Shown: positions 1 through 64,000 of the stretch, piece by piece
How positions within the stretch are numbered: position 1 is the first letter of the stretch
Layout: each line of letters opens with the position of its first letter
Assembly (NCBI GenBank): GCA_902784345.1
Contig: CACZUD010000001.1
Location: 30,810-94,809, forward strand
Length of the DNA stretch: 64,000 nucleotides
Direction of reading: 5' to 3'
Source of the DNA: an uncultured Pseudomonadota bacterium
Lineage (GTDB): Bacteria > Pseudomonadota > Alphaproteobacteria > Rs-D84
Program-made: the position numbers and the translations under genes
The notes under the pieces: model-generated
The model's database searches: none
What the model was told of the DNA's origin: nothing
The model's input: only the letters and a program-made list of their open reading frames with translations

Positions 1-720
1 ATCCTTGCAGATACACCGTTTTGAATCTGCATTCCAATCTTGCCCTGCGTTACAACAATCTATCGCTGCTTGGTTTCCTTTGTATTTTTGTTCACAAGTC
101 TTATCGCATTCTTCACATTCTTTAATACACTTACCGTTCTTATCGTCTAATTTATACCCATCTTTACATTTTGTTGGCTTACAAACAACCAATCTACCAG
201 GACGACAAATTACCTGCCAAGTCTTCACTGTATCAACATTGTTTTCTGTTTTGTTTAAACCACTACAATCAACAGTTGTTTTATTTGCAAAAGATTTTCC
301 TACACACAAGTCCCCCCATTTAGTTTCACAAGCCTCACAAGCTTCGCCTGCTTGTTCGACCCACATATCGTCTTGGAATAAATTAATGGTACACTTATAA
401 GTTTTCTGAGTGGGCACAACTTTTCCTTTAAAAACATGACCTGCCTTCAATGTAACTGTCTCACGATTAGGACACCCTGCAGAATTGATGGTGTCACACT
501 CAATGCCTTTACCATCACCACTGGTTTGATGATTACTGTTTTCATAACCTGACCTTGTTGAATCAAATTGGTCCCACGATTCATACAAAAATTCATCATC
601 GTCTGGATCTTGGAGTCCATCAAAACCAAGTGTTGAAGCACCACATGTTGCATAAGAAGCACTCATGCCACCCAAACAAGCTAAACAACAAACCAATGAA
701 AACAAAGCAAATTTTTTCAT
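1..720 (-). CDS. Cysteine-rich exported protein, 3'-partial (runs off the left edge of the window)
   Basis: Absent from the ORF track because there is no stop inside the window. Hand translation from the ATG at 720-718 gives MKKFALFSLVCCLACLGGMSASYATCGAST... and stays open for all 240 codons down to position 1. It has a signal-peptide-like N-terminus and many Cys. It contains CKPTKCKDGYKLDDKNGKC, the same module seen near 46.7 kb and 28.5 kb. Confidence 0.7.
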   Translation of the reverse strand, partial: MKKFALFSLVCCLACLGGMSASYATCGASTLGFDGLQDPDDDEFLYESWDQFDSTRSGYENSNHQTSGDGKGIECDTINSAGCPNRETVTLKAGHVFKGKVVPTQKTYKCTINLFQDDMWVEQAGEACEACETKWGDLCVGKSFANKTTVDCSGLNKTENNVDTVKTWQVICRPGRLVVCKPTKCKDGYKLDDKNGKCIKECEECDKTCEQKYKGNQAAIDCCNAGQDWNADSKRCICKD

Positions 721-795
721 ATTCTCTTCCTTTCCTTTAGAATTATTTCTGTATATATTTTATCACATTTACATACCCCATGCAAACGGTTTTTT

Positions 796-1013
796 AAACC
801 TCCCTCCCCGACTTCGTCGGTACTCCCCCCAAGGGGAGAATTAAAAAGTTTTCCTCCTGTGGAGGAGTACCCGCAGGGGGAGGTGGTCTTTGGGGCCAGA
901 TGCCGTAATTTCTTGAAAAGACCACCCCGGCGTTCCGCCACCCCTCCGCAGGAGGGGAATTTTTATTCTCCCCTTGGGGGGAGTACATCCGTCAGGACGG
1001 GAGGGAGGTTAAA
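796..1013. repeat. GC-rich composite palindromic element (four copies of a ~35-nt unit in alternating orientation)
   Basis: The left arm AAACCTCCCTCCCCGACTTCGTCGGTACTCCCCCCAAGGGGAGAA is nearly the reverse complement of the right arm TTCTCCCCTTGGGGGGAGTACATCCGTCAGGACGGGAGGGAGGTT. Two related inner units lie at ~855-885 and ~920-960. The element contains many CTCCCC-NN-GGGGAG type hairpins. It is sharply GC-rich compared with its flanks. Confidence 0.75.
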
Positions 1014-1713
1014 AATACCTATGTAAACTTTGACCGTTTTTGGAAAGCCATCTTTTCGCCCTTTCCACACCAAAACCATACAGTTCACCGACATTTGCCC
1101 AAAATTCTGGCGAATGGTCCATATGTTTCCTGTGTGATAATTCGTGCATCACAACATAGCGCATTACTTCATACGGTGCGAACGCCAATCGCCATGAAAA
1201 AGATATATGCCCATTTGAAGAACACGAACCCCAACGGGAAGATGTATCACGCAAAGTTATTCTTGTCGGCCAATATTCGTGTGGTGTCGTTTTGATTATT
1301 GCCTTGATTTCGCTTAGCAATTCCGCTTTGATACAATCACGAACACGCCTTTCAAACATATCTGCATCGCCACCAATACAAAGAACTGTTTTTTCTTCGT
1401 TCATATACTTATTAGAACGCATTGTACAATCGTGTGTTATACAAACATCGCGACCAAAAATCGAAATTATCATACCTGGTGCAATTTTTTCTTTTTGTGG
1501 CATTGCATTAAAAATATGTTCAACCCATTTGCGTTTAGATTCCAAAAAATTCATTACGAACTTGGTCGATGTTGTCCATGGCTTTGAAATATGAATCTCT
1601 TTTTTTGGCGATGTCTTTGGTCGCAGTGTTACATTACGCGCACCCCGCCTGTTTTCCACGACAACCGGCACAGATTCACCATTTGATAAAACGAAAATAT
1701 TTTCAGACGACAT
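1009..1713 (-). CDS. YgjP-like (DUF45) zinc metallohydrolase
   Basis: The segment RWGSCSSNGHISFSWRLAFAPYEVMRYVVMHELSHRKHMDHSPEFW matches the WGSC...HELxH...HSxxFW signature of the family. Its start overlaps the tkt stop by 1 nt. Confidence 0.8.
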   Translation of the reverse strand: MSSENIFVLSNGESVPVVVENRRGARNVTLRPKTSPKKEIHISKPWTTSTKFVMNFLESKRKWVEHIFNAMPQKEKIAPGMIISIFGRDVCITHDCTMRSNKYMNEEKTVLCIGGDADMFERRVRDCIKAELLSEIKAIIKTTPHEYWPTRITLRDTSSRWGSCSSNGHISFSWRLAFAPYEVMRYVVMHELSHRKHMDHSPEFWANVGELYGFGVERAKRWLSKNGQSLHRYF

Positions 1714-3485
1714 TACAAGTAATGTTTAATCTCTTTTATTATCTTGTCAACATCAAAACCGTATTCGCGATAAAGTGTTGCCCCATCACCAGATGCCCCG
1801 AATTTATCAATTCCAATCACAGCATCTGCAAATTCAAACCAAGGCGTTGCATTTGCAGCTTCGATTGCAATAACGCATCCGCGCAAAATTGATGATTTAT
1901 ATTTTGAATCTTGTTTTCTGAAATCGTTCACGTTCACAACGGATACGACCTGAACATTTTTAAAGCGCGATGCGATTTCAACCGCCAGAGGAACTTCACT
2001 GCCCGTTGCGATTATTGTTGTTTTAACACGCACAGATTGCGCCGGATAAATCACATATGCACCATGCGACAAATCTGAATCTGTTGGTGTTGGAATCTGT
2101 TTAAATTTCTGACGCGACAATATTATCGCAGACGGCGCATCCATATTCGCAATCGCACTGTTCCATGCGTGTGCAATCTCTGTCATATTACACGGACGAT
2201 ATACATTTAGATTTGGAATCAGGCGCAGTGATGGCAACTGTTCAATCGGCTGATGCGTTGGGCCGTCTTCGCCAAGTGCAATACTGTCATGCGAAAACAC
2301 ATATATATTCGGCAACCCAGACATCGCAGCGATTCGTATTGCCGGACGCATATAATCACTGAACACAAGGAAAGTCGAACCAACCGCGCGCAACCCATCA
2401 ACCGACAGTCCATTCATTATTGCTGCCATTGCATGTTCGCGCACACCATAGTTTATGAAATTGCCGTTGAAATTATTCGCGCTTATTTCTTTTGCAACGC
2501 TGGTTCTCACATTTGTATTATTTGATAAATCTGCCGAACCAATTATTAAATCTGCGCCCGACTTCATCAACAAATCAAGATATATTCCAGACAATTCACG
2601 AGTGGAAATACGTTCTGGAATTTTCGGAATACGCACGCGTTTAACCGCAACAGTGGCACACACAGGTTCGCCAATCGGGCGACGCTTTACAACGTTCCAT
2701 AAACGCAAACCATCTTCATTTGAATTCTTTGCAATTAACGACAACATTTCCGTTTCAGACAATGCAAAACCATGGGCAGAACTTTTGTTTGCCAAAGTTG
2801 ACGCGCGCCCCAAAACATTTTTACATTGAATAAACACCGGGTGGCTTGATTTTTCTGCACGATCCAATGCGTGTTCCAATGATTCTATATCGTTTCCACG
2901 CAAAGACATTACATTGAAACCCATCGAACGCATACGTGCATTTATATCAATGTCTGTTTGTGCCACACCATCAATAGATAATTTATTATCGTCCCACAAC
3001 ACTATTAAATTATTCAGATTATAACGACCCGCAAATGCCAGTGATTCAAAAGAAACACCTTCCATTAAATCGCCATCACTGCAAAGGCAAAATGTGCGCG
3101 CACGAATACCACGAATTTTTTGAGCAAGCGCCAAACCAACCGCATTACCGACACCCTGCCCCAGTGGCCCCGTTGTTGCATCGACACCATCAATTCCATA
3201 TTCTGGATGTCCCGGCAGACCGCCAAACTTTCTGAAAGAATTTAAATCACCAATTTTATAGCCAGCCAACTTTAAAACAGCATACAACATCGCACTGCCA
3301 TGACCAGACGACAAAACAAACCTGTCTATGCCACGACGCAAATGATTTGCATAAATTGCGGTTATTATCTCTGACGCGTCCAATATTATTCCAACGTGTC
3401 CACTTTGCGCAGATAACACAGCACCCAGCGCGCCTGCACGCACAGCATCAGACATCTGTTGTAATTGTTTGGCATTAAACTTCAT
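1713..3485 (-). CDS. tkt: Transketolase
   Basis: Motifs SGHVG, GPLGQGVGNAVGLALA, GDLMEGVSFES and HDSIALGEDGPTHQPIEQL are present. At 590 aa it is somewhat short for the family. Confidence 0.9.
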   Translation of the reverse strand: MKFNAKQLQQMSDAVRAGALGAVLSAQSGHVGIILDASEIITAIYANHLRRGIDRFVLSSGHGSAMLYAVLKLAGYKIGDLNSFRKFGGLPGHPEYGIDGVDATTGPLGQGVGNAVGLALAQKIRGIRARTFCLCSDGDLMEGVSFESLAFAGRYNLNNLIVLWDDNKLSIDGVAQTDIDINARMRSMGFNVMSLRGNDIESLEHALDRAEKSSHPVFIQCKNVLGRASTLANKSSAHGFALSETEMLSLIAKNSNEDGLRLWNVVKRRPIGEPVCATVAVKRVRIPKIPERISTRELSGIYLDLLMKSGADLIIGSADLSNNTNVRTSVAKEISANNFNGNFINYGVREHAMAAIMNGLSVDGLRAVGSTFLVFSDYMRPAIRIAAMSGLPNIYVFSHDSIALGEDGPTHQPIEQLPSLRLIPNLNVYRPCNMTEIAHAWNSAIANMDAPSAIILSRQKFKQIPTPTDSDLSHGAYVIYPAQSVRVKTTIIATGSEVPLAVEIASRFKNVQVVSVVNVNDFRKQDSKYKSSILRGCVIAIEAANATPWFEFADAVIGIDKFGASGDGATLYREYGFDVDKIIKEIKHYL

Positions 3486-3521
3486 TTTATGATATTATAT
3501 CACAAAAAGGACACGAATAAA

Positions 3522-3950
3522 ATGTTAAAAATTTGGACAGACGGCAGTTGTTTAGGCAATCCTGGCCCGGGGGGATGGGGATTTATTGCCACGAACGGAA
3601 CACAAGTTGCAGAAAGATGTGGTGGCGCAAAAAATACAACAAATAATCAAATGGAATTGACCGCCGTGATAAAGGCTTTAACTGCCGCACGCAAACACAA
3701 TGAAGTTGAAATTCACACAGACAGCCAATACGTCAAAAACGGTATGGAATCTTGGATAAAAAATTGGAAAAGAAACAATTGGCGAACCGCAGATAAAAAA
3801 CCAGTAAAAAATGTCGAACTTTGGCAACAATTGGACGAATTGGCTTCAAACATAAAAATTCATTGGGTTTGGGTCAAAGGACACGCAGGCGAAGAATTCA
3901 ATGAACGCGTTGATGATCTGGCACGAACTGCCGCAGAAAGTTTTAAATAA
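3522..3950 (+). CDS. rnhA: Ribonuclease HI
   Basis: The sequence MLKIWTDGSCLGNPGPGGWG...NNQMELTA...HTDSQYV...WVKGHAGEEFNERVDDLA carries the RNase H DEDD signature. I moved the start to the internal ATG at 3522, which is preceded by AAAAGGA. Confidence 0.9.
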   Translation: MLKIWTDGSCLGNPGPGGWGFIATNGTQVAERCGGAKNTTNNQMELTAVIKALTAARKHNEVEIHTDSQYVKNGMESWIKNWKRNNWRTADKKPVKNVELWQQLDELASNIKIHWVWVKGHAGEEFNERVDDLARTAAESFK

Positions 3951-3978
3951 AAAAACGCCAAACGGCGTTTTTTTATTT
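3951..3978. terminator. Bidirectional intrinsic terminator
   Basis: AAAAACGCC-AAAC-GGCGTTTTTTT hairpin with an A-run and a T-run, between convergent rnhA and the 3973..4719 gene. Confidence 0.7.
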
Positions 3979-4719
3979 TGTTTTTTGTTGTCTTTTCATT
4001 TGTTGATTATAAAAAATCCTTGATTGCGCATTCAATATTTTACACACATACAACGCATGCTCTTTTGTTAGGGGTGTATAAAGCGCTTCATCTTCAGAAA
4101 CAACCTTGGCATTTTTTTGACCGTTAAAATCTGATGACTTCATAAGTTTGTGAGAATAAGTCAAAAAGATAGTTCCTCCATTAGCCCCATTTTCATGTAC
4201 CTGAGTTATCACACGTGGTGTTGGACGATATGTAACATAAGGTTTTTTATCGTTTGGTGCAATTTTTTCAATCGTATAACAAACCAACCCAGGGGCCATA
4301 TTTGTTGTATGCGAAAAAATTTCCAGCCCGTTTAAACAATCATTCAAATCTTCAGAAATTTTTTGTACTCTTACGGGCAATTTTTTAGCTTTGACAACGT
4401 CTTCCCCGCTTTTAGAATTTGATAAAAACGCTTGCGTATTCACACCTTCGCAATCATAATTCTTGTCTATCAAATACTGCATAAAAGCCGCGCGGAATTT
4501 TTCAGAATCAAAATTTTCAATAAATTCATCGTTGTTTTCAACAAATTCTTCCAGTTCTTTTTGAACATTTTCCTGATTTAATTGTTTTTTCCCTTGATTT
4601 GATGGTTGGCTTTTTTGTTTGTTCTTGCTTACCAACTTAGCCAAAGGAACCAAACAACCAGCACACACCAAAGCAATTAAAACTTTAGTAAATTTAGATT
4701 TTAATTTTTTTACAGGCAT
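3973..4719 (-). CDS. Hypothetical membrane-anchored or exported protein
   Basis: 248-aa ORF with an N-terminal hydrophobic segment (VLIALVCAGCLVPLA). I recognise no family. Confidence 0.55.
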   Translation of the reverse strand: MPVKKLKSKFTKVLIALVCAGCLVPLAKLVSKNKQKSQPSNQGKKQLNQENVQKELEEFVENNDEFIENFDSEKFRAAFMQYLIDKNYDCEGVNTQAFLSNSKSGEDVVKAKKLPVRVQKISEDLNDCLNGLEIFSHTTNMAPGLVCYTIEKIAPNDKKPYVTYRPTPRVITQVHENGANGGTIFLTYSHKLMKSSDFNGQKNAKVVSEDEALYTPLTKEHALYVCKILNAQSRIFYNQQMKRQQKTK

Positions 4720-4775
4720 AACGACACATCCTTTAAGTTGTGTACATTCTCCCTACATCCCGCACGTCAAGTATA

Positions 4776-5435
4776 CTACCCTTTAAATCCAGTTGCAACA
4801 ATAAACATTTCAACGCTGTCTTTGCGCGAAGACGGTGGTTTTATGTAATGTACATTGTCAAAATGTTCTTTGATTTGTTTAACTAAATCGTTAGTTGTGC
4901 CACCGGTAAAAGATTTAGCAACAAAAGTTCCACCGACTTTCAATGCGCGCAATGCAAAATCCAGCGCATATTCCAACAAAACCATTTGACGAATATGGTC
5001 TGTCTTTTTATGTCCAACCGTATTTGGCGCCATATCAGACATAACCACATCAACCGTTCCTTGCCCCACTTCATCATGTGGCAGGTTCAGCTTTTCTTCA
5101 AGCCACTTCAGCGCTTCGTCACTTGTAAAATCGCCCTGATAAGTTTCAACATTATTTATTGGTTTTATTTCCAACAAATCCATTGCAAAAATCTTAGATT
5201 TTGGAAATTCACGTGCAACAAACTGTGACCAAGAACCAGGGGCTGCACCTAAATCAACAACGACCTGACCATTTTTAAAGAAATGATATTTTTCGTTCAT
5301 TTCTATAATTTTATACGCAGCCCGTGCACGATAGCCATCTTTTTGCGCACGCGCAACATATGGGTCGTGGGCTTGCCTTTGCAACCAAGCAACCGAAGAT
5401 TTATGTTGTGCAATTTTTTTATTTAATATTTTCAT
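4776..5435 (-). CDS. rlmE: 23S rRNA U2552 2'-O-ribose methyltransferase RlmE/FtsJ
   Basis: SSVAWLQRQAHDPYV...RARAAYKIIEMNEKY...VVDLGAAPGSWSQ is the typical FtsJ SAM-binding motif. Confidence 0.9.
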   Translation of the reverse strand: MKILNKKIAQHKSSVAWLQRQAHDPYVARAQKDGYRARAAYKIIEMNEKYHFFKNGQVVVDLGAAPGSWSQFVAREFPKSKIFAMDLLEIKPINNVETYQGDFTSDEALKWLEEKLNLPHDEVGQGTVDVVMSDMAPNTVGHKKTDHIRQMVLLEYALDFALRALKVGGTFVAKSFTGGTTNDLVKQIKEHFDNVHYIKPPSSRKDSVEMFIVATGFKG

Positions 5436-5793
5436 TTTTTTGTTTCAAAAGTTCTGCTTTGAAATCTTTTATTTTTTGTTCATTTATTTTTGCCAACATT
5501 TTCTTTCTGAATTTATTAGCAATTTTTAAGCGCGATTCAAACAAAGTATTGCGAAAACGATATTCAATGGTGGATATATCTTTTTCTGTTTCATATTCCA
5601 CAGAATGAATCGTGCCCCATTTGGCAAAAGGCGGATTTAAACTTTCTATGTTATTATCTTTATATACTTTTGATATGCAATCACCACGCACAGTAAGAAC
5701 CACCGCGGTTTCACCGGTATAATGACCTTGTTTATCAAAACATTCAGCGCAATATGATACAAAAATTGGTCTTGCTGTTTTATTTTTATACAT
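5419..5793 (-). CDS. Hypothetical protein
   Basis: 124-aa ORF lying between the M-domain gene and rlmE, overlapping the rlmE start by 17 nt. No recognisable family. Confidence 0.5.
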   Translation of the reverse strand: MYKNKTARPIFVSYCAECFDKQGHYTGETAVVLTVRGDCISKVYKDNNIESLNPPFAKWGTIHSVEYETEKDISTIEYRFRNTLFESRLKIANKFRKKMLAKINEQKIKDFKAELLKQKNENIK

Positions 5794-5801
5794 TATACAC
5801 C

Positions 5802-6305
5802 CTATTTATTACCCCCTGGAACTCCACCAGCTTGTTGCATGCGTTGCATAACGGCTTCCATTCCACCCATACGTTGAATCATCGCCATTTGACGTTTCAT
5901 ATTCAGATATTGTTTGATAATGTGTTCGACTTCACGAACAGTGCAACCCGCCTTTTCAGCAATACGCGCCTTGGCATTAGCAAATATTTTTTCAGGGTCG
6001 GCACGCTCTTCGGCTGTCATTGCTTCCAAAATTTTAATTTGGGCATCAACACTGCCATCTTTGATTTTTTCTTTCATTGCTGCCACAGCGCCAGACATAC
6101 CAGGAACCATTTTCAGCAGACCACTGAAATTGCTCATTTTTTTGATTTGTTTCAACTGGGCCAACATATCGTTCATATCAAATTGACCGGACATCATACG
6201 TTCCGCAGTTTCCTTCATACCCGCAGGCATTTTGGCTGCTTCTTTTTCCAAATCGATATTTTCTTGTGCTTCTTCTACTTTTTTCTTTTTTCCAAAACCA
6301 AACAT
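5802..6305 (-). CDS. Stand-alone SRP54/Ffh M-domain protein (no NG GTPase domain)
   Basis: GQFDMNDMLAQLKQIKKMSNFSGLLKMVPGMSG...ILEAMTAEERADPEKI...ARIAEKAGCTVREVEHIIKQYLNMKRQM aligns by eye with the Ffh M domain, including the Met-rich tail. AGGAGA lies 6 nt upstream of the ATG. The uvrA stop lies 32 nt upstream, so no G domain can be attached. Confidence 0.75.
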   Translation of the reverse strand: MFGFGKKKKVEEAQENIDLEKEAAKMPAGMKETAERMMSGQFDMNDMLAQLKQIKKMSNFSGLLKMVPGMSGAVAAMKEKIKDGSVDAQIKILEAMTAEERADPEKIFANAKARIAEKAGCTVREVEHIIKQYLNMKRQMAMIQRMGGMEAVMQRMQQAGGVPGGNK

Positions 6306-6337
6306 GTTCTTCTCCTGTTTTTAGTGTTTTTATTATG

Positions 6338-9196
6338 TTATTTGCTTTTTTTAGGTTTGTCCAGATACTTTTTCAGGTATTTACCTGTCAAAGATTCGCT
6401 GTTTTTCGCGATATCTTCTGGGGTTCCAACTGCGACAACTTGTCCGCCACCGGCACCACCATTTGGACCCAAATCTATAATCCAATCGGCTGTTTTAATA
6501 ACTTCCAGATTATGTTCAATTACGATTACTGTATTGCCTTGGTCAACCAATTCATGCAGAACAGAAAGCAGCGATTTTATATCTTCAAAATGAAGTCCCG
6601 TTGTTGGTTCATCCAAAATATAAATAGTTTGACCGGTACTGCGTGCTGCCAATTCTTTGGACAACTTTATTCTTTGCGCTTCACCACCTGACAAATCAAG
6701 TGAACTTTGTCCCAATTTGATATAATCCAGCCCGACGCGTTTTAACAATTCTAATTTACGTGCAATTTGTGGGACATTGATAAAGAATCTGTATGCTTCT
6801 TCAACGGTCATATTTAACACATCAGCAATCGATTTGCCTTTGTATTTAACCGCCAAAGTTTCATCGTTATATCTTTGTCCATGGCATTTATCACATTCAA
6901 CATAAATATCAGCCAAGAAATTCATTTCTATTTTAATTTGACCGTCGCCCTGACATGCTTCGCATCGCCCGCCTTTGACATTGAAAGAAAAACGACCCGC
7001 ATCATATCCGCGTGTTTTGGCTTCTGGTAAATTTGCATAAAAATCACGAATGTTATTAAACACACCGACATAGGTTGCCGGATTACTGCGCGGACTGCGT
7101 CCAATTGGTGATTGATCGATATCAACAACTTTATCTATGTTTTCAATACCAGTTATTACATCATGCGCCCCTGTTTCCAATTTGGAATTATAAAGCGCGC
7201 GCATAATTGCAGGATACAGAGTATTTAATAACAATGTCGATTTACCAGAACCTGAGACGCCAGTCAGCGCAATAAACTTACCCAATGGGAAATCAACACT
7301 TACATTTTTAAGATTGTTTTCACGCGCACCTTCTATGCGTATGGTTTTACCATTACCCGCCCTGCGCTTTTTAGGCACGTCTATTTTTCGTTTGCCTGAT
7401 AAATATTGTCCCGTCAAAGAATCAGGATTTTTTATAACTTCACTTGGTGTTCCGCACGCAATAACATTTCCGCCATTTATACCTGCGCCGCGACCAATAT
7501 CAACCAGATAGTCGGCCTCTCTCATCATGTCTTCATCATGTTCAACAACTATCACTGTGTTATCTTTGTCGCGCAACATCTTTAATGTTTCAATTAACTT
7601 ATCATTATCGCTTTGGTGCAAACCAATTGATGGCTCATCCAATACATACAAAACCCCAGACAAACCACTGCCGATTTGTGAAGCCAATCTTATACGCTGG
7701 GCTTCCCCACCAGAAAGTGTTCCCGCCATACGCGACATAGTCAAATATCCCAAACCAACATTTTGCAAGAAATATAAACGCGAAGTTATTTCACGCAACA
7801 CCATAGATGCGATTTCGTTTTCTTTTTGTGTTAAATGATTTGGCAAATCTTGGAACCAGCGCAAAGAATCATCAACCGACATTTCGCAGACATCCATAAT
7901 ATCGCAATTATTGATTTTGATACACAGTGCTTGAATATTTAATCTTTTACCATGACATACTGGGCACGGTATTTCAGATTGATATTTTGATAATTCTGTG
8001 CGTGTTGCTTCACTGTCAGATTCGCGCAATCTGCGTGTCAGGTTTGGTATTACGCCTTCAAAAGGCTTTTCATAAATATATCCGTTCCAATTTATCTTAA
8101 TCGGTTCATTGCCACTGCCATATAAAATTATTTCTTTATCTTTATCAGACAAAGCGTGCCAAGGTTTAGATAATGGAATCTTGTATTTTTTATGCAACGC
8201 GTCCATTATATTTTCATATTGGCTTAACATGCCACCGCGCGACCAAGGCGCAATCGCGCCACCCAAGATAGATTTCGAAGGGTCAGGTATAACCAAATCA
8301 GGTGAAATATTTAATTGAACACCCAAACCATCACATGCACTGCACGCACCCAATGGCGCATTAAAAGAAAACAATCTTGGTTCAATTTTTGGAACAGTAA
8401 AACCACTGACCGGGCAAGCATATTCTTGGGAATACAAAGAATCTTCGTTTGTATCTAATCTGCGCACAACAACCGACCCAGGAACAAGACGCAGGGACGC
8501 TTCAAACGAAGAATACAAACGCGATTTGAATTCATCTGCTTCATCACCAGTTAATTCTTCACTTGGCATTGCGACACGGTCGATAATAACCATTATGTTA
8601 TGCTTTTTATTTTTATCAAGCGGCGGCACAGAAGATAAATCATAAAGTGTTCCATCAACTATTGCACGTTGATAGCCTTGCTTTATCAAAAACGCGATTT
8701 CTTTTTTATATTCACCCTTGCGATCGCGAACCATTGGCGCCATTATAAAGAACTTTACACCCTTTGGAATTTTCAAAGTCCATTCCACCATTTCCGCAAT
8801 GGTCTGTGATTTAATTGGCAAACCAGTTACTGGCGAATACGGAACACCAATACGCGCCCAAAGCAAACGCAGATAATCATAAATTTCTGTTACTGTTCCA
8901 ACCGTAGAACGTGGATTACGTGAAGTAGTTTTTTGTTCAATAGAAATAGCCGGCGACAAACCTTCAATCAAATCAACATCTGGTTTTTTCTGCATATCTA
9001 AAAATTGACGCGCATACGAAGACAGAGATTCAACATATCTGCGTTGACCTTCGGCATAGATGGTATTAAACGCCAATGACGATTTACCCGAACCAGATAC
9101 GCCAGTCAACACCACCAATTTATTCTTTGGCAGGTCTAAATCAATATTTTTAAGATTATTTTCGCGTGCACCGCGAATTTTTATACTTCCGCTCAT
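6338..9196 (-). CDS. uvrA: Excinuclease ABC subunit A
   Basis: 952 aa with two ABC ATPase modules ([31 protein letters not shown] twice) and zinc-finger Cys clusters. Confidence 0.97.
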
Positions 9197-9249
9197 AGTG
9201 AATATATAGTTAAATCGACGACAAAATCAATAGACAAGTAATAAGAAAC

Positions 9250-10119
9250 TTATTCTGCAAACCCAGTCGCTTTAAGCGCATCTGGTGCCATTGAAATTCC
9301 AGATTTCTTAGTATTTGCAGGTCCTAATTTCTTTAACAGTTGACCATCAACCCAAACATCAATTGCACCGACATTACCGAAAGTTGCTTTCAGCTTTTCT
9401 GAATCTGGCAAATAATACACATCACCTGGAACCAAGACACGCGAAAACACGCTGTTACCACGCGCATCATCTATACGCACCCAAGATTCTTTTTCTGCCT
9501 GTAATACGACACGTGAATTCGCCCAATCTTTCTTGTTTTTCACATCGAATTTTTCACGCACAGGATATCTGAAATCTGGTTCTTTAACGACATTTGCCAC
9601 AGTTTCAGTGGCAACAACACTTTCTTCAACTTTTTGTTCTGATTTGCCACCAAAAATTAACAACGACAATACGATGATAAATACCAACGCCGCAAAACCA
9701 GATGCAAACCAAACCCAATGTTTTTTCACATAATTAACCGCCGTTTTAAACCATTTAAAAATTATTTCTTTGTTTATTTTTATATTTTGTTTTTGTGGAT
9801 TGGAAGGAACTTCGTGATGTTCTTCTTCTTTTTCTTCTTTTGTGATACCCAATTCTTTTTTCAACTTTGAAATAACTTCATCAGGTTCCAATCCTAATTC
9901 AACAGCATAACTGCGTGCAAAACCCAAAATATACACATCTTCAGGAATCAAACGATAATTGCCTTCTTCCAGCGCAGTCAAAAATTCTTCTTTGATGCAA
10001 AGCAATTTTGCAATTGTTGATATTTCACGTTTTCTGCGACCAGTGGTACGAGCATTTTTCAGCATTTCGCCGGCTGTCATATCTGTTGGGTTTTCAATTG
10101 TTTCTTGTTGTTCGTTCAT
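9250..10119 (-). CDS. rodZ: RodZ-like cytoskeleton protein (HTH + TM + C-terminal domain)
   Basis: The sequence GEMLKNARTTGRRKREISTIAKLLCIKEEFLTALEEGNYRLIPEDVYILGFARSYAVELGL is followed by a TM segment (WVWFASGFAALVFIIVLSLLIF). I set the start at MNEQQ (10119), preceded by AAGGA. Confidence 0.7.
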   Translation of the reverse strand: MNEQQETIENPTDMTAGEMLKNARTTGRRKREISTIAKLLCIKEEFLTALEEGNYRLIPEDVYILGFARSYAVELGLEPDEVISKLKKELGITKEEKEEEHHEVPSNPQKQNIKINKEIIFKWFKTAVNYVKKHWVWFASGFAALVFIIVLSLLIFGGKSEQKVEESVVATETVANVVKEPDFRYPVREKFDVKNKKDWANSRVVLQAEKESWVRIDDARGNSVFSRVLVPGDVYYLPDSEKLKATFGNVGAIDVWVDGQLLKKLGPANTKKSGISMAPDALKATGFAE

Positions 10120-10166
10120 AGTAAAATCCTTTGCTACCGCTATGTTATGATAGAAATCGCCCAATG

Positions 10167-11081
10167 TCAATTCACAGACCAAAAATCTTTTATAATTTTT
10201 TTAAGTTCCGTTGCATCTGTAATTTGATTAACCTTTATGCGAAACTGCGCAGAATTTGGCATTCCTGCCGAATACCATGCCGCGTGTTTTCGAAACATTG
10301 GAACCCCTGCTTTTTCGCCGTAATAATCCAATATCAATTCCAAATGTTCCAATGCAACAACACCGACATTATCCGGCTTTTCAGATGTGCTACAAAATTC
10401 ACCAACAACCCAAGGTTGCCCCAACAACGCACGTCCTATCATCGCACCATCATAGCCCATTTTTTGAACACGTTCCATATCATCTATAGTTTTCAAATCG
10501 CCATTCGCAATAATAGGTATCGGCAAAATTGGCTTTGGTGGCAAATCAGAATTTCCAGCATAACCCTGCGCGCGTGTCCGCCCGTGAACAGTTGCAAATG
10601 CCGCCCCAGAAAGCGCGGCAACACGTACCAAATCTTGCCAATCTTTATGTGCTTCATCCCACCCCAGACGTGTTTTTATTGAAACCGGAATTTGAACAGA
10701 TTTTGCACAACTTTCTATTATCTTGCCTGCTAAAACATGATCGCGCATTAAAAAAGCGCCCGCGCCCGCTCGGGTTGCAACTTTTGGCACAGGGCATCCC
10801 ATATTTATATCAATCCATTTTGCACCCGCATCTTTTAAAATCTTGGCGGCTTCACCCATTAAAACGGGATCTGCACCAAATATTTGTGCACCAATATCGC
10901 CTTCGTCTTCATATGTATCAAAATTACGAATACAGTTTTTATGTCCACCAACCAGCGAATGACAAGATATCATTTCTGTTACGATAGACACGTCCGGTGC
11001 GAACTTTCGCAGAATCTTTCGAAACGGTTTATCTGTTATTCCTGCAAGTGGCGCAGTAAAAATTTGATTATTATTAAACAT
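10167..11081 (-). CDS. dus: tRNA-dihydrouridine synthase (DusB/NifR3 family)
   Basis: FTAPLAGITDKPFRKILRKF...IDINMGCPVPKV...VHGRTRAQGY are present. The start is uncertain: 11081 (MFNNN) or 11102. Confidence 0.85.
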   Translation of the reverse strand: MFNNNQIFTAPLAGITDKPFRKILRKFAPDVSIVTEMISCHSLVGGHKNCIRNFDTYEDEGDIGAQIFGADPVLMGEAAKILKDAGAKWIDINMGCPVPKVATRAGAGAFLMRDHVLAGKIIESCAKSVQIPVSIKTRLGWDEAHKDWQDLVRVAALSGAAFATVHGRTRAQGYAGNSDLPPKPILPIPIIANGDLKTIDDMERVQKMGYDGAMIGRALLGQPWVVGEFCSTSEKPDNVGVVALEHLELILDYYGEKAGVPMFRKHAAWYSAGMPNSAQFRIKVNQITDATELKKIIKDFWSVN

Positions 11082-11100
11082 TTGTGATATAATAGACGAC

Positions 11101-11433
11101 ATGAAGGAAAAAATCAAAAATTTCTTTGCCTTTGTTAAAAGTGCATGGGTGGCTGGTCCGCGCGGCAGATGGGGCATTTTGTTTATGCTTTTGTCCGTTT
11201 TCTTCTTTATAAGATTATTTCTTGGCACCCAAAATATTCAAGGTTTTATAATAAACGCATGGAATTTGAATCACGAACGCACCGAATTGGCGACGGCACA
11301 AAAACAATTACAACAAATTCAACATCATATTTATTTATTACAACACCCAAATTCTTCATCTGATTATATCCAAGAACTCGGATTACAGACATTGAATTTG
11401 GGCGACAGTGATTTCAAAGAATTAAAATATTAA
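11101..11433 (+). CDS. Possible FtsB/DivIC-like septum formation initiator
   Basis: 110 aa with an N-terminal TM, a coiled-coil stretch (ELATAQKQLQQIQHHIYLLQ), and then DYIQELGLQTLNLGDSDFKEL, which resembles the FtsB C-terminus. This is only a weak by-eye match. Confidence 0.45.
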   Translation: MKEKIKNFFAFVKSAWVAGPRGRWGILFMLLSVFFFIRLFLGTQNIQGFIINAWNLNHERTELATAQKQLQQIQHHIYLLQHPNSSSDYIQELGLQTLNLGDSDFKELKY

Positions 11434-11909
11434 TTCAAATAAATTATCATTCCGTTTAAATAGAAAGCGAACATCAACCAAACTATATATGGTATCGTTA
11501 ACCAACATGCTGACGGAGTAATTTTGAAAAATGCGCGCGCCATAAATATTGCTGTAACTATCAATGCGGTTAATATTATCAGTGCAACTTCTGGCAACTG
11601 GGCACCAAAGAACGCAAAAGACCATAACGCGTTAAATATTATATTGATTGCAAATAAGATATAGGCGTTTGCTTTGTTGTATCCTTGATTTGTATTACTT
11701 TTTTGCATAACTAAAAATAATGCTATACCTATCAAAAAATAAAGTATGGTCCACACGAAAGAAAACACCCAACCCGCTGGTGTCAACGCAGAATGATTAA
11801 GAGTGTTATACCATGCATTTTGCCCGCTGCTGATTGGTGCCACAAAAAGCCCCACTATTCCCGGCAAAAAAGATAAAAACATGGCATATACAAATTTTAA
11901 AAAAATCAT
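11430..11909 (-). CDS. tspO: TspO/MBR family tryptophan-rich sensory protein
   Basis: WYNTLNHSALTPAGWVFSFVWTILYFLIGIALF, five hydrophobic helices and high Trp content. Confidence 0.8.
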   Translation of the reverse strand: MIFLKFVYAMFLSFLPGIVGLFVAPISSGQNAWYNTLNHSALTPAGWVFSFVWTILYFLIGIALFLVMQKSNTNQGYNKANAYILFAINIIFNALWSFAFFGAQLPEVALIILTALIVTAIFMARAFFKITPSACWLTIPYIVWLMFAFYLNGMIIYLN

Positions 11910-12057
11910 TTTTTTCTCCTTATGTTCTGTGAAAATTATAACACCAATAAAAAAGCAGACCTATTTGAAAGATTTCTTAGGAAAACAGTAAAAAATATGA
12001 TATACTTATGCTAAGTTGAAAGAATCGTGGCATGCGGTTTATTTCACACTTGTCTAT

Positions 12058-12087
12058 AAAAAAGCCGTCTTTCGACGGTTTTTTTAG
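12058..12087 (-). terminator. Intrinsic terminator downstream of comM
   Basis: AAAAAAGCCGTC-TTTC-GACGGTTTTTTT hairpin abutting the comM stop. Confidence 0.6.
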
Positions 12088-13593
12088 TGCTTTACACCAT
12101 ATTTACCACGATTTATCGGACGATAAGATAACGCTTCTGCTAAATCGGACATAATAATATTATCATCACCACGCAAATCTGCAATCGTTCGTGCAATACG
12201 TTTTATACGATTATATCCACGCGCTGACATACCCATCTTTTCAGCGGCAGTATTTAAAAAATTTGTTAATTCATCGTTCAAGACAACATATTTATCCATA
12301 TCTGCCCCATCCAAAAGTGCATTGACATAACCTTGACGTGCAATTTGACGATTACGGGCAGCAACAACACGTTCACGCACAGTTGCGCTGGATTCAACCG
12401 GCAAATTATTTGTATTATTCATTTCCCATGGATTAACCGCATCGACATCTACATGCAAATCGATTCGGTCCAGCAATGGTCCAGATATTTTATTTTGATA
12501 TGCTTCTGCGCAACGTGGCGCACGCGAACAAGAAAGCGCGGCATTTCCCAAATGTCCACACGGGCAAGGATTCATCGCCGCAATCAATTGGAAATGCGCA
12601 GGATAAGTCGCGTTGCGTTTCGCACGCGAAATAACTATTTTTCCTGATTCCATTGGCTGACGCAATATTTCCAATGTGGTTCGATTAAATTCTGGCAATT
12701 CGTCCAAGAACAAAACCCCATTATGTGCCAAAGATATTTCACCAGGACGCGCGTCACTGCCACCACCAGCAAGTGCGACCGCACTGGCGGTATGATGAAC
12801 ACTGCGGAAAGGACGATTAGAATCTCCAGCGAGTCCCTTAACTGCGTTAACATGCGCAATTTGCTGTCAGGCAGAAACCCGGGCAACACACGGCTCGCAT
12901 GAATCGCGAAGCCAACATTGTTTTACCAGACCCCGGGGGACCAACCATCAACATCGCATGTCCGCCCGCCGCTGCAATTTCCAACGCACGTTTTGCAGAT
13001 TCTTGACCGCGCACTTCTGACAAATCACCGATTTTATCATTATCAATTACAGGTTTTTCGATTTGTGGCAACGGCAAAACTTGTGCGCCTTTGAAATGAT
13101 TTATTAAATCAAGAACATGATTTGGTGCCAAAATATTTGTGTGCCCTGCCCAACGTGCTTCGGAACCCTGAACGCCCGGACATATTATCCCAAGTCCATT
13201 TTTATTTGCCCAAACACTTGCCGCCAATACACCATCAGTGCGAACAACCGCACCATCCAGACCTATTTCACCAATAATCAAATATTTAGAAATTTCATTT
13301 TCAGGCAAAATATCCATTGCACATAATATTCCGCACAATATCGGCAAATCAAAATGCGAACCGCTTTTTTCGATATCCGCGGGGGACAAATTCACTGTTA
13401 ACTTTTTAGCCGGCAACGACAGATTCAATGCAGCCAGCGCATTACGAATTCTTTCTGCTGATTCTTTAACTGCACGATCAGCCAAACCAATTATATTAAA
13501 TTCAGGTTTTGCGAATCCGGCAGACAACTGAATTTGAACATCTATCTTTGTGATGTCCATACCATTAAAAATAATTGAACTTAAATTTATCAT
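12084..13593 (-). pseudogene. comM: Mg-chelatase-like ATPase ComM/YifB, disrupted by frame changes
   Basis: The N-terminal part (12847..13593) ends ...[15 protein letters not shown] and then hits a stop. LPGFLPD lies in a second frame. A third frame is open from ~12866 to 12084 and reads [60 protein letters not shown]... That implies at least two frame changes within ~12865-12905. Confidence 0.8.
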
Positions 13594-13664
13594 AAGGCTA
13601 TATTAAAACTTGCACACATGCTTTTCAAGGTATAAAATGGCTTTGATAAAAAAAGGATAAAAAG

Positions 13665-14549
13665 ATGTCAGCAAAAAATAAAAACGCTGCGCGCGAATGG
13701 TTCGACACTATTTTTTATGGTGGTCTGATTGCGATTATTTTCCGCAGTTTTTTACTGGAACCATTTAATATTCCATCTGGTTCGATGATACCATCATTAC
13801 ATGTTGGCGATCATATTTTTATAACAAAATGGTCTTATGGATATTCTCGTTATTCGTTCCCATTTGGGTCTTGGAATTTATGGAACGGTCGTTTTTGGGC
13901 CGCCAAAGAACCAAGTGTTGGCGACATTGTTGTTTTTCGTAAACCAAATGCAAATGTGGAATACGTAAAAAGACTGATTGGAACCCCCGGCGACACAATA
14001 CAAATGAAAAAAGGTCGTTTATATATAAATGGAAAAATAGTTGAAAGAAAAGACCCGCGTCCATATATAATTGCTAATTTACCAAAATCTATGCGCAGTG
14101 TTGGATTCTATCAAGAAACAATGTCTATCAAGGGCAACAAGATATGGATAGATAATAAACCTGCCCCGTTTAATTACACTATTGAATATAAATCAGACCG
14201 CTTGTGTCAATCTTCGCCGTATGAATGTGGCGTATTTAAAGCAACAGAATACACAGAAGTTTTACCAAACGGGGTTGAACACAGCATTATAGAAATGACA
14301 GATGATGCGCCATTAGACGACACAGAAATTTTCACTGTTCCTGAAAAACATTTGTTCTTTATGGGCGACAACCGCGATAACAGTGCAGATTCACGAACCG
14401 AAGCAGTATCTTACGTTTCTCGCAACAATGTTTTGGGACCGGTTTGGTTTATATGGTATTCACATAATTATTATGCGCCAATGTTGGCAGTATGGAATTG
14501 GGGCAACAAAATTCGTTGGGACAGAATCGGTATGGGGAAAAGACAATAA
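13665..14549 (+). CDS. lepB: Signal peptidase I
   Basis: Motifs GSMIPSL, YVKRLIGTPGDTI and FFMGDNRDNSADSR are present. AAGGA lies upstream of the ATG. Confidence 0.92.
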   Translation: MSAKNKNAAREWFDTIFYGGLIAIIFRSFLLEPFNIPSGSMIPSLHVGDHIFITKWSYGYSRYSFPFGSWNLWNGRFWAAKEPSVGDIVVFRKPNANVEYVKRLIGTPGDTIQMKKGRLYINGKIVERKDPRPYIIANLPKSMRSVGFYQETMSIKGNKIWIDNKPAPFNYTIEYKSDRLCQSSPYECGVFKATEYTEVLPNGVEHSIIEMTDDAPLDDTEIFTVPEKHLFFMGDNRDNSADSRTEAVSYVSRNNVLGPVWFIWYSHNYYAPMLAVWNWGNKIRWDRIGMGKRQ

Positions 14550-15178
14550 TGAAATTAGATTATAAATTTAAAGATATCGAATTATTAAATCTTGCCCTGA
14601 CACAAAGTGGCATAGATTCAAAACATAACAACGAAAGATTGGAATTCATTGGCGACAGGGTACTGGGACTGTCTGTGGCGGCAATGTTGTATGAAATGTA
14701 TCCCGAAGAGCCAGAAGGCAACCTTGCCCGACGTCATGCATTTCTGGTATCAACAGACACTTTAGCTCACGTTGCAAAAACGATTGAATTAGAACAACAC
14801 TTGCGTCATGGACATATGACAGGTGGCAAAACTAATCATATTTTGGCGAATGCAATGGAAGCGGTCTTGGGCGCAATCTTTCTTGATTCAGGATTTGAAA
14901 CCGCGTGCAAAATTATTACTGATATATGGCACGATTTAGCATCTGCTGAAATTGTAGCTCCAAAAGACGCAAAAACAGCCCTGCAAGAATTTGTCCAAAA
15001 AAATGGACATGGCGATTTACCAGTATATGAATACAACGAACCAACAGGTCTGTCACACAATCCAGAATTCACCGCAACTGTAACTGCACTGGGCAAATCT
15101 GCGACCGGCGTTGGCGCTTCTAAAAAATTGGCCAGTTTAAATGCCGCGGAAAATTTACTAAAAATCCTTGCAATTTAA
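14549..15178 (+). CDS. rnc: Ribonuclease III
   Basis: NERLEFIGDRVLGL and a C-terminal dsRBD are present. The start ATG overlaps the lepB stop (TAATG). Confidence 0.92.
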   Translation: MKLDYKFKDIELLNLALTQSGIDSKHNNERLEFIGDRVLGLSVAAMLYEMYPEEPEGNLARRHAFLVSTDTLAHVAKTIELEQHLRHGHMTGGKTNHILANAMEAVLGAIFLDSGFETACKIITDIWHDLASAEIVAPKDAKTALQEFVQKNGHGDLPVYEYNEPTGLSHNPEFTATVTALGKSATGVGASKKLASLNAAENLLKILAI

Positions 15179-15219
15179 GCATGTGCTTACTACAATCAAA
15201 AAAAACAAAAGGACAAAAA

Positions 15220-15579
15220 ATGTTTTCAGTTTTATTGGTTTTATTAGTTGTTGTCGCAATTTTGATGACGGGGTTAATTTTATTACAAAAATCTGAAGGT
15301 TCTGGCATGTCTGGTTCTTCAGCGGCATCAATGTTTGGTGGCGCATTGACAGGGTCTGCGGCTGGTAATTTTTTGACAAAGACAACCGCGATTTTGGCGA
15401 CGATATTTTTCATACTGTGCGCCCTGCTTTCATTGGTTGTTGCAAAAACAGATGTTTCTGGGACACGTCAATCTGGCCTGCGTAATGAACTTGCAAACGA
15501 ACAAGCAGCACCAGCAGAAACAGAACAACCTGCACCGGCAGCGACAGAATCAGAACCAGTCAGTGTTGATAAAAAATAA
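15220..15579 (+). CDS. secG: Preprotein translocase subunit SecG
   Basis: MFSVLLVLLVVVAILMTGLILLQKSEGSGMSG is typical of SecG. I set the start at the internal ATG, preceded by AAAAGGA. Confidence 0.85.
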   Translation: MFSVLLVLLVVVAILMTGLILLQKSEGSGMSGSSAASMFGGALTGSAAGNFLTKTTAILATIFFILCALLSLVVAKTDVSGTRQSGLRNELANEQAAPAETEQPAPAATESEPVSVDKK

Positions 15580-15589
15580 AAGAACAGTA

Positions 15590-15621
15590 AAAAACACCGC
15601 CAAAACGGCGGTATTTTTTTA
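15590..15621. terminator. Bidirectional intrinsic terminator
   Basis: ACCGCC-AAAAC-GGCGGT hairpin followed by a T-run, between convergent genes. Confidence 0.7.
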
Positions 15622-15628
15622 TCGATTA

Positions 15629-15871
15629 TTATTTCTTACGTTTAGCTGGTTTTTTAGCGGCAGGTTTCGCTGGCGCATTTGGAATCTTTTTGTATTCGCC
15701 ATACAAAGATGCAATACATACATAAACAACCAGTGCGGACAATGCTGTTAATACACCGCCAATCAAATCACCGTTTGTAAAATACAAAAACAATATCAAA
15801 CCGAACACTAAAACCACAGTATATGCGATATTAGCAACCAAGACTTTTTTCAATTTTTCAAAGAAATTCAT
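15629..15871 (-). CDS. Small two-TM membrane protein with a Lys/Ala/Pro-rich tail
   Basis: 80-aa ORF with two hydrophobic helices and a PAKPAAKKPAKRKK tail. Confidence 0.45.
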   Translation of the reverse strand: MNFFEKLKKVLVANIAYTVVLVFGLILFLYFTNGDLIGGVLTALSALVVYVCIASLYGEYKKIPNAPAKPAAKKPAKRKK

Positions 15872-15981
15872 ATTTTCCCCCTTTGTTATATGCTTATTAT
15901 ATCACAAAAACAAATTGAATAAATAAAAAAGTGTCGCGAAAAATTTTCGCGACACATATGAACAACAAAAAAACTAAAGTA

Positions 15982-16740
15982 TTACAAAATTATTTGACCG
16001 TTAATCTTTGTTCCTTCTGGGAAAGGTCCAAAAGAAGATTCACGATTAACATACACATTTCCATTGACTTTGATTTTGCCACAGAAATTCAATTTTTGAA
16101 CATTACGAATAAACAAATGTCCGTTTATTTTTACATCGCATGGAATTGTATATTTATTCATATTTTGAATGAACAAGTTACCATCAATTCTTGCACCATT
16201 TGATAACACAGGGCTGTTTGGTGCGCGTTCAACAATAACATCTCCGCCTAAAACTTGTTGTGGTAATTCGTCTGCAGGTGTTGCCAATTCCGCAACAACT
16301 TCTGGTTTTTTAACACCAACTGTTTTGATTTGCACTTTTGTATTCGCAGGTTGAGCTTCTGATTTAACAGGCAAGACAGTTACATTACTATATTTACGTT
16401 TAACAACACGACGATTTTGCGAATCGTTTACTTTTACAACTTGTGTTGTTGCGTCATTTGATACGATTTTATTGCTTGCGCTCTTGTTGCAACAAACAAA
16501 ATCAGAAATCAAAGACAAAAACAGAACAATTATCGCGACCAACAAAGTCAAGTTAATCATCCCAACGATATCAATAGATTTCAACCAATTCCAAATTGCG
16601 CGACAAACACGACAGATTAAACGCCACAACCATTTGATTGCGCGAATCGGGAACAAGATAATTTTCTTGCACCACATCTTAAAATTATCCCAACGCGTTT
16701 TACGCACTGCTTTTTTCATTTTTTTTGTTTTGCTATTCAT
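15982..16740 (-). CDS. Membrane-anchored protein with C-terminal beta-solenoid-like repeats
   Basis: It has a basic N-terminus, one TM (INLTLLVAIIVLFLSLI), and repeated [IV][ND]G-x-[LV][FY][IV] units (IDGNLFIQN, INGHLFIRN, VNGNVYVNR, INGQIIL). Confidence 0.55.
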   Translation of the reverse strand: MNSKTKKMKKAVRKTRWDNFKMWCKKIILFPIRAIKWLWRLICRVCRAIWNWLKSIDIVGMINLTLLVAIIVLFLSLISDFVCCNKSASNKIVSNDATTQVVKVNDSQNRRVVKRKYSNVTVLPVKSEAQPANTKVQIKTVGVKKPEVVAELATPADELPQQVLGGDVIVERAPNSPVLSNGARIDGNLFIQNMNKYTIPCDVKINGHLFIRNVQKLNFCGKIKVNGNVYVNRESSFGPFPEGTKINGQIIL

Positions 16741-16754
16741 TTTTTGTCCTTTTT

Positions 16755-17207
16755 TTATCTGACTTTTTGTTCAACTGGAAGTCCAGAATTGGATGTTTCT
16801 ATAACTTTGGTTGCTTTGTACTGTTTCAACACAGCAGATTGAAAAATTCTTTCTGAAGCAAGTACGTTACAGCAACATGATACAAAAACACTATAACAAA
16901 TCTCAGGTACAGGGGAACCATAAAGAGCCACCCACTTTCCAACACTGCCATCGCAGAATTTTGCACGACACCAAGAATTTAAACCTTTTCCGGATGGATT
17001 TCCTAGCTGCGCATACTGACCTCTGGATTCAAACAGACCGATATGCAATTCTTCAACATACGGATATACCTTTTTTATGTTAGCAAAATCTTTTTGTGCA
17101 TTACCAATACCAATCATTTTAGTTCCATTGTAATAAGTAACGGGGGTCCCGCCCACTAAAACACCTTTTTCGTTCACTGTGACATATTCTGTATTTTCTG
17201 TCATCAT
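16755..17207 (-). CDS. Hypothetical protein
   Basis: I set the start at MMTENTEYV, preceded by GAGGTGG. The longer track ORF would read through the tRNA-Arg fragment. Confidence 0.5.
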   Translation of the reverse strand: MMTENTEYVTVNEKGVLVGGTPVTYYNGTKMIGIGNAQKDFANIKKVYPYVEELHIGLFESRGQYAQLGNPSGKGLNSWCRAKFCDGSVGKWVALYGSPVPEICYSVFVSCCCNVLASERIFQSAVLKQYKATKVIETSNSGLPVEQKVR

Positions 17208-17282
17208 GACCACCTCTTCTGTTTTACTTATTACGAGTATAGACAATATTTTTTGTTTGTCAAGTATTTTGCAAAAAAAATA

Positions 17283-17300
17283 AAAAACCAACACTTCGGT
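17283..17300 (-). terminator. Hairpin plus T-run after the displaced tRNA-Arg fragment
   Basis: In tRNA sense: AACCGAC-CGAAGT-GTTGGTT followed by TTTTTATTTTTTTT. Confidence 0.5.
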
Positions 17301-17416
17301 CGGTTTAAATTTTGTGGCGCGCCCAGCAGGACTGGCTCGACATAAATGTCTACGCCGCATTCGTCAGCACTCAAACTTCGTTAACACTCGTTTTCGTGCA
17401 CTCATTGTCGAACCTG
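17301..17416 (-). repeat. Displaced partial copy of the tRNA-Arg 3' half, interrupted in the T loop by a 74-nt insert
   Basis: 17301..17333 is a 33/33 identical copy of 17487..17519 (the last 19 nt of the tRNA including CCA, plus 14 nt of flank). 17408..17416 repeats the T-stem 5' strand and T loop, CAGGTTCGA. The 74 nt in between have no counterpart in the tRNA. Confidence 0.85.
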
Positions 17417-17467
17417 TCGTTGCTTTGCAACTATGGTCGGTTCTCGTCTCGTGGTTGCACCAGACAA

Positions 17468-17500
17468 AATTAAAACCGGCAAAAGCCGGTTTAAATTTTG
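17468..17500 (-). terminator. Intrinsic terminator of tRNA-Arg
   Basis: In tRNA sense: ACCGGC-TTTT-GCCGGT followed by TTTAATTTT. Confidence 0.6.
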
Positions 17501-17577
17501 TGGCGCGCCCAGCAGGACTCGAACCTGCAACCCACAGATTAGAAATCTGTTGCTCTATCCAATTGAGCCATGGGCGC
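17501..17577 (-). tRNA. tRNA-Arg (anticodon TCT)
   Basis: A hand-folded 77-nt cloverleaf: acceptor GCGCCCA/TGGGCGC, anticodon arm ACAGA-TTTCTAA-TCTGT, T arm GCAGG-TTCGAGT-CCTGC, with encoded CCA. Confidence 0.9.
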
Positions 17578-17594
17578 ATGCTGTGGATTCTAAC

Positions 17595-18809
17595 CTATTT
17601 TATATTTACTTTCAAGAAAACTTTTTTGCCACGCTGAACCATAATTGATTCTTTTGGTGCAACAATATATTCTTTGTCAGAAATCTTTTCGCCGTCGATT
17701 TGGATACCACCCTGTTCCACCATACGACGAGCTTCGGATTTAGAATCAAACAACTTTATTGCGACCAAGAAATCGATTATGCCCATTGACGTACTCATTT
17801 TAAAATCAATACTCGGTACATTTGCACTGTTTACACCACCACCGAAAAGAGCCGCCGCTGCATCTTGTGCCTCCTTGGCTGCCGCTGTTCCATGTGCGAT
17901 TTCTGTTGCTGCAAACGCCAAACGTTTTTTTACTTCGTTTAATTCTGCACCTTGTTTTTTAGATAATTCAGCAATTTCTTCCAATGGAATTTCAGTGAAT
18001 ATCTTCAAGAATTTTTCCACCAAATCGTCTGGAGTATTGCGGAAATACTGATAGTATTCATAAGGCGATGTTTTATCTTCGTTCACCCAAACCGCATTTC
18101 CTGCGGACTTTCCAATTTTATTTCCGTTTGAATCAGTGATAAGTGCCGTTGATAACACATAAACTTCCTTGCCACATTTTTTGCGCACCAATTCAACACC
18201 CATAATAGAGTTGCCCCATTGGTCTGCACCACAAAGTTGCAATACACAATTATGTTCTTTGTAAAGGGTCAAGAAATCAACCGCTTGGAAAGTCATATAG
18301 TTAAATTCCAAAAACGTCATACCATTTTCCAAACGCTTTTTCACACTTTCCATAGACAACATACGCGGCACAGTAAAATCCATACCGTATTGTGCCAAGA
18401 AATCCAAATGTGAATAGCCTTTCATCCAATCATAGTTATCGACCATAATTGCATCATTTTTCGCATCACCAAATTTGAAAAACTTTGAAAAAGATTTTTT
18501 AAGGCCTGCTATATTTTTTGCCAAAACTTCTTCGGTCATAATTGGACGACCGGAATCACGACCACTTGGGTCGCCTATTCTGCCGGTTGCGCCACCCACC
18601 AAAGCGATTGGTTTATGTCCATACTTTTGCAACCAACGCATCATCATAACCGGCACCAAATGTCCAACATGCAAAGAATCCGCCGTCGGATCAGACCCCA
18701 GATAGACAACTATTTTATCATTATTCAGCAAATCTTTCACAGCATCCATATTTGAACACTGATTGATAAATCCGCGTTGTTCCAATTCTTCGAATAAAGT
18801 CTTTGTCAT
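17595..18809 (-). CDS. tyrS: Tyrosyl-tRNA synthetase
   Basis: HVGHL (HIGH) and KIGKSAG (KMSKS-like) motifs plus a C-terminal S4-like domain. Confidence 0.95.
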   Translation of the reverse strand: MTKTLFEELEQRGFINQCSNMDAVKDLLNNDKIVVYLGSDPTADSLHVGHLVPVMMMRWLQKYGHKPIALVGGATGRIGDPSGRDSGRPIMTEEVLAKNIAGLKKSFSKFFKFGDAKNDAIMVDNYDWMKGYSHLDFLAQYGMDFTVPRMLSMESVKKRLENGMTFLEFNYMTFQAVDFLTLYKEHNCVLQLCGADQWGNSIMGVELVRKKCGKEVYVLSTALITDSNGNKIGKSAGNAVWVNEDKTSPYEYYQYFRNTPDDLVEKFLKIFTEIPLEEIAELSKKQGAELNEVKKRLAFAATEIAHGTAAAKEAQDAAAALFGGGVNSANVPSIDFKMSTSMGIIDFLVAIKLFDSKSEARRMVEQGGIQIDGEKISDKEYIVAPKESIMVQRGKKVFLKVNIK

Positions 18810-18814
18810 TTTTA

Positions 18815-19015
18815 TTACCTGTGTTTACATCTGTTTCTAAACGTTGTTCCAAAAGGGTTTAATGTCAGAAAGCCATTTAAAAAAGCATCCGTTGAATTTA
18901 CATGTGGAATTTCACAGCGTCTCTGTAAAAAAACCGACCGCATATCCCCCAAAGCCAGTCGCATAGCATCACCGACCTTTTTCCAATCTTGTGCAATTGC
19001 TTCTTTTTCGGTCAT
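18815..19015 (-). CDS. Small hypothetical ORF upstream of tyrS
   Basis: 66 codons, with AAGGGG 8 nt upstream of the ATG. No recognisable family. It could instead be leader sequence. Confidence 0.3.
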   Translation of the reverse strand: MTEKEAIAQDWKKVGDAMRLALGDMRSVFLQRRCEIPHVNSTDAFLNGFLTLNPFGTTFRNRCKHR

Positions 19016-19123
19016 AATCTACCCCTTTTTAAAGGATAATAACATTTTTGTTCTGTGGTTTCAACCAAACAATAAAAAAACCGAGGCCTTGGCCCCAGTT
19101 TTTTTATTTATGAACATTGGTTA

Positions 19124-19993
19124 TTAACCCAACATTTTTGCAACTTCGTCGGCCAAGTTGTCTTCACGTTTTTGAATGCCTTCACCCAAGACATAATATG
19201 CATAGCCGGCCAATTTACCGCCATGTTCTGCGATTACATCTTTAACTTTTTTAGAAGGGTCCATAACGAAAGGTTGTTCTTCTAAAACGGATTCTGCATA
19301 CCATTTTTGAATACGACCATCAACCATCTTTTCGACAATGTTTTCTGGTTTGCCGTTTGTTGCACCAGATTCAATGAACACTTTCTTTTCGCGTTCAACA
19401 GCCTTTGGATCAACATCAGCAATTGTCATAAATTCAGGTTTATTTGCAGCAATATGCATTGCAATTTTACCGCCGATTTCATCGATACGTGCGTCATCAC
19501 CATTGATAGCAACAACCACACCGATTTGACCCATACCTGGGACCAAAGCATTGTGAACATAAGTATAAATATGATCACCATTTACTTTTGCAATACGGCG
19601 CAGGCTCATATTTTCACCGATTGTAGAAATAGTTGCAGCAATATCATCTTTCACAGCAGCCAAAGTTGCTTCGAAATCACCCTTTAATTCAGCTGCTTTC
19701 TGTGCAACATTTGCAACCAATGTTTGGAATTTATCGTTTTTAGCCACAAAATCTGTTTCTGCATTCAATTCAACAACACAGCCCATATTGTCGCATTTAA
19801 CAACAGTAACCAAACCAGATGCAGCAACACGACCAGCCTTTGACGCGGCCTTTACGATACCTTTTTGGCGCAACCAGTCAGCAGCCGCTTCAATATCGCC
19901 ATTGGTTTCAATCAATGCTTTTTTACAATCCATCATACCTGCGGAAGTTTTTTCGCGCAGTTCTTGAATTAATTTTGCTGTTACTTCTGCCAT
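19124..19993 (-). CDS. tsf: Elongation factor Ts
   Basis: MAEVTAKLIQELREKTSAGMMDCKKALIETNGDIEAAADWLRQKG is the canonical EF-Ts N-terminus. Confidence 0.95.
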   Translation of the reverse strand: MAEVTAKLIQELREKTSAGMMDCKKALIETNGDIEAAADWLRQKGIVKAASKAGRVAASGLVTVVKCDNMGCVVELNAETDFVAKNDKFQTLVANVAQKAAELKGDFEATLAAVKDDIAATISTIGENMSLRRIAKVNGDHIYTYVHNALVPGMGQIGVVVAINGDDARIDEIGGKIAMHIAANKPEFMTIADVDPKAVEREKKVFIESGATNGKPENIVEKMVDGRIQKWYAESVLEEQPFVMDPSKKVKDVIAEHGGKLAGYAYYVLGEGIQKREDNLADEVAKMLG

Positions 19994-20018
19994 TTGTTAT
20001 TCCTTTCTTTTACGATTA

Positions 20019-20873
20019 TTATTTTGCTTCTGCTTTGTCAGCCAATTTGCTGCGACGAACTTCGCGTGCTTCAGAAGTTTTAGATTTTTGTTTTGCTTCT
20101 TTGACTTTCAAATCGTGTTCGTATTCTTCAGCAGCAGCCATTGCGTTATCAGCAGCTTCTTTTTTACCTGCTGCGCCACCCAATCTTTTTTCGATACCAG
20201 ACAAAATAGCATCTACGAACAAATCGCAATATAATTGAGTCGCACGAGACGCATCATCGTTTCCTGGTACAGGGTAATCAACCAATTCTGGGTTGGCGTT
20301 TGTATCACAGATAGCAATTGTTGGGATGTCCAAATTTTTTGCTTCGTGAACAGCATTCAATTCACGTGGAACATCGATAACGATCATTGCCTGTGGAACG
20401 CCATGCATTTCCATAATACCACCAAAGATTTCACGCAATTTAGCAACTTCTTTGGTCATAACACCGACTTCTTTTTTGGTCAGACCCAATTTGTCAGCGT
20501 TGACAATATCGTTTTCCATTTTTTTCAAGCGACGAATACTCTGAGAAACTGTAGTCCAGTTTGTCAACATACCACCCAACCAGCGATTGTTAACATAATA
20601 TTGTCCACAACGTTCCGCGGCATCTTTAACAATATCTTTTGCCTGATGTTTAGTTGCAACGAACAAGATTTTTCCACCTGCTGCCGCGATTGCTTCCAAT
20701 GCAACCAAAGAGCGATGCAACAAAGGTGCAGTTTTGTTCAAATTAATAATATGAATTTTATCTTTTACGCCATAAACATATGGTGTCATCAAAGGGTTCC
20801 AACGACGAGTATGGTGTCCAAAATGAACGCCTGCTTCCATCAATTGTTTCATAGTAAAAGTTGGCAATGCCAT
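20019..20873 (-). CDS. rpsB: 30S ribosomal protein S2 (with a charged C-terminal extension)
   Basis: MKQLMEAGVHFGHHTRRWNP...ILFVATKHQAK...RWLGGMLTNW, followed by a ~50-aa Lys/Glu/Ala-rich tail. Confidence 0.95.
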   Translation of the reverse strand: MALPTFTMKQLMEAGVHFGHHTRRWNPLMTPYVYGVKDKIHIINLNKTAPLLHRSLVALEAIAAAGGKILFVATKHQAKDIVKDAAERCGQYYVNNRWLGGMLTNWTTVSQSIRRLKKMENDIVNADKLGLTKKEVGVMTKEVAKLREIFGGIMEMHGVPQAMIVIDVPRELNAVHEAKNLDIPTIAICDTNANPELVDYPVPGNDDASRATQLYCDLFVDAILSGIEKRLGGAAGKKEAADNAMAAAEEYEHDLKVKEAKQKSKTSEAREVRRSKLADKAEAK

Positions 20874-21121
20874 GATTTTTATCCTTTTTTCTGTTGTTAT
20901 CCTCGGTCAGCAGATGTAAAAAACCAGATATTTCTGGACAGAAATTATACCCGCTGCCTGTGTTCTTCGTGCAAGCACGTGTCGCCATAATAAACCAAAT
21001 CCGCCCTGAAATCAAGTATTTTTTAATAAAATCCCCCTTTTTTATTTTTTGATAAAAAATTGACAAAAAGTATTGACAAATTATATTTTTGGTCTATATT
21101 TATAGTATAAGGATGACGAGA

Positions 21122-23074
21122 ATGAAATCATTAAAAAACATCTTTACAGTTTTATTCACGGTCGCATTCACAACGACAAGCGCCGTTGCTGCGCCTGATT
21201 GTCGTAATGCAACGTATCGCGCAACATATCCTGAAAGATGTGCAAAAGTTCAAAAATCTGGCAATAATAACACATTTTTGGCGCTGTTGGGCGGGGCAGC
21301 TTTGGCGGGAATCGGTGTTGCGTTGGCAACCCAATCTTCTGGGGACAGCGGATCGTCATCAACAATTTCGAACCAAAGCAGTTTCCCACGTTTGACTTTA
21401 ACCAGCAATATTCATGTGAACTATGCTCAAACGGACCATATAAAGAACCAAAGAATTGCGTCTTTTGATTATATATCTAATTACAACAGTGTTGATTCAT
21501 ACAAATTGAACAACGTAAGATCATCTGCAACATATCAAAAGAACAAAAAACAATACGACAATATCCACTTTGACATTGCCATGGCGCGTGGTTTCACAGG
21601 CAAAGGCACAACCATCAATGTGCTTGACGACTTTAACACCTATCATGGCCACAGCGTTTACGAAATTGCATCAACTATCGCAAGCGATGCAAATATAGTA
21701 AAAACAAACATCGCAAATTCTGATAATAATTTACAATCTTACGATTATATTGCCAACACAATTAACCAATCTGGCAAATTCGACATTTATAACGCCAGTT
21801 GGCAAATCGCCTCTTCTGATTCAATAAATGCCGCGCAGGCAATCTACAACACACAATCAGAAACAAAAACTTACGCATCTGCTCAAGAATATATGTATGG
21901 CATTACCAGTTACAATTTTGTAACACAAATAAGAAATTCTGCGATTGACAATGATTCTATCTTTGTATGGGCGGCGGGCAATGAATCTAAGACAGAAAGC
22001 GGTGCATTATCTGCTCTGCCACTGGCGTTTCCAGATTTACAAGGTCATTTTGTAAACGTTGTTGCAGTTGATAAAAATAATAATCTGGCGTGGTACAGCA
22101 ATCAATGTGGCATAACACAAAACTATTGTATTGCCGCACCAGGTTCTGGATGGGACACAGAAGCAAAAGATTATGCCAGCGGAACAAGTTTTGCCGCACC
22201 TGTTGTATCTGGCGCAATTGCAACAATCAAAGAAGCGTTTCCGTATATGAATGCAGAAAAAATAACACAATTGTTGTTTGTAACTGCCAAAGACTTGGGG
22301 GAAACAGGGGTTGATTCTGTCTATGGTTGGGGATTGTTGGATATGGAAAAAGCAACACGACCTGTTGGAACCCCAAAAATTGTTTTAGCTAACGATACAA
22401 TTCGCCCATTAAATTCTATTAACGTTTCTGGTTCTGCCGCAAATGTAATAAAAAACGCGAACGTAAAAATTGCTTTTGTTGATGATTTCGGACGCGCGTT
22501 TACAACAAATTTATCAGACAATATAAATGTTACGCCTTATGGTCGTGGTTTTGAAAAATTAACAGAAAGCAACCAAGATTCCGTAACTTTGTTTGACACA
22601 GTTGAATTTGGGTTCAAACAAAATCATATGTTGGAATCTTCAGGTTTGGTTTCTGTTAAATCCAACCAATTAACAAACTTTGTTGGATACAAAAACGAAT
22701 TCAATGTGGATAATGTTCGTTTTTATCAAAACGCTCGCTTTGGTGTCAGCAACCCAACAGCAGATGAAAATTCTATTATCTCTGGATTTTCAAACATATA
22801 TTCTGCATCTTTGAAAGTCGGCGCACAATTTGAAAAATTTGCACTTGAAATTGAAATACCTGACACAATCATATCAGGTAATATGTATTTAAATACCCCA
22901 ACTGACATGGATAACTATGGCAATTTAATATATAACAAAACTGCCATAAATATGGCAAATCGTCCAAGTACTGAATATACCGTTAAATATGGTGCATTAT
23001 CAGCAACATTTGTTGATAATCCAGACTATCAAAACGAAGTCATCTTGATGGCAAAAACAAAATTTGCGTTTTAA
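21122..23074 (+). CDS. S8 (subtilisin-like) serine peptidase with a C-terminal outer-membrane beta-domain
   Basis: Signal peptide MKSLKNIFTVLFTVAFTTTSAVAAP. Triad motifs are INVLDDF (Asp), YHGHSVYEIA (His), VWAAGNES (oxyanion Asn) and SGTSFAAPVVSGA (Ser). The C-terminus ends ...AKTKFAF, an aromatic terminal residue typical of OM beta-barrels. Confidence 0.85.
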   Translation: MKSLKNIFTVLFTVAFTTTSAVAAPDCRNATYRATYPERCAKVQKSGNNNTFLALLGGAALAGIGVALATQSSGDSGSSSTISNQSSFPRLTLTSNIHVNYAQTDHIKNQRIASFDYISNYNSVDSYKLNNVRSSATYQKNKKQYDNIHFDIAMARGFTGKGTTINVLDDFNTYHGHSVYEIASTIASDANIVKTNIANSDNNLQSYDYIANTINQSGKFDIYNASWQIASSDSINAAQAIYNTQSETKTYASAQEYMYGITSYNFVTQIRNSAIDNDSIFVWAAGNESKTESGALSALPLAFPDLQGHFVNVVAVDKNNNLAWYSNQCGITQNYCIAAPGSGWDTEAKDYASGTSFAAPVVSGAIATIKEAFPYMNAEKITQLLFVTAKDLGETGVDSVYGWGLLDMEKATRPVGTPKIVLANDTIRPLNSINVSGSAANVIKNANVKIAFVDDFGRAFTTNLSDNINVTPYGRGFEKLTESNQDSVTLFDTVEFGFKQNHMLESSGLVSVKSNQLTNFVGYKNEFNVDNVRFYQNARFGVSNPTADENSIISGFSNIYSASLKVGAQFEKFALEIEIPDTIISGNMYLNTPTDMDNYGNLIYNKTAINMANRPSTEYTVKYGALSATFVDNPDYQNEVILMAKTKFAF

Positions 23075-23941
23075 TTATTCTGCGTCTGATTTCTTGTTCA
23101 TCAAATCAAAATTATGGATATAACTGAACGATATACCGATTGAAGTATTTGCCCCATAATCAACTGCTTGACGTGAATGTGCACGACGATATTTTATATA
23201 CGGTCCCATTGTTAAATCGCCCCAAACATTTGTATCCATACGTGCCACAGCCAAGAAATCATATTCTAAATCTTCACCGACATATTGTGAAAAAGACAAA
23301 TATTTTCTGTAATATCCATCAGAAGAAAACTTCACGCCTTCACGTAATTTGTAATCAAGACGCCAACCAGCTTCAACTGCTGATTTGTTAACTTTTTCAT
23401 CAGCATAAGTAAAATCATATTCATACACACCAACAATATATAAGCTTTTTATAATATCATGATCGAACAAAGCAAAACCTGCATTTGGACGAATAACATT
23501 ACGATGCGGATCACCTTTGAATTCTGTTTCATATTGACCACGAACAATTGGCCCCAGTTTGAAAGAGTCAAAATCCCAACATGCATACGCTAAATCAGAC
23601 GACAACAAAATTTTATCCGCGCTTTCATCAACAGTTTTTTCACCTTTGACATTTGTTATACTTTGTTCCCCGTATTCCATAAAAAGAGAATTATCCCATT
23701 TAAATCTGTCGAAACCATACTCAAGCGCAGCATCAAAAACCCCCTTAAGATTTTCTTGGTTTGACGCTTTCAAAGCAGCAACTGAAGAATTTTGATATTG
23801 TTCTGCATTTTTCATATCCGTCTTGGTCCAATCAAGACCAATGCGTCGAACATTCAGATTAAATTTTGTTTCATTTGGCGCATCTTCTGCAAACGCAACC
23901 ATTGGCATAATCACAGCCAACCCACACAACAATTTTCTCAT
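23075..23941 (-). CDS. Putative outer-membrane beta-barrel protein
   Basis: I set the start at MRKLLCGLAVIMPMVAFAEDAP (signal peptide). The rest shows an alternating amphipathic pattern rich in Tyr/Asp/Gly. No family recognised. Confidence 0.55.
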   Translation of the reverse strand: MRKLLCGLAVIMPMVAFAEDAPNETKFNLNVRRIGLDWTKTDMKNAEQYQNSSVAALKASNQENLKGVFDAALEYGFDRFKWDNSLFMEYGEQSITNVKGEKTVDESADKILLSSDLAYACWDFDSFKLGPIVRGQYETEFKGDPHRNVIRPNAGFALFDHDIIKSLYIVGVYEYDFTYADEKVNKSAVEAGWRLDYKLREGVKFSSDGYYRKYLSFSQYVGEDLEYDFLAVARMDTNVWGDLTMGPYIKYRRAHSRQAVDYGANTSIGISFSYIHNFDLMNKKSDAE

Positions 23942-23961
23942 TTTTTTCCTCTTCGCTTTTT

Positions 23962-24585
23962 TTATTTCCAGATTTGCAGAGCACCGTCTTTGTCGGAATA
24001 TTTCCAACCCGCCCCACGGACAGCCGCAGTGAATTTAGTCCGATAAGACACAGGCATTTTCACAACAACTTGGTTCCCCTGCAAAGCCTGTGTTTCAAAT
24101 TCCGTGTTATCTGTACGCGCGATTCGTTTCAATTCTGCCCAATCTTGCAACCCATTAGGAACAGTTACCAAAACAGAAAATTTTTCATCGCTTTCTGTCA
24201 AAGGAACCCAATTTTGTACATCATTTGAATTCAGCCACTTTTTTACCGCGTCGTTATCAATATTCATTGTAATCTTGGCAGAATATCCATTTGCAGACAT
24301 TTGTTCATTTGAAACGCTGGATGACAAAATCAAATTCATCAAATCATCATTTGATGTTTTTTGCATCAATTCATTCAAAGAATCCCTGTTTGCGTACTGC
24401 GACAAAACATTAGTCAGTATTTGGCGACGCGCTGAATTCAGCGCGTTAATTTTTGCATTTGCAGCAGTATCGCTTGTCTGATTGACAGAAACGCTGCCGG
24501 AAAGTTCTGCACCAAAAGCATTGAAACCAATACCGGCAACTAAAAGCATAAACACATACAAATTCTTAAAACTCACACTAAACAC
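23962..24585 (-). CDS. Exported hypothetical protein
   Basis: Signal-like N-terminus (LYVFMLLVAGIGFNAFGA). It lies 2 nt downstream of the 24588..26045 gene. Confidence 0.5.
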   Translation of the reverse strand: MFSVSFKNLYVFMLLVAGIGFNAFGAELSGSVSVNQTSDTAANAKINALNSARRQILTNVLSQYANRDSLNELMQKTSNDDLMNLILSSSVSNEQMSANGYSAKITMNIDNDAVKKWLNSNDVQNWVPLTESDEKFSVLVTVPNGLQDWAELKRIARTDNTEFETQALQGNQVVVKMPVSYRTKFTAAVRGAGWKYSDKDGALQIWK

Positions 24586-24587
24586 CC

Positions 24588-26045
24588 TTAGAATTTAACA
24601 CTTACGCCCATACGGATTCCCATTGATGAATAAACAGATTTGATTTCTTCTTTGCTTTCTATCTTCCATCCTTGACCGTTATAGAAATCAACAACTTCTT
24701 TTGCTTCATTTAAACTGGCTTGGTATGCCGCAATAGTTGTAGCAGAACCACCATTGTTTTCCAAATATGTAATCGCATTTTGAAGGCTTGTTACCATATC
24801 AGTATAATACGATTGATTTATATATGTTGTTGCGTCTGCTTTTTTTGCATTATAATAATCGTATGTCATTCCCAACGAGAACGAGACACTGTCTGTAATC
24901 GCGGTTGTCCAAGCAGCATTTAATCCCAAATGGTAAGCTTTTCCGAAACCAGCTTTGTCTTCGACACTGGTTGGATGCGCCCAATCGACACGATATGGCT
25001 GATTTCCCTTGGAATCATACATAGGCAATCCCAATTCAATTCCCGCAGTTACATTATTATTGTTGTTTATTGCATATTCCATATCCAAGGCAAGATACGG
25101 TCCATACCATTCTGTTTCATATTCGTGCGAAGTGCCGACCTGTTTATAATAATAAGTATCACCTAAATTTACTATTGCAGCCCCAGAAGGAATCAATATA
25201 TCCGACAACGACCCCAACGCATCTTCTGTTCTGCCCGTTACATAAGTCGATCCATCACTAGCGGCAAATAAAACAAAAGGATCGCACTGTGTTTCACCAT
25301 TCAATTCAATACAATTGATATACGGATGCTCAGAATTACCATTGAACACATCCATTGTCAAACCACTGTTGTCTTTTGTCACCAATTTGTGTTTGAAATA
25401 ACGATAACCAATAGAAGGTGTCATCTTTACACGGCCAACAGTAAAGAAATCAGTCAAACCGAAACCTGCATTGAATCCCATTTGGGTGCCATCTTTACTG
25501 GTACCAACACTCATTGCATATCCTGTAACAACTCCTTCCGTATACGCTTGAGATCCATATCCGCCCTTTGAAATATCATCATCAATCATAGAAGTTTCGC
25601 CAGATTGCATACCATATCTTGCACCGACATTAATCTGTATTGGTGTAGATGTATCAAAATAGTAAACAGCATCCGCACTTAAAACATTCCACGCCAAACC
25701 ATCATAACGCAATTTAGAACCCGCCTTGTCCATCTCTATATCCCAATTTGCGAATTCATGTGTCAAATTGCCAGCCAATTGAAAACCTTTCTTGTTCGAC
25801 ACAGATTTTTGTTGTGTTGAAGTTTTTTTGGTTACGCGTGTTGTTGTATTACGCGACATCATGGATTGTGTTTGCCCATAACCACGTCCCGCACCATAAG
25901 AGTTATAGTACCCACCACCATTTGAACCATAACGCTGTGAATTTTGGTACGTATTACCATTGTAATAAGTCCCTGCCGCGCCCGCAATAACAGGCATCAT
26001 AGCAAAAATACTGACGCTTAATACAGACAAAGATAATTTTTTCAT
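24588..26045 (-). CDS. Putative outer-membrane beta-barrel protein with a Gly/Tyr-rich and Thr/Lys-rich N-terminal linker
   Basis: Signal peptide MKKLSLSVLSVSIFAMMPVIAGAAG, then GGGYYNSYGAGRGYGQ and SRNTTTRVTKKTSTQQKS linkers. The C-terminus ...GIRMGVSVKF is an OMP-type terminal Phe. Confidence 0.6.
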   Translation of the reverse strand: MKKLSLSVLSVSIFAMMPVIAGAAGTYYNGNTYQNSQRYGSNGGGYYNSYGAGRGYGQTQSMMSRNTTTRVTKKTSTQQKSVSNKKGFQLAGNLTHEFANWDIEMDKAGSKLRYDGLAWNVLSADAVYYFDTSTPIQINVGARYGMQSGETSMIDDDISKGGYGSQAYTEGVVTGYAMSVGTSKDGTQMGFNAGFGLTDFFTVGRVKMTPSIGYRYFKHKLVTKDNSGLTMDVFNGNSEHPYINCIELNGETQCDPFVLFAASDGSTYVTGRTEDALGSLSDILIPSGAAIVNLGDTYYYKQVGTSHEYETEWYGPYLALDMEYAINNNNNVTAGIELGLPMYDSKGNQPYRVDWAHPTSVEDKAGFGKAYHLGLNAAWTTAITDSVSFSLGMTYDYYNAKKADATTYINQSYYTDMVTSLQNAITYLENNGGSATTIAAYQASLNEAKEVVDFYNGQGWKIESKEEIKSVYSSMGIRMGVSVKF

Positions 26046-26130
26046 TGGCCTTCCTTTTTATATTTATCTTTCTGATTATATCACAAAAAGGTTGAAAAGG
26101 AAATAGTTTTATAATATGTTTTATCAAAAC

Positions 26131-26215
26131 GCGGTCGTGGCGAAATTGGTAGACGCGCAGCACTAAGGATGCTGTGGAGAAATCCTTGGGGGTTCAATTC
26201 CCCCCGGCCGCACCA
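26131..26215 (+). tRNA. tRNA-Leu with apparent anticodon AAG
   Basis: A hand-folded 85-nt class II tRNA: acceptor GCGGTCG/CGGCCGC, anticodon arm CAGCA-CTAAGGA-TGCTG (U33, A34 A35 G36, G37), a long variable arm, T arm GGGGG-TTCAATT-CCCCC, and encoded CCA. Confidence 0.85.
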
Positions 26216-26297
26216 TCTGTTTTTACTTAAAAATTACGAAAAATTTTATTTTGTACTTGCCACAAAAATTATAATTTTGCTAACATTTATTTAAGGA

Positions 26298-29147
26298 ATG
26301 AAAAGGACAATACTGTTTTTTGCTGTATGCCTTGGTTTGTCTGTATGTGGGACGACCTTTGCTGATGATGCAAATGCGGTTCGCAGTGCATCAAAACGCA
26401 CAACAACAACATTATCTTCACAACAAACTTCAGATCGTGCCGTATCAACAAACACAAAAAGATCGTCCAACACCCAAAATTCAGCAAAAAACAACAGGAC
26501 CGCTGTCCAACCACAACAGCGCGTTACATCACGTACAACAACACAACAAAATGTAAAACCTCGTGTAACCACTACAAAGACTACAACGTCCGCACGCACG
26601 ACAACGGCACGAACACCGGTTTCACGTTCTGTGAATTCGCGTCAAAACGAATCGAAAAAGACGGCAACTTCGCGCACCAGAACCCCTGTACAAACTATCA
26701 AACACAACTCCAGGGCAACAGAATTAAACAACGAAAAAATAACAACTATAAAATCGCTGAATTATTCAAAATGCAAAACGGTTTATTACGAATGCATGGA
26801 TGAATTCTGTGCTAACAAAGATACAAATTTACGCAGATGCGCTTGTTCTTCACGTATTCACGAATTCGATGACATAAAAAAGCAATTAAGTAATGCCGAA
26901 GATAAAATGCTGGATTTCAACCAACGTTTGCTGACTGTTAGTCTGGACAAAGAAGATGCCGCGGCAATCAATGTTGCTTCCGAAGGTGAACAGGGGTTCT
27001 CTACCAAGGATACCAGTACATCTGAAAAACTTTTGCAAAAAATAACTGAAAGTTTAAATGATTCTGGCGATTCTAAAATCAACAATAACTTATCTGCTAT
27101 ATCTTTATCGTTGGATATAGATTCTGCATGGGACAGCGTTGATTCAATGTCTGGGGTTGCGACTTCTGCAAAATCTGGTGTTGATTTGTATAATGCCGCA
27201 AATCCTGTTTGTGTTGCTATGGCCAAAGAAGTTTGTTCTGACGACGAATTAAACATTGCCAAAGATGGATACAAACTAACAATTCAACAAGATTGTGACA
27301 CTGTTAAAAAATCTTATAAAACACAATACAGCACTGCATTGGAAAAGATTCACGAAAGCAGTGCTTTGCTTGATATGTCGCGTTTAAATGTTTATCAACA
27401 ACGCAACAGTGATGACACTTTAACCTGCAAGAAAAAAATATTAAATCAGTTATCTGACACAACTGTTTGTGGCGAAGATTTGTACAAATGTCTTGATATG
27501 ACGGGACAATATATTGACCCATCTACAGGGAACGCATTTTTATCTGAAAACCTGTCTGAACTTTCAAATTTGTTGCAAGAACCAGCCAGTGGCGAAAGAT
27601 GGTCAAAAGTACAACGCAACGACAGTTTTGTTAAATATCTGAATTCGAAAAAGAAATTCTTGGAACCTGCAACAAAACAATGCCAAGACATTGCCGACAT
27701 GGTATGGCAAGACTTCTTGGACGATGCATTGGCACAAATAAAATTGGCACAAAACGCGAAAATGGAAGAAATCCGTCAAAGTTGCACGACCTTGGTTGCA
27801 GAATGCAAAACGAAGGCACAACAAAGTTTGTCTGATTTTGATGCACGCGCATTATCAACATTTAATATCGAAACAGATAAAACAGTCAACAAAATGTGTT
27901 CAGAAGTACAAACCGCGTGTTCTGGTTTGATGGCCAACAGTGAGATTGCAGCTCTTTGGTCTTCTGGCATGACCAGTATCGCAACAGATGTAACATATCA
28001 AAAAGTTATCGAAACTTGCACAACCATTGGACGCGATTGTATTGTACGTCAATGCAATGGAACAACTGGTAATTTTGCATTATGCCAAGAAGCAACCGAC
28101 AAAAACCGTCAAGCAATTTTAGATCATGATGTATGCTGGAATGAAGTTCTTGAATGTGTACAAAATGCCGATAACATTGACAATATGTCTGTTGTTCCAC
28201 ATAACGACTATTTGACATCCATATACGGCATGACCAGTGATGCCATACAGGCCGCACCAAACCCATGTGGTAATAATCCAACCAAAGCATGTCTTATCAC
28301 AGAACAAATTTGGGGGACATGTGAATACAAACCAAACCAATATTCAATAACTAATATAACAGGTGACAAATATAAGCCATCAAATAAAATCCTTACCCCG
28401 TCTTCTGGTGATAGTTTGTTATCATGGTTTGCCACAAACACAGGTACAACAGATTCCATAGACAGTTGCAATTCAAAGGGATGTCCTGTTAATTACGAAA
28501 AGATTAACGGAAAATGTCAACTGGCTGAGGCCTTAAGTAAAACAAGTGACTGTGGAAATCCTACAAATCCAAACCAAATTATCAATGTTACTGAAAATAT
28601 TACGAACTATTGTTATTTTGGCAGAAGAGATATTTATGGCAATTGTTGTGATAATGCTACACCAAACTCAAGCGCAAAAGACAACGGAATATGTGTTCCC
28701 GAAGGGGGCCACGCCGTGCGTTTATGGAATTTGAAGTGTACCGACACAGATGATTATTTTTGTCCAACAACCGGCAATTTGACATTATATTGCGTAACAA
28801 AATCACAGGCAACACAACCTATCGCATACTATACAACTTCTAGTGAATATGCGTGTGGTCTTATGCCTGATGGGGTGAGTTTTGACCAAACTGCACTGTG
28901 GGTTATTGTTGATGAAAACGGAAGATATTACAGCGCAGACAAAAACAATCCAACCAGCATTATGCGTTATATCTTGTTGGAACAAGAAGCAAGTTGTCCA
29001 ACAACATCTAAAATAACATGCAACTATGTCTACAGAAATGGTGCATGGGTTTGGGATGATGACGACAGTTCTAGAAACACTACAATTTGCACAAAAGTTC
29101 CAAACACACCAACAATTAACAATGAATTGTTGATAAAATACAGATAA
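26298..29147 (+). CDS. Large cysteine-rich exported protein (949 aa)
   Basis: Signal peptide MKRTILFFAVCLGLSVCGTTFA, then a ~125-aa basic Thr/Arg/Ser/Asn-rich linker. The N-module CKTVYYECMDEFCANKDTNLRRCACSSR follows, with many further Cys, including CNSKGCPVNYEKINGKC. Confidence 0.8.
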   Translation: MKRTILFFAVCLGLSVCGTTFADDANAVRSASKRTTTTLSSQQTSDRAVSTNTKRSSNTQNSAKNNRTAVQPQQRVTSRTTTQQNVKPRVTTTKTTTSARTTTARTPVSRSVNSRQNESKKTATSRTRTPVQTIKHNSRATELNNEKITTIKSLNYSKCKTVYYECMDEFCANKDTNLRRCACSSRIHEFDDIKKQLSNAEDKMLDFNQRLLTVSLDKEDAAAINVASEGEQGFSTKDTSTSEKLLQKITESLNDSGDSKINNNLSAISLSLDIDSAWDSVDSMSGVATSAKSGVDLYNAANPVCVAMAKEVCSDDELNIAKDGYKLTIQQDCDTVKKSYKTQYSTALEKIHESSALLDMSRLNVYQQRNSDDTLTCKKKILNQLSDTTVCGEDLYKCLDMTGQYIDPSTGNAFLSENLSELSNLLQEPASGERWSKVQRNDSFVKYLNSKKKFLEPATKQCQDIADMVWQDFLDDALAQIKLAQNAKMEEIRQSCTTLVAECKTKAQQSLSDFDARALSTFNIETDKTVNKMCSEVQTACSGLMANSEIAALWSSGMTSIATDVTYQKVIETCTTIGRDCIVRQCNGTTGNFALCQEATDKNRQAILDHDVCWNEVLECVQNADNIDNMSVVPHNDYLTSIYGMTSDAIQAAPNPCGNNPTKACLITEQIWGTCEYKPNQYSITNITGDKYKPSNKILTPSSGDSLLSWFATNTGTTDSIDSCNSKGCPVNYEKINGKCQLAEALSKTSDCGNPTNPNQIINVTENITNYCYFGRRDIYGNCCDNATPNSSAKDNGICVPEGGHAVRLWNLKCTDTDDYFCPTTGNLTLYCVTKSQATQPIAYYTTSSEYACGLMPDGVSFDQTALWVIVDENGRYYSADKNNPTSIMRYILLEQEASCPTTSKITCNYVYRNGAWVWDDDDSSRNTTICTKVPNTPTINNELLIKYR

Positions 29148-29157
29148 CTAAATGAAT

Positions 29158-29679
29158 TTAATCAATCGTAATTGTTTCGATAACAGATTTGATTTGTTTT
29201 AATTGTTCACTATCAAATTTGCCTAACACCCAATCGACAGGACTTATTGGACTGTTAAAATCACGCGGATGTCCGATACCAATTCTAATACGACGGTATT
29301 CTTTTCCAACGTGCGCATCTATGGATTTAATTCCGTTGTGACCTGCACTGCTGCCCCCTGTTTTTTCACGCAAAGTTCCAACTTTTAAATCCATATCATC
29401 ATGGATTACAATCAAGTTTTCCAAAGGCACTTTATAAAACTGCATCAACGCCACAACCGATTCGCCGCTGTTATTCATAAAGGTCTGTGGTTTAGCCAAT
29501 ATAATACGCACCCCATCAAAATCGAAACGTGTTGTCAGTGCCTTTTTTTCGTTTTTCCATTTTGCATCATCTGGCGCCAGCGCATCAATCGCCATAAAGC
29601 CAACATTATGACGCGTCAGTGCATATTCATCGCCAGGATTACCCAGTCCGACAACTAAAACAGGTTTATTTTCTTGCAT
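29158..29679 (-). CDS. pth: Peptidyl-tRNA hydrolase
   Basis: VVGLGNPGDEYALTRHNVGFM and GGSSAGHNGIKSI motifs. Confidence 0.93.
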   Translation of the reverse strand: MQENKPVLVVGLGNPGDEYALTRHNVGFMAIDALAPDDAKWKNEKKALTTRFDFDGVRIILAKPQTFMNNSGESVVALMQFYKVPLENLIVIHDDMDLKVGTLREKTGGSSAGHNGIKSIDAHVGKEYRRIRIGIGHPRDFNSPISPVDWVLGKFDSEQLKQIKSVIETITID

Positions 29680-29726
29680 GTTTTACCTTTTGTTTTATAC
29701 TATAATATCATATAAAGGAGAAAAAT

Positions 29727-30293
29727 ATGAAAATAAATTCATTATCTTTGGTTTCACTTGTATCTGTATTAACTTTCGCGTCCAACGCAAATGCGGGAAC
29801 ATGGACTGATTTTTATGTTGGCGGTATGGTCGGTGTTGGTGGACAAACAATGTTTGCAGACCATAAAAACGAAACAAATGCTTCTCAAATCTTTGGTGCA
29901 GTTGCCGGTATGGATTTACCAGTATTCAGAATTGAAGGCGAATACGATTATTTACATTCTTCTGATTTAAAGACAAACGCCGCATTATTAAATTTGTATG
30001 CAAAAATGCCTTCAACAGTTATCTTGCCTTATATTGGTGCCGGTATTGGTATGGCATTTGGAGGCAAACAAACAATCAGTGCAAACGGTGTAACGACAGA
30101 ATACAATGTTAATTCAACTGCTGCTTATCAGGCTATGTTGGGTGCAACAATCGATATCTTGAAATTACCAATCAAATTCGATGTTGAAGGACGTGTATTA
30201 TATGCCCCAGACCTTTATAAAAACGAAGCAGCTAACACAACACCTGATATGTTGCATTATGATGTTCGTGCAAAACTGCGTTATATATTCTAA
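29727..30293 (+). CDS. Small outer-membrane beta-barrel protein (OmpA-like N-domain / opacity-porin type)
   Basis: Signal peptide ending ...ASNANA, Gly/aromatic beta-strand periodicity, and a C-terminal ...AKLRYIF. Confidence 0.7.
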   Translation: MKINSLSLVSLVSVLTFASNANAGTWTDFYVGGMVGVGGQTMFADHKNETNASQIFGAVAGMDLPVFRIEGEYDYLHSSDLKTNAALLNLYAKMPSTVILPYIGAGIGMAFGGKQTISANGVTTEYNVNSTAAYQAMLGATIDILKLPIKFDVEGRVLYAPDLYKNEAANTTPDMLHYDVRAKLRYIF

Positions 30294-30303
30294 AACGGTA
30301 TAA

Positions 30304-33075
30304 ATGATAACATTAATTGACGGCAATTCACTGGTATTTCGTGCTTACTATGGTGTACATAGTAATTTGACTCGCAGCGACGGAATGCCAGTTGGTGCCG
30401 TTTATGGTTTCTTTAATATGGTCTTGCCCATATTTGCAAAGGCAAAAGAAACTGATTCTTTCGTATGTGTATTTGATGCATCACGAATTTCTTTTAGGCA
30501 AGACATTTACCCACAATACAAAGCAAATCGCAGCGAAACACCCGCCGATTTAATCACACAAAGCGAATTAATTCGAATCGGGCTGCACGCGATGGGGGTT
30601 TCCGTACTCTGTATTCCGGGGGTGGAAGCAGATGATGTTATTGCAACAATCGCAACACAAAATTGTGATAAAGACGACAAGACCAGAATTATCACCAGCG
30701 ACAAGGATTTAATGCAACTGGTGTCACCTTGCGTATTTCTTTACGATGGTATGAAAGAAAAAGAAATACACGAAACTGAAGTCATGGAAAAATTCGCGGT
30801 GAAACCAAATCAGGTTATCGATGTTCAATCGCTTATGGGCGATTCGTCTGATAATGTCCCCGGCGTCCCTGGAATTGGTCCAAAGAAAGCTGCCGAATTG
30901 ATAAACGAATTTGGAAGTTTGGATAATTTATACGCAAATCTTGATTCAGTAAAAAACGAACGAATTCGCGGATTATTGCATGACAACAAAGAAATGGCTT
31001 ATATTTCCAAGAAACTGGTTACATTAAAACGCGATGTTGATTTAGATGGATTAAAAATCACTCCATTTTGTTTTGATAAATCTGGTGCGCTGGATTTTGT
31101 TCGTGAAAAAGTTGAAAGCAAAACTTTGACTGCAAAAATAGAAAAATTATTTCCTGGCGACAAACAAACATGCACCCCACAAATAACAGAATACGAAAAA
31201 TCAATTTGCCCTGTGGTTGATATTCCAGAAACACCAAAAACACAATCTGTACTGGGCGAAATGGACATTATAACAATTTCGAACGAATCGGAATTGAATG
31301 AATTTTTATCACATATAACAAACGTTATCGCATTTGATACCGAAACCACAGGTCTGAATCAAATCAGTGATAAACTTGTCGGACTTTCTTTAGCATACGA
31401 CGATAAACATGGCGCATATATTCCGATTCGGCACATAACAAAATCTGCAGATTTATTTGGTGGCGAAACAATTGTTCCGAATCAATTATCCATAGATGTT
31501 GTTTATAAAAAACTTTGGCCAATTTTCACAAATCCAAACATAACTAAAATTGCACATAACCTGAAATATGATTTGCATATTCTGTCTAACGAAGGTTGGG
31601 ACATAACAAAAATCAATCCGATTGATGACACAATGTTACTGTCGTATGCATTGTATGGTTCTCTGCATGGACATGGTCTGGACGAATTGGCTGAAAAATA
31701 CCTTGGACACAGCGATATTAAATTCAGCGATTTATTTGATGCGAAAACCAAAGATGCAGACAGACATTTTGAAACTCTACAAATTGATATCGCAACAAAA
31801 TATTCTGGCGAAGATTCTGTCGTTTGTATGGCTTTGTACAACCTGTTTCGTCCACAACTTGACGCAAACAAGGCTTTATGCGAATTATATGAAACTTGCG
31901 ACATACCACTTTGCCCTATTTTGTGCTTGATGGAAAAATATGGGGTTGCTGTTAATCGCGAAAGATTAAATCAATTATCCGCTGTATTTCATAAACAATT
32001 GGAAAAACTTGAATCCGAAATTTATGAATTGGCAGGACACGAATTTAACGTGGCCAGCCCAAAACAACTGGCTGTCGTATTGTTTGATGAATTGCGTTTA
32101 CCAGACAAAAAGAAACATTCGACGGATGCGGCGACATTAAACGATTTGGTTGAATCACATCCGATTGTTGAAAAGATTTTGACTTGGCGTTCTGTGGCGA
32201 AATTGGCAGGAACTTATGCAGATGCCCTGCCTCATGAAATCGCAAGCGACGGACGAATTCATACAACATTTTTGCAAACCAGTACAAACACGGGTCGTCT
32301 TTCCAGCCGCAATCCAAATCTGCAAAACATACCTATCAAAACAGAACTAGGCGAAGAAATCAGAAAGTGTTTCGTCGCAGAACCTGGGAAACTTTTGATT
32401 GCGGTGGATTATTCGCAAATTCAATTAAGATTGCTGGCAGACGTTGCAAATGTCGAAATGTTCAAAGAAACATTTAACAAAGGCTTGGACATTCACGAAC
32501 AAACCGCACGCAAAATCTTCAATATTCCGCAAACTTCGCCTGTTCCAAAAGAATTGCGTCGTGCAGCAAAAACAATTAACTTTTCAATTATTTACGGGAT
32601 ATCTGCATTTGGTCTGGCTAATCAGTTAAATATTTCACGTGAAGAAGCAAAAAAGATTATTGATTCTTATATGGCGGGATTACCTGAAATCAAAGAATAC
32701 ATTGATTATGTATCTGATTTTGTTTTGAAAAACCATTGTGTTTATACGCCTTGGCATCGCCGCATAGAAATACCAGAAGCCGCGAACCCACGTATGCGCG
32801 GTTATGCTGTTCGTGCGGCAATCAATGCACCAATCCAAGGATTCGAAGCAGACATAGTCCGTCGTGCGATGGTAAACGTTTACAACAACATCGTTGTTCC
32901 GAATTCTGATAAAATAAAAATGATTTTACAGGTTCATGACGAAATCATATTTGAATGTGATGAAAAGGTTGCCGAACTTTTCGCACAACAAATAAAAAAA
33001 GAAATGGAAAACGTAACCAAGTTATCAGTGCCACTGTTGGCAGAATCAATCATATCACCAATTTGGGACAAATAA
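30304..33075 (+). CDS. polA: DNA polymerase I
   Basis: 923 aa comprising a 5'-nuclease domain (LIDGNSLVFRAYY), a 3'-5' exonuclease domain (AFDTETTGL) and polymerase motifs (DYSQIQLRLLA, QVHDEIIFE). Confidence 0.97.
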   Translation: MITLIDGNSLVFRAYYGVHSNLTRSDGMPVGAVYGFFNMVLPIFAKAKETDSFVCVFDASRISFRQDIYPQYKANRSETPADLITQSELIRIGLHAMGVSVLCIPGVEADDVIATIATQNCDKDDKTRIITSDKDLMQLVSPCVFLYDGMKEKEIHETEVMEKFAVKPNQVIDVQSLMGDSSDNVPGVPGIGPKKAAELINEFGSLDNLYANLDSVKNERIRGLLHDNKEMAYISKKLVTLKRDVDLDGLKITPFCFDKSGALDFVREKVESKTLTAKIEKLFPGDKQTCTPQITEYEKSICPVVDIPETPKTQSVLGEMDIITISNESELNEFLSHITNVIAFDTETTGLNQISDKLVGLSLAYDDKHGAYIPIRHITKSADLFGGETIVPNQLSIDVVYKKLWPIFTNPNITKIAHNLKYDLHILSNEGWDITKINPIDDTMLLSYALYGSLHGHGLDELAEKYLGHSDIKFSDLFDAKTKDADRHFETLQIDIATKYSGEDSVVCMALYNLFRPQLDANKALCELYETCDIPLCPILCLMEKYGVAVNRERLNQLSAVFHKQLEKLESEIYELAGHEFNVASPKQLAVVLFDELRLPDKKKHSTDAATLNDLVESHPIVEKILTWRSVAKLAGTYADALPHEIASDGRIHTTFLQTSTNTGRLSSRNPNLQNIPIKTELGEEIRKCFVAEPGKLLIAVDYSQIQLRLLADVANVEMFKETFNKGLDIHEQTARKIFNIPQTSPVPKELRRAAKTINFSIIYGISAFGLANQLNISREEAKKIIDSYMAGLPEIKEYIDYVSDFVLKNHCVYTPWHRRIEIPEAANPRMRGYAVRAAINAPIQGFEADIVRRAMVNVYNNIVVPNSDKIKMILQVHDEIIFECDEKVAELFAQQIKKEMENVTKLSVPLLAESIISPIWDK

Positions 33076-33105
33076 AAAAACACCCGCGATTGCGGGTATT
33101 TTTTA
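33074..33105. terminator. Bidirectional intrinsic terminator
   Basis: A-run, then ACCCGC-GATT-GCGGGT, then a T-run, between convergent polA and the DsbA-like gene. Confidence 0.7.
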
Positions 33106-33124
33106 TATCTATACTTTTACTATA

Positions 33125-33946
33125 TTATTTCAAAGCTTCGATGATTCTTGAATATGGAATTGCACCTGGGAACGCTTGTTCGCCGATGATCAAGAAAGGT
33201 GTTCCTGTGATTTCAAAACGTTGTGCCAAATCACGAACATTTTGCAATTCTCTTTGAACAACTTCGCCTTCCATATCTGCTTCCAATTGCTTTGTATCCA
33301 AACCAACTTCTTTTGCAAAATTCATAACATTAGCATGGATTGTTTCAGGCAATTTCGCTTGATTTTTCATATCATCTTGTGTGTAGTATTCTTTGTCCAT
33401 CAACAATTTATCCAAAGCCGCAGCTTTTGCATTGTCTTGGATTTTAGCAGCGATAACTGCTTTTGCTGGGGCATCAGATAATGCACCATGGATAGAGAAG
33501 TTTTTCAAAACTACACGAACATCGTCACGTTCTGACAAAACACGAGACAATTCGCTGTGAACACGACGGCAATATGGGCAAGAATAATCAGACCACAAGA
33601 AGATTGTATTCTTGGCATCTACATTACCAGCGATTGGTGCATCGCCAATCATTTCGTTCATATGTTTTTTAACATATTTGCGAACTTCTGCATTTTTTAC
33701 TTTTTCTTGTTCTGCCTGCATATTTTGAACCATTTCTTGCAAGATAGCAGGATTTGTTTTTACCAAGTAAACAGGTGTAATCAAACGGCATACGCAACCA
33801 GCAATCAAAATAATTGCAACAGCATTGATACCTTTGTGTATTACGACGTCAAGGGCCGCGGCTTTCTTGTTGCCAGCTTTGATGAACATGCCACCAAAAA
33901 CATACAAAGCGATCGCCAAGACCAGGATTAAAAGTGTCCAAATCAT
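33125..33946 (-). CDS. Membrane-anchored DsbA-family thiol:disulfide oxidoreductase
   Basis: N-terminal TM(s), a CPYC active site (WSDYSCPYCRRVHSEL), and a thioredoxin-fold C-terminus (ITGTPFLIIGEQAFPGAIPY). Confidence 0.8.
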   Translation of the reverse strand: MIWTLLILVLAIALYVFGGMFIKAGNKKAAALDVVIHKGINAVAIILIAGCVCRLITPVYLVKTNPAILQEMVQNMQAEQEKVKNAEVRKYVKKHMNEMIGDAPIAGNVDAKNTIFLWSDYSCPYCRRVHSELSRVLSERDDVRVVLKNFSIHGALSDAPAKAVIAAKIQDNAKAAALDKLLMDKEYYTQDDMKNQAKLPETIHANVMNFAKEVGLDTKQLEADMEGEVVQRELQNVRDLAQRFEITGTPFLIIGEQAFPGAIPYSRIIEALK

Positions 33947-34021
33947 AATGTTTCTCCTTTATTGTTGAACAAGAAAATCTTAGAAAAAAAAACTTACATA
34001 TGCAACAAAAAAACACAAAAA

Positions 34022-34669
34022 TTAAAATATTTTTCTGGATATCGGCATGTCAACACCCTGTGCAATACAAATACCTGAAATAAAACGTTTTGTTATATCT
34101 AAATTTATCGGCAATTTATACAATTTGTCCACATAAGGCTGTCCACAATTTGCACACACCGCCCGCCCTGTTTTCGGAGACAAATAAACCAGATTATCGA
34201 CACAACCACAACCAGAACATTTTTTTAAATCCAGCGCATACCCCAAATCAGACAACAAACCAATTTCCCATTTTAAATATGCATCATAAGGTTCGCCTTC
34301 GCTTGCTATCGCTTGCAGTAAATCTAATGTCCTTTGATACAAATTTTCATAAGATTCGCGTTCAGGAATAAGTGTATAAATCAAAGCGAACACTGAATTC
34401 ATGATTTTCAACAAATCGTTATTCAGCATTAAAGGTGCGGACAAATTTTTTTCACTTTCAAAATGAAACACACCCAATTGAGAATCAACACGTGCATTCC
34501 ACGACACGGTTCCATACTGTCCAATCAATGGTTTGTTTTTCTTTGCCACCACGGCACCACGTAACATACCAACCAAAACCCCATTATCACGTGTAAAAAT
34601 ATGTGCAATCATATCCCGTTCTGAAAACGGGCGCATGTTTATCAAAATACCTGTTGTTTCGATTTGCAT
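34022..34669 (-). CDS. recO: DNA repair protein RecO
   Basis: The N-terminal OB-fold pattern (TGILINMRPFSERDMIAHIFTRDNG) and a CSGCG...CANCG zinc finger. Confidence 0.85.
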   Translation of the reverse strand: MQIETTGILINMRPFSERDMIAHIFTRDNGVLVGMLRGAVVAKKNKPLIGQYGTVSWNARVDSQLGVFHFESEKNLSAPLMLNNDLLKIMNSVFALIYTLIPERESYENLYQRTLDLLQAIASEGEPYDAYLKWEIGLLSDLGYALDLKKCSGCGCVDNLVYLSPKTGRAVCANCGQPYVDKLYKLPINLDITKRFISGICIAQGVDMPISRKIF

Positions 34670-34705
34670 ACACTTATTATATATAAAAGGGAATTTTTAC
34701 AAAAT

Positions 34706-34735
34706 AAAAATCGCCCGATGGGCGACTTTTATTTT
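34706..34735 (-). terminator. Intrinsic terminator after the PpiD-like gene
   Basis: TCGCCC-GAT-GGGCGA hairpin flanked by A and T runs. The PpiD-like stop lies at its edge. Confidence 0.6.
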
Positions 34736-36141
34736 GTGATAAATTTTTCATAATTTCTTTTATTAATTTTTACTGGATATTCGTGTTTCAAGAATCTTAT
34801 ATAATCATCTTGAACGAATCGAGTAGACATTTTTTCCAGCTCTTTACGCAAAGATTCTTTTTTAGTTTTATCAGATGCAGGCATTGTATCTTTGCCAATG
34901 CTTACAACATAGAAAGCACCTTTGTCTTCAGCTATTACATTATCGCCATTTTTTCCTGCAAAAGCGACGTTCAATACTTCCAGTGGTGCACCTTCTGTTC
35001 TGGACACAGATGCGCTTTCTACATCTTTGATAGTTTTGCCGTTATTCAAAGCTATCAATTTTTCGTTTGCTTTTTCATACGCCTTTTTGCGTTGTTCTGC
35101 TTTTTTCCAACCATCAACCAAAGATTTCTTTACATCTTTATATTCAGCGTTATGTTCAGCAACAACTTCATCAACACGCAAGATGATAAATCCTTCTTTT
35201 AATTCGATAAGTTCACTTTCACCGCCAGATTCCATAGAGAACAATTTTGCAATCAAATCATCTGTTAAGACCTTGTCTGAAACTTTTACACCACGTGCAA
35301 TATTTGCGATATTTACATATTTTGCGTTACCTTTTTCAGCGGCCGCTTTCATACCATCGCCAGAAATTATCATATCTTCAATTTCTTGCATCTTCTTATA
35401 ACCCGCATCATATTCATCTGGCTTACTGTTATCCGCGGCAAAAAACACATACGAGACAGAACGTGTTTCTGGAACAATAGTCGGATGTGAAGAATGATAT
35501 ATTTTCAATTGTTCTTCGGTTGGTTCATCCACTTTATAATCAGAAAATTTCACAGTTGAATATTTAATACCGCGTTTTGTATATCTGGCATTATAAGCCG
35601 CATCAACTGCAAACTGTGGGACAGGCAAAGAAACATTTACTGCACCCAAAGCCATATTGCTTAATACCTTGCCGCGCACAGAATTTATAACATCTTTTTC
35701 TCTTGCCCCAGAATTCTGCAAAACCATATCAAAAATCCAAGGTTGGAATTGACCGTTAATCTGGAATTGCGGATCGTTTTTAATTTCTTCAGCGATTCGT
35801 TTCTCGGACACGAAAAATTTCAAATCTTTTGCACGATTCAAAGCCAATTGATTTGTGGTCAATTTTGAAATAACAGAATTTGTTAATTCTGCTGCTTTCT
35901 TTGGATCGGTATACGACGCACGTTGTTCATCCTTGGACATCGCAGCCAACTGAATAGATTTTTCATTATTAAATTGCTGTACAGAAACGTCTGCGTTACC
36001 AACATGTACCAAAGAAGTGTCTCTTGAAGCACCACTGAAAATCCATTCTGCCGCGCCCCAGCCAACAAAACTGAAAACCAAAATAAACATTAAAACTTTC
36101 GCCACCGGTTTATCAGCAGCATTACGTAAATATTCTAGCAT
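34729..36141 (-). CDS. PpiD-like periplasmic chaperone (SurA N-terminal domain family)
   Basis: I set the start at MLEYLRNAADKPVAKVLMFILVFSFVGWG, the typical PpiD N-terminal anchor. The longer track ORF would overlap the divergent tpiA promoter region. Confidence 0.7.
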   Translation of the reverse strand: MLEYLRNAADKPVAKVLMFILVFSFVGWGAAEWIFSGASRDTSLVHVGNADVSVQQFNNEKSIQLAAMSKDEQRASYTDPKKAAELTNSVISKLTTNQLALNRAKDLKFFVSEKRIAEEIKNDPQFQINGQFQPWIFDMVLQNSGAREKDVINSVRGKVLSNMALGAVNVSLPVPQFAVDAAYNARYTKRGIKYSTVKFSDYKVDEPTEEQLKIYHSSHPTIVPETRSVSYVFFAADNSKPDEYDAGYKKMQEIEDMIISGDGMKAAAEKGNAKYVNIANIARGVKVSDKVLTDDLIAKLFSMESGGESELIELKEGFIILRVDEVVAEHNAEYKDVKKSLVDGWKKAEQRKKAYEKANEKLIALNNGKTIKDVESASVSRTEGAPLEVLNVAFAGKNGDNVIAEDKGAFYVVSIGKDTMPASDKTKKESLRKELEKMSTRFVQDDYIRFLKHEYPVKINKRNYEKFITK

Positions 36142-36205
36142 TTTTCCACCTTTTGCGATACCATAGCAAAAAGAATGATAAAAAATCAATAAAAAAGGAA
36201 GAAAA

Positions 36206-36904
36206 ATGAAATTCATTGTTGGTAATTGGAAAATGAACGGGACCTTGGATGAAAAAGAGGCTTTTTTAAAAGCTCTGAAAAATGTCAAAACCAACAACAA
36301 AATTATTATATGTATGCCTTTTACATTGGTTTATGGCAACGATCATGGCATTACAATCGGTGCACAAAATATAAGCGAACATGCTAATGGCGCTTATACT
36401 GGGGACATTTCTGGTCAAATGTTGAAAGATGCCGATGTTAAATACGTACTGGTCGGGCACAGCGAACGCAGACTTTATCACAATGAAACAAACGCGATTG
36501 TAAAAGCAAAAGCGATTGCCGCAATAAAAAATGGTATCACCCCAATAATCTGTATTGGCGAAACATTGGCAGATAAAAAAGCGGGACGTACAATGACTGT
36601 TGTTAAAAAGATGCTTTTGGAATGCATACCTGAAAAGTGCAAATATATCATTGCATACGAACCGCGTTGGGCAATTGGTTCTGGTAAAACACCAACATTA
36701 GAAGAAATCACTGCTGTCTTTGAAACAATTCATAAAACCCTGCACCAGCAAGGTTGCGAAAACATTTCCCTGCTCTATGGTGGCAGCGTAAACAGCAACA
36801 ATGCAAAACAAATTATAAACATAAAAAACGTTGATGGATTGCTGGTCGGTGGCGCATCCTTGAAAAGCGACACATTTTTACCTATAATAAAATCAATCGA
36901 TTAA
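36206..36904 (+). CDS. tpiA: Triosephosphate isomerase
   Basis: Motifs FIVGNWKMNG, VLVGHSERR, IAYEPRWAIGSGK and LLYGGSVN. Confidence 0.93.
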   Translation: MKFIVGNWKMNGTLDEKEAFLKALKNVKTNNKIIICMPFTLVYGNDHGITIGAQNISEHANGAYTGDISGQMLKDADVKYVLVGHSERRLYHNETNAIVKAKAIAAIKNGITPIICIGETLADKKAGRTMTVVKKMLLECIPEKCKYIIAYEPRWAIGSGKTPTLEEITAVFETIHKTLHQQGCENISLLYGGSVNSNNAKQIINIKNVDGLLVGGASLKSDTFLPIIKSID

Positions 36905-36932
36905 ACATATAATAATATAAAGTAGGTAAAAA

Positions 36933-37448
36933 ATGGAAAATAAAAACGAAAAAGAAGTTGAAATCGAAACAGTATCTGTGGACGACAAACCAGAAATTGC
37001 CCAAGACAAACAAACTGAAATTATCGAACAATTAAATAATAAAATCGCAGAATTAAACGACAAATACTTGCGTACTGCGGCAGAATTGGAAAATACGCGT
37101 CGTCGTTCTGCGCTGGATATTGAATCTGTATCACGCAATCGTGCAATGGGGGTTGCTGAAAAAATCTTGCCGGTAATGGACGCTGTTCAATCCGCCCTTA
37201 AACACAATCCAAACGACGAAGGGATAAAAACTATGGAACGCGCATTGCAAAACGCGTTTGCACAAATCGGTATAGTAAAAATCAAAAGCCTTGGCGAAGT
37301 TTTGAATCCCCAATTTCATAACGCGATTCAGATAATTGACAAACCGGACGAAAAAACAGCAACCAACACCATTATCGAAGAATTGCAAACAGGATATATG
37401 TTTGGCGATTCGATTTTGCGTCCAGCAATGGTTGTCGTATCAAAATAA
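36933..37448 (+). CDS. grpE: Nucleotide exchange factor GrpE
   Basis: YLRTAAELENTRRR, and a C-terminal beta-domain with GYMFGDSILRPAMVVVS. Confidence 0.92.
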   Translation: MENKNEKEVEIETVSVDDKPEIAQDKQTEIIEQLNNKIAELNDKYLRTAAELENTRRRSALDIESVSRNRAMGVAEKILPVMDAVQSALKHNPNDEGIKTMERALQNAFAQIGIVKIKSLGEVLNPQFHNAIQIIDKPDEKTATNTIIEELQTGYMFGDSILRPAMVVVSK

Positions 37449-37472
37449 AAAAACGCCGTATGGCGTTTTTTT
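37446..37472. terminator. Bidirectional intrinsic terminator
   Basis: AAAAAAACGCC-GTAT-GGCGTTTTTTT. Confidence 0.7.
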
Positions 37473-38553
37473 AATCTATTACTGCATCTATCATTGGGCG
37501 ATTTTTGATTGTATCTAAAGGATGCTTTTGATATTTGACATCGGAAAAATCAATCTCGCGCAAATCAAACTTTCGAATTATAGGATTATACATGGTCGTA
37601 TAGTATATCCTGTCGTTCGTCATGTCTGTAACCGCGGTCCATTGGGTTGCACTCGGTATATTAGGAATTTTTGTTTTATCTGCAAATTGTATTCCAATTG
37701 GAATTGTCATCGCTTCCAATATAGTAAACGCATGTTCAACGGCCTGTTGCGAATTTGCTAATTCTGGTGCACTGTTTTGAAAAAAAGCAACACGAACAAA
37801 TCTTGATGGTGGTGTCATATCACCAGGCAACCCCAACAAACCTGAACCGTGTTCTATGGGATTCATTGTTATGTTTCCAAACTTGTGTGCATCAACAGTC
37901 CCTGGTTTCAAGTTTATGTAATTATTCAAATTTGTGATATGCCATGGATATCCTGGGGCATTCGTAAGAACGCCAAGTTTATTATCGTATATCATTGGCA
38001 AACCATCGACATATTCTATAACAATTTGACGACCGTACTTGTCCGCTACTCGCCAATGCAAATTTTCTGCACGAGAATCGGTTGCTACAACTTTGACCCC
38101 AGCCAACGCAGCAATCACATCATCAACTGTTTCAAAATTTCCTAAAACCCATGCAACAAATTCTGTATCTGAAATTGTTATGTCTTTGTCTGCTGGATTA
38201 TACTTTGGATATGAACCATATTTTGGAAAATAAAACAGCCCCGAAGACAACCCCGCTTCATTCAATCCTTCAATTACATAATCTTCTGACGCCAAACCAA
38301 CATATCCATAAAAAGCAGTATATTTCATACCATTTCTTGTTCCATCCGGCAACATAGATTGCTTTTCAAACCCACGAGGCACGATTAAATAATCGCTGGG
38401 ACTTTCACCATTGGACCATTCAACAGTACGCGCAACAATACGCGAACCGTCTTTTGCGTTTAACGTAATTCCTGTACAGGAATTGGCACTGTGATGAATG
38501 CCAACTATCGCCAGCATCATCAAAAACATAAAGTTTAATTTTTTCTTTTCCAT
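37471..38553 (-). CDS. Choloylglycine hydrolase / linear amide C-N hydrolase (Ntn family), exported
   Basis: A signal peptide followed by the nucleophile Cys context SANSCTGITLNAKDGSRIVARTVEW. 360 aa. Confidence 0.85.
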   Translation of the reverse strand: MEKKKLNFMFLMMLAIVGIHHSANSCTGITLNAKDGSRIVARTVEWSNGESPSDYLIVPRGFEKQSMLPDGTRNGMKYTAFYGYVGLASEDYVIEGLNEAGLSSGLFYFPKYGSYPKYNPADKDITISDTEFVAWVLGNFETVDDVIAALAGVKVVATDSRAENLHWRVADKYGRQIVIEYVDGLPMIYDNKLGVLTNAPGYPWHITNLNNYINLKPGTVDAHKFGNITMNPIEHGSGLLGLPGDMTPPSRFVRVAFFQNSAPELANSQQAVEHAFTILEAMTIPIGIQFADKTKIPNIPSATQWTAVTDMTNDRIYYTTMYNPIIRKFDLREIDFSDVKYQKHPLDTIKNRPMIDAVID

Positions 38554-38602
38554 GGTTTTATTTTTTCACGAACGGAACATAAAAACCACAGGAACGTATT
38601 CA

Positions 38603-38630
38603 ATAAAAAAACCGCCATTTCCGGCGGTCT
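38603..38630 (-). terminator. Intrinsic terminator after the 38637..42053 gene
   Basis: In minus sense: CCGCC-GGAAAT-GGCGG followed by TTTTTTTT. Confidence 0.55.
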
Positions 38631-38636
38631 GTAATG

Positions 38637-41600
38637 TTATATTCCCAATCTGTGATGAATTTTGAACATCATAATGGATTCGTTTCCAAAGGCATCTGTA
38701 TTACCTGGATTCACACGATATATAAAACCAATACCAGCATCAGTAAATTCGCCAAGCGGATGACGGTACGCGCCAGAAAATCTTAATTCACGTTTTTGCG
38801 GTGCCAAATCAATATATTCAACATGTGGATTATTTACAGCAACCTCATATGCACCATTATTTTCGACAACAGACAAATCTGCATAATCATAACCCATCCG
38901 ACCATCAACAACCGCCAAAGGCATCGCCGCTGAAAAATTGAACCCGTATGCATCCACCCCCAGCGCAAAAGCATTTGATTTTATATTCGACAATTCAGAA
39001 ATAATTCCGTCCCCAATATTTGCAACCGTATCTGCAAATGTTGCACGCGCAGATAAATTTACTTTTTCAAATGGTTTATAATTGGCAACCATATCAACAT
39101 ATTGTGTCTTTGCACCATTCAAAGCCAACAAACCATCGTTTATCGCACCCAAAACAGTATTTGTTTCATTCATATTTCCAAGCGATACATCCAAACCGAA
39201 TTTTTCATTATTATATGACACTTCGACGGCACCACCATTTGCAAACCCTAAACGCGCAGGTTCAAATTGTGATGACACAACAGGATCAGTTTCCAATAAA
39301 TTTTCATCTGTCATCGTACCCGAAAAAGCGTTTACACCGAATGCGAAATTACCAGTTTTATATTTTGCACCACTTGATACACTGTTCGATACCAAAGACA
39401 ACACGCCATTTGCCCGACCGCAGAATCTGGATTCTCCGTTCGTCAGATAACGTTGATAGCCCGCACCTAAGTCATAATTTTCATTACTGAATTTTACATT
39501 CAAATTATCCAAACCATTCAAACTATCGACATACGCACGTGGCGACATAGCCATATCAAAAGTCATATTGCCAATCTTGTTAATATGTTTATTGGAAGAA
39601 TCAACTGCAAAATCTGCCAAGACATCACCCATGTAAAGGCCATGATTTGAATCACCACCCAAAGAAAATTCATTTTTCCAAACACGCGGTAAAGATATCG
39701 AACCGTCTGCACTTTCAAGAACATCATAGAAAGAAGTTTTTATTACACCACGCCCGTTTAATACTGTCGAAGCACGCCCAGAAGAACTATTTGTTGTCGT
39801 TGTAATTTTGCTCCAAAACGCATTACCAGAAGTGGACACAATAGAATTAGTATTAGATGAATAAAAATATACATTTGTAGTTGGACGCGTTGCACGTTCA
39901 AGGTTTATCATCCCATAACCAAACACATTTTTAAAACTTTCCAAATATTGAGAATCTGAAGAATCAAGGCTGTCTGGCAATTCATACAATCCACGCAAAT
40001 AACTTATCAAATCCGCATTATCTGTCCATTTTGAATATTCACTAGAACTGTTTGGATTTACACCAAGGTATGGACCATCCGCAGTCAACGCTAACAACAA
40101 GAATATTTGATTTGGTGTCATATAACTGAATGCACTTTTAACAGAAGCAACCGCACCAGCCATCGAAGCTGCCGCCTCTAAATCCGTAGTACCAGGTGCC
40201 GCAAAACACCATGGATTCATCGCACCACCATTACCAGTTCCCGCCAAACCACATATACGCGAAGAATAAGTTATATTGGAATCTGTTGCATCTTCCCATG
40301 TTGATAATTCTAATTTACCCGCACCAGAAGCATTATATTGATCGACTGTCAAACCCGATGTTCCTGTTGTGGCATTTGGTTTAACCGCAACCACCGTCAT
40401 AAACAAATTCTGCAAATCGTTATAGACAACTGGCGCAAAGTTTTCAAAAGTCGCAACTTGCGGACTTAAAGCCCCACCGTTTGACAAGCCAAACAAACTG
40501 TGCCCTGCAGAATTAACCAATATCTGCCCATCTTTGATAGTTCCTTTGGCTGCTAAAAGATTGTATGAATCTTTTGCATTACTAGACGGAACTCCAAAGG
40601 CCTCCGTATCATTTGTTGTATCAAGATTATAATAAAAATCTATCAAATAAGCATAACCATTTTGTCTTGAATTCGTAGTGTCCCCATATTTCGCGGTCCA
40701 CTTGTTAACCCATACGTTTGCATCATTGACATTTGCATATGAAAGGCTGCTAGATTCTGATGGCATTGCTAAATTTGCGACAACATTTACATTTGCACCA
40801 GACAAAGTCAAAGCCTGGTATATTGCCGCATAATTTTTATAATCAGACACCCCTGCTTCGCCTGTACCTATTTTATATACAGTTAATTGACCGTTTGGAA
40901 CAAAACCATAAAAATCACCTGTTGTGCGTCCACCCTCTTCCCAACCTGCAATTATTTTCGCCAATTTAGTATCTTCATCAGTAGCCGGATTAGTGGTCGA
41001 ACCAAACACTGTTGTTCCATTAACCAAATCGAAATCACCGTCTTCGACAGGTGTTTCACCCAACGTCCCGGTTAAATTATAATATTTATGTGACAACTTC
41101 ACAGATGCATTAACTGCGGCCTGACATGCAGCCGATGGTGCAACACCCGCTGGACACAACGAAGCCAAAGTATTTTTAGCAGAATCATCAAACCATTCAA
41201 TTATCCCATCAACCGCACTGCCGTTGGCATTAACCCCAGATGCAGTTATCATTGCAACATTTATTGGTTTGCCACCATTTGGTGTTTCATTAAAAGGGTA
41301 TGCAGACAAATCAAAAACTTCTTTTGTTGTATCGTTTCTGACGGTTGACATACCCAGATAGCCACGCACAAAGGCATTATATGCGCGTGCAACCATCAAA
41401 TAATTAAAAGTATTCTGTGTTGATGTATCTGACATATGAGTAAAATCTGGACTGTCTTGCCATACAGTAAAATCAGTTGGACAAGACGATCCACTGCACG
41501 CAGGACCATAAGGCAGATTTTGTGTGAACAATGTGTTAGTTGGTGTCGTCGTGCTACTGCCACCGCCACCGCCACTGCCAGAATGAGACCCCCCAGAAGA

Positions 41601-42053
41601 AGATACATTGTTATTTTTTGCGTCAAACACGTTCGTCAACAAAGCAACACCACCAATAACAGCGGCAACGCCAACCGCCGACAATGCCAATACATGCGAC
41701 GAAGACAATCCGCTGAAAAATCCGTACTCTTCACCTTTTGCTGCAACACGAGATTTTTGTTTATAGTTTTTGATTTGTCGATCACATTGCGAAGCATCTG
41801 CACCGTACATTTGCAAGACCTGTATCGCGCGTCTATCATTGTTCATCACAGCGGTACAAACCAACGACAAACCTGTTGAATCAACATAGTTTACATTTGC
41901 ACCATTGTTAATCAAAACTTGAACAGTCTGGGTATCGCCACGACGTGCAGCAGACAACAATTGCGAAGCAGTTTGAAATTCAGACGACGTTGCCGCGAAC
42001 GACATGCAAGGAATTAAAAACCATAAAACGCCCAAAATTCTAACAAATTTCAT
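38637..42053 (-). CDS. Ankyrin-repeat / subtilase-like (probably degenerate) protein with a C-terminal OM beta-domain, 1138 aa
   Basis: Signal-like N-terminus, then two ANK repeats (LLSAARRGDTQTVQVLINNGANVNYVDSTGLSLVCTAVMNNDRRAIQVLQMYGADA), a hydrophobic segment and a Gly/Ser linker. Blocks paralogous to 21122..23074 include GKPINVAMITASG, ILVNSAGHS, FMTVVAVKPN, WCFAAPGT, AAASMAGAVASVKSAFSYM and YGYGMINLERATRP. The C-terminal domains are also similar. Confidence 0.75.
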   Translation of the reverse strand: MKFVRILGVLWFLIPCMSFAATSSEFQTASQLLSAARRGDTQTVQVLINNGANVNYVDSTGLSLVCTAVMNNDRRAIQVLQMYGADASQCDRQIKNYKQKSRVAAKGEEYGFFSGLSSSHVLALSAVGVAAVIGGVALLTNVFDAKNNNVSSSGGSHSGSGGGGGSSTTTPTNTLFTQNLPYGPACSGSSCPTDFTVWQDSPDFTHMSDTSTQNTFNYLMVARAYNAFVRGYLGMSTVRNDTTKEVFDLSAYPFNETPNGGKPINVAMITASGVNANGSAVDGIIEWFDDSAKNTLASLCPAGVAPSAACQAAVNASVKLSHKYYNLTGTLGETPVEDGDFDLVNGTTVFGSTTNPATDEDTKLAKIIAGWEEGGRTTGDFYGFVPNGQLTVYKIGTGEAGVSDYKNYAAIYQALTLSGANVNVVANLAMPSESSSLSYANVNDANVWVNKWTAKYGDTTNSRQNGYAYLIDFYYNLDTTNDTEAFGVPSSNAKDSYNLLAAKGTIKDGQILVNSAGHSLFGLSNGGALSPQVATFENFAPVVYNDLQNLFMTVVAVKPNATTGTSGLTVDQYNASGAGKLELSTWEDATDSNITYSSRICGLAGTGNGGAMNPWCFAAPGTTDLEAAASMAGAVASVKSAFSYMTPNQIFLLLALTADGPYLGVNPNSSSEYSKWTDNADLISYLRGLYELPDSLDSSDSQYLESFKNVFGYGMINLERATRPTTNVYFYSSNTNSIVSTSGNAFWSKITTTTNSSSGRASTVLNGRGVIKTSFYDVLESADGSISLPRVWKNEFSLGGDSNHGLYMGDVLADFAVDSSNKHINKIGNMTFDMAMSPRAYVDSLNGLDNLNVKFSNENYDLGAGYQRYLTNGESRFCGRANGVLSLVSNSVSSGAKYKTGNFAFGVNAFSGTMTDENLLETDPVVSSQFEPARLGFANGGAVEVSYNNEKFGLDVSLGNMNETNTVLGAINDGLLALNGAKTQYVDMVANYKPFEKVNLSARATFADTVANIGDGIISELSNIKSNAFALGVDAYGFNFSAAMPLAVVDGRMGYDYADLSVVENNGAYEVAVNNPHVEYIDLAPQKRELRFSGAYRHPLGEFTDAGIGFIYRVNPGNTDAFGNESIMMFKIHHRLGI

Positions 42054-42186
42054 AAAAGCATTCTCTCTTTGGAAAAGAGTTTAGCACAAAAAATTATACT
42101 GTGTCCAGAATTTTTACTTATTATATAACGGCATTTTTTCTTTGATTTAATACACGGTTTTTGATATAATCTTCCCAAGAGAGAAA

Positions 42187-43050
42187 ATGAAAGTTCGCGA
42201 TTTTATTTTTTTCGGATGTTTGTTTACTGTGCCCAGCTTTGTTTACGGGGCATGTTCAGTTGCTAATTTAACAAGGTGTTTAGATTCTGTATGTGCAATA
42301 AATGTTGGCGCAAATCCTGCGGCAAGATGCCAATATTGCGGTTCTGCATCTGCGGGTGAACCATCAAAGTCAACCACAATGAAAAGTATTTCTGCTGGCA
42401 CATCTGCAAAGTACACTATTTCTGACAAAGAATTAAAGAAAGCACCATCTGATCCGGGCGAAAGATACGTTTGGGGAACAAAACTTTGTCTGCAAAAAGT
42501 TTCTGGATGCACACCTGATGATGTCAGTGATAATTATGATTCATTAATTGAACAATCCTGTAAAGCGGCTGGGATATCTGCTGAATTTGAAAAATTGGCA
42601 GAAAAAGCCAACGAACAAAAAACATCGTCTTCATGTTCTTCGGAAATATCAGCCTGTGTTATAAACGCGAAACGGTGCACTGCAAATTACAGGAAATGCG
42701 AATCAGATTCTGAATTTGATAAATACTTTTCTGAATGCAGTGTCGCATCTGTTGGGTGTGATGAATATTTAAAGGACATTCGTGCACAGTTAATATCTTC
42801 ACGCGACACGTCAATTGCAAATGCAGACAAATTATTACAAACAATTATTGCGTCATATAAATCTGCGCGCGAACAGAAATTGGCGACGGCACAATCGTCT
42901 TGCAAGAACAACAAGGCAAAGTTAGATTGTGTTCAACGTGTTTGTCAAACCAATATGCGAAATAAATGCGAAGTTGGATTTGAATACGAAAGCACACTTG
43001 CAGAACAATTATGCAAATTCTATGACACCGCATGCGAAAGGTTGAAATAA
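42187..43050 (+). CDS. Cysteine-rich exported protein (287 aa)
   Basis: Signal-like N-terminus, then CSVANLTRCLDSVCAINVGANPAARCQYC immediately after it. About 24 Cys in total. Confidence 0.7.
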   Translation: MKVRDFIFFGCLFTVPSFVYGACSVANLTRCLDSVCAINVGANPAARCQYCGSASAGEPSKSTTMKSISAGTSAKYTISDKELKKAPSDPGERYVWGTKLCLQKVSGCTPDDVSDNYDSLIEQSCKAAGISAEFEKLAEKANEQKTSSSCSSEISACVINAKRCTANYRKCESDSEFDKYFSECSVASVGCDEYLKDIRAQLISSRDTSIANADKLLQTIIASYKSAREQKLATAQSSCKNNKAKLDCVQRVCQTNMRNKCEVGFEYESTLAEQLCKFYDTACERLK

Positions 43051-43053
43051 AAA

Positions 43054-44862
43054 ATGAAACAGAACAATAAATTTTTTATCGCGATGTTATCCATAATTAT
43101 TGGGGCTGGTTTTTCTGCATTTGAAACGGCGGACGCTGCATCGGCACGCACCCCTGTTCGCGTAAGCACTGCAACATCACGTCGTCCGGCGACAACGACA
43201 GTGGCCAATACAAGTTTGAATACAACAACTGAAACATTAAATACTGTAGAAGAAGAACCAGTTTCGACAACAGAAGAAGAACCAGAAGAAATAATAATTG
43301 AAAACAAGTCTTCCAGTTTTGATGTTTCTGTATCCGCAGGAACCGAATCGTCTGTGTCTGACAATTCGTTTGCGGAACAAATTCGCAAACAGCGCGCCGC
43401 ATTTGAAGCAAACGAAGCAACATCAAACGCAACAAACGCACAAAAAAATGCCGCAAAAACCAGCAGCAACTCATGCGACAGCAATTTGCGCAAATGTATG
43501 GCAACAAAATGCGGGAATGATTTCACAAAATGTGCTTTGGATGGCGACACAATATTTGGCGACAAATTGAACGCATGCCGTCGTGATACAGAATGTACCG
43601 GCGAAGAATTCAGTTTATTCACCGCCGAAATCAAGGCTGATCGTGATATGAATGTACGTTTGGCATCTTATAATAATGTAATAAACTGTGGAAACCAATA
43701 CAACGCATGCTTGGTAAACGAATGTGGAAAAACATATAATAAATGTTTGGGCAAAGCAGCGGCAGATGCGGCAATAAAAAAATGTGGCACAATCGCAAAA
43801 GAATGCACAGAAGCAGATTCAGGCTTGGCAAATCGTTTTGGCACAGTAATCGGCAAATTACGTGAAAATGCAGAAAAAGAAGTCAAGAAAGATGACGAAC
43901 GTATGTATGCAATGCGTGATTCAATGCAAAGCATCTGCAAACGCATGGGCGCAATGTTTGACGAACGCACATTTGATTGCGTATTCACAGTGAATTTCTT
44001 TGCGGGTAATGACCAAAAGAATCCTATGGCATCACGCAAACGCTATGCGGGGGACACATTTGTATGTATGCAAGAATGGTTTGGTGTGAACGTAACAACA
44101 TATAAAGAAAACGCATATCGTGAAACACGTGCACAAACTGGCGCATCATCTGCACTGTTGGGTGCCGGTGTTGGTACAGCGGCTGGTCTTGTTACATCTG
44201 GCGCAATCGGACGTGCAATAGATACTCAAAAAGCAAAGAAAGATTTTAAATCGGAATGCAAATCCCAAGGCGGAACATTAAAAGGTGGCGAATGCGTGTT
44301 TGCTAATCGACAAACAGAAACATCTGCCGAACAGACTTCTTCTCAACAAAATTTGCAAGATGCAGCAAAAGAACAAACAGGTTCTCAACAAAGTCTGCAA
44401 GATGCGGCAAAAGAACAAACAGGTTCTCAACAAAGTCTGCAAGATGCTGTAGCGGCACAAAAAAAGTTTGAAGCAGAAAAAGAAAAAGAAAAATTTTCTG
44501 ACGATTCAAAGATGCTTGAAGCTATCGACAAAATAAAAGTACCAGAACAAGATATGACCAAAGTAAAAAACAACTCAACAGAAACATCTAAAAAAAGCAC
44601 CACCAGTGCAAAAAAATCTGGCACTAAAAATAAAACAACAACTTCTTCCGGCAGCAAAGCAAAAAGCAGCACCTCTTCTTCATCCAGTAACACAAAGAAG
44701 ACAACAACTTCTTCCGGCAGCAAAGCAAAAAGCAACACCTCTTCTTCATCCAGCAACACAAAGAAGACAACAACTTCTTCCGGCAACAAAACAAATGAAC
44801 CCAAGAAATCAGAATTTGTGAAAATGTTAGAAAATAATCAACAAAACTTTTCTTGGAAATAA
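43054..44862 (+). CDS. Cysteine-rich exported/bitopic protein with tandem-repeat tail (602 aa)
   Basis: Signal peptide, an ARTPVRVSTATSRRPATTT linker and an acidic stretch. Two C-x6-C-x4-C-x6-C modules follow, then a Gly/Ala-rich hydrophobic helix. The tail has 14-aa and 22-aa tandem repeats. Confidence 0.75.
   Translation: MKQNNKFFIAMLSIIIGAGFSAFETADAASARTPVRVSTATSRRPATTTVANTSLNTTTETLNTVEEEPVSTTEEEPEEIIIENKSSSFDVSVSAGTESSVSDNSFAEQIRKQRAAFEANEATSNATNAQKNAAKTSSNSCDSNLRKCMATKCGNDFTKCALDGDTIFGDKLNACRRDTECTGEEFSLFTAEIKADRDMNVRLASYNNVINCGNQYNACLVNECGKTYNKCLGKAAADAAIKKCGTIAKECTEADSGLANRFGTVIGKLRENAEKEVKKDDERMYAMRDSMQSICKRMGAMFDERTFDCVFTVNFFAGNDQKNPMASRKRYAGDTFVCMQEWFGVNVTTYKENAYRETRAQTGASSALLGAGVGTAAGLVTSGAIGRAIDTQKAKKDFKSECKSQGGTLKGGECVFANRQTETSAEQTSSQQNLQDAAKEQTGSQQSLQDAAKEQTGSQQSLQDAVAAQKKFEAEKEKEKFSDDSKMLEAIDKIKVPEQDMTKVKNNSTETSKKSTTSAKKSGTKNKTTTSSGSKAKSSTSSSSSNTKKTTTSSGSKAKSNTSSSSSNTKKTTTSSGNKTNEPKKSEFVKMLENNQQNFSWK
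44344..44447 (+). repeat. In-frame 42-nt tandem repeat (~2.5 copies)
   Basis: The unit CAACAAAGTCTGCAAGATGCGGCAAAAGAACAAACAGGTTCT encodes QQSLQDAAKEQTGS. Copies lie at 44344, 44386 and a partial one at 44428. Confidence 0.9.
44635..44786 (+). repeat. In-frame 66-nt tandem repeat (~2.3 copies)
   Basis: The unit encodes TTTSSGSKAKS[SN]TSSSSSNTKK. Copies lie at 44635..44700, 44701..44766 and a partial one from 44767, differing at 2 nt. Confidence 0.9.
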
Positions 44863-44897
44863 GGAACGAAACGACTTATAAAAAAACGAAAAACAAA

Positions 44898-47879
44898 ATG
44901 AAAAAACAAAATATAATCTTTTCCACCCTATTTCTGACATTGATAACAATGCCAATGAATGTGTTTGCAGTAGATTGTAGATTTACAAGCGAAGAAAAAA
45001 CCGCTATTTTGGAATACATCCAAAGTTTTCTCTATTATCACAGACCAGTTTTAGATGCCCCCATGACCTATCCAGAGAAATACGAATGTGACCCAACATT
45101 TGCAGAGCAATTGGCACAATGGAAAACAAATTGTAAAGATATGGGTGGCACTGTAGAACCAACATCCGAATACCATGGTTTTACTTGTTCTTCAAAAAAA
45201 TCTTCTTCGGCTGCGACAGCAACACCAAGCACAACAACGCCTACACCGTCTGCACGTTCTGCAACAAAAAAATCCACCGCACCAAAAACAGAACAAGAAT
45301 CTGTTGCAAAAACTGCTGCAGCGACAACAACTACCAAGAATATCTGCGTAGTTGTTATGGGTGAAAACGGGGAATATCTGAATAACGCAACAGTAACAGA
45401 AAAAAACAAACCAAACAACAAGGCAAAACCTGCAAATTATTACAATCAACATTGTATAGATATTCCCAATAATTCTGAACTGATAATATCGGCAGATGGT
45501 TATGAAACAAAAACAGCAAAAGCCTCGAGCTTATCAGACGGAGATTATGGCGCAATAAAACTTAAAGAAAAGAAAACTGCAGCTAAAACAGAAAATACAC
45601 AATCACAAAATGTTTATACTGCTAAAAAGACAGAACCTGTTGTTGTCAATGCAGAAGCAAAGTCAGCATCAACACCTGCGACAAATACTGCAGCAGCAAC
45701 AACCATAACCGCCAGCGGAACAGTTAGGGATTCAGAAGACGTGGTAATAGGTGCTTCAGTGGTTGCAATAGATTCTGCCGGAAAAAATATAAAAGATAAA
45801 AAAGGTCACACAATCTCGGAAATAACAGATATAGACGGTCACTTTAAAATAAATGTCCCAGAAGGCGCCAGATTAAGAATATCGTATATCGGGAAAAAAA
45901 CACAAACTATAGACAATGTAAAAGTAGACCTTAATATAACACTTGAAGAAGATAAAGCAGTAGCCCTGGAAAGTGTTAATATTGACTCAAAAACTAATGA
46001 AGGAAGTCCGTGTTTTACGGAAGAAAAACTTCTAGAAAATTTGCGTCAAGACCGCTGTGATTCATTAAAAAACGGAAAGGTTCTAGGCTATGCAAAATTA
46101 GATTGTAAAAAAATTCAACTGGTCTCAGACGGTAAAAATGGTACGGATCCAGCATTGTTTTTGTTTGATAACAACCAAAACAAGCAAGAATATATTTCCA
46201 ACAATAAGTTATTAACTGATCCTAATGCATTAAAGAACAAAGATGGTATAATAAAAAAAATCGGCGGTAAATATATATGCGTACCAAATGAATGTATCCA
46301 AGATTATGAAGTAAAAGACGGTGTTTGTGTTCTCAAAGGATGTTCTAAGCAAGAACTAAAGGCATTGAATGCATCTGAAGGAAAATATGAAGGTGGCAAA
46401 TGCGTTGTTGAAAAATGTGCTGATAAATATCATTTGAATAACACAACAAAGCAATGTGAAGAAAACAAATGCCCAACCCCTGAAGAAGATTGGGACGGAA
46501 CAAAGTGTGTAAAAACAAGATGTACGCCAGATGAAGCAAAGGCTGTCAATGCAAAATATGGCAAATGGGAAAACAATCAATGCGTTGCAACTGATTGTGA
46601 AGATGAAATAAATTTCAAACTGGAAAATGGTGCATGTGTCGCAAGTGATTGTCCAGCAAAAGAACTTGAAAAAACAAATGCAGTATCTGGACACATGGAA
46701 AACGGCAAATGTATAATAGGTACCTGCAAGGACGGTTATACACCGGAAAATGGCACGTGTATAAACAAAGACATACTGGCGGAAAAACAAAAAGCTTATG
46801 AAGATGCCAAGGCAACCGAACAATCGGATGCGAACAAAGCATTAACTGCGGTTACAACGGCTGCAACTGGTATTGGCGGTATGCAGGCATTGCAAGGTAT
46901 GGCGGAACAATCTGCGGATGAAGATGCGATGGCTGATATGGCGGCATATATCGAAACTATGCGTTGCACATATGCCGACGGTAAACAAGTCAAAGCCGGC
47001 CCAGAAGAAATTGAATTGCCTGGTGCGAACGATCAAGAATTGATGAATCTGCGTGGACAATATTTGGCACTGGCACAAGATTTGAAAGAACGCAAAGAAG
47101 CCCTGGGTATGAAGCCAGGTATTGAAAGCGAAACTATTATGGATCGGACACAAACAGAACTTTATGACGATGAAAACATTGGCATAACAAACGGCAATTA
47201 TGAATCAATTTATCGTGCCATGATGTTGAGCAGTGAAAAAGACCAAGCAAAGATAGACGATGCCGCTAAAACATCTGCTAATCGTGTTAAATATGGCGCA
47301 ATCGCCGCCGGCGCCGGTGTTGTTGGTGGTATAGTTGGTAATCAACTTATTAATGGTAAATCTAAAGATGCGAAAAAAGACGAAGCAGGTGAAAATGTCA
47401 AAGCATTAGAAAAAGAACAAGAAACAGTATTAAACGATTTGAAAAAATGTCTTAAAGATGCAGGCGTAAAAGATACTGATAAACTGGAATTCAAAAACTT
47501 TTATCCATCTGTATTGTCAGTTAAAAATGTGAGTTGTAAAAATGTGAAAATGAAACGCTCTTTAAAATCAGGCGAAACGGTAAATGATATATTTGCAGAT
47601 TCTATGGATGCAACAGAAATTTTTGAAAACCTTGCAATATTCTTTGATACCAACACCATAAGCAAAATGATTGGTTATACTATGAAAAACGATAACGATA
47701 CGGATAATGCCATAGCAAAAATAAAATCTTCTGTTGAATCCGTACAAAAGAAATTCAAAGAAGCGGAAGACAAAGATAAAAAATCAAAATCAAAAGGTTT
47801 GACCGATAAAATAGGCGCTGCTCTTGGTAATGTTGATTTAGGTGACATTGCTGGAAAGGCAGACCCGATAAAAAAATAA
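44898..47879 (+). CDS. Large cysteine-repeat exported/bitopic protein (~993 aa)
   Basis: I set the start at MKKQNIIFSTLFLTLITMPMNVFA. It has CarboxypepD_reg-like segments (GTVRDSEDVVIGASVVAIDSAGK...DGHFKINVPEGARLRISYIGKKTQTI). Tandem Cys units follow (CVPNECIQDYEVKDGVC, CVVEKCADKYHLNNTTKQC, CVATDCEDEINFKLENGAC, CIIGTCKDGYTPENGTC). A Gly/Ala-rich helix (YGAIAAGAGVVGGIVGNQLI) precedes a ~200-aa tail. Confidence 0.75.
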   Translation: MKKQNIIFSTLFLTLITMPMNVFAVDCRFTSEEKTAILEYIQSFLYYHRPVLDAPMTYPEKYECDPTFAEQLAQWKTNCKDMGGTVEPTSEYHGFTCSSKKSSSAATATPSTTTPTPSARSATKKSTAPKTEQESVAKTAAATTTTKNICVVVMGENGEYLNNATVTEKNKPNNKAKPANYYNQHCIDIPNNSELIISADGYETKTAKASSLSDGDYGAIKLKEKKTAAKTENTQSQNVYTAKKTEPVVVNAEAKSASTPATNTAAATTITASGTVRDSEDVVIGASVVAIDSAGKNIKDKKGHTISEITDIDGHFKINVPEGARLRISYIGKKTQTIDNVKVDLNITLEEDKAVALESVNIDSKTNEGSPCFTEEKLLENLRQDRCDSLKNGKVLGYAKLDCKKIQLVSDGKNGTDPALFLFDNNQNKQEYISNNKLLTDPNALKNKDGIIKKIGGKYICVPNECIQDYEVKDGVCVLKGCSKQELKALNASEGKYEGGKCVVEKCADKYHLNNTTKQCEENKCPTPEEDWDGTKCVKTRCTPDEAKAVNAKYGKWENNQCVATDCEDEINFKLENGACVASDCPAKELEKTNAVSGHMENGKCIIGTCKDGYTPENGTCINKDILAEKQKAYEDAKATEQSDANKALTAVTTAATGIGGMQALQGMAEQSADEDAMADMAAYIETMRCTYADGKQVKAGPEEIELPGANDQELMNLRGQYLALAQDLKERKEALGMKPGIESETIMDRTQTELYDDENIGITNGNYESIYRAMMLSSEKDQAKIDDAAKTSANRVKYGAIAAGAGVVGGIVGNQLINGKSKDAKKDEAGENVKALEKEQETVLNDLKKCLKDAGVKDTDKLEFKNFYPSVLSVKNVSCKNVKMKRSLKSGETVNDIFADSMDATEIFENLAIFFDTNTISKMIGYTMKNDNDTDNAIAKIKSSVESVQKKFKEAEDKDKKSKSKGLTDKIGAALGNVDLGDIAGKADPIKK

Positions 47880-47912
47880 AAAACACCCACGATTGTGGGT
47901 GTTTTATTTTTG
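47877..47912. terminator. Bidirectional intrinsic terminator
   Basis: A-run, then ACACCCAC-GATT-GTGGGTGT, then a T-run, between convergent genes. Confidence 0.7.
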
Positions 47913-47926
47913 AATAACAGAATAAA

Positions 47927-48523
47927 TTATTCTGCTTTTGCTTCTTCAGCAACTGGTTCAGCAACAACTTCTGTTTCAGCAGTTTTTTCCGCTGCTTTTT
48001 CTTCTGTTGCTTCTTCTTCAACTTTCTTTGTTCCGAAAGTCAGTTTTTTACCGGCAACCAATGCATCGATTTCATCTTGTGTTTGTGCAACGTAAATCTT
48101 TACATCAACGATAACATCTGGATGTAATGCGATTTTTGTATCGAACGCACCAACAGATTTAATTGGAGAACCCAACATAACCTGAGCTGATTCAACGCTA
48201 ACGCCTGCAACTTCTTTCAATTCACGCGCAATATCACGTGAAGACACAGAACCATACAATTGACCTGTATCACCAGCTTGACGAATCATGTGCAATTTAG
48301 CATTTTTAACTGCATCAACTTTTGATTCTGCATCTTTCTTTGCTTTTTCATGACGCGCAACCAATTCTGCTTTCTTTGCTTCAAACAATGCAACGTTTTC
48401 TTTTGTGAAACGAATTGCTTTGTTATTTGGCAAAAGGTAATTACGAGCATAACCAGTTTTAACTTCGACTGTATCGCCGATGTTGCCTAATTTTGTAATT
48501 TTTTCTGTTAAGATTACTTTCAT
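47927..48523 (-). CDS. rplI: 50S ribosomal protein L9 (with an acidic C-terminal extension)
   Basis: MKVILTEKITKLGNIGDTVEVKTGYARNYLLP, followed by a ~45-aa Glu/Ala-rich tail. Confidence 0.93.
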   Translation of the reverse strand: MKVILTEKITKLGNIGDTVEVKTGYARNYLLPNNKAIRFTKENVALFEAKKAELVARHEKAKKDAESKVDAVKNAKLHMIRQAGDTGQLYGSVSSRDIARELKEVAGVSVESAQVMLGSPIKSVGAFDTKIALHPDVIVDVKIYVAQTQDEIDALVAGKKLTFGTKKVEEEATEEKAAEKTAETEVVAEPVAEEAKAE

Positions 48524-48583
48524 TTTATCTGTCCTTTTTTCAAGTTAGGGTCTGCCGACCCAGATTATTTTATCAAATTCATA

Positions 48584-48687
48584 AAAATCAAATTATATGT
48601 GGGGATTGGAAGTGTTTGACGCCCCGTAGTGTACAAATGCTACATGAGGGGAGTCAAACACGACAAGTTCCCACAGAATTTGATTTT
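48584..48687. repeat. Long imperfect palindrome in the rpsR-rplI spacer
   Basis: The outer arms are AAAATCAAATTATATGTGGGGA and TTCCCACAGAATTTGATTTT. The inner stem GTGTTTGAC...GTCAAACAC encloses CCCC..GTAG/CTAC..GGGG pairs. A separate hairpin, GGGTC-TGCC-GACCC, lies at 48548..48561. Confidence 0.7.
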
Positions 48688-48913
48688 AACCCAAGTTGTT
48701 GCGAACGAATGGCATCAACCCAAGATGACGTGCACGTTTGATGGCTGTCGCCAAAGCACGTTGATCTTTTTGTGAAACCCCAGAAATACGAGATGGAACG
48801 ATTTTTCCACGTTCTGTGATATAATGGGACAATAATTTCACATCTTTATAGTCAATCACTTTGCCCTTTAATGGGTTAGATTTTTTACGATAAATTGCTG
48901 CACGTACTGCCAT
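48686..48913 (-). CDS. rpsR: 30S ribosomal protein S18
   Basis: [45 protein letters not shown]. Confidence 0.95.
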
Positions 48914-49254
48914 TATGCCACCTCTTCTTCTGTATTTTTCTTCATCATGATGGATGGTGTTTTTGCCAATTCTTCAACGCGAACGTTCAAGAAACGAATA
49001 ACATCTTCATCAATGCGGGAACGACGTTCCAATTCTGTGATTTTAGAACCATCCAATTCGATATTCATCATTACATAGTGTGCCTTGCGGTTTTTACGAA
49101 TGATGTATGCCAAATTACGCAGTCCCCAAAATTCAGTGGATTTAACATCGCCACCTAATTCTTTGATAATTTGTGCAAATTTATCCGCTTTTTCTTTAAC
49201 CTGCGGTTCGGTCAAGTCCTGACGAAAGACCAGGACGCTTTCATAATAAGCCAT
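48913..49254 (-). CDS. rpsF: 30S ribosomal protein S6
   Basis: [19 protein letters not shown]...[22 protein letters not shown]. The stop overlaps the rpsR start. Confidence 0.93.
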
Positions 49255-49435
49255 TTTATTTCCTTTGGTTTATACAGCCGATGGGCCCATCCCACCAGCA
49301 GGAACAACCCCATTATGAAGATTTTTTGAAAAAAATCAAGCATTTTTGCATACATATTATATATATACCCATAAAACACTGTTGACACGCCCGATAAAAT
49401 TTTACTAAGATTTGTATAACGAGAGATAAAAAAAC

Positions 49436-50587
49436 ATGAAACGATTTCACAGAAACCTTAATATAATGTCGATATTTGCCGCAGTTTTGCTGGCTTTGGG
49501 CATTATTTTTTGGCAAACATTGTTAAATATCGCGATAACAAACGTATTCTTGAATGGCGTTATTATTGGGGTAACTTTGTTTGGAATTGGACTTTGTTTT
49601 GTAAATATATTTGGCCTGTTGCCAGAATACAAGTGGCTGCACGCCTATTTTGACGGTCGTGCAGATTATGGATACAACCCGAAATTATTGCGCCCTATTT
49701 CTATGGCTTTGCACAACAAACATATTCACATTACGCCAACCACATTGTCAGAATTGCTTGATATGGTTGCATCTCGTATCGAAGACAGACGTGATTCTGT
49801 ACGCTATATAACAAATACTTTGATATTTTTGGGCTTGCTTGGGACATTTTGGGGGTTGATTATAACAGTTGGCGGATTTGCAAGCTTGTTAATGAATATT
49901 GATTTCGAAGACCCGTTGGTTTTACAAAATATGCAAATTGCTATGGCGGGTCCGTTGTCTGGTATGGCGACAGCATTTACCAGTTCCCTGCTTGGTCTGG
50001 CGGGCAGTTTGATTGTTGGCTTCTTGGGATTGCAATTACAATTTGCACAAAATACTATCTTTGAAGAATTAACCGACTTTATGTCGCAATATGTTCTGCA
50101 AAATCCAACAACTAATGAAAAAGTTGCTAAAATTTCAGAAAGTGCACCAGTGAATGCGTATACTTTCACGAAAATATCTGAAATTCATGACGCTTTTGTT
50201 GACGCGAATTATGAAGTTCGCGATCTGATAAGAATTGATGGAATTTACCCTGCGATTGTCGCAATTGGAACAGATGAAAAAATGTTCATTGCAACACTGA
50301 ACAACGATGCCACAGTTCTGCAAAATGTTATGAAACGTATTGAATTGTGCTTTGCTGACACTTTGGAAGGTGTAACAATCAACGCACGTGTTTTCTATAT
50401 ATCAAACAAAGATTTACATTTAAATAATCCATATATTGTACGCTTTGCGTCCGTTAATGATTTAAAAAGATATCTGATGAAAAACGAAAATGTGCGTCCA
50501 AAAACAAAGCATGATCACGAAATGTTTGATGCATATTCTAAATACATCGGAACAGCAGTTGATTATTTGTTCAAATCGAATAACTAA
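49436..50587 (+). CDS. MotA/TolQ/ExbB-family proton-channel protein with a ~170-aa C-terminal cytoplasmic domain
   Basis: It has two N-terminal TMs, a ~75-aa loop, then LIFLGLLGTFWGLIITVGGF and GPLSGMATAFTSSLLGLAGSLIVGFLG, the family signature helices. A globular C-terminal extension follows. Confidence 0.75.
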   Translation: MKRFHRNLNIMSIFAAVLLALGIIFWQTLLNIAITNVFLNGVIIGVTLFGIGLCFVNIFGLLPEYKWLHAYFDGRADYGYNPKLLRPISMALHNKHIHITPTTLSELLDMVASRIEDRRDSVRYITNTLIFLGLLGTFWGLIITVGGFASLLMNIDFEDPLVLQNMQIAMAGPLSGMATAFTSSLLGLAGSLIVGFLGLQLQFAQNTIFEELTDFMSQYVLQNPTTNEKVAKISESAPVNAYTFTKISEIHDAFVDANYEVRDLIRIDGIYPAIVAIGTDEKMFIATLNNDATVLQNVMKRIELCFADTLEGVTINARVFYISNKDLHLNNPYIVRFASVNDLKRYLMKNENVRPKTKHDHEMFDAYSKYIGTAVDYLFKSNN

Positions 50588-50621
50588 CAGATAAAAAAGA
50601 AAGAGAGAGAGGAAAAGAACT

Positions 50622-51722
50622 ATGTTAAATACTCGTTTCAAAGAAAGAACTAATGCATGGCCTGGATTCGTAGACTTGTTTTCTAATCTGGTCATTATTT
50701 TGATATTCTTGCTTATCGTGTTCGTGTTTTTGTGGACAACAACCAGTGTATTTAACAAAAACACTGGCGCAAAGAAAGTCGCAGAATTAGAACAAGCGCG
50801 TCAGGCACAAGCGGAACAAATCGAACAAATGAACGCCGATAAACAAGAAGCCGAGCAGTTGTTGTTGGCTGCGCGTGATGCATTGGAAAATCAAGAAGGA
50901 CAAATTGCAAATCAAATGAAACTGGCCAATGCATACGAAGAACAAATTACAACTTTGACCATTCAACAAGAACAATTGGCAAAACAGATTGCAACACTGA
51001 CAGAACAATTGCAGCTGGCGACCTCTGCAAAAGAAGAAAATGCACGTATGGAATCTGAACGTCATGAAATGCAAGACGAAATGTCAAAAGAACAATCTGT
51101 ATTAAATGCACGTATTGCAGAATTAGAAGAACAACTTGATGCAGCCGAAGCAAAAGCAAAAGAAAAAGAAATTGAATACGCACAGATGTCAAATCGTTTA
51201 AACAAAGCATTAGCTGAAAAAGTCGCAGAATTAAACGCAAAGGTCGCAGAATTGGATTCTTTGACGTTGTGTCAATCTGAATTTTACAAACAAGTGAAAC
51301 TGGCACTGGGCGATCGGACAACAATAAAACAAGACGGTGACAGATTTATTGTTTCCTCTGACATTTTATTTGGCAGCGGTTCTTATAAATTATCTGCAGA
51401 CGGCAAAGCACAAATAAAACTGTTATCGAACGTGATTAAAGATTTTGAAAATAAAATTCCGTCCGGTATAAATTGGATTATTCGTGTTGACGGCCATACA
51501 GATAACAGACCTGTGTTACCGGGCACCGCAGGATATTCAAACAATATGCAATTATCTTTGCTTCGTGCGACAGCAGTTGTTAACGAACTGATAAAGAACG
51601 GTGTATCAAAACGCAGATTGGTTCCATCTGGATTTGGTGATTTGCACCCAACAGAATTAGGACGCGACAAAGCATCATTACAGAAAAACCGTCGCATAGA
51701 ATTACAATTAACAAACAAATAA
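50622..51722 (+). CDS. MotB-like protein: TM with conserved Asp, ~190-aa coiled coil, and an OmpA-type peptidoglycan-binding domain
   Basis: The N-terminus WPGFVDLFSNLVIILIFLLIVFVFLW is a MotB-type anchor containing Asp. A long heptad-rich Gln/Glu/Ala region follows. The C-terminus reads FGSGSYKLSADGK...VDGHTDNRPV...NMQLSLLRATAV...NRRIELQL. Confidence 0.8.
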   Translation: MLNTRFKERTNAWPGFVDLFSNLVIILIFLLIVFVFLWTTTSVFNKNTGAKKVAELEQARQAQAEQIEQMNADKQEAEQLLLAARDALENQEGQIANQMKLANAYEEQITTLTIQQEQLAKQIATLTEQLQLATSAKEENARMESERHEMQDEMSKEQSVLNARIAELEEQLDAAEAKAKEKEIEYAQMSNRLNKALAEKVAELNAKVAELDSLTLCQSEFYKQVKLALGDRTTIKQDGDRFIVSSDILFGSGSYKLSADGKAQIKLLSNVIKDFENKIPSGINWIIRVDGHTDNRPVLPGTAGYSNNMQLSLLRATAVVNELIKNGVSKRRLVPSGFGDLHPTELGRDKASLQKNRRIELQLTNK

Positions 51723-51748
51723 AAAACGCCTTTTGGCGTTTTTTTTAT
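51721..51748. terminator. Bidirectional intrinsic terminator
   Basis: AAAAAACGCC-TTTT-GGCGTTTTTTTT. Confidence 0.7.
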
Positions 51749-52569
51749 CTTGTGAAAGATTTTAACTTTAAATCTTTAATTAATTTTTGTGCTTCATCAA
51801 AATGACGACCTATGTTTTTTGCAACATGAGCATCATCACTTATTAAAACAGGCACATTATTTTCATGTACCATTTTCAAAATCCTGTTTGACGGATATGG
51901 CTCGTAACAATCAGGTCTGTAAAACGAAGTATTTATTTCAATCGCTGTTTTTGATTTAGCGCCGGCTTCAACTGCCCTGCTTTCGAAATCTGCCCATTTT
52001 TCGCCACGGCCAAGACCAACTTTTTTCGGCAAATCAAGATGCGCCATCCAAGTAAACATACCAGATTCCGCAGCATTTTTCAGATTCGTCCAATATTTTT
52101 CCAACAACAAATTCTGCATCTGTTCATCAGAATTTTTTAAATCATGCACATTAAGCAATGTTCCATCATATTCTACAAAATGCGCCGAACCAATTAAATA
52201 ATCAGGTTTTAATATTTTAATTGCTTTTTCAAAACCATTTCGCCATTTTGCATTATTGAAAAAATCGACCTCCATACCACGCAAGATTTTCATATCTGGA
52301 TTTTGTTCTTGGATAATCTGCAATTCTTCATAATGGGGAACAAATCGCGATAAAACCTCATCAAACGACGCAGAATATATACTCCTGTATCCGCCAATCC
52401 CCGCATAAAAATACATTTTAGCTTGTTTAATAACTGGATTAACAATAAAATGATTAGAAATACCGATAGTATCAAAACCCAATTCACGCGCACGGTTAAC
52501 CATGTCTTGAACACTATCTTGACCGTCAAAACCTATTGTGTGTGTATGAAGAGTATATTTTTGAATCAT
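51745..52569 (-). CDS. PHP-family histidinol-phosphatase-like protein (HisJ family)
   Basis: LHTHTIGFDGQDSVQDMVNRARELGFDTIGISNHF is a PHP domain N-motif. Further His/Asp motifs include GSAHFV, AHLD and SDDAH. Confidence 0.8.
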   Translation of the reverse strand: MIQKYTLHTHTIGFDGQDSVQDMVNRARELGFDTIGISNHFIVNPVIKQAKMYFYAGIGGYRSIYSASFDEVLSRFVPHYEELQIIQEQNPDMKILRGMEVDFFNNAKWRNGFEKAIKILKPDYLIGSAHFVEYDGTLLNVHDLKNSDEQMQNLLLEKYWTNLKNAAESGMFTWMAHLDLPKKVGLGRGEKWADFESRAVEAGAKSKTAIEINTSFYRPDCYEPYPSNRILKMVHENNVPVLISDDAHVAKNIGRHFDEAQKLIKDLKLKSFTR

Positions 52570-52654
52570 GATTTTATGTTATACACCTAAAAAACGGAAT
52601 TCAATAAAATATATTTGCATTTTTAAAAAATCGGTATATAATAAATCTCGTTTT

Positions 52655-52731
52655 CGGGGTGTAGCTCAGTCTGGTAGAGTACTTGGTTTGGGACCAAGGT
52701 GTCGAAGGTTCGAATCCTTTCGCCCCGACCA
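52655..52731 (+). tRNA. tRNA-Pro (anticodon TGG)
   Basis: A hand-folded 77-nt cloverleaf: acceptor CGGGGTG/CGCCCCG, anticodon arm CTTGG-TTTGGGA-CCAAG, T arm GAAGG-TTCGAAT-CCTTT, with encoded CCA. Confidence 0.92.
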
Positions 52732-52740
52732 GATTTAATA

Positions 52741-52768
52741 AAAAAGACCATCACAAGATGGCCTTTTT
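52741..52768 (+). terminator. Intrinsic terminator of tRNA-Pro
   Basis: AGACCATC-ACAA-GATGGCCT followed by TTTTT. Confidence 0.65.
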
Positions 52769-52782
52769 TATTAAACTGTTTA

Positions 52783-53013
52783 CGTCGTGGCGAAAGGATT
52801 CAAAGAACATTCGGGAAGAAGGTTCGACCCGCAGGCGAAAGGCAGACGAGAGTATGCCGGTGAGCAGAGCGAATGAGCCAAGGGAGCGCAGTCCAAATTT
52901 ATTTGGACGAAGCAATCCTTTCGCCCAGCATACCTCTAATAGAGTTTTTGTTTATGGTTGGTTTATTGTTTGTCGAGGAGGAATCGCCCCGACCAGATTA
53001 AATAAAAAAGACC
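52783..53013 (+). repeat. Cluster of displaced tRNA-Pro 3'-half fragments around a GC-rich insert
   Basis: 52783..52800 is an inverted copy (17/18) of GAATCCTTTCGCCCCGAC. 52817..52826 GAAGGTTCGA equals the T-stem 5' strand plus T loop. An 87-nt insert follows. 52913..52926 AATCCTTTTCGCCC equals the T-stem 3' strand plus acceptor, with one extra T. 52986..53013 is a 27/28 direct repeat of 52722..52749 (the tRNA 3' end plus 18 nt of flank). Confidence 0.85.
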
Positions 53014-53033
53014 GTTTCATACGGTCTTTTTTT
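53004..53033. terminator. Bidirectional intrinsic terminator
   Basis: AAAGACCGT-TTCAT-ACGGTCTTT flanked by A and T runs. Confidence 0.65.
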
Positions 53034-53037
53034 ACTA

Positions 53038-53463
53038 CTATTTCTTTTTGGCTAAAATCTCGCTGTTAACTTGAGCGGTTAATTGCGCTTGCTTTTTTTG
53101 CAATTTCTTCATAAGACACTGTTCTTCATACATTTTTTTTGCTAATTGACAAAGCACGCGCATTTCGCGAAAGCCTTCATCCCCCTTGCGTACAATGTCA
53201 GACGAAACTCTTTCACGCAATATAGCCGCTTCTAAATTCGACCATTGATAAAAATCGTTAGATAACGAATTTCCTTTTGGCAATATGCATACAGAAAACA
53301 TTCTGCCGCCATTTTCATAAAAATGATAAAGAACATTTACTTCGCCCATATCAGTACGAACAGTTTTTGTACGAAACTCACGCCTAACACTGACACCGGG
53401 TCTTGAAACAGAGTCTATCAGGTATTCTATATCTCTCTTTGTAGTTCCAACATACCCACCCAT
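53038..53463 (-). CDS. Hypothetical protein
   Basis: 141-aa ORF with no recognisable family. It is the first gene after the tRNA-Pro fragment cluster. Confidence 0.5.
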   Translation of the reverse strand: MGGYVGTTKRDIEYLIDSVSRPGVSVRREFRTKTVRTDMGEVNVLYHFYENGGRMFSVCILPKGNSLSNDFYQWSNLEAAILRERVSSDIVRKGDEGFREMRVLCQLAKKMYEEQCLMKKLQKKQAQLTAQVNSEILAKKK

Positions 53464-53603
53464 AAAGTATCCTTTTTTTTATTAAAGCCACTATTAAATA
53501 ACACAAAATATAAATTCTGTCAATTATTTTTATTCAAAAAATACAAAGTTTTTATAAAAAACTGTTATTTTTGACACTTTTTCATGATAAAATACTAAAT
53601 ATC

Positions 53604-54626
53604 ATGAAAAAGCTTTTTTATTTTATTTTTATTGTTGGTATGGCAATTCCCGCGTACGCAAAATTATCGGCAACCTTGTTTCCGACGACCGCACAGGATT
53701 TATCTTTTAAATCGCGTGTGGAAATTGCAACCGAAGGATACAAACCATTTCTAGACAAAAAAGCCTATGAAGAATTAAACGTTGTCCCAGGCGAAGAATT
53801 TTACACAGACCGAATAATCGCAGAAATGGAAGCAGAAAATAACCAGCAAGAAACAGATGCACGAACAATGTCTCTGAACGAATATTGTGCAAAATATCCT
53901 TATGATTATACAAAATGCCCGCGCCCAACAGAACCATCAGAAACAGTGCAACAAACACCACAAAGCCAGCAACTGACACAACAACAAACATATTTTTCTG
54001 GCAGAACGATTGGCGGGGGGCCTGTTGTTGAAAACAATTATGTAACTGGTGGTTCTTGTTATCCTGCAGCAAGAGACAGGAATTTTGAAGATAAAATTTG
54101 GACTACTGGTAAATATGAAAAAATGCATCCGGCATTTGAAAAAGGTTTAATCACTGTATTCAGGAAAGAAGGAAAATGTGGCAAAATCAGGGGTGATCAT
54201 TGCGGATACACTTGCTATGGGATAAGTGAGTGTGCCGGCGTACGCGTCAGTTCGCGTGCCGAAGCAGAAGAAGTTTATTACAAACAATATTGGAAACCAA
54301 AAAAATTTGAAAGATTACCAGACGTTATCGCCAGCGATGTGTTCGTGGCTGCTGTATGGAGTGGTAATGGTACAGCCATGCAACATCTCAGAGATTTTTT
54401 AGGTTTACCAATAAAAAGTACCCCTGTGGACAATGAAGTGGTAAAAGCTATCAATAATTACCAGGGCGATATATACAATGATTGGATAAATTATCGTGAA
54501 GCGTTTTTAATGGATGTCGCACGCCGACGCTATAACGGCAGTGTAAGCAACGGCTTCAGAAATGCGATTGAATTAAAACGCAAAAATGGATGCCATGTTC
54601 GTCCAACAGAACCACTTTATCGTTAA
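53604..54626 (+). CDS. Exported GH108-like peptidoglycan hydrolase (lysozyme-like)
   Basis: I set the start at MKKLFYFIFIVGMAIPAYA (signal peptide). The C-terminal half reads VFRKEGKCG...GYTCYGIS...AEEVYYKQYWKPKKFERLPDVIASDVFVAAVWSGNGTAMQHLRDFLGL. By eye it follows the GH108 pattern EGG...GGxTxYGI...YxxxYWxxxxxxxLPxxxAxxxFDxAVNxGxxxAxxxLQ. Confidence 0.6.
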   Translation: MKKLFYFIFIVGMAIPAYAKLSATLFPTTAQDLSFKSRVEIATEGYKPFLDKKAYEELNVVPGEEFYTDRIIAEMEAENNQQETDARTMSLNEYCAKYPYDYTKCPRPTEPSETVQQTPQSQQLTQQQTYFSGRTIGGGPVVENNYVTGGSCYPAARDRNFEDKIWTTGKYEKMHPAFEKGLITVFRKEGKCGKIRGDHCGYTCYGISECAGVRVSSRAEAEEVYYKQYWKPKKFERLPDVIASDVFVAAVWSGNGTAMQHLRDFLGLPIKSTPVDNEVVKAINNYQGDIYNDWINYREAFLMDVARRRYNGSVSNGFRNAIELKRKNGCHVRPTEPLYR

Positions 54627-54670
54627 AAATGTACTTGTTTATTTATACAAAACACACTAAAATAAAAAGC

Positions 54671-55573
54671 ATGAGAAAAAGAATCTTTGGTTTTATGGCA
54701 CTGTTATTCATCGCTGCCGATGCGTTTGCAGTGAACAACTATATTCCAAAAAAATTTAATACTGTAACTTCATATGACGATGTTTATCCTTATCGGTTAA
54801 ACAACACGAAAACAAATACTAACGCAAAAGATATATCGACAACAACTGCCAGACGCGCGGTCGTTCCCCGTTCAACAAAAACAGCACGTGCAACAGCAAA
54901 TACTGCCGCACCACAAGCGCGTCGTGTTGTTCAACGTTCTAACACACGTGCACGCGCTGCAAACAATTCCGTATCTAGTACAAACGTTGGTGCACGTTCT
55001 GCAACCGCACCAATACGCGTACGAAACACAAATACGACACGCACAACAACGACAACATATTACAACACAACAAACGAACAACCTTCTTCTCAACGTTGCA
55101 TGGCTGATTACAAAGAATGTATGGAAGATTATTGCAAACGCGAAGATACTGCCTATAATCGTTGCTATTGCAGTGCGCGCTTGGCACAAATTGATGCAAA
55201 ATATCAAAATAAAATCGACGAATTAATTCAAAAAATTATCCGTTTGAAATACAACACTAATGCAAACAGTGATGAAATCAAAGAATACTGGAATCAAACA
55301 GTTGGCACACAAACAGGGGACAATCCTTGGGTGAATATTGATAATGCTCTTAATATTGAATGGGCAGATGCACAAAGCCGTATTCGCGGACAAAACGCCT
55401 TTAATACGGGACATCAATATTGTTCTCAACATTTACGCGCATGTTATTATATGGCATCGAATTTGCGTGATGCGTACAAATCTGAAATTGCACGCGATTG
55501 TGAAGCGTACGAAAAAAGCTTGCAAAGAATCCAAGATGCCGCAGAAAGTGTGATAGAGAGTTATAATGATTAA
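54671..55573 (+). CDS. Cysteine-rich exported protein (300 aa), small paralogue of the 26298 gene's N-module
   Basis: I set the start at MRKRIFGFMALLFIAADAFA. A basic Thr/Arg/Asn-rich linker follows (ARRAVVPRSTKTARATANTAAPQARRVVQRSNTRARA...). It then has CMADYKECMEDYCKREDTAYNRCYCSAR. Confidence 0.7.
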   Translation: MRKRIFGFMALLFIAADAFAVNNYIPKKFNTVTSYDDVYPYRLNNTKTNTNAKDISTTTARRAVVPRSTKTARATANTAAPQARRVVQRSNTRARAANNSVSSTNVGARSATAPIRVRNTNTTRTTTTTYYNTTNEQPSSQRCMADYKECMEDYCKREDTAYNRCYCSARLAQIDAKYQNKIDELIQKIIRLKYNTNANSDEIKEYWNQTVGTQTGDNPWVNIDNALNIEWADAQSRIRGQNAFNTGHQYCSQHLRACYYMASNLRDAYKSEIARDCEAYEKSLQRIQDAAESVIESYND

Positions 55574-56408
55574 ATTTCTTGGTGTAGAATATAGTCGTGG
55601 CGCAACAGCAAAAATAATAGATGGTGGACCTGCATTGGCACCATGTGCTGTTCAGAAAATGTTTCCAAATGCAGATTGGACAATTATTACTTCTGACCGA
55701 ATCGAAAATCCAGATTCTATAACAGACAGATTTGAAGATGCTTTCAATGTACATAAAAAAATATATGCAAATACACCAAACGAAAAACACATATTCATAG
55801 GTGGCGATCACAGCGTAAATTTTTCTCACTTTGCAAAAATCGCGGACCAATATCCAGATGAAGATTTATGCTTGATATATTTTGATGCGCACTTTGATAT
55901 TCATACCCCAGAATCATCTAAATCCGAAGCTTCTGGCGCACCACATGGTACAAATGTTCGACATCTGTTGGGCGAAGGGGATTCACGATGGTTGTCTTTG
56001 CAAAATAAAAAACCAGCATTAAAACCTGAAAATTTATTCTTTTTGGGTTCGCGTTCTTTTGAACCATCTGAAATCAAATACGTGAAAGACAATAATATTT
56101 TTTATCGTGTTCCTGCCCAACTGCGAACGCAACCAGATTGGCGTAATGCGTTTCAAGAAATCCGTAACCGCATTGGAAACAAAAAATTTATCGTGTCATT
56201 AGATTTTGACGGCATAGACCCAAAATTCTTCAAAGATGTTTGGGTACCAGAACCAAACGGGCTATCAATTGATTGTGCACGCGATTTCGTCAACGAATTT
56301 AAAGATGCCATAAATTTTGAATTTGTAGAATATGCCGTTTCTGGCGATAAAGAAAGTGCAGATGCCGTACAAGAATTAATCGGAATTGTTGCAAAAACAT
56401 TTGATTAA
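55566..56408 (+). CDS. Arginase/agmatinase/formiminoglutamase-family ureohydrolase
   Basis: IGGDHSVNF, LIYFDAHFDIHTP and IVSLDFDGIDP are the Mn-binding motifs of the family. Confidence 0.8.
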   Translation: MIKFLGVEYSRGATAKIIDGGPALAPCAVQKMFPNADWTIITSDRIENPDSITDRFEDAFNVHKKIYANTPNEKHIFIGGDHSVNFSHFAKIADQYPDEDLCLIYFDAHFDIHTPESSKSEASGAPHGTNVRHLLGEGDSRWLSLQNKKPALKPENLFFLGSRSFEPSEIKYVKDNNIFYRVPAQLRTQPDWRNAFQEIRNRIGNKKFIVSLDFDGIDPKFFKDVWVPEPNGLSIDCARDFVNEFKDAINFEFVEYAVSGDKESADAVQELIGIVAKTFD

Positions 56409-56587
56409 TTTTCACATTTCAAATTATGTCTGTAAATATTTCGCGCTAAATCATCACTTATGTTTTCCCAATCTGATGCATGACCATATATTATATCACA
56501 ATCACAAATCACCCTATTCTGCGATTGAGTATTTATCGCGCAAGAAGCGACGAATATCAGCCACCCCAGTTTTAAAAACTTTGTCAT
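56405..56587 (-). CDS. Small lipoprotein (60 aa) encoded in an alternative frame overlapping the 3' end of 56514..56741
   Basis: MTKFLKLGWLIFVASC has the lipobox VASC. AGGAAAGGA lies 6 nt upstream of its ATG, inside the upstream ORF. The mature part is ~44 aa with 4 Cys. Confidence 0.45.
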   Translation of the reverse strand: MTKFLKLGWLIFVASCAINTQSQNRVICDCDIIYGHASDWENISDDLARNIYRHNLKCEN

Positions 56588-56741
56588 TTAAAATCCTTTC
56601 CTTTGTTTGATTTTGTTCTTTTGTTCTTATCTGATTTTGCAAGTTTTGTGTTTCACATTTTGAAACCCCAACATTTTTTCCATAAAAAAATGCGCCAACA
56701 GTTATGGCGCACATTAATATTGTTAAATATATTTTTGTCAT
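56514..56741 (-). CDS. Small N-terminally anchored membrane protein (75 aa)
   Basis: The TM is IYLTILMCAITVGAFFY, followed by a polar Gln/Lys/Glu-rich region. AAGGG lies upstream of the ATG. Confidence 0.45.
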   Translation of the reverse strand: MTKIYLTILMCAITVGAFFYGKNVGVSKCETQNLQNQIRTKEQNQTKERILNDKVFKTGVADIRRFLRDKYSIAE

Positions 56742-56754
56742 TATAAAACCCTTA

Positions 56755-56783
56755 TGAAAAAACCGCCAAAATGGCGGTTTGGT
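56755..56783 (-). terminator. Intrinsic terminator after rho
   Basis: In minus sense: AACCGCC-ATTTT-GGCGGTT followed by TTTTTC. Confidence 0.65.
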
Positions 56784-58052
56784 TTACTGATTCATTGAAT
56801 TAAAGAAATCTTCATTTGTTTTTGTTAATCGTAATTTATCCAACAAAAATTCCATTGCTTCCAGTGTACCCATTGGATTAATTATGCGACGTAAAACATA
56901 CATTTTGGACAAGACATCTTTTGAAACCAACAAATCTTCTTTACGTGTTCCAGATTTTGTAATATCAATCGCAGGATATACACGTTTATCAGATAATTTT
57001 CTGTCCAAAATAATTTCGCTGTTACCTGTTCCTTTAAATTCTTCGAAAACAACTTCGTCCATCTTGGAACCAGTATCAATCAAAGCAGTCGCAATGATTG
57101 TCAAGGAACCACCACCTTCGATGTTACGCGCCGCACCAAAGAAACGCTTTGGACGCTGCAAAGCATACGCATCAACACCACCAGTTAAAACTTTACCACT
57201 GGATGGAACAACTGTGTTATATGCACGTCCCAAACGTGTAATGGAATCAAGCAAGATAACAACATCTTGGCCTGCTTCGACCAAACGTTTTGCTTTTTCG
57301 ATAACCATTTCGGCAACCTGAATATGACGTGTTGCAGGTTCATCGAAAGTCGAAGAAATAACTTCACCACGAACACTGCGTTGCATATCTGTAACTTCTT
57401 CTGGACGTTCGTCAATCAAAAGCACTATCAATTTCACATCAGGATAATTTGTTGCAATAGAATGTGCAATATTCTGCAACATAACTGTCTTACCAGTTCT
57501 TGGTGGCGCAACAATCAAAGAACGTTGCCCTTTACCAGTTGGTGAAATCAAATCAATCACACGCGCAGATAAATTGCGTCCTTTGTCTGTATCATTAACA
57601 ACTTCCATTTGTAATTTTTCGTCTGGATATAACGGGGTCATATCATCAAAAGAAATGCGATGACGTAATTTTTCAGGATCCTCTCCGTTAACGCGTTCTA
57701 TGGTTTCCAGTGCGAAATAGCGTTCAGATTCATTTTGTGGAGCTTGAATTTGACCTTCGACATAATCACCTGTCTTAAGACCATATTTTTTGATCAAATT
57801 TGGTGAAACATATAAATCATCTGGGCCGGCCAAATAATTACTTTCTGGCGCACGCAGAAACCCAAAACCATCTGGCATGCGTTCCAAAACACCATCGCCA
57901 ATCAAAACGATAGACTTATCTGCGGCATATACACGCATAACCGCGAAACGCAACTGTTGTACGTTTAATTGCGAAGGATTTTCAATCCCCATGTCTTCAG
58001 CCATCTTCAACAACTGTTGAGGCGACTTTGTCTTTAATTCATTTACATGCAT
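56784..58052 (-). CDS. rho: Transcription termination factor Rho
   Basis: 422 aa with an N-terminal RNA-binding domain, Walker A (APPRTGKT) and the typical C-terminus. Confidence 0.97.
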
Positions 58053-58179
58053 AAAAAAACCTTTTTTGTGGAAATCACGAACGAGAATTCGTCGCTTTGA
58101 TAGTGTTATTATAGTGAAAAATCAAATAAAAGTCAAGAAAGGGACACAAAAAAACACGCAAGAGAAAAATTAAATTATG

Positions 58180-58329
58180 TTATTTTTCCAAACCAGAACC
58201 AACGATATCAATATCGCGCTTTTTAAATTCTGCGGCAAAATTCACAACATTCAGTTTTTTAACACCAGCCTTGAAACCCGCGACTTTCACGGCTTCTTTT
58301 GCTTTTTGAAAAGACTCTTGTGTTGCCAT
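58180..58329 (-). CDS. Possible 49-aa small protein (below the ORF-track cutoff)
   Basis: Hand translation gives MATQESFQKAKEAVKVAGFKAGVKKLNVVNFAAEFKKRDIDIVGSGLEK. AAGG lies ~10 nt upstream. It sits in the rho upstream region. Confidence 0.25.
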   Translation of the reverse strand: MATQESFQKAKEAVKVAGFKAGVKKLNVVNFAAEFKKRDIDIVGSGLEK

Positions 58330-58493
58330 CTTTTTTACCTTTTACACTTTTATTTCTATATCAATTGTTGTCATAATATACCAAATAAACTTTTTTGTCA
58401 AGTATATTTGTCAATATTTTTAAAAATCTATTTCCGTCTTTATTTTCATACCTGCTCCTTCTATTAACCAAATAAACTTTTAAGTATATCTGT

Positions 58494-59954
58494 TTAATAT
58501 ATCTTTACAACTTCCATGTCGTCATCACAGTCTTCGCAAACATCGGTTTCAGAATATTCTTCAACTACAATTGGTGCAGGCTTTGGCTGCTCTGTATAAT
58601 GAACTTCCTTAACAACGCGAACACGACGATTTTCCGCGTTTCTGGTATTATTTGGTGTTGGGACTTTCAAATCTTCTTCCCCTGCCGATACCGCTATTAT
58701 CTGCGAAGCCGGTATTCCGTATTCAATCAGCATCTTTTGGACTGCCTCTGCTCTGCGGCCACCAAGTGCGTAATTATATGAACTGGATCCGACAGTATCA
58801 GTATGACCAACAACAGAAACTTTTACATTTTTATTAGCACGCGTTGTTTCTGCTAATTTTTTAATTAAATCTTCATATTCTGGTTTGATTGTTGATTTAT
58901 CAAAATCAAATCTGACTTCAAAGATTTCTTCCATAACATGCTGTTTTGGTTCCAATGGAATCTGTTGAACTTTGATAACAGTTTTATCATTAGAAACAGA
59001 CACAGGTTTACCATCCAAACGAGCATTTATTGCAGCCAATTCTTCCCGCATAGCGACCATCAGTTCAATAAATTCATTTCTTGACACATAATCTTCATCA
59101 AGATCTTTTTTTGGTTCTGAAGTCTCTGAGGCATTGATAACATCATTATCTGCACTCAAGCTTTCGTCGCCACCATAAATATTTTGATTAAATATCATTG
59201 GTGGTTGTACCTGCTGTTGTGGCATAGAAATCGTAACAGGAACCGGCTGGACCAAATTACCTGGGATATTTACATTATTCACGATGACAACACCATCGCG
59301 CGAACGAGATGTTCCCACCATAGCATTCAAACGACGTGTTTCTGGATAATATTTTTCTTCTTCAACCTTTGGTGTTAAATTTTCAGATTTAACACGTGTT
59401 GGGCCAACAATTTTTCCTTCTGCACAATCTTTCAAAGCCTGCAACGTTGCAATAAAACGACTTTTACATTCCTGAGCTGTTGCATTTTGACCACTGGCTG
59501 CCGCAGATATCCAACAATCAAATTTAGCCTGAGCTTCCGCCGCCAATTGGGGTTGATCTTGCGATACATCGCTATTCAACTGATTAATCAAATCATTATA
59601 AGCCGTATAAATTTCAAATCTTTCACTGTCATCATCTACGCGCCAATTTTCCAACGATTCAGGAAAAGGTGTTTCGCCAGAAAATGCGCCAATCGCCTTT
59701 TGTGCAAACAATTCTGCAACATCTGGATAGTTACTTGTTCTGGCATTATAAATTGCATAGGAACGATAATTCATTGCCAACTGATTTAAAAAAGAATCTT
59801 GATGCGGAGCATCTTCCACATTTAATTGTTCAACATATTCCACTGCAGGCATTTGATATTCTGCATCTTGTGAATACCTTCCAGTACCAGCACAACCAAC
59901 CAAAGCAACACAAGCCAACAAAGACAATGTTGATACACAATATTTGTTTTTCAT
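58494..59954 (-). CDS. OmpA-family peptidoglycan-associated lipoprotein
   Basis: I set the start at MKNKYCVSTLSLLACVALVGCAG (lipobox LVGC). The C-terminal OmpA-like domain reads FDFDKSTIKPEY...VGHTDTVGSSSYNYALGGRRAEAV...NRRVRV. It ends in an acidic Cys-containing tail. Confidence 0.8.
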   Translation of the reverse strand: MKNKYCVSTLSLLACVALVGCAGTGRYSQDAEYQMPAVEYVEQLNVEDAPHQDSFLNQLAMNYRSYAIYNARTSNYPDVAELFAQKAIGAFSGETPFPESLENWRVDDDSERFEIYTAYNDLINQLNSDVSQDQPQLAAEAQAKFDCWISAAASGQNATAQECKSRFIATLQALKDCAEGKIVGPTRVKSENLTPKVEEEKYYPETRRLNAMVGTSRSRDGVVIVNNVNIPGNLVQPVPVTISMPQQQVQPPMIFNQNIYGGDESLSADNDVINASETSEPKKDLDEDYVSRNEFIELMVAMREELAAINARLDGKPVSVSNDKTVIKVQQIPLEPKQHVMEEIFEVRFDFDKSTIKPEYEDLIKKLAETTRANKNVKVSVVGHTDTVGSSSYNYALGGRRAEAVQKMLIEYGIPASQIIAVSAGEEDLKVPTPNNTRNAENRRVRVVKEVHYTEQPKPAPIVVEEYSETDVCEDCDDDMEVVKIY

Positions 59955-60056
59955 TATTGTTCCTTTCCTAAATATACACTGTATTATACATTTTTTTTGA
60001 AATTGAGTAAAGAGAAAAAGCACACAAAACACATCTTTAAGAGAAAAATTTATAAA

Positions 60057-60842
60057 TTATTTATCCATCACCTGTGTAGCCATAGAACCCAGCGACGGCA
60101 ACATAGATTTTAAATCCCCACTGCCCCCCATTGAAGACACAGCATCCAACACAGACGTCGTTCCTGCCGCGCCGGTTGATTGACCAACACTGCTTAAAGT
60201 TTGTGTCAAAAAGCCACCGTATAATTCAGCCTTTGCCGCTTTAATTCTTGACGGCGAACAGCGCTCTGCTTTTTCTTTTAACTTACTAATTTTTGTTGCT
60301 TCTGCTTTCGTATAATCGGCTTCACTGAAAGGTATTTTTTCAAAGATTTCATACATATTTGTTTCAACTGTACAATTTTTGCCACCATCCTTGCATCTTT
60401 TCCCAGAACTTACTTTCGGAAAATTTAGCCAAACAGTCTTATCGTCTGCATTGGTTTTGAAAACTTCATAACATTTTTCACTATCATCATCAAAATCAAG
60501 ATGATATTGGAAAGCATCTGTACAATCCCTGTCGCCCAAACCACTATGTGCATTTTCTGGTGTTGTTTCACCCAACTTTGCCCATTCTTTTACTAAATCA
60601 TTAACAGTATTGATTTCATCAGAAGTCGGCGTACAATCAGCAGTTAATTGTTTTTGTTGCGCTTGCAAATTTTGCACACTGCCGACCAATCCAACAACCG
60701 TCGGCACCAAACTGGTCGCCGTATCTGTGGCACTTGCCTTTTTTGTCGCAACGGGTGCAGCCTTCTTTATATTAACAGCAGCCTGCGACACACATGTCAC
60801 AGCACATGCACAAATAACAAAGATAGACAAGAACTTCTTCAT
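60057..60842 (-). CDS. Exported hypothetical protein (6 Cys in the mature part)
   Basis: I set the start at MKKFLSIFVICACAVTCVSQA (signal peptide). No recognisable family. Confidence 0.55.
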   Translation of the reverse strand: MKKFLSIFVICACAVTCVSQAAVNIKKAAPVATKKASATDTATSLVPTVVGLVGSVQNLQAQQKQLTADCTPTSDEINTVNDLVKEWAKLGETTPENAHSGLGDRDCTDAFQYHLDFDDDSEKCYEVFKTNADDKTVWLNFPKVSSGKRCKDGGKNCTVETNMYEIFEKIPFSEADYTKAEATKISKLKEKAERCSPSRIKAAKAELYGGFLTQTLSSVGQSTGAAGTTSVLDAVSSMGGSGDLKSMLPSLGSMATQVMDK

Positions 60843-60925
60843 CTCTCTCTGGCACATTATATCACAAAAAAAAGATTATATAAATATAAAAATTGCATTT
60901 TGATTTATAAACCGCTACAGTGTTT

Positions 60926-61408
60926 ATGATGAAAAATGACCGGCGTAATTTTATTATCATATCAAAGCACAAACGACTTACTCGACTTTGGCAGTTTTTC
61001 TTTACTGGCTGGGGTTTGGTCATGGTCGCGGTATTGGTGGCGACATCACTTTTGACCAAGCAAATTTTATGGACCCCGATAAGCGTAATAAATATGCACG
61101 ATATTGTAACAAACCAATTTAAAATGACTAATGCCTCTTTTGTCGGCACAGATAAAGATGGAAACCCTTTTAAAATAAACGCAGAATCTGGACGACAGGA
61201 ATACAAAAAACCAGATATAATTTTCTTGGAAAAACCGTCCGGTGTTGTCACGCGAAATACAGAAAAAGGCAAAGTAACAGATAAAGTTTCTGCAACGTCT
61301 GGTCAATTTAACATAAAAACCAAAGAATTAAAACTGCGTGGAAAAGTCAATGTTGACTCCAGTAACGGCGATAAAATTTTAACGAAAGAAATGGTGATAC
61401 AATTATGA
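60926..61408 (+). CDS. LptC-like LPS export protein (tentative)
   Basis: It has an N-terminal TM (LWQFFFTGWGLVMVAVLVATSLL) followed by a beta-rich ~110-aa domain. Its stop overlaps the lptB start. The assignment rests mainly on position. Confidence 0.5.
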   Translation: MMKNDRRNFIIISKHKRLTRLWQFFFTGWGLVMVAVLVATSLLTKQILWTPISVINMHDIVTNQFKMTNASFVGTDKDGNPFKINAESGRQEYKKPDIIFLEKPSGVVTRNTEKGKVTDKVSATSGQFNIKTKELKLRGKVNVDSSNGDKILTKEMVIQL

Positions 61409-62136
61409 TAAAAAAATCTGTATTAAAGGTCGAACATTTATCAAAAAATTACGGGAAACGCGTTGTCTTACGCGACATATCCCTGATTGCAAATCAAGGT
61501 GAATCTGTCGGACTACTTGGTCCAAACGGTGCCGGAAAGACAACAGCATTCTATTGCATCACGGGACAATTAGCGGCTTCCAGCGGTCAAATATTTTTAA
61601 ATTCTCAAGATATTACTCACTTGCCTTTTTATCAGCGTTCACGTCTGCACATTGGATACCTGCCCCAAGAAAACAGCGTATTTCGTGGTCTGTCCGTAGA
61701 AGATAACATTATGGCTATTTTGGAAATTGTCGAACCGAATCGCAAAAAACGCGAAGAAAAATTAAATGCTTTGTTGGATGAATTTTCCATTGCGTTTTTG
61801 CGCAAAAGCCCTGCAACTGCATTATCTGGTGGCGAACGTCGTCGCGTTGAAATCGCACGTGCATTGGCAAACGATCCTAAATTTATTTTGTTGGACGAAC
61901 CTTTTGCTGGTATCGATCCTATTGCGGTAAACGAAATTCGTGAATTGGTATCTCAATTAAAACACAGGGGATTGGGTGTTATCATCACAGACCATAATGT
62001 TCGTGAAACATTGGGCATTACAGATCGCAGTTATGTTCTACACGATGGAAAAATTTTAAAACACGGAACAACTGACGAAATAGTCAAAGATGAAATGGTT
62101 AAAAAAGTTTATCTTGGCGAAAACTTCACTATGTAA
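61405..62136 (+). CDS. lptB: LPS export ABC transporter ATP-binding protein LptB
   Basis: GLLGPNGAGKTT, LSGGERRRVEIARALANDPKFILLDEPFAGIDP and ITDHNVRETL. Confidence 0.9.
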   Translation: MIKKSVLKVEHLSKNYGKRVVLRDISLIANQGESVGLLGPNGAGKTTAFYCITGQLAASSGQIFLNSQDITHLPFYQRSRLHIGYLPQENSVFRGLSVEDNIMAILEIVEPNRKKREEKLNALLDEFSIAFLRKSPATALSGGERRRVEIARALANDPKFILLDEPFAGIDPIAVNEIRELVSQLKHRGLGVIITDHNVRETLGITDRSYVLHDGKILKHGTTDEIVKDEMVKKVYLGENFTM

Positions 62137-62157
62137 ATGAAAAAGGAAAGGTAAAAT

Positions 62158-63420
62158 ATGTTTACAATTGAAAAAATTCATGCGCGTCAAATCATGGATT
62201 CGCGCGGCAATCCAACGGTTGAATGTGATATTTGGTTAAAAGGCGGTGCGTTTGGTCGTGCTTCTGTCCCATCTGGTGCATCGACAGGTTCCTTTGAAGC
62301 ATTGGAATTAAGAGATGGCGATAAAGCATATATGGGCAAATCTGTTTTCAAAGCAGTTAAAAATGTAAATGAAATTATTGCACCGGCTGTTATCGGTATG
62401 GACGCGACAAAACAATCTGACATTGACAATAAAATGCTCGCATTGGACGGCACCCCAAACAAAGAAAAACTGGGTGCAAATGCTATTTTATCTGTATCTT
62501 TGGCGGTTGCACACGCGGCAGCAAACGCACAAAAAATACCTCTTTATAAACACATTGCAAATATATTCGGAAACCCGAATCCATGTGTTTTGCCAAGACC
62601 GATGATGAACATTGTTAATGGTGGTGCACATGCAGATAACGGCCTTGATGCACAAGAATTTATGATTATTCCAAACGGTGCAAAAAATGAAGTCGAAGCG
62701 ATTCGTATGGGATCTGAAATTTTTCATAATTTAAAATCTATTTTGAAAAAATCCCATCATTCTACGAACGTCGGTGACGAAGGTGGTTTTGCACCAAACT
62801 TTAACACTTGCAACGAAGCTTTGGACACAATCGTCGAAGCAATAAAAGCGGCTGGATATATTCCAGGAAAAGATGTATCGATTGGTTTAGATGTCGCATC
62901 ATCTGAATTTTATAAAGATGGTATTTATCATTTTGAAGGTGCAACAAAAACATCTGATGAAATGATAGCATTTTATGAAAAACTGATTTCTGAATATCCT
63001 GTGATTTCTATCGAAGACGCCTTGGCAGAAGAAGATTGGGATGCATGGAAAAAATTAACATCGAAAATCGGAAACAAATGTCAATTGGTTGGGGATGATT
63101 TATTTGTAACTAATCCGATTCGTCTGAAAAAAGGTATTGAAAACAATTGTGCGAACGCGATTTTAATCAAAGTCAACCAAATTGGTTCATTAACAGAAAC
63201 ATTGACTGCAATCAAAATGGCACAGGATGCGAATTATGGTGTTATCGTTTCTCACCGCAGTGGCGAAACCGAAGACACAACAATTGCCGATTTGGCCGTC
63301 GCGACAAATGCAGGACAAATAAAAACAGGATCTATGTCACGTACGGATCGCATGGCAAAATATAACCAATTAATCCGTATATCCGAAGAATTGGGAACAA
63401 AAGCAAAATATGGAATATAA
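62158..63420 (+). CDS. eno: Enolase
   Basis: [33 protein letters not shown] and [18 protein letters not shown]. Confidence 0.97.
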
Positions 63421-63627
63421 ATGATTACTTTGAACGGTCTTTTGTTGGTATTGAAATATATTGTAATTATAACAATATTGGTATGTATTGTTTTGGCACC
63501 TGCATATTTAGCCGCCGCAAACGATCGTTCAAAATATGACAGAATGCGTATTCGCATGGGATCGCTGATGTTCGGATGGTCATTTATAAGCTGGATTTTT
63601 GCCTTGTTTATAAGCGCAAAAAAATAA
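63421..63627 (+). CDS. Small membrane protein, superinfection-immunity (Imm)-like pattern
   Basis: 68 aa starting directly after the eno stop. It has two hydrophobic helices, and LAPAYLAAANDRSKYDR...LMFGWSFISWIFALFIS resembles the YFLPxxIA...GWTxxGWxxAL pattern. This is a weak by-eye match. Confidence 0.45.
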   Translation: MITLNGLLLVLKYIVIITILVCIVLAPAYLAAANDRSKYDRMRIRMGSLMFGWSFISWIFALFISAKK

Positions 63628-63652
63628 TCGCCTTTTATGGCGATTATTTTTG
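63626..63652. terminator. Bidirectional intrinsic terminator
   Basis: AATCGCC-TTTTAT-GGCGATT followed by ATTTTTG. The stop of the M23 gene lies in the stem. Confidence 0.6.
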
Positions 63653-64000
63653 TATCTTTTCATCACCGTCTAATCTAACTACTTGATGCGGATTTTCAGA
63701 CAATGATTTTATTGTAGAATCTATCAAAGCTTTTCGTTCCATAAATATTTTTTTGTTTGCAGAATCCAAATTATCAATTGCTGGCAATTTTACAGTCATA
63801 GGATTCACATGAACACCATTTTTAATGACTTCATAGTGCAAATGTGGACCAGTCGATAACCCCGTTGAACCAGCATAACCGATAATTTGTCCCTGACGAA
63901 CAACAGTCCCAACATTTACACCTTTTGCAAACTTTGACATATGCGCATACAAAGTTTCAAAAGTTCCATTATGGCGAATTTTTACAAAATTACCATGTCC
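63644..64000 (-). CDS. M23 (LytM-type) metallopeptidase, 5'-partial (runs off the right edge of the window)
   Basis: The frame is open to position 64000: GHGNFVKIRHNGTFETLYAHMSKFAKGVNVGTVVRQGQIIGYAGSTGLSTGPHLHYEV is the canonical M23 catalytic motif. Confidence 0.85.
   Translation of the reverse strand, partial: GHGNFVKIRHNGTFETLYAHMSKFAKGVNVGTVVRQGQIIGYAGSTGLSTGPHLHYEVIKNGVHVNPMTVKLPAIDNLDSANKKIFMERKALIDSTIKSLSENPHQVVRLDGDEKIQK

Follow-up and report, generated by a model that had tools for sequence, protein, structure and literature searches.

An exported cysteine-rich protein of Ca. Enterousia-like gut Alphaproteobacteria carries a new eight-cysteine domain shared with a paralogue

The exported cysteine-rich proteins of 949 and 300 aa encoded in the 64 kb stretch of DNA analyzed here (the window) are, judged by profile comparison, paralogues across a whole eight-cysteine domain, and together they define a new domain family, N8. 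The ORF of the larger protein is genuine and belongs to the core genes of gut Alphaproteobacteria of the Ca. Enterousia type (order Rs-D84). We consider it somewhat probable that its product is an exported modular disulfide protein with a conserved base, a variable head and a structural or adhesive role in the envelope. Our reading is that the window encodes a modular set of exported disulfide proteins specific to this lineage. The original interpretation, a single shuffled superfamily, is partly supported: the sequence comparisons show shared modules but do not establish one superfamily of all six Cys-rich genes.

Results

A conserved gene in a fixed neighbourhood

26298..29147, forward strand: gene of the 949-aa exported cysteine-rich protein (ORF, homologues, conserved synteny)
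26216..26297, forward strand: conserved upstream region of this gene (DNA alignment, four orthologous loci)
24588..26045, reverse strand: Pom-family porin-like outer-membrane protein, divergently transcribed neighbour of the 949-aa gene
33125..33946, reverse strand: membrane-anchored DsbA-like thiol-disulfide oxidoreductase (active site CPYC) in synteny with the 949-aa gene

We found 868 full-length homologues of the 949-aa protein (identity 48-73% for the best 120 of the 868), all of them unnamed and encoded by uncultured, Ca. Enterousia-like gut Alphaproteobacteria. When four orthologous loci were aligned, the DNA just 5' of the ATG was nearly invariant; the upstream region carries a promoter-like CTTGCC...TAACAT and an AAGGA ribosome-binding site. 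The gene order Pom porin, 949-aa gene, pth, small OMP, polA and DsbA is kept in orthologous loci, and this synteny persists at 49-57% identity. The porin-like gene adjoins the 949-aa gene in all orthologous loci examined, and the DsbA-like gene lies 4 kb away. A mobile-element origin was rejected after tblastn against phage and plasmid collections gave no match.

None of the 949-, 300-, 287- and 602-aa proteins of the window matched a Pfam family (E<=0.1), and scans with NCBIfam, PHROGs and PADLOC gave 0 matches for the same four. Searching PDB sequences with the family profile likewise gave 0 matches at E<=1. Foldseek, run with the 949-aa model against PDB and BFVD and with the 300-aa model against PDB, returned nothing at E<0.09, with generic helical bundles only.

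Domain architecture of the 949-aa protein

26298..26366, forward strand: signal peptide, aa 1-23 (MKRTILFFAVCLGLSVCGTTFA/DD; read from sequence, model helix 5-18)
26367..26747, forward strand: basic T/S/R/N/Q-rich disordered linker, aa 24-150 (composition, pLDDT about 30)
26760..27317, forward strand: N8 domain, aa 155-340, all-alpha (hhalign to the 300-aa family, invariant Cys)
27318..28001, forward strand: long-helix region, aa 341-568 (invariant Cys, predicted structure)
28002..28181, forward strand: 6-Cys helical module, aa 569-628 (Cys conservation, pLDDT 80-93)
28215..29144, forward strand: C-terminal beta-rich domain, aa 640-949 (predicted structure, pLDDT about 85-93)

The signal peptide is unusually conserved, with a majority-residue frequency of 0.89, and could alternatively be an uncleaved inner-membrane anchor. 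Its invariant C11 sits in the hydrophobic core, after F-A-V and only ~7 hydrophobic residues; C17 is kept in 1/44 sequences and is thus not conserved. A lipoprotein reading was set aside, since the peptide does not end in a lipobox (L-[ASTVI]-[GAS]-C). The linker that follows has a net charge of +20 (15 R, 9 K) and a conservation of 0.48.

Eight invariant cysteines mark N8 (159, 166, 171, 181, 183, 305, 313 and 333), with the spacing C-x6-C-x4-C-x9-C-x-C ... C-x7-C-x19-C, and another eight lie in the long-helix region (377, 391, 398, 462, 496, 503, 534 and 541). The 6-Cys module reads C-x6-C-x4-C-x9-C-x16-C-x6-C and is marginally similar to the modules of the 287- and 602-aa proteins. The C-terminal domain holds 16 conserved cysteines plus a co-occurring pair, C752/C900, giving 16-18. 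We also looked elsewhere in the protein for internal duplications of N8 or of the 6-Cys modules, and found nothing beyond chance.

The structure model shows helices first and then a compact Cys domain rich in beta structure. Model quality is poor in the N-terminal half (pLDDT 40-70), whereas the C-terminal fold is predicted with confidence and has no match in PDB or BFVD.

Cysteine parity points to disulfides

The 949-aa protein has 40 mature cysteines. Across 44 aligned orthologues, 38 mature cysteines are kept in at least 39 sequences, and 34 of these 38 are invariant. Mature counts in the family are 38, 40, 42, 44 or 46, all even, in 111 of 120 orthologues; the 300 family has 8 mature cysteines in 116/120 and the 287 family 20 in 113/120. 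C752 and C900 were both present in 16 of the 44 orthologues and both absent from 27, with one alone in 1 (co-occurrence 16/17). A signal peptide, an even number of conserved cysteines and a DsbA-type oxidoreductase gene are the features of DsbA-dependent exported disulfide proteins, and all three were found here. The protein would thus be Sec-exported, and its cysteines would be paired into disulfides by a periplasmic DsbA-type system.

Binding of Zn or Fe-S clusters by these cysteines instead of disulfide formation is, in our judgement, very improbable. The cysteines are dense, with CxC and C-x4-C spacings, and the organism lives anaerobically and has no respiratory chain, as such a reading would have it; however, the signal peptide is clear, Cys counts are even in three families and cysteines are gained pairwise (C752/C900). 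Moreover, few conserved His lie near the Cys, a DsbA-like oxidoreductase stands in conserved synteny, and the Pfam scan gave no metal-binding domain.

N8 unites the 949- and 300-aa proteins

54671..55573, forward strand: 300-aa paralogue with signal peptide, basic T/R-rich linker and N8, 8 Cys (ORF, hhalign)
55085-55570, forward strand: N8 domain of the 300-aa protein, aa 139-300 (hhalign to the 949 family)
26772..26867, forward strand: 32-residue N-module first proposed in the 949-aa protein, aa 159-190, 5 Cys (ORF translation, HMM, shuffles)

The original prediction had been that the two proteins share a strict cysteine module directly after their linkers. We indeed found CKTVYYECMDEFCANKDTNLRRCACSSRIHEF at aa 159-190 of the 949-aa protein (nt 26772-26867), directly after the T/S/R-rich linker, and CMADYKECMEDYCKREDTAYNRCYCSARLAQI at aa 143-174 of the product of 54671..55573. 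Both match C-x6-C-M-[DE]-[ED]-[FY]-C-x9-C-x-C-S-[SA]-R, and in each of the two families an invariant Arg precedes the fourth Cys (R180 and R164, respectively). The proposed unit needs correction: the quoted stretch has an odd number of cysteines, five, and the unit proper is a domain of ~185 residues with 8 Cys. The paralogy extends over all of it. In the 949-aa protein, aa 157-354 align with the complete folded portion of the 300-aa protein, and 8/8 cysteines are matched (hhalign 97%, E=1.1e-10; column-shuffle z=12.2). The AlphaFold model of the 300-aa family (pLDDT 52) was too uncertain for use.

Chance likeness between low-complexity Cys-rich ORFs, with no meaningful feature behind it, is scarcely credible as an explanation. 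BLASTP is mostly insignificant between pairs, and the low-complexity linker makes up part of the 949-300 alignment, as chance would predict; with the linker removed, however, an HMM of the 949 N-module still singled out the 300-aa ORF (E=5e-8) among 366 six-frame ORFs, profile-profile comparison gave E=1e-10, and 0/2000 composition-preserving shuffles reached the score. Each family, furthermore, has hundreds of conserved orthologues. For this pair, then, the shared motifs stand above the expectation for Cys-rich low-complexity sequence by HMM, hhalign, shuffles and z score alike. We define N8 as C-x6/7-C-[ML]-[DE]-x2-C-x8-10-R-C-x1-2-C-[SG], then C-x6/7-C-x16-19-C, all-alpha; the 949- and 300-aa proteins fit this definition, and the 602-, 1008- and 498-aa proteins do not match it.

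The 287- and 602-aa proteins

42187..43050, forward strand: 287-aa protein, 20 mature Cys (ORF, regex, skeleton test)
42244-42576, forward strand: N8-like 8-Cys part of the 287-aa protein, aa 20-130 (regex, skeleton test)
42619-42786, forward strand: 6-Cys module 2 of the 287-aa protein, aa 145-200 (module comparison)
43054..44862, forward strand: 602-aa protein with signal peptide, T/R linker and two 6-Cys modules (ORF, profile tests)
43459-43623 and 43672-43833, forward strand: the two 6-Cys modules of the 602-aa protein (profile tests)

Looser versions of the motif had also been proposed in these two ORFs. In the 287-aa ORF the motif is present as C-x7-C-L-D-x2-C-x11-C-x2-C, with R47-C48 invariant. 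In the 602-aa ORF the spacing C-x6-C-[ML]-x3-C-x6-C occurs twice, but the R-C-x-C ending is absent.

A divergent copy of N8 probably opens the 287-aa protein, to judge from its cysteine skeleton. A regex for the 5+3 Cys skeleton matched exactly three window ORFs (949, 300 and 287) and 119/120 members of each family, and shuffles gave P=2.5e-4; with the skeleton held fixed, the 61 non-Cys columns of the 287-aa protein resembled the 949 family (z=5.0, 0/20000). These tests were designed after the Cys positions had been seen. Standard methods missed the link: comparison of the 287-aa protein with N8 gave P=0.48-0.88 by HMM against shuffles and P=0.01-0.08 by hhalign. An exhaustive HMMER search of 1.84 billion representatives with the 287 profile recovered 65 proteins, none of 949- or 602-type length: 287-family members, short fragments that matched the profile over part of its length, and one 840-aa tandem-repeat protein that we read as spurious.

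A 6-Cys helical module is common to the 287-aa protein (module 2) and the 602-aa protein (both modules), at 13-15 bits, 0/2000 shuffles and z=4.4-5.5. The 287-aa protein ends in 6-Cys module 3. The 602-aa protein also has a Gly-rich hydrophobic segment and S/T/K-rich repeats; kinship of the 602-, 1008- and 498-aa proteins through such Gly-rich hydrophobic segments was dropped, the likeness being marginal and compositional.

A shared hairpin and a network of modules

28467..28517, forward strand: hairpin motif CNSKGCPVNYEKINGKC of the 949-aa protein, aa 724-740 (regex, profile tests, predicted strands)
44898..47879, forward strand: 993/1008-aa protein with a CarboxypepD_reg domain (ORF, Pfam, regex, profile tests)
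46260-46772, forward strand: tandem Cys hairpin array of the 1008-aa protein (regex, profile tests)
1..720, reverse strand: 5' part of a Cys-rich gene with one loose hairpin unit (CKPTKCKDGYKLDDKNGKC) (regex)

Within the hairpin of the 949-aa protein, C724, C729 and C740 are invariant, Y/F733 is present in 41/44 orthologues, and strands are predicted at 733-736 and 739-742. The spacing C-x4-C-x3-[YF]-x4-G-x-C had been described as a unit repeated in two other genes: we found it twice in the 1008-aa ORF, but at 1..720, a gene that runs off the window (full length 498 aa), there is one looser form only. Among shuffled 949 sequences, the strict regex had a frequency of 4e-4 and the loose regex one of 6e-3. 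By profile comparison, the hairpin resembles the 1008-aa repeats at the motif level only, over ~20 columns (z=6.8; P=0.003).

It had been argued that the 949-aa protein, by linking both module types, makes one shuffled two-module superfamily of all six Cys-rich ORFs (949, 300, 287, 602, 1008 and 498). The sharing of modules stood; the comparisons do not establish a single superfamily over six genes, which we regard as doubtful. The 949-, 300- and 602-aa proteins do have a signal peptide, T/R-rich linker and Cys modules in common, N8 is present in the 949- and 300-aa proteins and probably in the 287-aa protein, the 287- and 602-aa proteins share the 6-Cys module, the 949 hairpin profile scores z=6.8 against the 1008 repeats, and many module pairs score weakly positive (z about 2-2.8). 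However, between-group hhalign gave P=0.01-0.5 with z<=2.4, links between N8 and 6-Cys modules were weak (z 0-2.8), and the rest of the 949-aa protein matched no 6-Cys or N8 profile. Neither the C-terminal domain as a whole nor its remainder outside the hairpin resembled the 1008 repeats (P about 0.6), and the 287 profile returned proteins of 287-family length or shorter plus the one spurious repeat protein. Helical C-x6-C staples and 3-Cys beta-hairpins are also simple motifs of possibly convergent origin. On these comparisons the Cys-rich genes of the window form a network with modules in common, and the argument for one superfamily is partly supported.

A proposed conserved base and variable head

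Conservation along the 949-aa protein falls from 0.89 in the signal peptide and 0.83 in N8 through 0.77 and 0.70 to 0.47 in the C-terminal domain, with 0.41 for aa 801-949. Related-strain contigs from four gut metagenomes, which are fragmented and strain-mixed, stack on the signal peptide and N8 and not on the linker or C-terminus. In the model that we propose, a polycationic, T/S/R-rich disordered tether of ~125 residues would follow the signal peptide, and tether and N8 would form a conserved base docked to an invariant component of the cell's own envelope. A disulfide-stapled helical stalk (8 Cys plus the 6-Cys module) would project a variable head to the outside or to a partner surface; this putative head is the rapidly diverging beta-rich domain with 16-18 Cys, including one C-x4-C-x3-Y-x4-G-x-C beta-hairpin. 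On this view the protein would serve structure or adhesion in the envelope of a bacterium that depends on a partner.

The 949-aa gene comes with neither an outer-membrane anchor or beta-barrel nor a lipobox or secretion-system gene, so that surface exposure of its product is putative. The protein may be purely periplasmic, and the faster divergence of its C-terminus may reflect relaxed constraint rather than exposure.

We also weighed a role outside the envelope, in which the protein would be secreted against host or competitors as a toxin, effector or bacteriocin-like weapon. An exported, Cys-rich and stable-looking protein with a variable C-terminal domain of no known fold, in a probably partner-dependent organism, would suit that role. 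Nevertheless, we judge it quite improbable: the housekeeping and outer-membrane-protein neighbourhood is fixed in every orthologous locus examined, neither an adjacent immunity gene nor a secretion system was seen, and there were no phage or plasmid copies and 0 PADLOC and PHROG matches. The divergent C-terminus, furthermore, can be aligned from end to end and retains its Cys scaffold, unlike the swapped ends of polymorphic toxins.

Discussion

The envelope reading invites comparison with chlamydial OmcB and OmcA, of the disulfide-cross-linked outer membrane complex. They too are exported, large and very Cys-rich proteins of reduced-genome, host-associated bacteria, and the 949-aa gene adjoins a gene for a Pom-family porin, a family originally described in Protochlamydia. 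OmcB also has a basic N-terminal region ahead of its Cys-rich part, an analogy only; in OmcB this N-terminus binds heparan sulfate. However, the OmcB/Chlam_OMP6 and DUF11 models were unmatched by the 949-aa protein (Pfam E<=0.1, NCBIfam), there was no PDB match, its N half is helical where DUF11-type repeats are beta-rich, and its organism is reported to retain peptidoglycan-synthesis genes. A bolder proposal, which we think unlikely, is a lineage-specific envelope kit in which tether and N8 anchor would be reused in at least three proteins and the 949 head would attach partner or host, making it an independent functional analogue of the chlamydial complex.

Helicobacter Hcp proteins, with Sel1-like repeats, are likewise secreted, disulfide-stapled alpha-helical hairpins of a host-associated proteobacterium and form a paralogous family inside one genome. 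Sel1 (PF08238) was, however, unmatched in the 949-aa protein by Pfam; Hcp has a regular 36-residue repeat with one disulfide each, from which the Cys spacing of N8 differs, and a long basic linker and beta-rich head are further features of the 949-aa protein. N8 also recalls the plant eight-cysteine motif (8CM; nsLTP/2S albumin), a small all-alpha domain with 8 Cys and a C-x-C element, but it lacks the adjacent CC of C..C..CC..CxC..C..C, is spaced differently and gave no Pfam match; the likeness is superficial. The hairpin unit, predicted as a beta-hairpin and tandem in the 1008-aa protein, resembles EGF-like repeats, yet it has 3 Cys against six per ~40-residue EGF unit, gave no EGF-family Pfam match and has one recognizable copy in the 949-aa protein. 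The translocator barrel of autotransporters and inverse autotransporters was not found in the 949-aa protein (no Pfam domain, no Foldseek barrel match). Rhizobiales outer-membrane proteins carry an N-terminal Ala-Asp motif for peptidoglycan attachment; this route was dropped, as no such motif is common to the mature N-termini predicted for exported proteins of the window.

The bacteria of Ca. Enterousia and its relatives, which are uncultured, occur widely in the gut; free scavenger, epibiont and parasite are their candidate lifestyles (PMC12306168). Enterousia genomes span 0.75-1.0 Mb and encode no respiration and many unexplained membrane proteins, and dependence on a partner is suspected (PMC12306168). 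The reported lack of respiratory chains in these bacteria makes re-oxidation of DsbA harder to explain, a point against our reading.

If the role of the 949-aa protein is merely structural and periplasmic, it is one more lineage-specific hypothetical-protein family. The handles gained are a defined new 8-Cys domain and a C-terminal domain that is predicted with confidence and lacks any structural relative, and the pattern of conserved base and variable tip predicts which end of the protein would face outward. A genome of ~1 Mb or smaller still keeps a 949-residue protein, with 38-46 Cys in its family, and several Cys-rich paralogues, and within 64 kb the Cys-rich genes take up several kilobases of coding sequence. 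Since so small a genome retains such large Cys-rich genes, a role in the envelope or at the surface is probably important to the lifestyle of these bacteria.

The 949-aa protein belongs to an uncharacterized, lineage-restricted family

Searches with the 949-aa protein recovered 868 homologues at E≤1e-3; the best 120 were mostly full length, 48-73% identical, unnamed or "hypothetical", and came from gut MAGs labeled Alphaproteobacteria. Scans of the Cys-rich 949-, 300-, 287- and 602-aa proteins against Pfam, NCBIfam, PHROGs and PADLOC were empty, and no copy of the 949-aa gene was found in the phage and plasmid collections. This family is uncharacterized and lineage restricted. Loci found via the neighboring 602-aa protein came from Candidatus Enterousia and from unnamed rumen, ileum and faecal MAGs. 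Enterousia genomes (order Rs-D84) are reported to measure 0.75-1.0 Mb and to lack both a TCA cycle and a respiratory chain; the lifestyle is suspected to be partner dependent (PMC12306168).

Across orthologous loci with 49-57% identity, we observed a conserved gene order: DUF3078 OMP, 205-aa protein, Pom-family porin, 949-aa gene, pth, small OMP, polA, DsbA-like, recO and ppiD-like.

Features of the window referred to in the text
21089-23074, plus: subtilase (Peptidase_S8) gene, in the conserved envelope-gene neighborhood of the 949-aa gene
24588-26045, minus: porin-like protein, Pfam Pom (Protochlamydia outer membrane protein, E=3.6e-11), here in an alphaproteobacterium
26131-26215, plus: tRNA-Leu(AAG) gene, between the porin and 949-aa genes
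26216-26366, plus: promoter-like region, AAGGA ribosome-binding site and signal-peptide-coding DNA
26298-29147, plus: 949-aa ORF
33125-33946, minus: membrane-anchored DsbA-like protein (CPYC active site, transmembrane helices at the N terminus), syntenic with the 949-aa gene
38637-42053, minus: 1138-aa exported protein, ankyrin repeats right after the signal peptide (Pfam Ank_4, E=8e-6)
60057-60857, minus: 266-aa exported protein, Cys scattered over its mature part, adjoining OmpA-family and LptC/LptB genes

The segment 26216-26366 was near-invariant between loci even though the encoded proteins share only 49-57% identity. The Pom-like porin carries a low-complexity N-terminal extension, G/Y/N-rich and then T/K-rich. 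The subtilase gene was found in some orthologous loci, with an MFS transporter gene in its place in another; in one distant orthologous locus, on another recovered contig, the porin gene and the 949-aa orthologue are separated by an inserted gene of 1442 aa (L020:2561-6889, minus), for which Pfam gives no more than a faint hint. Among bacteria, ankyrin-repeat proteins, such as that at 38637-42053, typically belong to lineages that interact with a host or partner. The 266-aa protein matched neither a database entry nor any of our Cys-module profiles.

The cysteines of the 949-aa protein are probably paired in disulfides

The 949-aa protein starts with a signal peptide (MKRTILFFAVCLGLSVCGTTFA, followed by DD) and a linker of ~125 residues rich in T (25%), S, R, N and Q, with a net charge of +20. 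In an AlphaFold2 model built from A1, our alignment of 44 orthologues, the linker was disordered, helices extended to ~aa 670 (low confidence to ~aa 560), and aa 570-949 were confident (pLDDT ~85-93) and beta-rich past aa 730. Neither Foldseek with this model (PDB, BFVD) nor a profile search of PDB sequences with the family found a relative, and the protein had no identifiable anchor, barrel or secretion partner.

A1 contains 38 conserved mature Cys, 34 of them invariant and 4 present in at least 39 of 44 orthologues. By region, counts were even: aa 155-340 and aa 341-568 have 8 each, aa 569-628 has 6 and aa 640-949 has 16 (+2). Totals were likewise even, with 38, 40, 42, 44 or 46 mature Cys in 111/120 members of the 949-aa family, 8 in 116/120 of the 300-aa family and 20 in 113/120 of the 287-aa family. 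C752 and C900 co-occur (both in 16 orthologues, one alone in 1, neither in 27). Together with the signal peptides and the syntenic DsbA-like CPYC protein, these patterns argue for disulfides rather than metal sites in the 949-, 300- and 287-aa proteins.

An eight-Cys domain is common to the 949- and 300-aa proteins

The original prediction placed a strict five-Cys module in both proteins, and we found CKTVYYECMDEFCANKDTNLRRCACSSRIHEF at aa 159-190 of the 949-aa protein, after its linker, and CMADYKECMEDYCKREDTAYNRCYCSARLAQI after a similar linker in the 300-aa ORF (54671-55573). BLASTP aligned the two at E=2e-7, but much of the aligned stretch was linker, and we therefore applied further tests. 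An HMM of 949-family aa 150-215, with the linker removed, matched the 300-aa ORF (E=5e-8) as its sole hit among 366 six-frame ORFs. In a profile-profile comparison, the whole folded part of the 300-aa family (aa 141-297) aligned to aa 157-354 of the 949-aa protein (probability 97%, E=1.1e-10) with all eight Cys in register (300/949: 143/159, 150/166, 155/171, 165/181, 167/183, 251/305, 258/313 and 277/333). None of 2000 composition-preserving shuffles reached the score, and column shuffles gave z=12.2, well beyond chance for Cys-rich low-complexity sequence. The five-Cys motif is thus the first third of an eight-Cys all-alpha domain, N8 (aa 155-340). By these sequence comparisons, the relationship is real and extends beyond what had been claimed.

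Besides N8, the 300-aa paralogue has only a signal peptide and a linker. Its gene follows an exported GH108 lysozyme-like protein gene (53571-54626, plus) and shares its last 8 nt with the arginase-family gene downstream (55566-56408, plus); both neighbors differ between orthologous loci.

The 287-aa protein probably carries a divergent third N8

Looser forms of the module had been noted at 42187 (287-aa protein) and 43054 (602-aa protein), and both are present. General profile methods did not connect the 287-aa family to N8 (HMM against shuffles, P=0.48-0.88; hhalign, P=0.002-0.08, probabilities ≤13%), although both hhalign runs independently picked the three-Cys half as the best local match. 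An exhaustive HMMER search of 1.84 billion representatives with the 287-aa profile returned 65 proteins, comprising family members, short partial-profile fragments and one spurious repeat protein; given also a length nearly fixed at 287 aa, this family is very narrow and lineage restricted.

The 287-aa family nevertheless shares the 5+3 Cys skeleton of N8 and its invariant decorations, namely C-[LM]-D after Cys2 and an Arg ahead of Cys4. This pattern, turned into a tolerant regex post hoc, once the Cys positions had been seen, matched exactly the 949-, 300- and 287-aa ORFs in the window and 119/120 members of each family; shuffled 287-aa sequences matched the decorated motif at P<1e-5 and the skeleton at P=2.5e-4. 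We then fixed the alignment by Cys positions alone and compared 61 non-Cys columns with permuted columns. The positive control, 949 versus 300, gave z=6.9; 949 versus 287 gave z=5.0 (reached by 0/20000 permutations) and 300 versus 287 gave z=2.5 (P=0.009), suggesting that the 287-aa protein probably has a third, divergent copy of N8.

The 602-aa protein lacks N8 by the regex test and instead has two six-Cys modules (C-x6-C-x4-C-x6-C-x12/14-C-x5/6-C), which are significantly like each other and module 2 of the 287-aa protein (13-15 bits, 0/2000 shuffles; z=4.4-5.5). N8 resembled these modules, or the six-Cys module of the 949-aa protein (aa 569-628), only weakly (P=0.008-0.5, z -1.0 to 2.8), and module profiles found no match in the remainder of the 949-aa protein.

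The C-terminal third of the 602-aa protein (43054-44862) contains three tandem (T/G)SQQ(N/S)LQDAAKEQ repeats and S/T/K-rich SSGSKAKS.TSSSSSNTKKTTT units; this region varies greatly in length among orthologous loci (ORFs of ~360 to 870 codons). A Gly-zipper-like hydrophobic segment (e.g., ALLGAGVGTAAGLVTSGAIG) and a K-rich tail occur in the 602-aa (aa ~363-386), 1008-aa (44898-47879; aa ~800-825 of 993) and 498-aa proteins (aa ~445-465; L024:10994-12490, another recovered contig), and are absent from the 949-, 300- and 287-aa proteins. Likeness of these segments beyond composition was marginal (P=0.003-0.74).

The hairpin link to the 1008-aa protein is motif-deep

The hairpin CNSKGCPVNYEKINGKC occupies aa 724-740 of the 949-aa protein (nt 28467-28517), where the three Cys, C724, C729 and C740, never vary and 41/44 orthologues keep Y/F733; the model places strands at 733-736 and 739-742. 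It had been equated with the repeat unit of the 1008-aa protein and of the 498-aa protein (minus-strand gene at 1-720, running off the window edge, its full length taken from an identical contig). Among all window ORFs, the strict pattern C-x4-C-x3-[YF]-x4-G-x-C occurs only in the 949-aa (once) and 1008-aa (twice) proteins; it arose in 4e-4 of shuffled 949-aa sequences, and a loose form in 6e-3. The hairpin profile scored higher against the 1008-aa repeat region than 50/50 column shuffles (z=6.8; HMM P=0.003), but the entire C-terminal domain found no match there (P ~0.6). The link is therefore a common structural motif of 17-20 residues, compatible with descent or convergence alike. Of the proposed single shuffled superfamily, kinship holds for the 949- and 300-aa proteins and probably the 287-aa protein, the latter sharing another module with the 602-aa protein; one superfamily for all six was not demonstrated.

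A proposed conserved base and variable tip

Majority-residue frequency in the 949-aa family was 0.89 in the signal peptide, 0.48 in the linker, 0.83 in N8 (first third 0.90), 0.77 in the helical middle, 0.70 in the six-Cys module and 0.47 in the C-terminal domain (last 150 residues 0.41, with only 34% identity to the query), where additional Cys pairs also arise. In four gut metagenomes, co-occurring contigs of related strains gave matches of at least 85% over the tRNA, signal peptide and N8 regions, and hardly any over the linker or C terminus. The signal peptide is conserved far above the usual level, which may mean that it stays uncleaved as an anchor or is constrained at the mRNA level.

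The nearest functional analogues are chlamydial cysteine-rich envelope proteins (basic N terminus, Cys-rich body, reduced-genome host-associated bacterium) and Helicobacter Hcp/Sel1-like proteins (helices stapled by disulfides), whereas plant 8CM proteins (eight-Cys, all-alpha) and EGF-like hairpins superficially resemble single modules only. The 949-aa protein has none of the defining sequence features of these four groups and so belongs to none of them.

That the 949-aa protein is exported, oxidized and modular is well supported. The conservation gradient, and a paralogue made up of signal peptide, linker and N8 alone, suggest a base, stalk and head: linker and N8 would form an autonomous, strongly constrained unit touching some invariant part of the envelope of the cell itself and, in the 949-aa protein, would carry a disulfide-stapled helical stalk bearing a variable, novel Cys-rich head. 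We infer a conserved base and an exposed variable tip, with a structural or adhesive role.

Follow-up and report, generated by a model that had tools for sequence, protein, structure and literature searches.

Probable tRNA-linked repeats, fused and truncated, behind a tRNA-Pro gene of an uncultured alphaproteobacterium

Why does the DNA behind an intact tRNA gene carry pieces of that gene's own 3' part, in both orientations and around a GC-rich insert? The tRNA-Pro(TGG) gene that raises this question lies in a window of 64,000 nucleotides (positions 30,810 to 94,809 of contig CACZUD010000001.1) from an assembly of an uncultured alphaproteobacterium (GCA_902784345.1; 785 kb, 10 contigs, 84% complete, 45 tRNA genes, all with CCA encoded). 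The initial annotation, made from the letters of the window, described six pieces after tRNA-Pro; all are present, with coordinates off by at most 1-2 nt. We found that 52782-53037 is probably made up of two fused, partly eroded tRNA-linked repeats (TLRs), of the class represented by the tyrT/RtT units of E. coli, a described class that had gone unrecognised in the initial annotation. The features of the locus are:

52655..52731, plus strand: tRNA-Pro(TGG), CCA encoded, the intact source gene of the downstream 3'-part copies (ARAGORN; Rfam tRNA, 65 bits)
52734..52775, plus strand: terminator T1, a long A-tract / stem / U-tract hairpin (inverted repeat with 19-nt arms, 52734-52752 and 52757-52775, 95%; terminator scan; fold -17.4 kcal/mol)
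52784..52804, plus strand: antisense copy (IR-L) of tRNA-Pro positions ~54-74, that is, T loop, T-stem 3' strand, and acceptor 3' strand
52805..52827, plus strand: linker, sense T-stem 5' strand, and first five T-loop bases (GAAGGTTCGA at 52818-52827)
52828..52913, plus strand: module E, an 86-nt GC-rich insert between A58 and N59 (T loop) of a spare T-arm
52914..52926, plus strand: sense copy of tRNA-Pro A58-C70 (AATCCTTTCGCCC, 13 nt), the truncated 3' end of unit 1
52927..52983, plus strand: 3' arm (tail) only of a second module, C' family, joined to unit 1 by deletion
52984..53003, plus strand: last 12 nt of tRNA-Pro (TCGCCCCGACCA, 52984-52995) and duplicated 3' flank, the 3' end of unit 2
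53004..53032, plus strand: terminator T2, a diverged copy of T1 in which stem changes are compensated (12-nt perfect arms; terminator scan)

The first unit starts 51 nt past tRNA-Pro and lies on the same strand as the tRNA. Its antisense copy, first given as 52783-52800, is best placed at 52784-52804, where its 21 nt are 90% complementary to 52709-52729; 52789-52800 is also perfectly complementary over 12 bp to 52914-52925 in the downstream sense copy. The antisense copy therefore pairs with either the tRNA 3' part or the downstream sense copy. The sense piece GAAGGTTCGA, which had been placed one base too low, matches 52704-52713 at 10/10 positions. The insert had been located correctly in the T loop; it lies between A58 and N59 and measures 86 nt rather than 87; one T too many had been assigned to the 13-nt piece that follows it. 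GC content is 57% in the insert versus 38% across the window. The first ~60 nt of this copy belong to the widespread E family, and its last ~27 nt form a hairpin unlike that of most E copies. The direct repeat (52722-52749 and 52986-53013) is exactly as first reported, with 27/28 identities. It extends to 29/30 (52720-52749, second copy from 52984) and, across both terminators, to 54 nt at 80%.

Matches to tRNA tails are expected by chance only 0.01-0.04 times per window (0.04 for the 12-nt tail pattern). When compared with the genome's own tRNAs, the direct and inverted copies each rank 1/45 for tRNA-Pro, and so are specific to their cognate tRNA. The tRNA-Pro sequence itself is identical in three relatives (G001, G002, and G009). 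Near-identical architecture in independent assemblies (G001/RUG14070, G002, and G124) argues against an assembly artefact. A coding reading was rejected: the ORFs span the tRNA and the terminators, and the lengths of the indels among module E copies are not divisible by three. The structure in the window is real and non-random, and is probably a new member of the TLR class, from an alphaproteobacterial lineage and in a fused, truncated state.

The history of the fusion can be read from the same locus in relatives, anchored on a PHP-domain gene (51745-52569). In G009, the site is empty and holds a terminator alone. The closest relative, UBA2947, has one complete C' unit (L062), the last 57 nt of which are identical to window positions 52939-52995. 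In G002, the E unit is intact, with its own terminator and all 19 nt of the tail to CCA; an intact C unit comes next, and after it the flank of the empty site. In G001/RUG14070, the E unit is cut after the same 13 nt and fused to a C tail, as in the window. Other relatives carry C + C + A (L064), B (L065), or B + A (G012). These comparisons indicate that units were inserted between the tRNA body and the ancestral 3' flank, and that turnover is quick, with different modules at one tRNA. They also show that 52927-52983 is not spacer but what is left of a second unit; the region matches the C-type module behind tRNA-Glu at 84% over 43 nt (BLAST, E 5.5e-5). The ~59 nt that had been treated as mere distance between two pieces thus form the tail of another, different module, of which the closest relative carries an intact copy. 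Units are gained and lost between species. Directly 3' of T2 is a 141-aa ORF (53038-53463, minus strand) without a Pfam match, and ~0.5 kb downstream is a gene with a GH108 muramidase domain (53571-54626); this block is absent from the orthologous place in G009 and G001.

The locus has many counterparts in the same genome. A downstream copy of the tRNA's own last 19 nt was found for 18/45 tRNAs at rank 1/45 with a score of at least 26, and for a 19th, tRNA-Arg(ACG), with a score of 22; 12 tRNAs have a cognate antisense copy. The tRNA-Pro and tRNA-Arg loci that had been compared at the outset do have one common architecture, each matching its own tRNA. The inserted modules fall into several families: A/B has 16 copies (nhmmer); C, a long AT-rich hairpin whose head is GC-rich, occurs at roughly 15 places by BLAST; D has 2 copies; and E also has 2 (nhmmer), at the tRNA-Pro locus and in a second unit behind a tRNA-Met. 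Modules of all these families are common to different tRNAs, with similarity bounded by near-universal T-loop bases, and copies behind different tRNAs of the one genome are up to 95% identical. A few orphan copies lie away from tRNAs, and no stable RNA gene was found beside them. One is a C module at G000 C5:2019-2111 (minus strand; L016) that sits between 36-nt direct repeats not derived from a tRNA, with no stable RNA gene nearby in the Rfam search.

Several other arrangements in this genome are worth recording. The longest array (L021, G000 C7:2140-2530) consists of three tandem B + C units behind a tRNA-Met. An upstream variant of the theme (L020, G000 C4:5961-6190, minus strand) begins with an exact 5' part of tRNA-Arg(CCG) up to TTCGA, followed by a B module, a C tail, a promoter-like stretch, and the intact tRNA-Arg(CCG). 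Behind tRNA-Ala(TGC) (G000 C8:18358-18560) is a plain tandem duplication of the T-arm, 3' end, flank, and terminator, without antisense copy or module, which may be a module-less spare T-arm. The genome also encodes a permuted, two-piece tmRNA gene (G000 C6:2440-2771; tag AANDNVRFAMAA; ARAGORN), which fits an alphaproteobacterial origin.

Module E is widespread within the genus. BLAST with 52818-52926 as query found it in 67/151 genus genomes and 1/3 sister-genus genomes, and in 0/29 genomes searched from other families of the order. At 30 loci it lies behind tRNAs for Pro (TGG, CGG, GGG), Ser (TGA, GGA, CGA), Arg (ACG), and His and behind two Met tRNAs; at least nine different tRNAs carry it. 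Its flanks at these 30 loci are always cognate, with T-stem and TTCGA on the left and A58-CCA on the right, and in the alignment of the copies (A1) similarity begins and stops at the near-universal T-loop bases.

The consensus fold of module E has four helices within the module. Among 20 sequences, 97.5% of cells are paired, versus 91.7% in shuffles and 19-37% in slid controls, and 0/500 shuffles score as high. Five pairs have changes on both sides, and the G-U pairs at two positions fit the tRNA-sense strand only. Because the double changes come largely from two or three lineages, the covariation reflects few independent events. As judged from these alignments, the evidence for a fold constraint on the sense strand of module E is moderate, not strong. 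The suggestion that the region encodes a structured RNA was borne out to the extent that it holds a folded module with covariation. The thermodynamic check proposed alongside it gave a divided answer: the window unit folds better than its shuffles (z = -3.3), whereas the intact G002 unit does not (z = -0.25), so that thermodynamics alone is uninformative. Rfam has no family for module E, bar a sub-threshold match to RtT.

RtT belongs to the system that these units most resemble. TLRs directly follow a tRNA or rRNA gene, with which they share operon and orientation, and the last 18-19 bp of a unit repeat the 3' end of that gene exactly; they form multi-copy families at several tRNA loci with one to several units each, and are co-transcribed with the upstream RNA and then released by processing (PMC8144298). 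E. coli K-12 has 22 TLR units at ten loci; they were first seen in 1978, and nearly fifty years have brought no accepted account of where they come from or what they do (PMC8144298). The distal repeats of tyrT/tyrV are 178-bp units, and their rtT RNA (rttR) is Rfam RF00391 (Egan and Landy 1978 and Rudd 1999, cited in PMC8144298). Similarly, the unit in the window is a same-strand unit directly 3' of tRNA-Pro, and it belongs to a multi-copy family of ~19 loci, some with 2-3 tandem units. Its tail is identical to the tRNA 3' end, split into 13 nt (52914-52926) and 12 nt (52984-52995) in the window and forming an unbroken 19-nt stretch in G002.

We read the tyrV locus of E. coli K-12 in the same way. 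It comprises tRNA-Tyr, an antisense T-arm copy with the loop altered to ATGAGAA, a sense T-stem with TTCGA, a 66-nt insert, and a tail from A58 to CCA. The insert is at the same T-loop A58 junction as in the window, and the parts have the same order. Like the units here, E. coli TLRs lie directly behind a tRNA in the same orientation, end in its last 18-19 nt, and occupy many loci. The units described here differ in that each brings its own intrinsic terminator, in that they comprise at least four or five module families and affect ~40% of tRNA genes, and in their host, an uncultured alphaproteobacterium rather than an enterobacterium. The loop change recurs as a side observation: the antisense T-loop complement A-Y-TCGAA often reads A-Y-GAGAA, namely behind Arg(TCT), Lys(CTT), and Lys(TTT) in G000 and behind Arg-ACG in G007/G058, and the same two-base change is present in all three E. 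coli tyrV units (L061). It is either convergent or functionally meaningful.

The Rfam RtT model (RF00391) aligns over its full length (1-130) to 52778-52931 with 18.2 bits (E 0.19), below the gathering threshold of 45 bits, and the order of parts in the RtT consensus is that of the window unit. A whole-genome RtT search gave a best score of 11.7 bits, also below threshold, and RtT has no match at the tRNA-Arg unit. Other permissive Rfam matches at the Pro and Arg loci (microRNA-type and MicC) were discarded, as they reflect hairpins and terminators. Searches of the E. coli tyrV locus with the A/B and E profiles (nhmmer) found no module homology. Because the RtT score is sub-threshold (18.2 versus 45 bits), kinship with the E. 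coli TLRs rests on architecture. As far as these comparisons reach, the relation is one of build rather than demonstrable common descent.

Tyrosine-integrase prophages and islands leave attL/attR duplications of tRNA 3' ends, and tRNA genes reportedly have sublocation preferences, a subject attributed to Williams in 2002. The initial annotation proposed serial integration and excision of such elements in the T loop, which would make the repeats attL/attR remnants. As in these scars, the 3' part of an intact tRNA is directly repeated around inserted DNA, the crossover often falls in the T loop, and the DNA downstream of tRNA-Pro differs among relatives; a GH108 muramidase-like gene also lies within reach, 0.5 kb further downstream. 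However, the bounded DNA is a non-coding unit of 130-250 bp without cargo genes, an att site has no place for an antisense copy, and no further tRNA-Pro tail copy downstream within the window bounds an island. The units also affect ~19/45 tRNAs, and one folded module family recurs behind at least nine different tRNAs of the genus with cognate arms, which is beyond a single attP.

The genome, at 84% completeness, has two tyrosine recombinases (PF00589 matches), with XerD (291.7 bits) and XerC (295.7 bits) as best NCBIfam models, and no phage- or island-type integrase near TLRs. The proposed look for tyrosine integrases with these tRNA 3' ends in attP consequently ended at XerC-/XerD-like proteins, neither of them near a TLR. 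A reverse transcriptase was likewise not detected (no RVT_1 domain). A gene for an integrase or a reverse transcriptase could still reside in the portion that this 84%-complete assembly lacks. Given recombinases of the XerC/XerD type only, the lack of a closing tRNA-Pro tail in the window, and the properties of the units, integrase scars are very unlikely and the idea is largely refuted.

A second proposal, a small non-autonomous element at T-loop DNA, comes close to the data, but its targeting by a protein is less favoured. Here, a transposase or nuclease that recognises T-loop DNA would insert the module, as in MITEs. The junction is precise and constant in all copies, after TTCGA and before A-N-N, which such an enzyme would explain, as it would the near-identical copies behind different tRNAs of one genome, the orphan copies, and a full-length tRNA-Ser(GGA) gene that is interrupted at exactly that position in two genomes. 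Yet the terminal inverted repeats of MITEs are constant and their target duplication is of fixed length, whereas the inverted ends here vary with each tRNA and the duplicated target is a tRNA tail of variable length. In addition, no candidate transposase was found, the E. coli units have the same junction with unrelated modules, and the interrupted tRNA-Ser is rare and has a simpler explanation. We consider insertion by a dedicated protein unlikely.

That explanation comes from a sister genome. In G157 (C2:5954-6100; L034/L056) and G018 (C19:about 200-349; L037/L057), tRNA-Ser(GGA) has a full-length body up to TTCGA, then module E (66-77 nt) between A58 and N59, and then the tRNA tail; an intact tRNA-Ser(GGA) was not found in either genome. 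In G140, an intact tRNA-Ser(GGA) is followed by T1, an antisense copy, and an E unit whose module and downstream DNA are the same as in G157 and G018. The two states differ by a deletion between the two sense copies of T-stem plus TTCGA, which are 10-12-nt direct repeats; the comparison makes recombination between these copies, within the T loop, directly visible. A T-loop "intron" was thus rejected in favour of a rare by-product (2/257 genus genomes) for which a simple deletion suffices.

The arrangement of the parts points to a different origin. The tRNA end and its antisense copy are symmetric about a centre that, in 32/33 rows, falls no more than 3 nt from the T1 loop (median difference 0); as the 33 rows include two duplicates, 30/31 distinct loci are mirror-symmetric across T1. 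At the tRNA-Pro locus, the two centres are at 25.5 and 23.5, and the tRNA 3' end and the antisense copy are arranged symmetrically around the T1 loop. When folded, the stretch from T-arm to antisense copy forms a single long hairpin (-50 to -70 kcal/mol), the tip of which is T1. A complete unit comprises, in order, a terminator, the antisense T-arm and 3' strand, a short loop, the sense T-stem 5' strand with TTCGA, the module, A58-CCA, and the next terminator. From the mirror symmetry across T1 and from T2 as a diverged duplicate of T1, it follows that the basic unit triplicates the tRNA 3' part in direct-inverted-direct order. The first of the two junctions coincides with the terminator hairpin, the second with the self-complementary T-arm.

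Template switching at quasi-palindromes and inverted triplications are described by replication-based rearrangement models. Inverted triplications resemble the units in their direct-inverted-direct copies, in the hairpin at each junction (here T1 and the T-arm), and in the duplicated terminator, although the known ones are mutational events rather than a recurrent genomic family. The likeness in mechanism is taken here from geometry alone. In such a scheme, replication would switch template at the terminator hairpin and return at the self-complementary T-arm, which would yield the triplication and also duplicate the terminator. We favour this origin tentatively, as it is reconstructed from the geometry of finished units rather than from observed intermediates, and it is plausible without reaching an even chance.

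A DNA-level origin also agrees with how the copies have decayed. Mismatches between tRNA end and antisense copy are A-C in 18 cases and G-U in 16 (ungapped comparison, small sample), and because A-C is as frequent as G-U, there is no sign of RNA-level selection on this pairing. A DNA-level origin followed by neutral decay fits the mismatch pattern better than selection for an RNA helix. This bears on the idea that the units are selected regulatory RNAs that mimic the top half of the cognate tRNA (acceptor and T-arm), for example as decoys or sensors for processing or binding factors, with selection keeping the cognate specificity. The antisense copy is equivalent to the 5' strands of acceptor and T-stem together, which lets the ends of a unit form a 12-bp minihelix with NCCA, in keeping with the favourable fold of the window unit; module E, for its part, is conserved and has compensatory changes as well as G-U pairs on the sense strand. 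But the intact G002 unit folds no better than shuffles, the antisense acceptor part decays quickly with mismatches that have no G-U bias, and units are freely gained, lost, truncated, and fused among close relatives, the window's own copy being truncated. Selection for a tRNA mimic is, in our view, quite improbable.

Whether selected or not, the units could be transcribed. The small RNAs RrA, RrB, and RrF are TLRs behind 5S rRNA, located between T1 and T2 of E. coli rrn operons, and they bind Hfq and CsrA via GGA motifs (PMC8144298). Like the unit in the window, they lie between two terminators and repeat the last 18 nt of the upstream RNA at their 3' end, although their upstream gene is 5S rRNA; they set a precedent in which transcription passes through T1 and the RNA is then processed at the repeated end. 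By analogy, rare read-through of T1 would produce an RNA of ~140-250 nt with a tRNA-like acceptor / T-stem / CCA end, which tRNA-processing enzymes could trim. At -12 to -20 kcal/mol, the T1 hairpins equal or exceed those of T2 in strength, so read-through is not favoured by design, and a leaky first terminator was rejected on the same grounds. In public RNA runs (6-8% of sampled words), contigs cover only the tRNA (about 52606-52733) and then continue into the flanks of relatives. Expression of the units by read-through, as for RrA/B/F, is possible but doubtful.

Modules may move between spare T-arms by recombination or template switching within the bases GGTTCGA and A-N-TCC, with no dedicated enzyme involved. 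This mode of spread, deduced from the distribution of modules rather than from an observed intermediate, is one that we rate at only slightly less than an even chance. Taken together, TLRs would be self-generating by template switching, and folded modules (E, A/B, and C) would spread via the universal T-loop sequence, occasionally into live tRNA genes, without any element-encoded protein; the combined account is more tentative than its parts and, on balance, somewhat unlikely.

Such units should be annotated neither as integration scars nor as pseudo-tRNAs. The genus takes the study of TLRs beyond E. coli, with hundreds of related small genomes in which units have been gained, lost, fused, and swapped at orthologous tRNA loci, with empty sites for comparison, and with several module families. 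The mirror symmetry across the first terminator is a clean geometric regularity that points to a concrete mechanism of origin, and tRNA-Ser(GGA) in two genomes indicates that the process can hit a live tRNA gene. If the combined account is true, these units would represent a protein-less class of tRNA-tied mobile DNA across bacteria and would explain a puzzle that dates from 1978.
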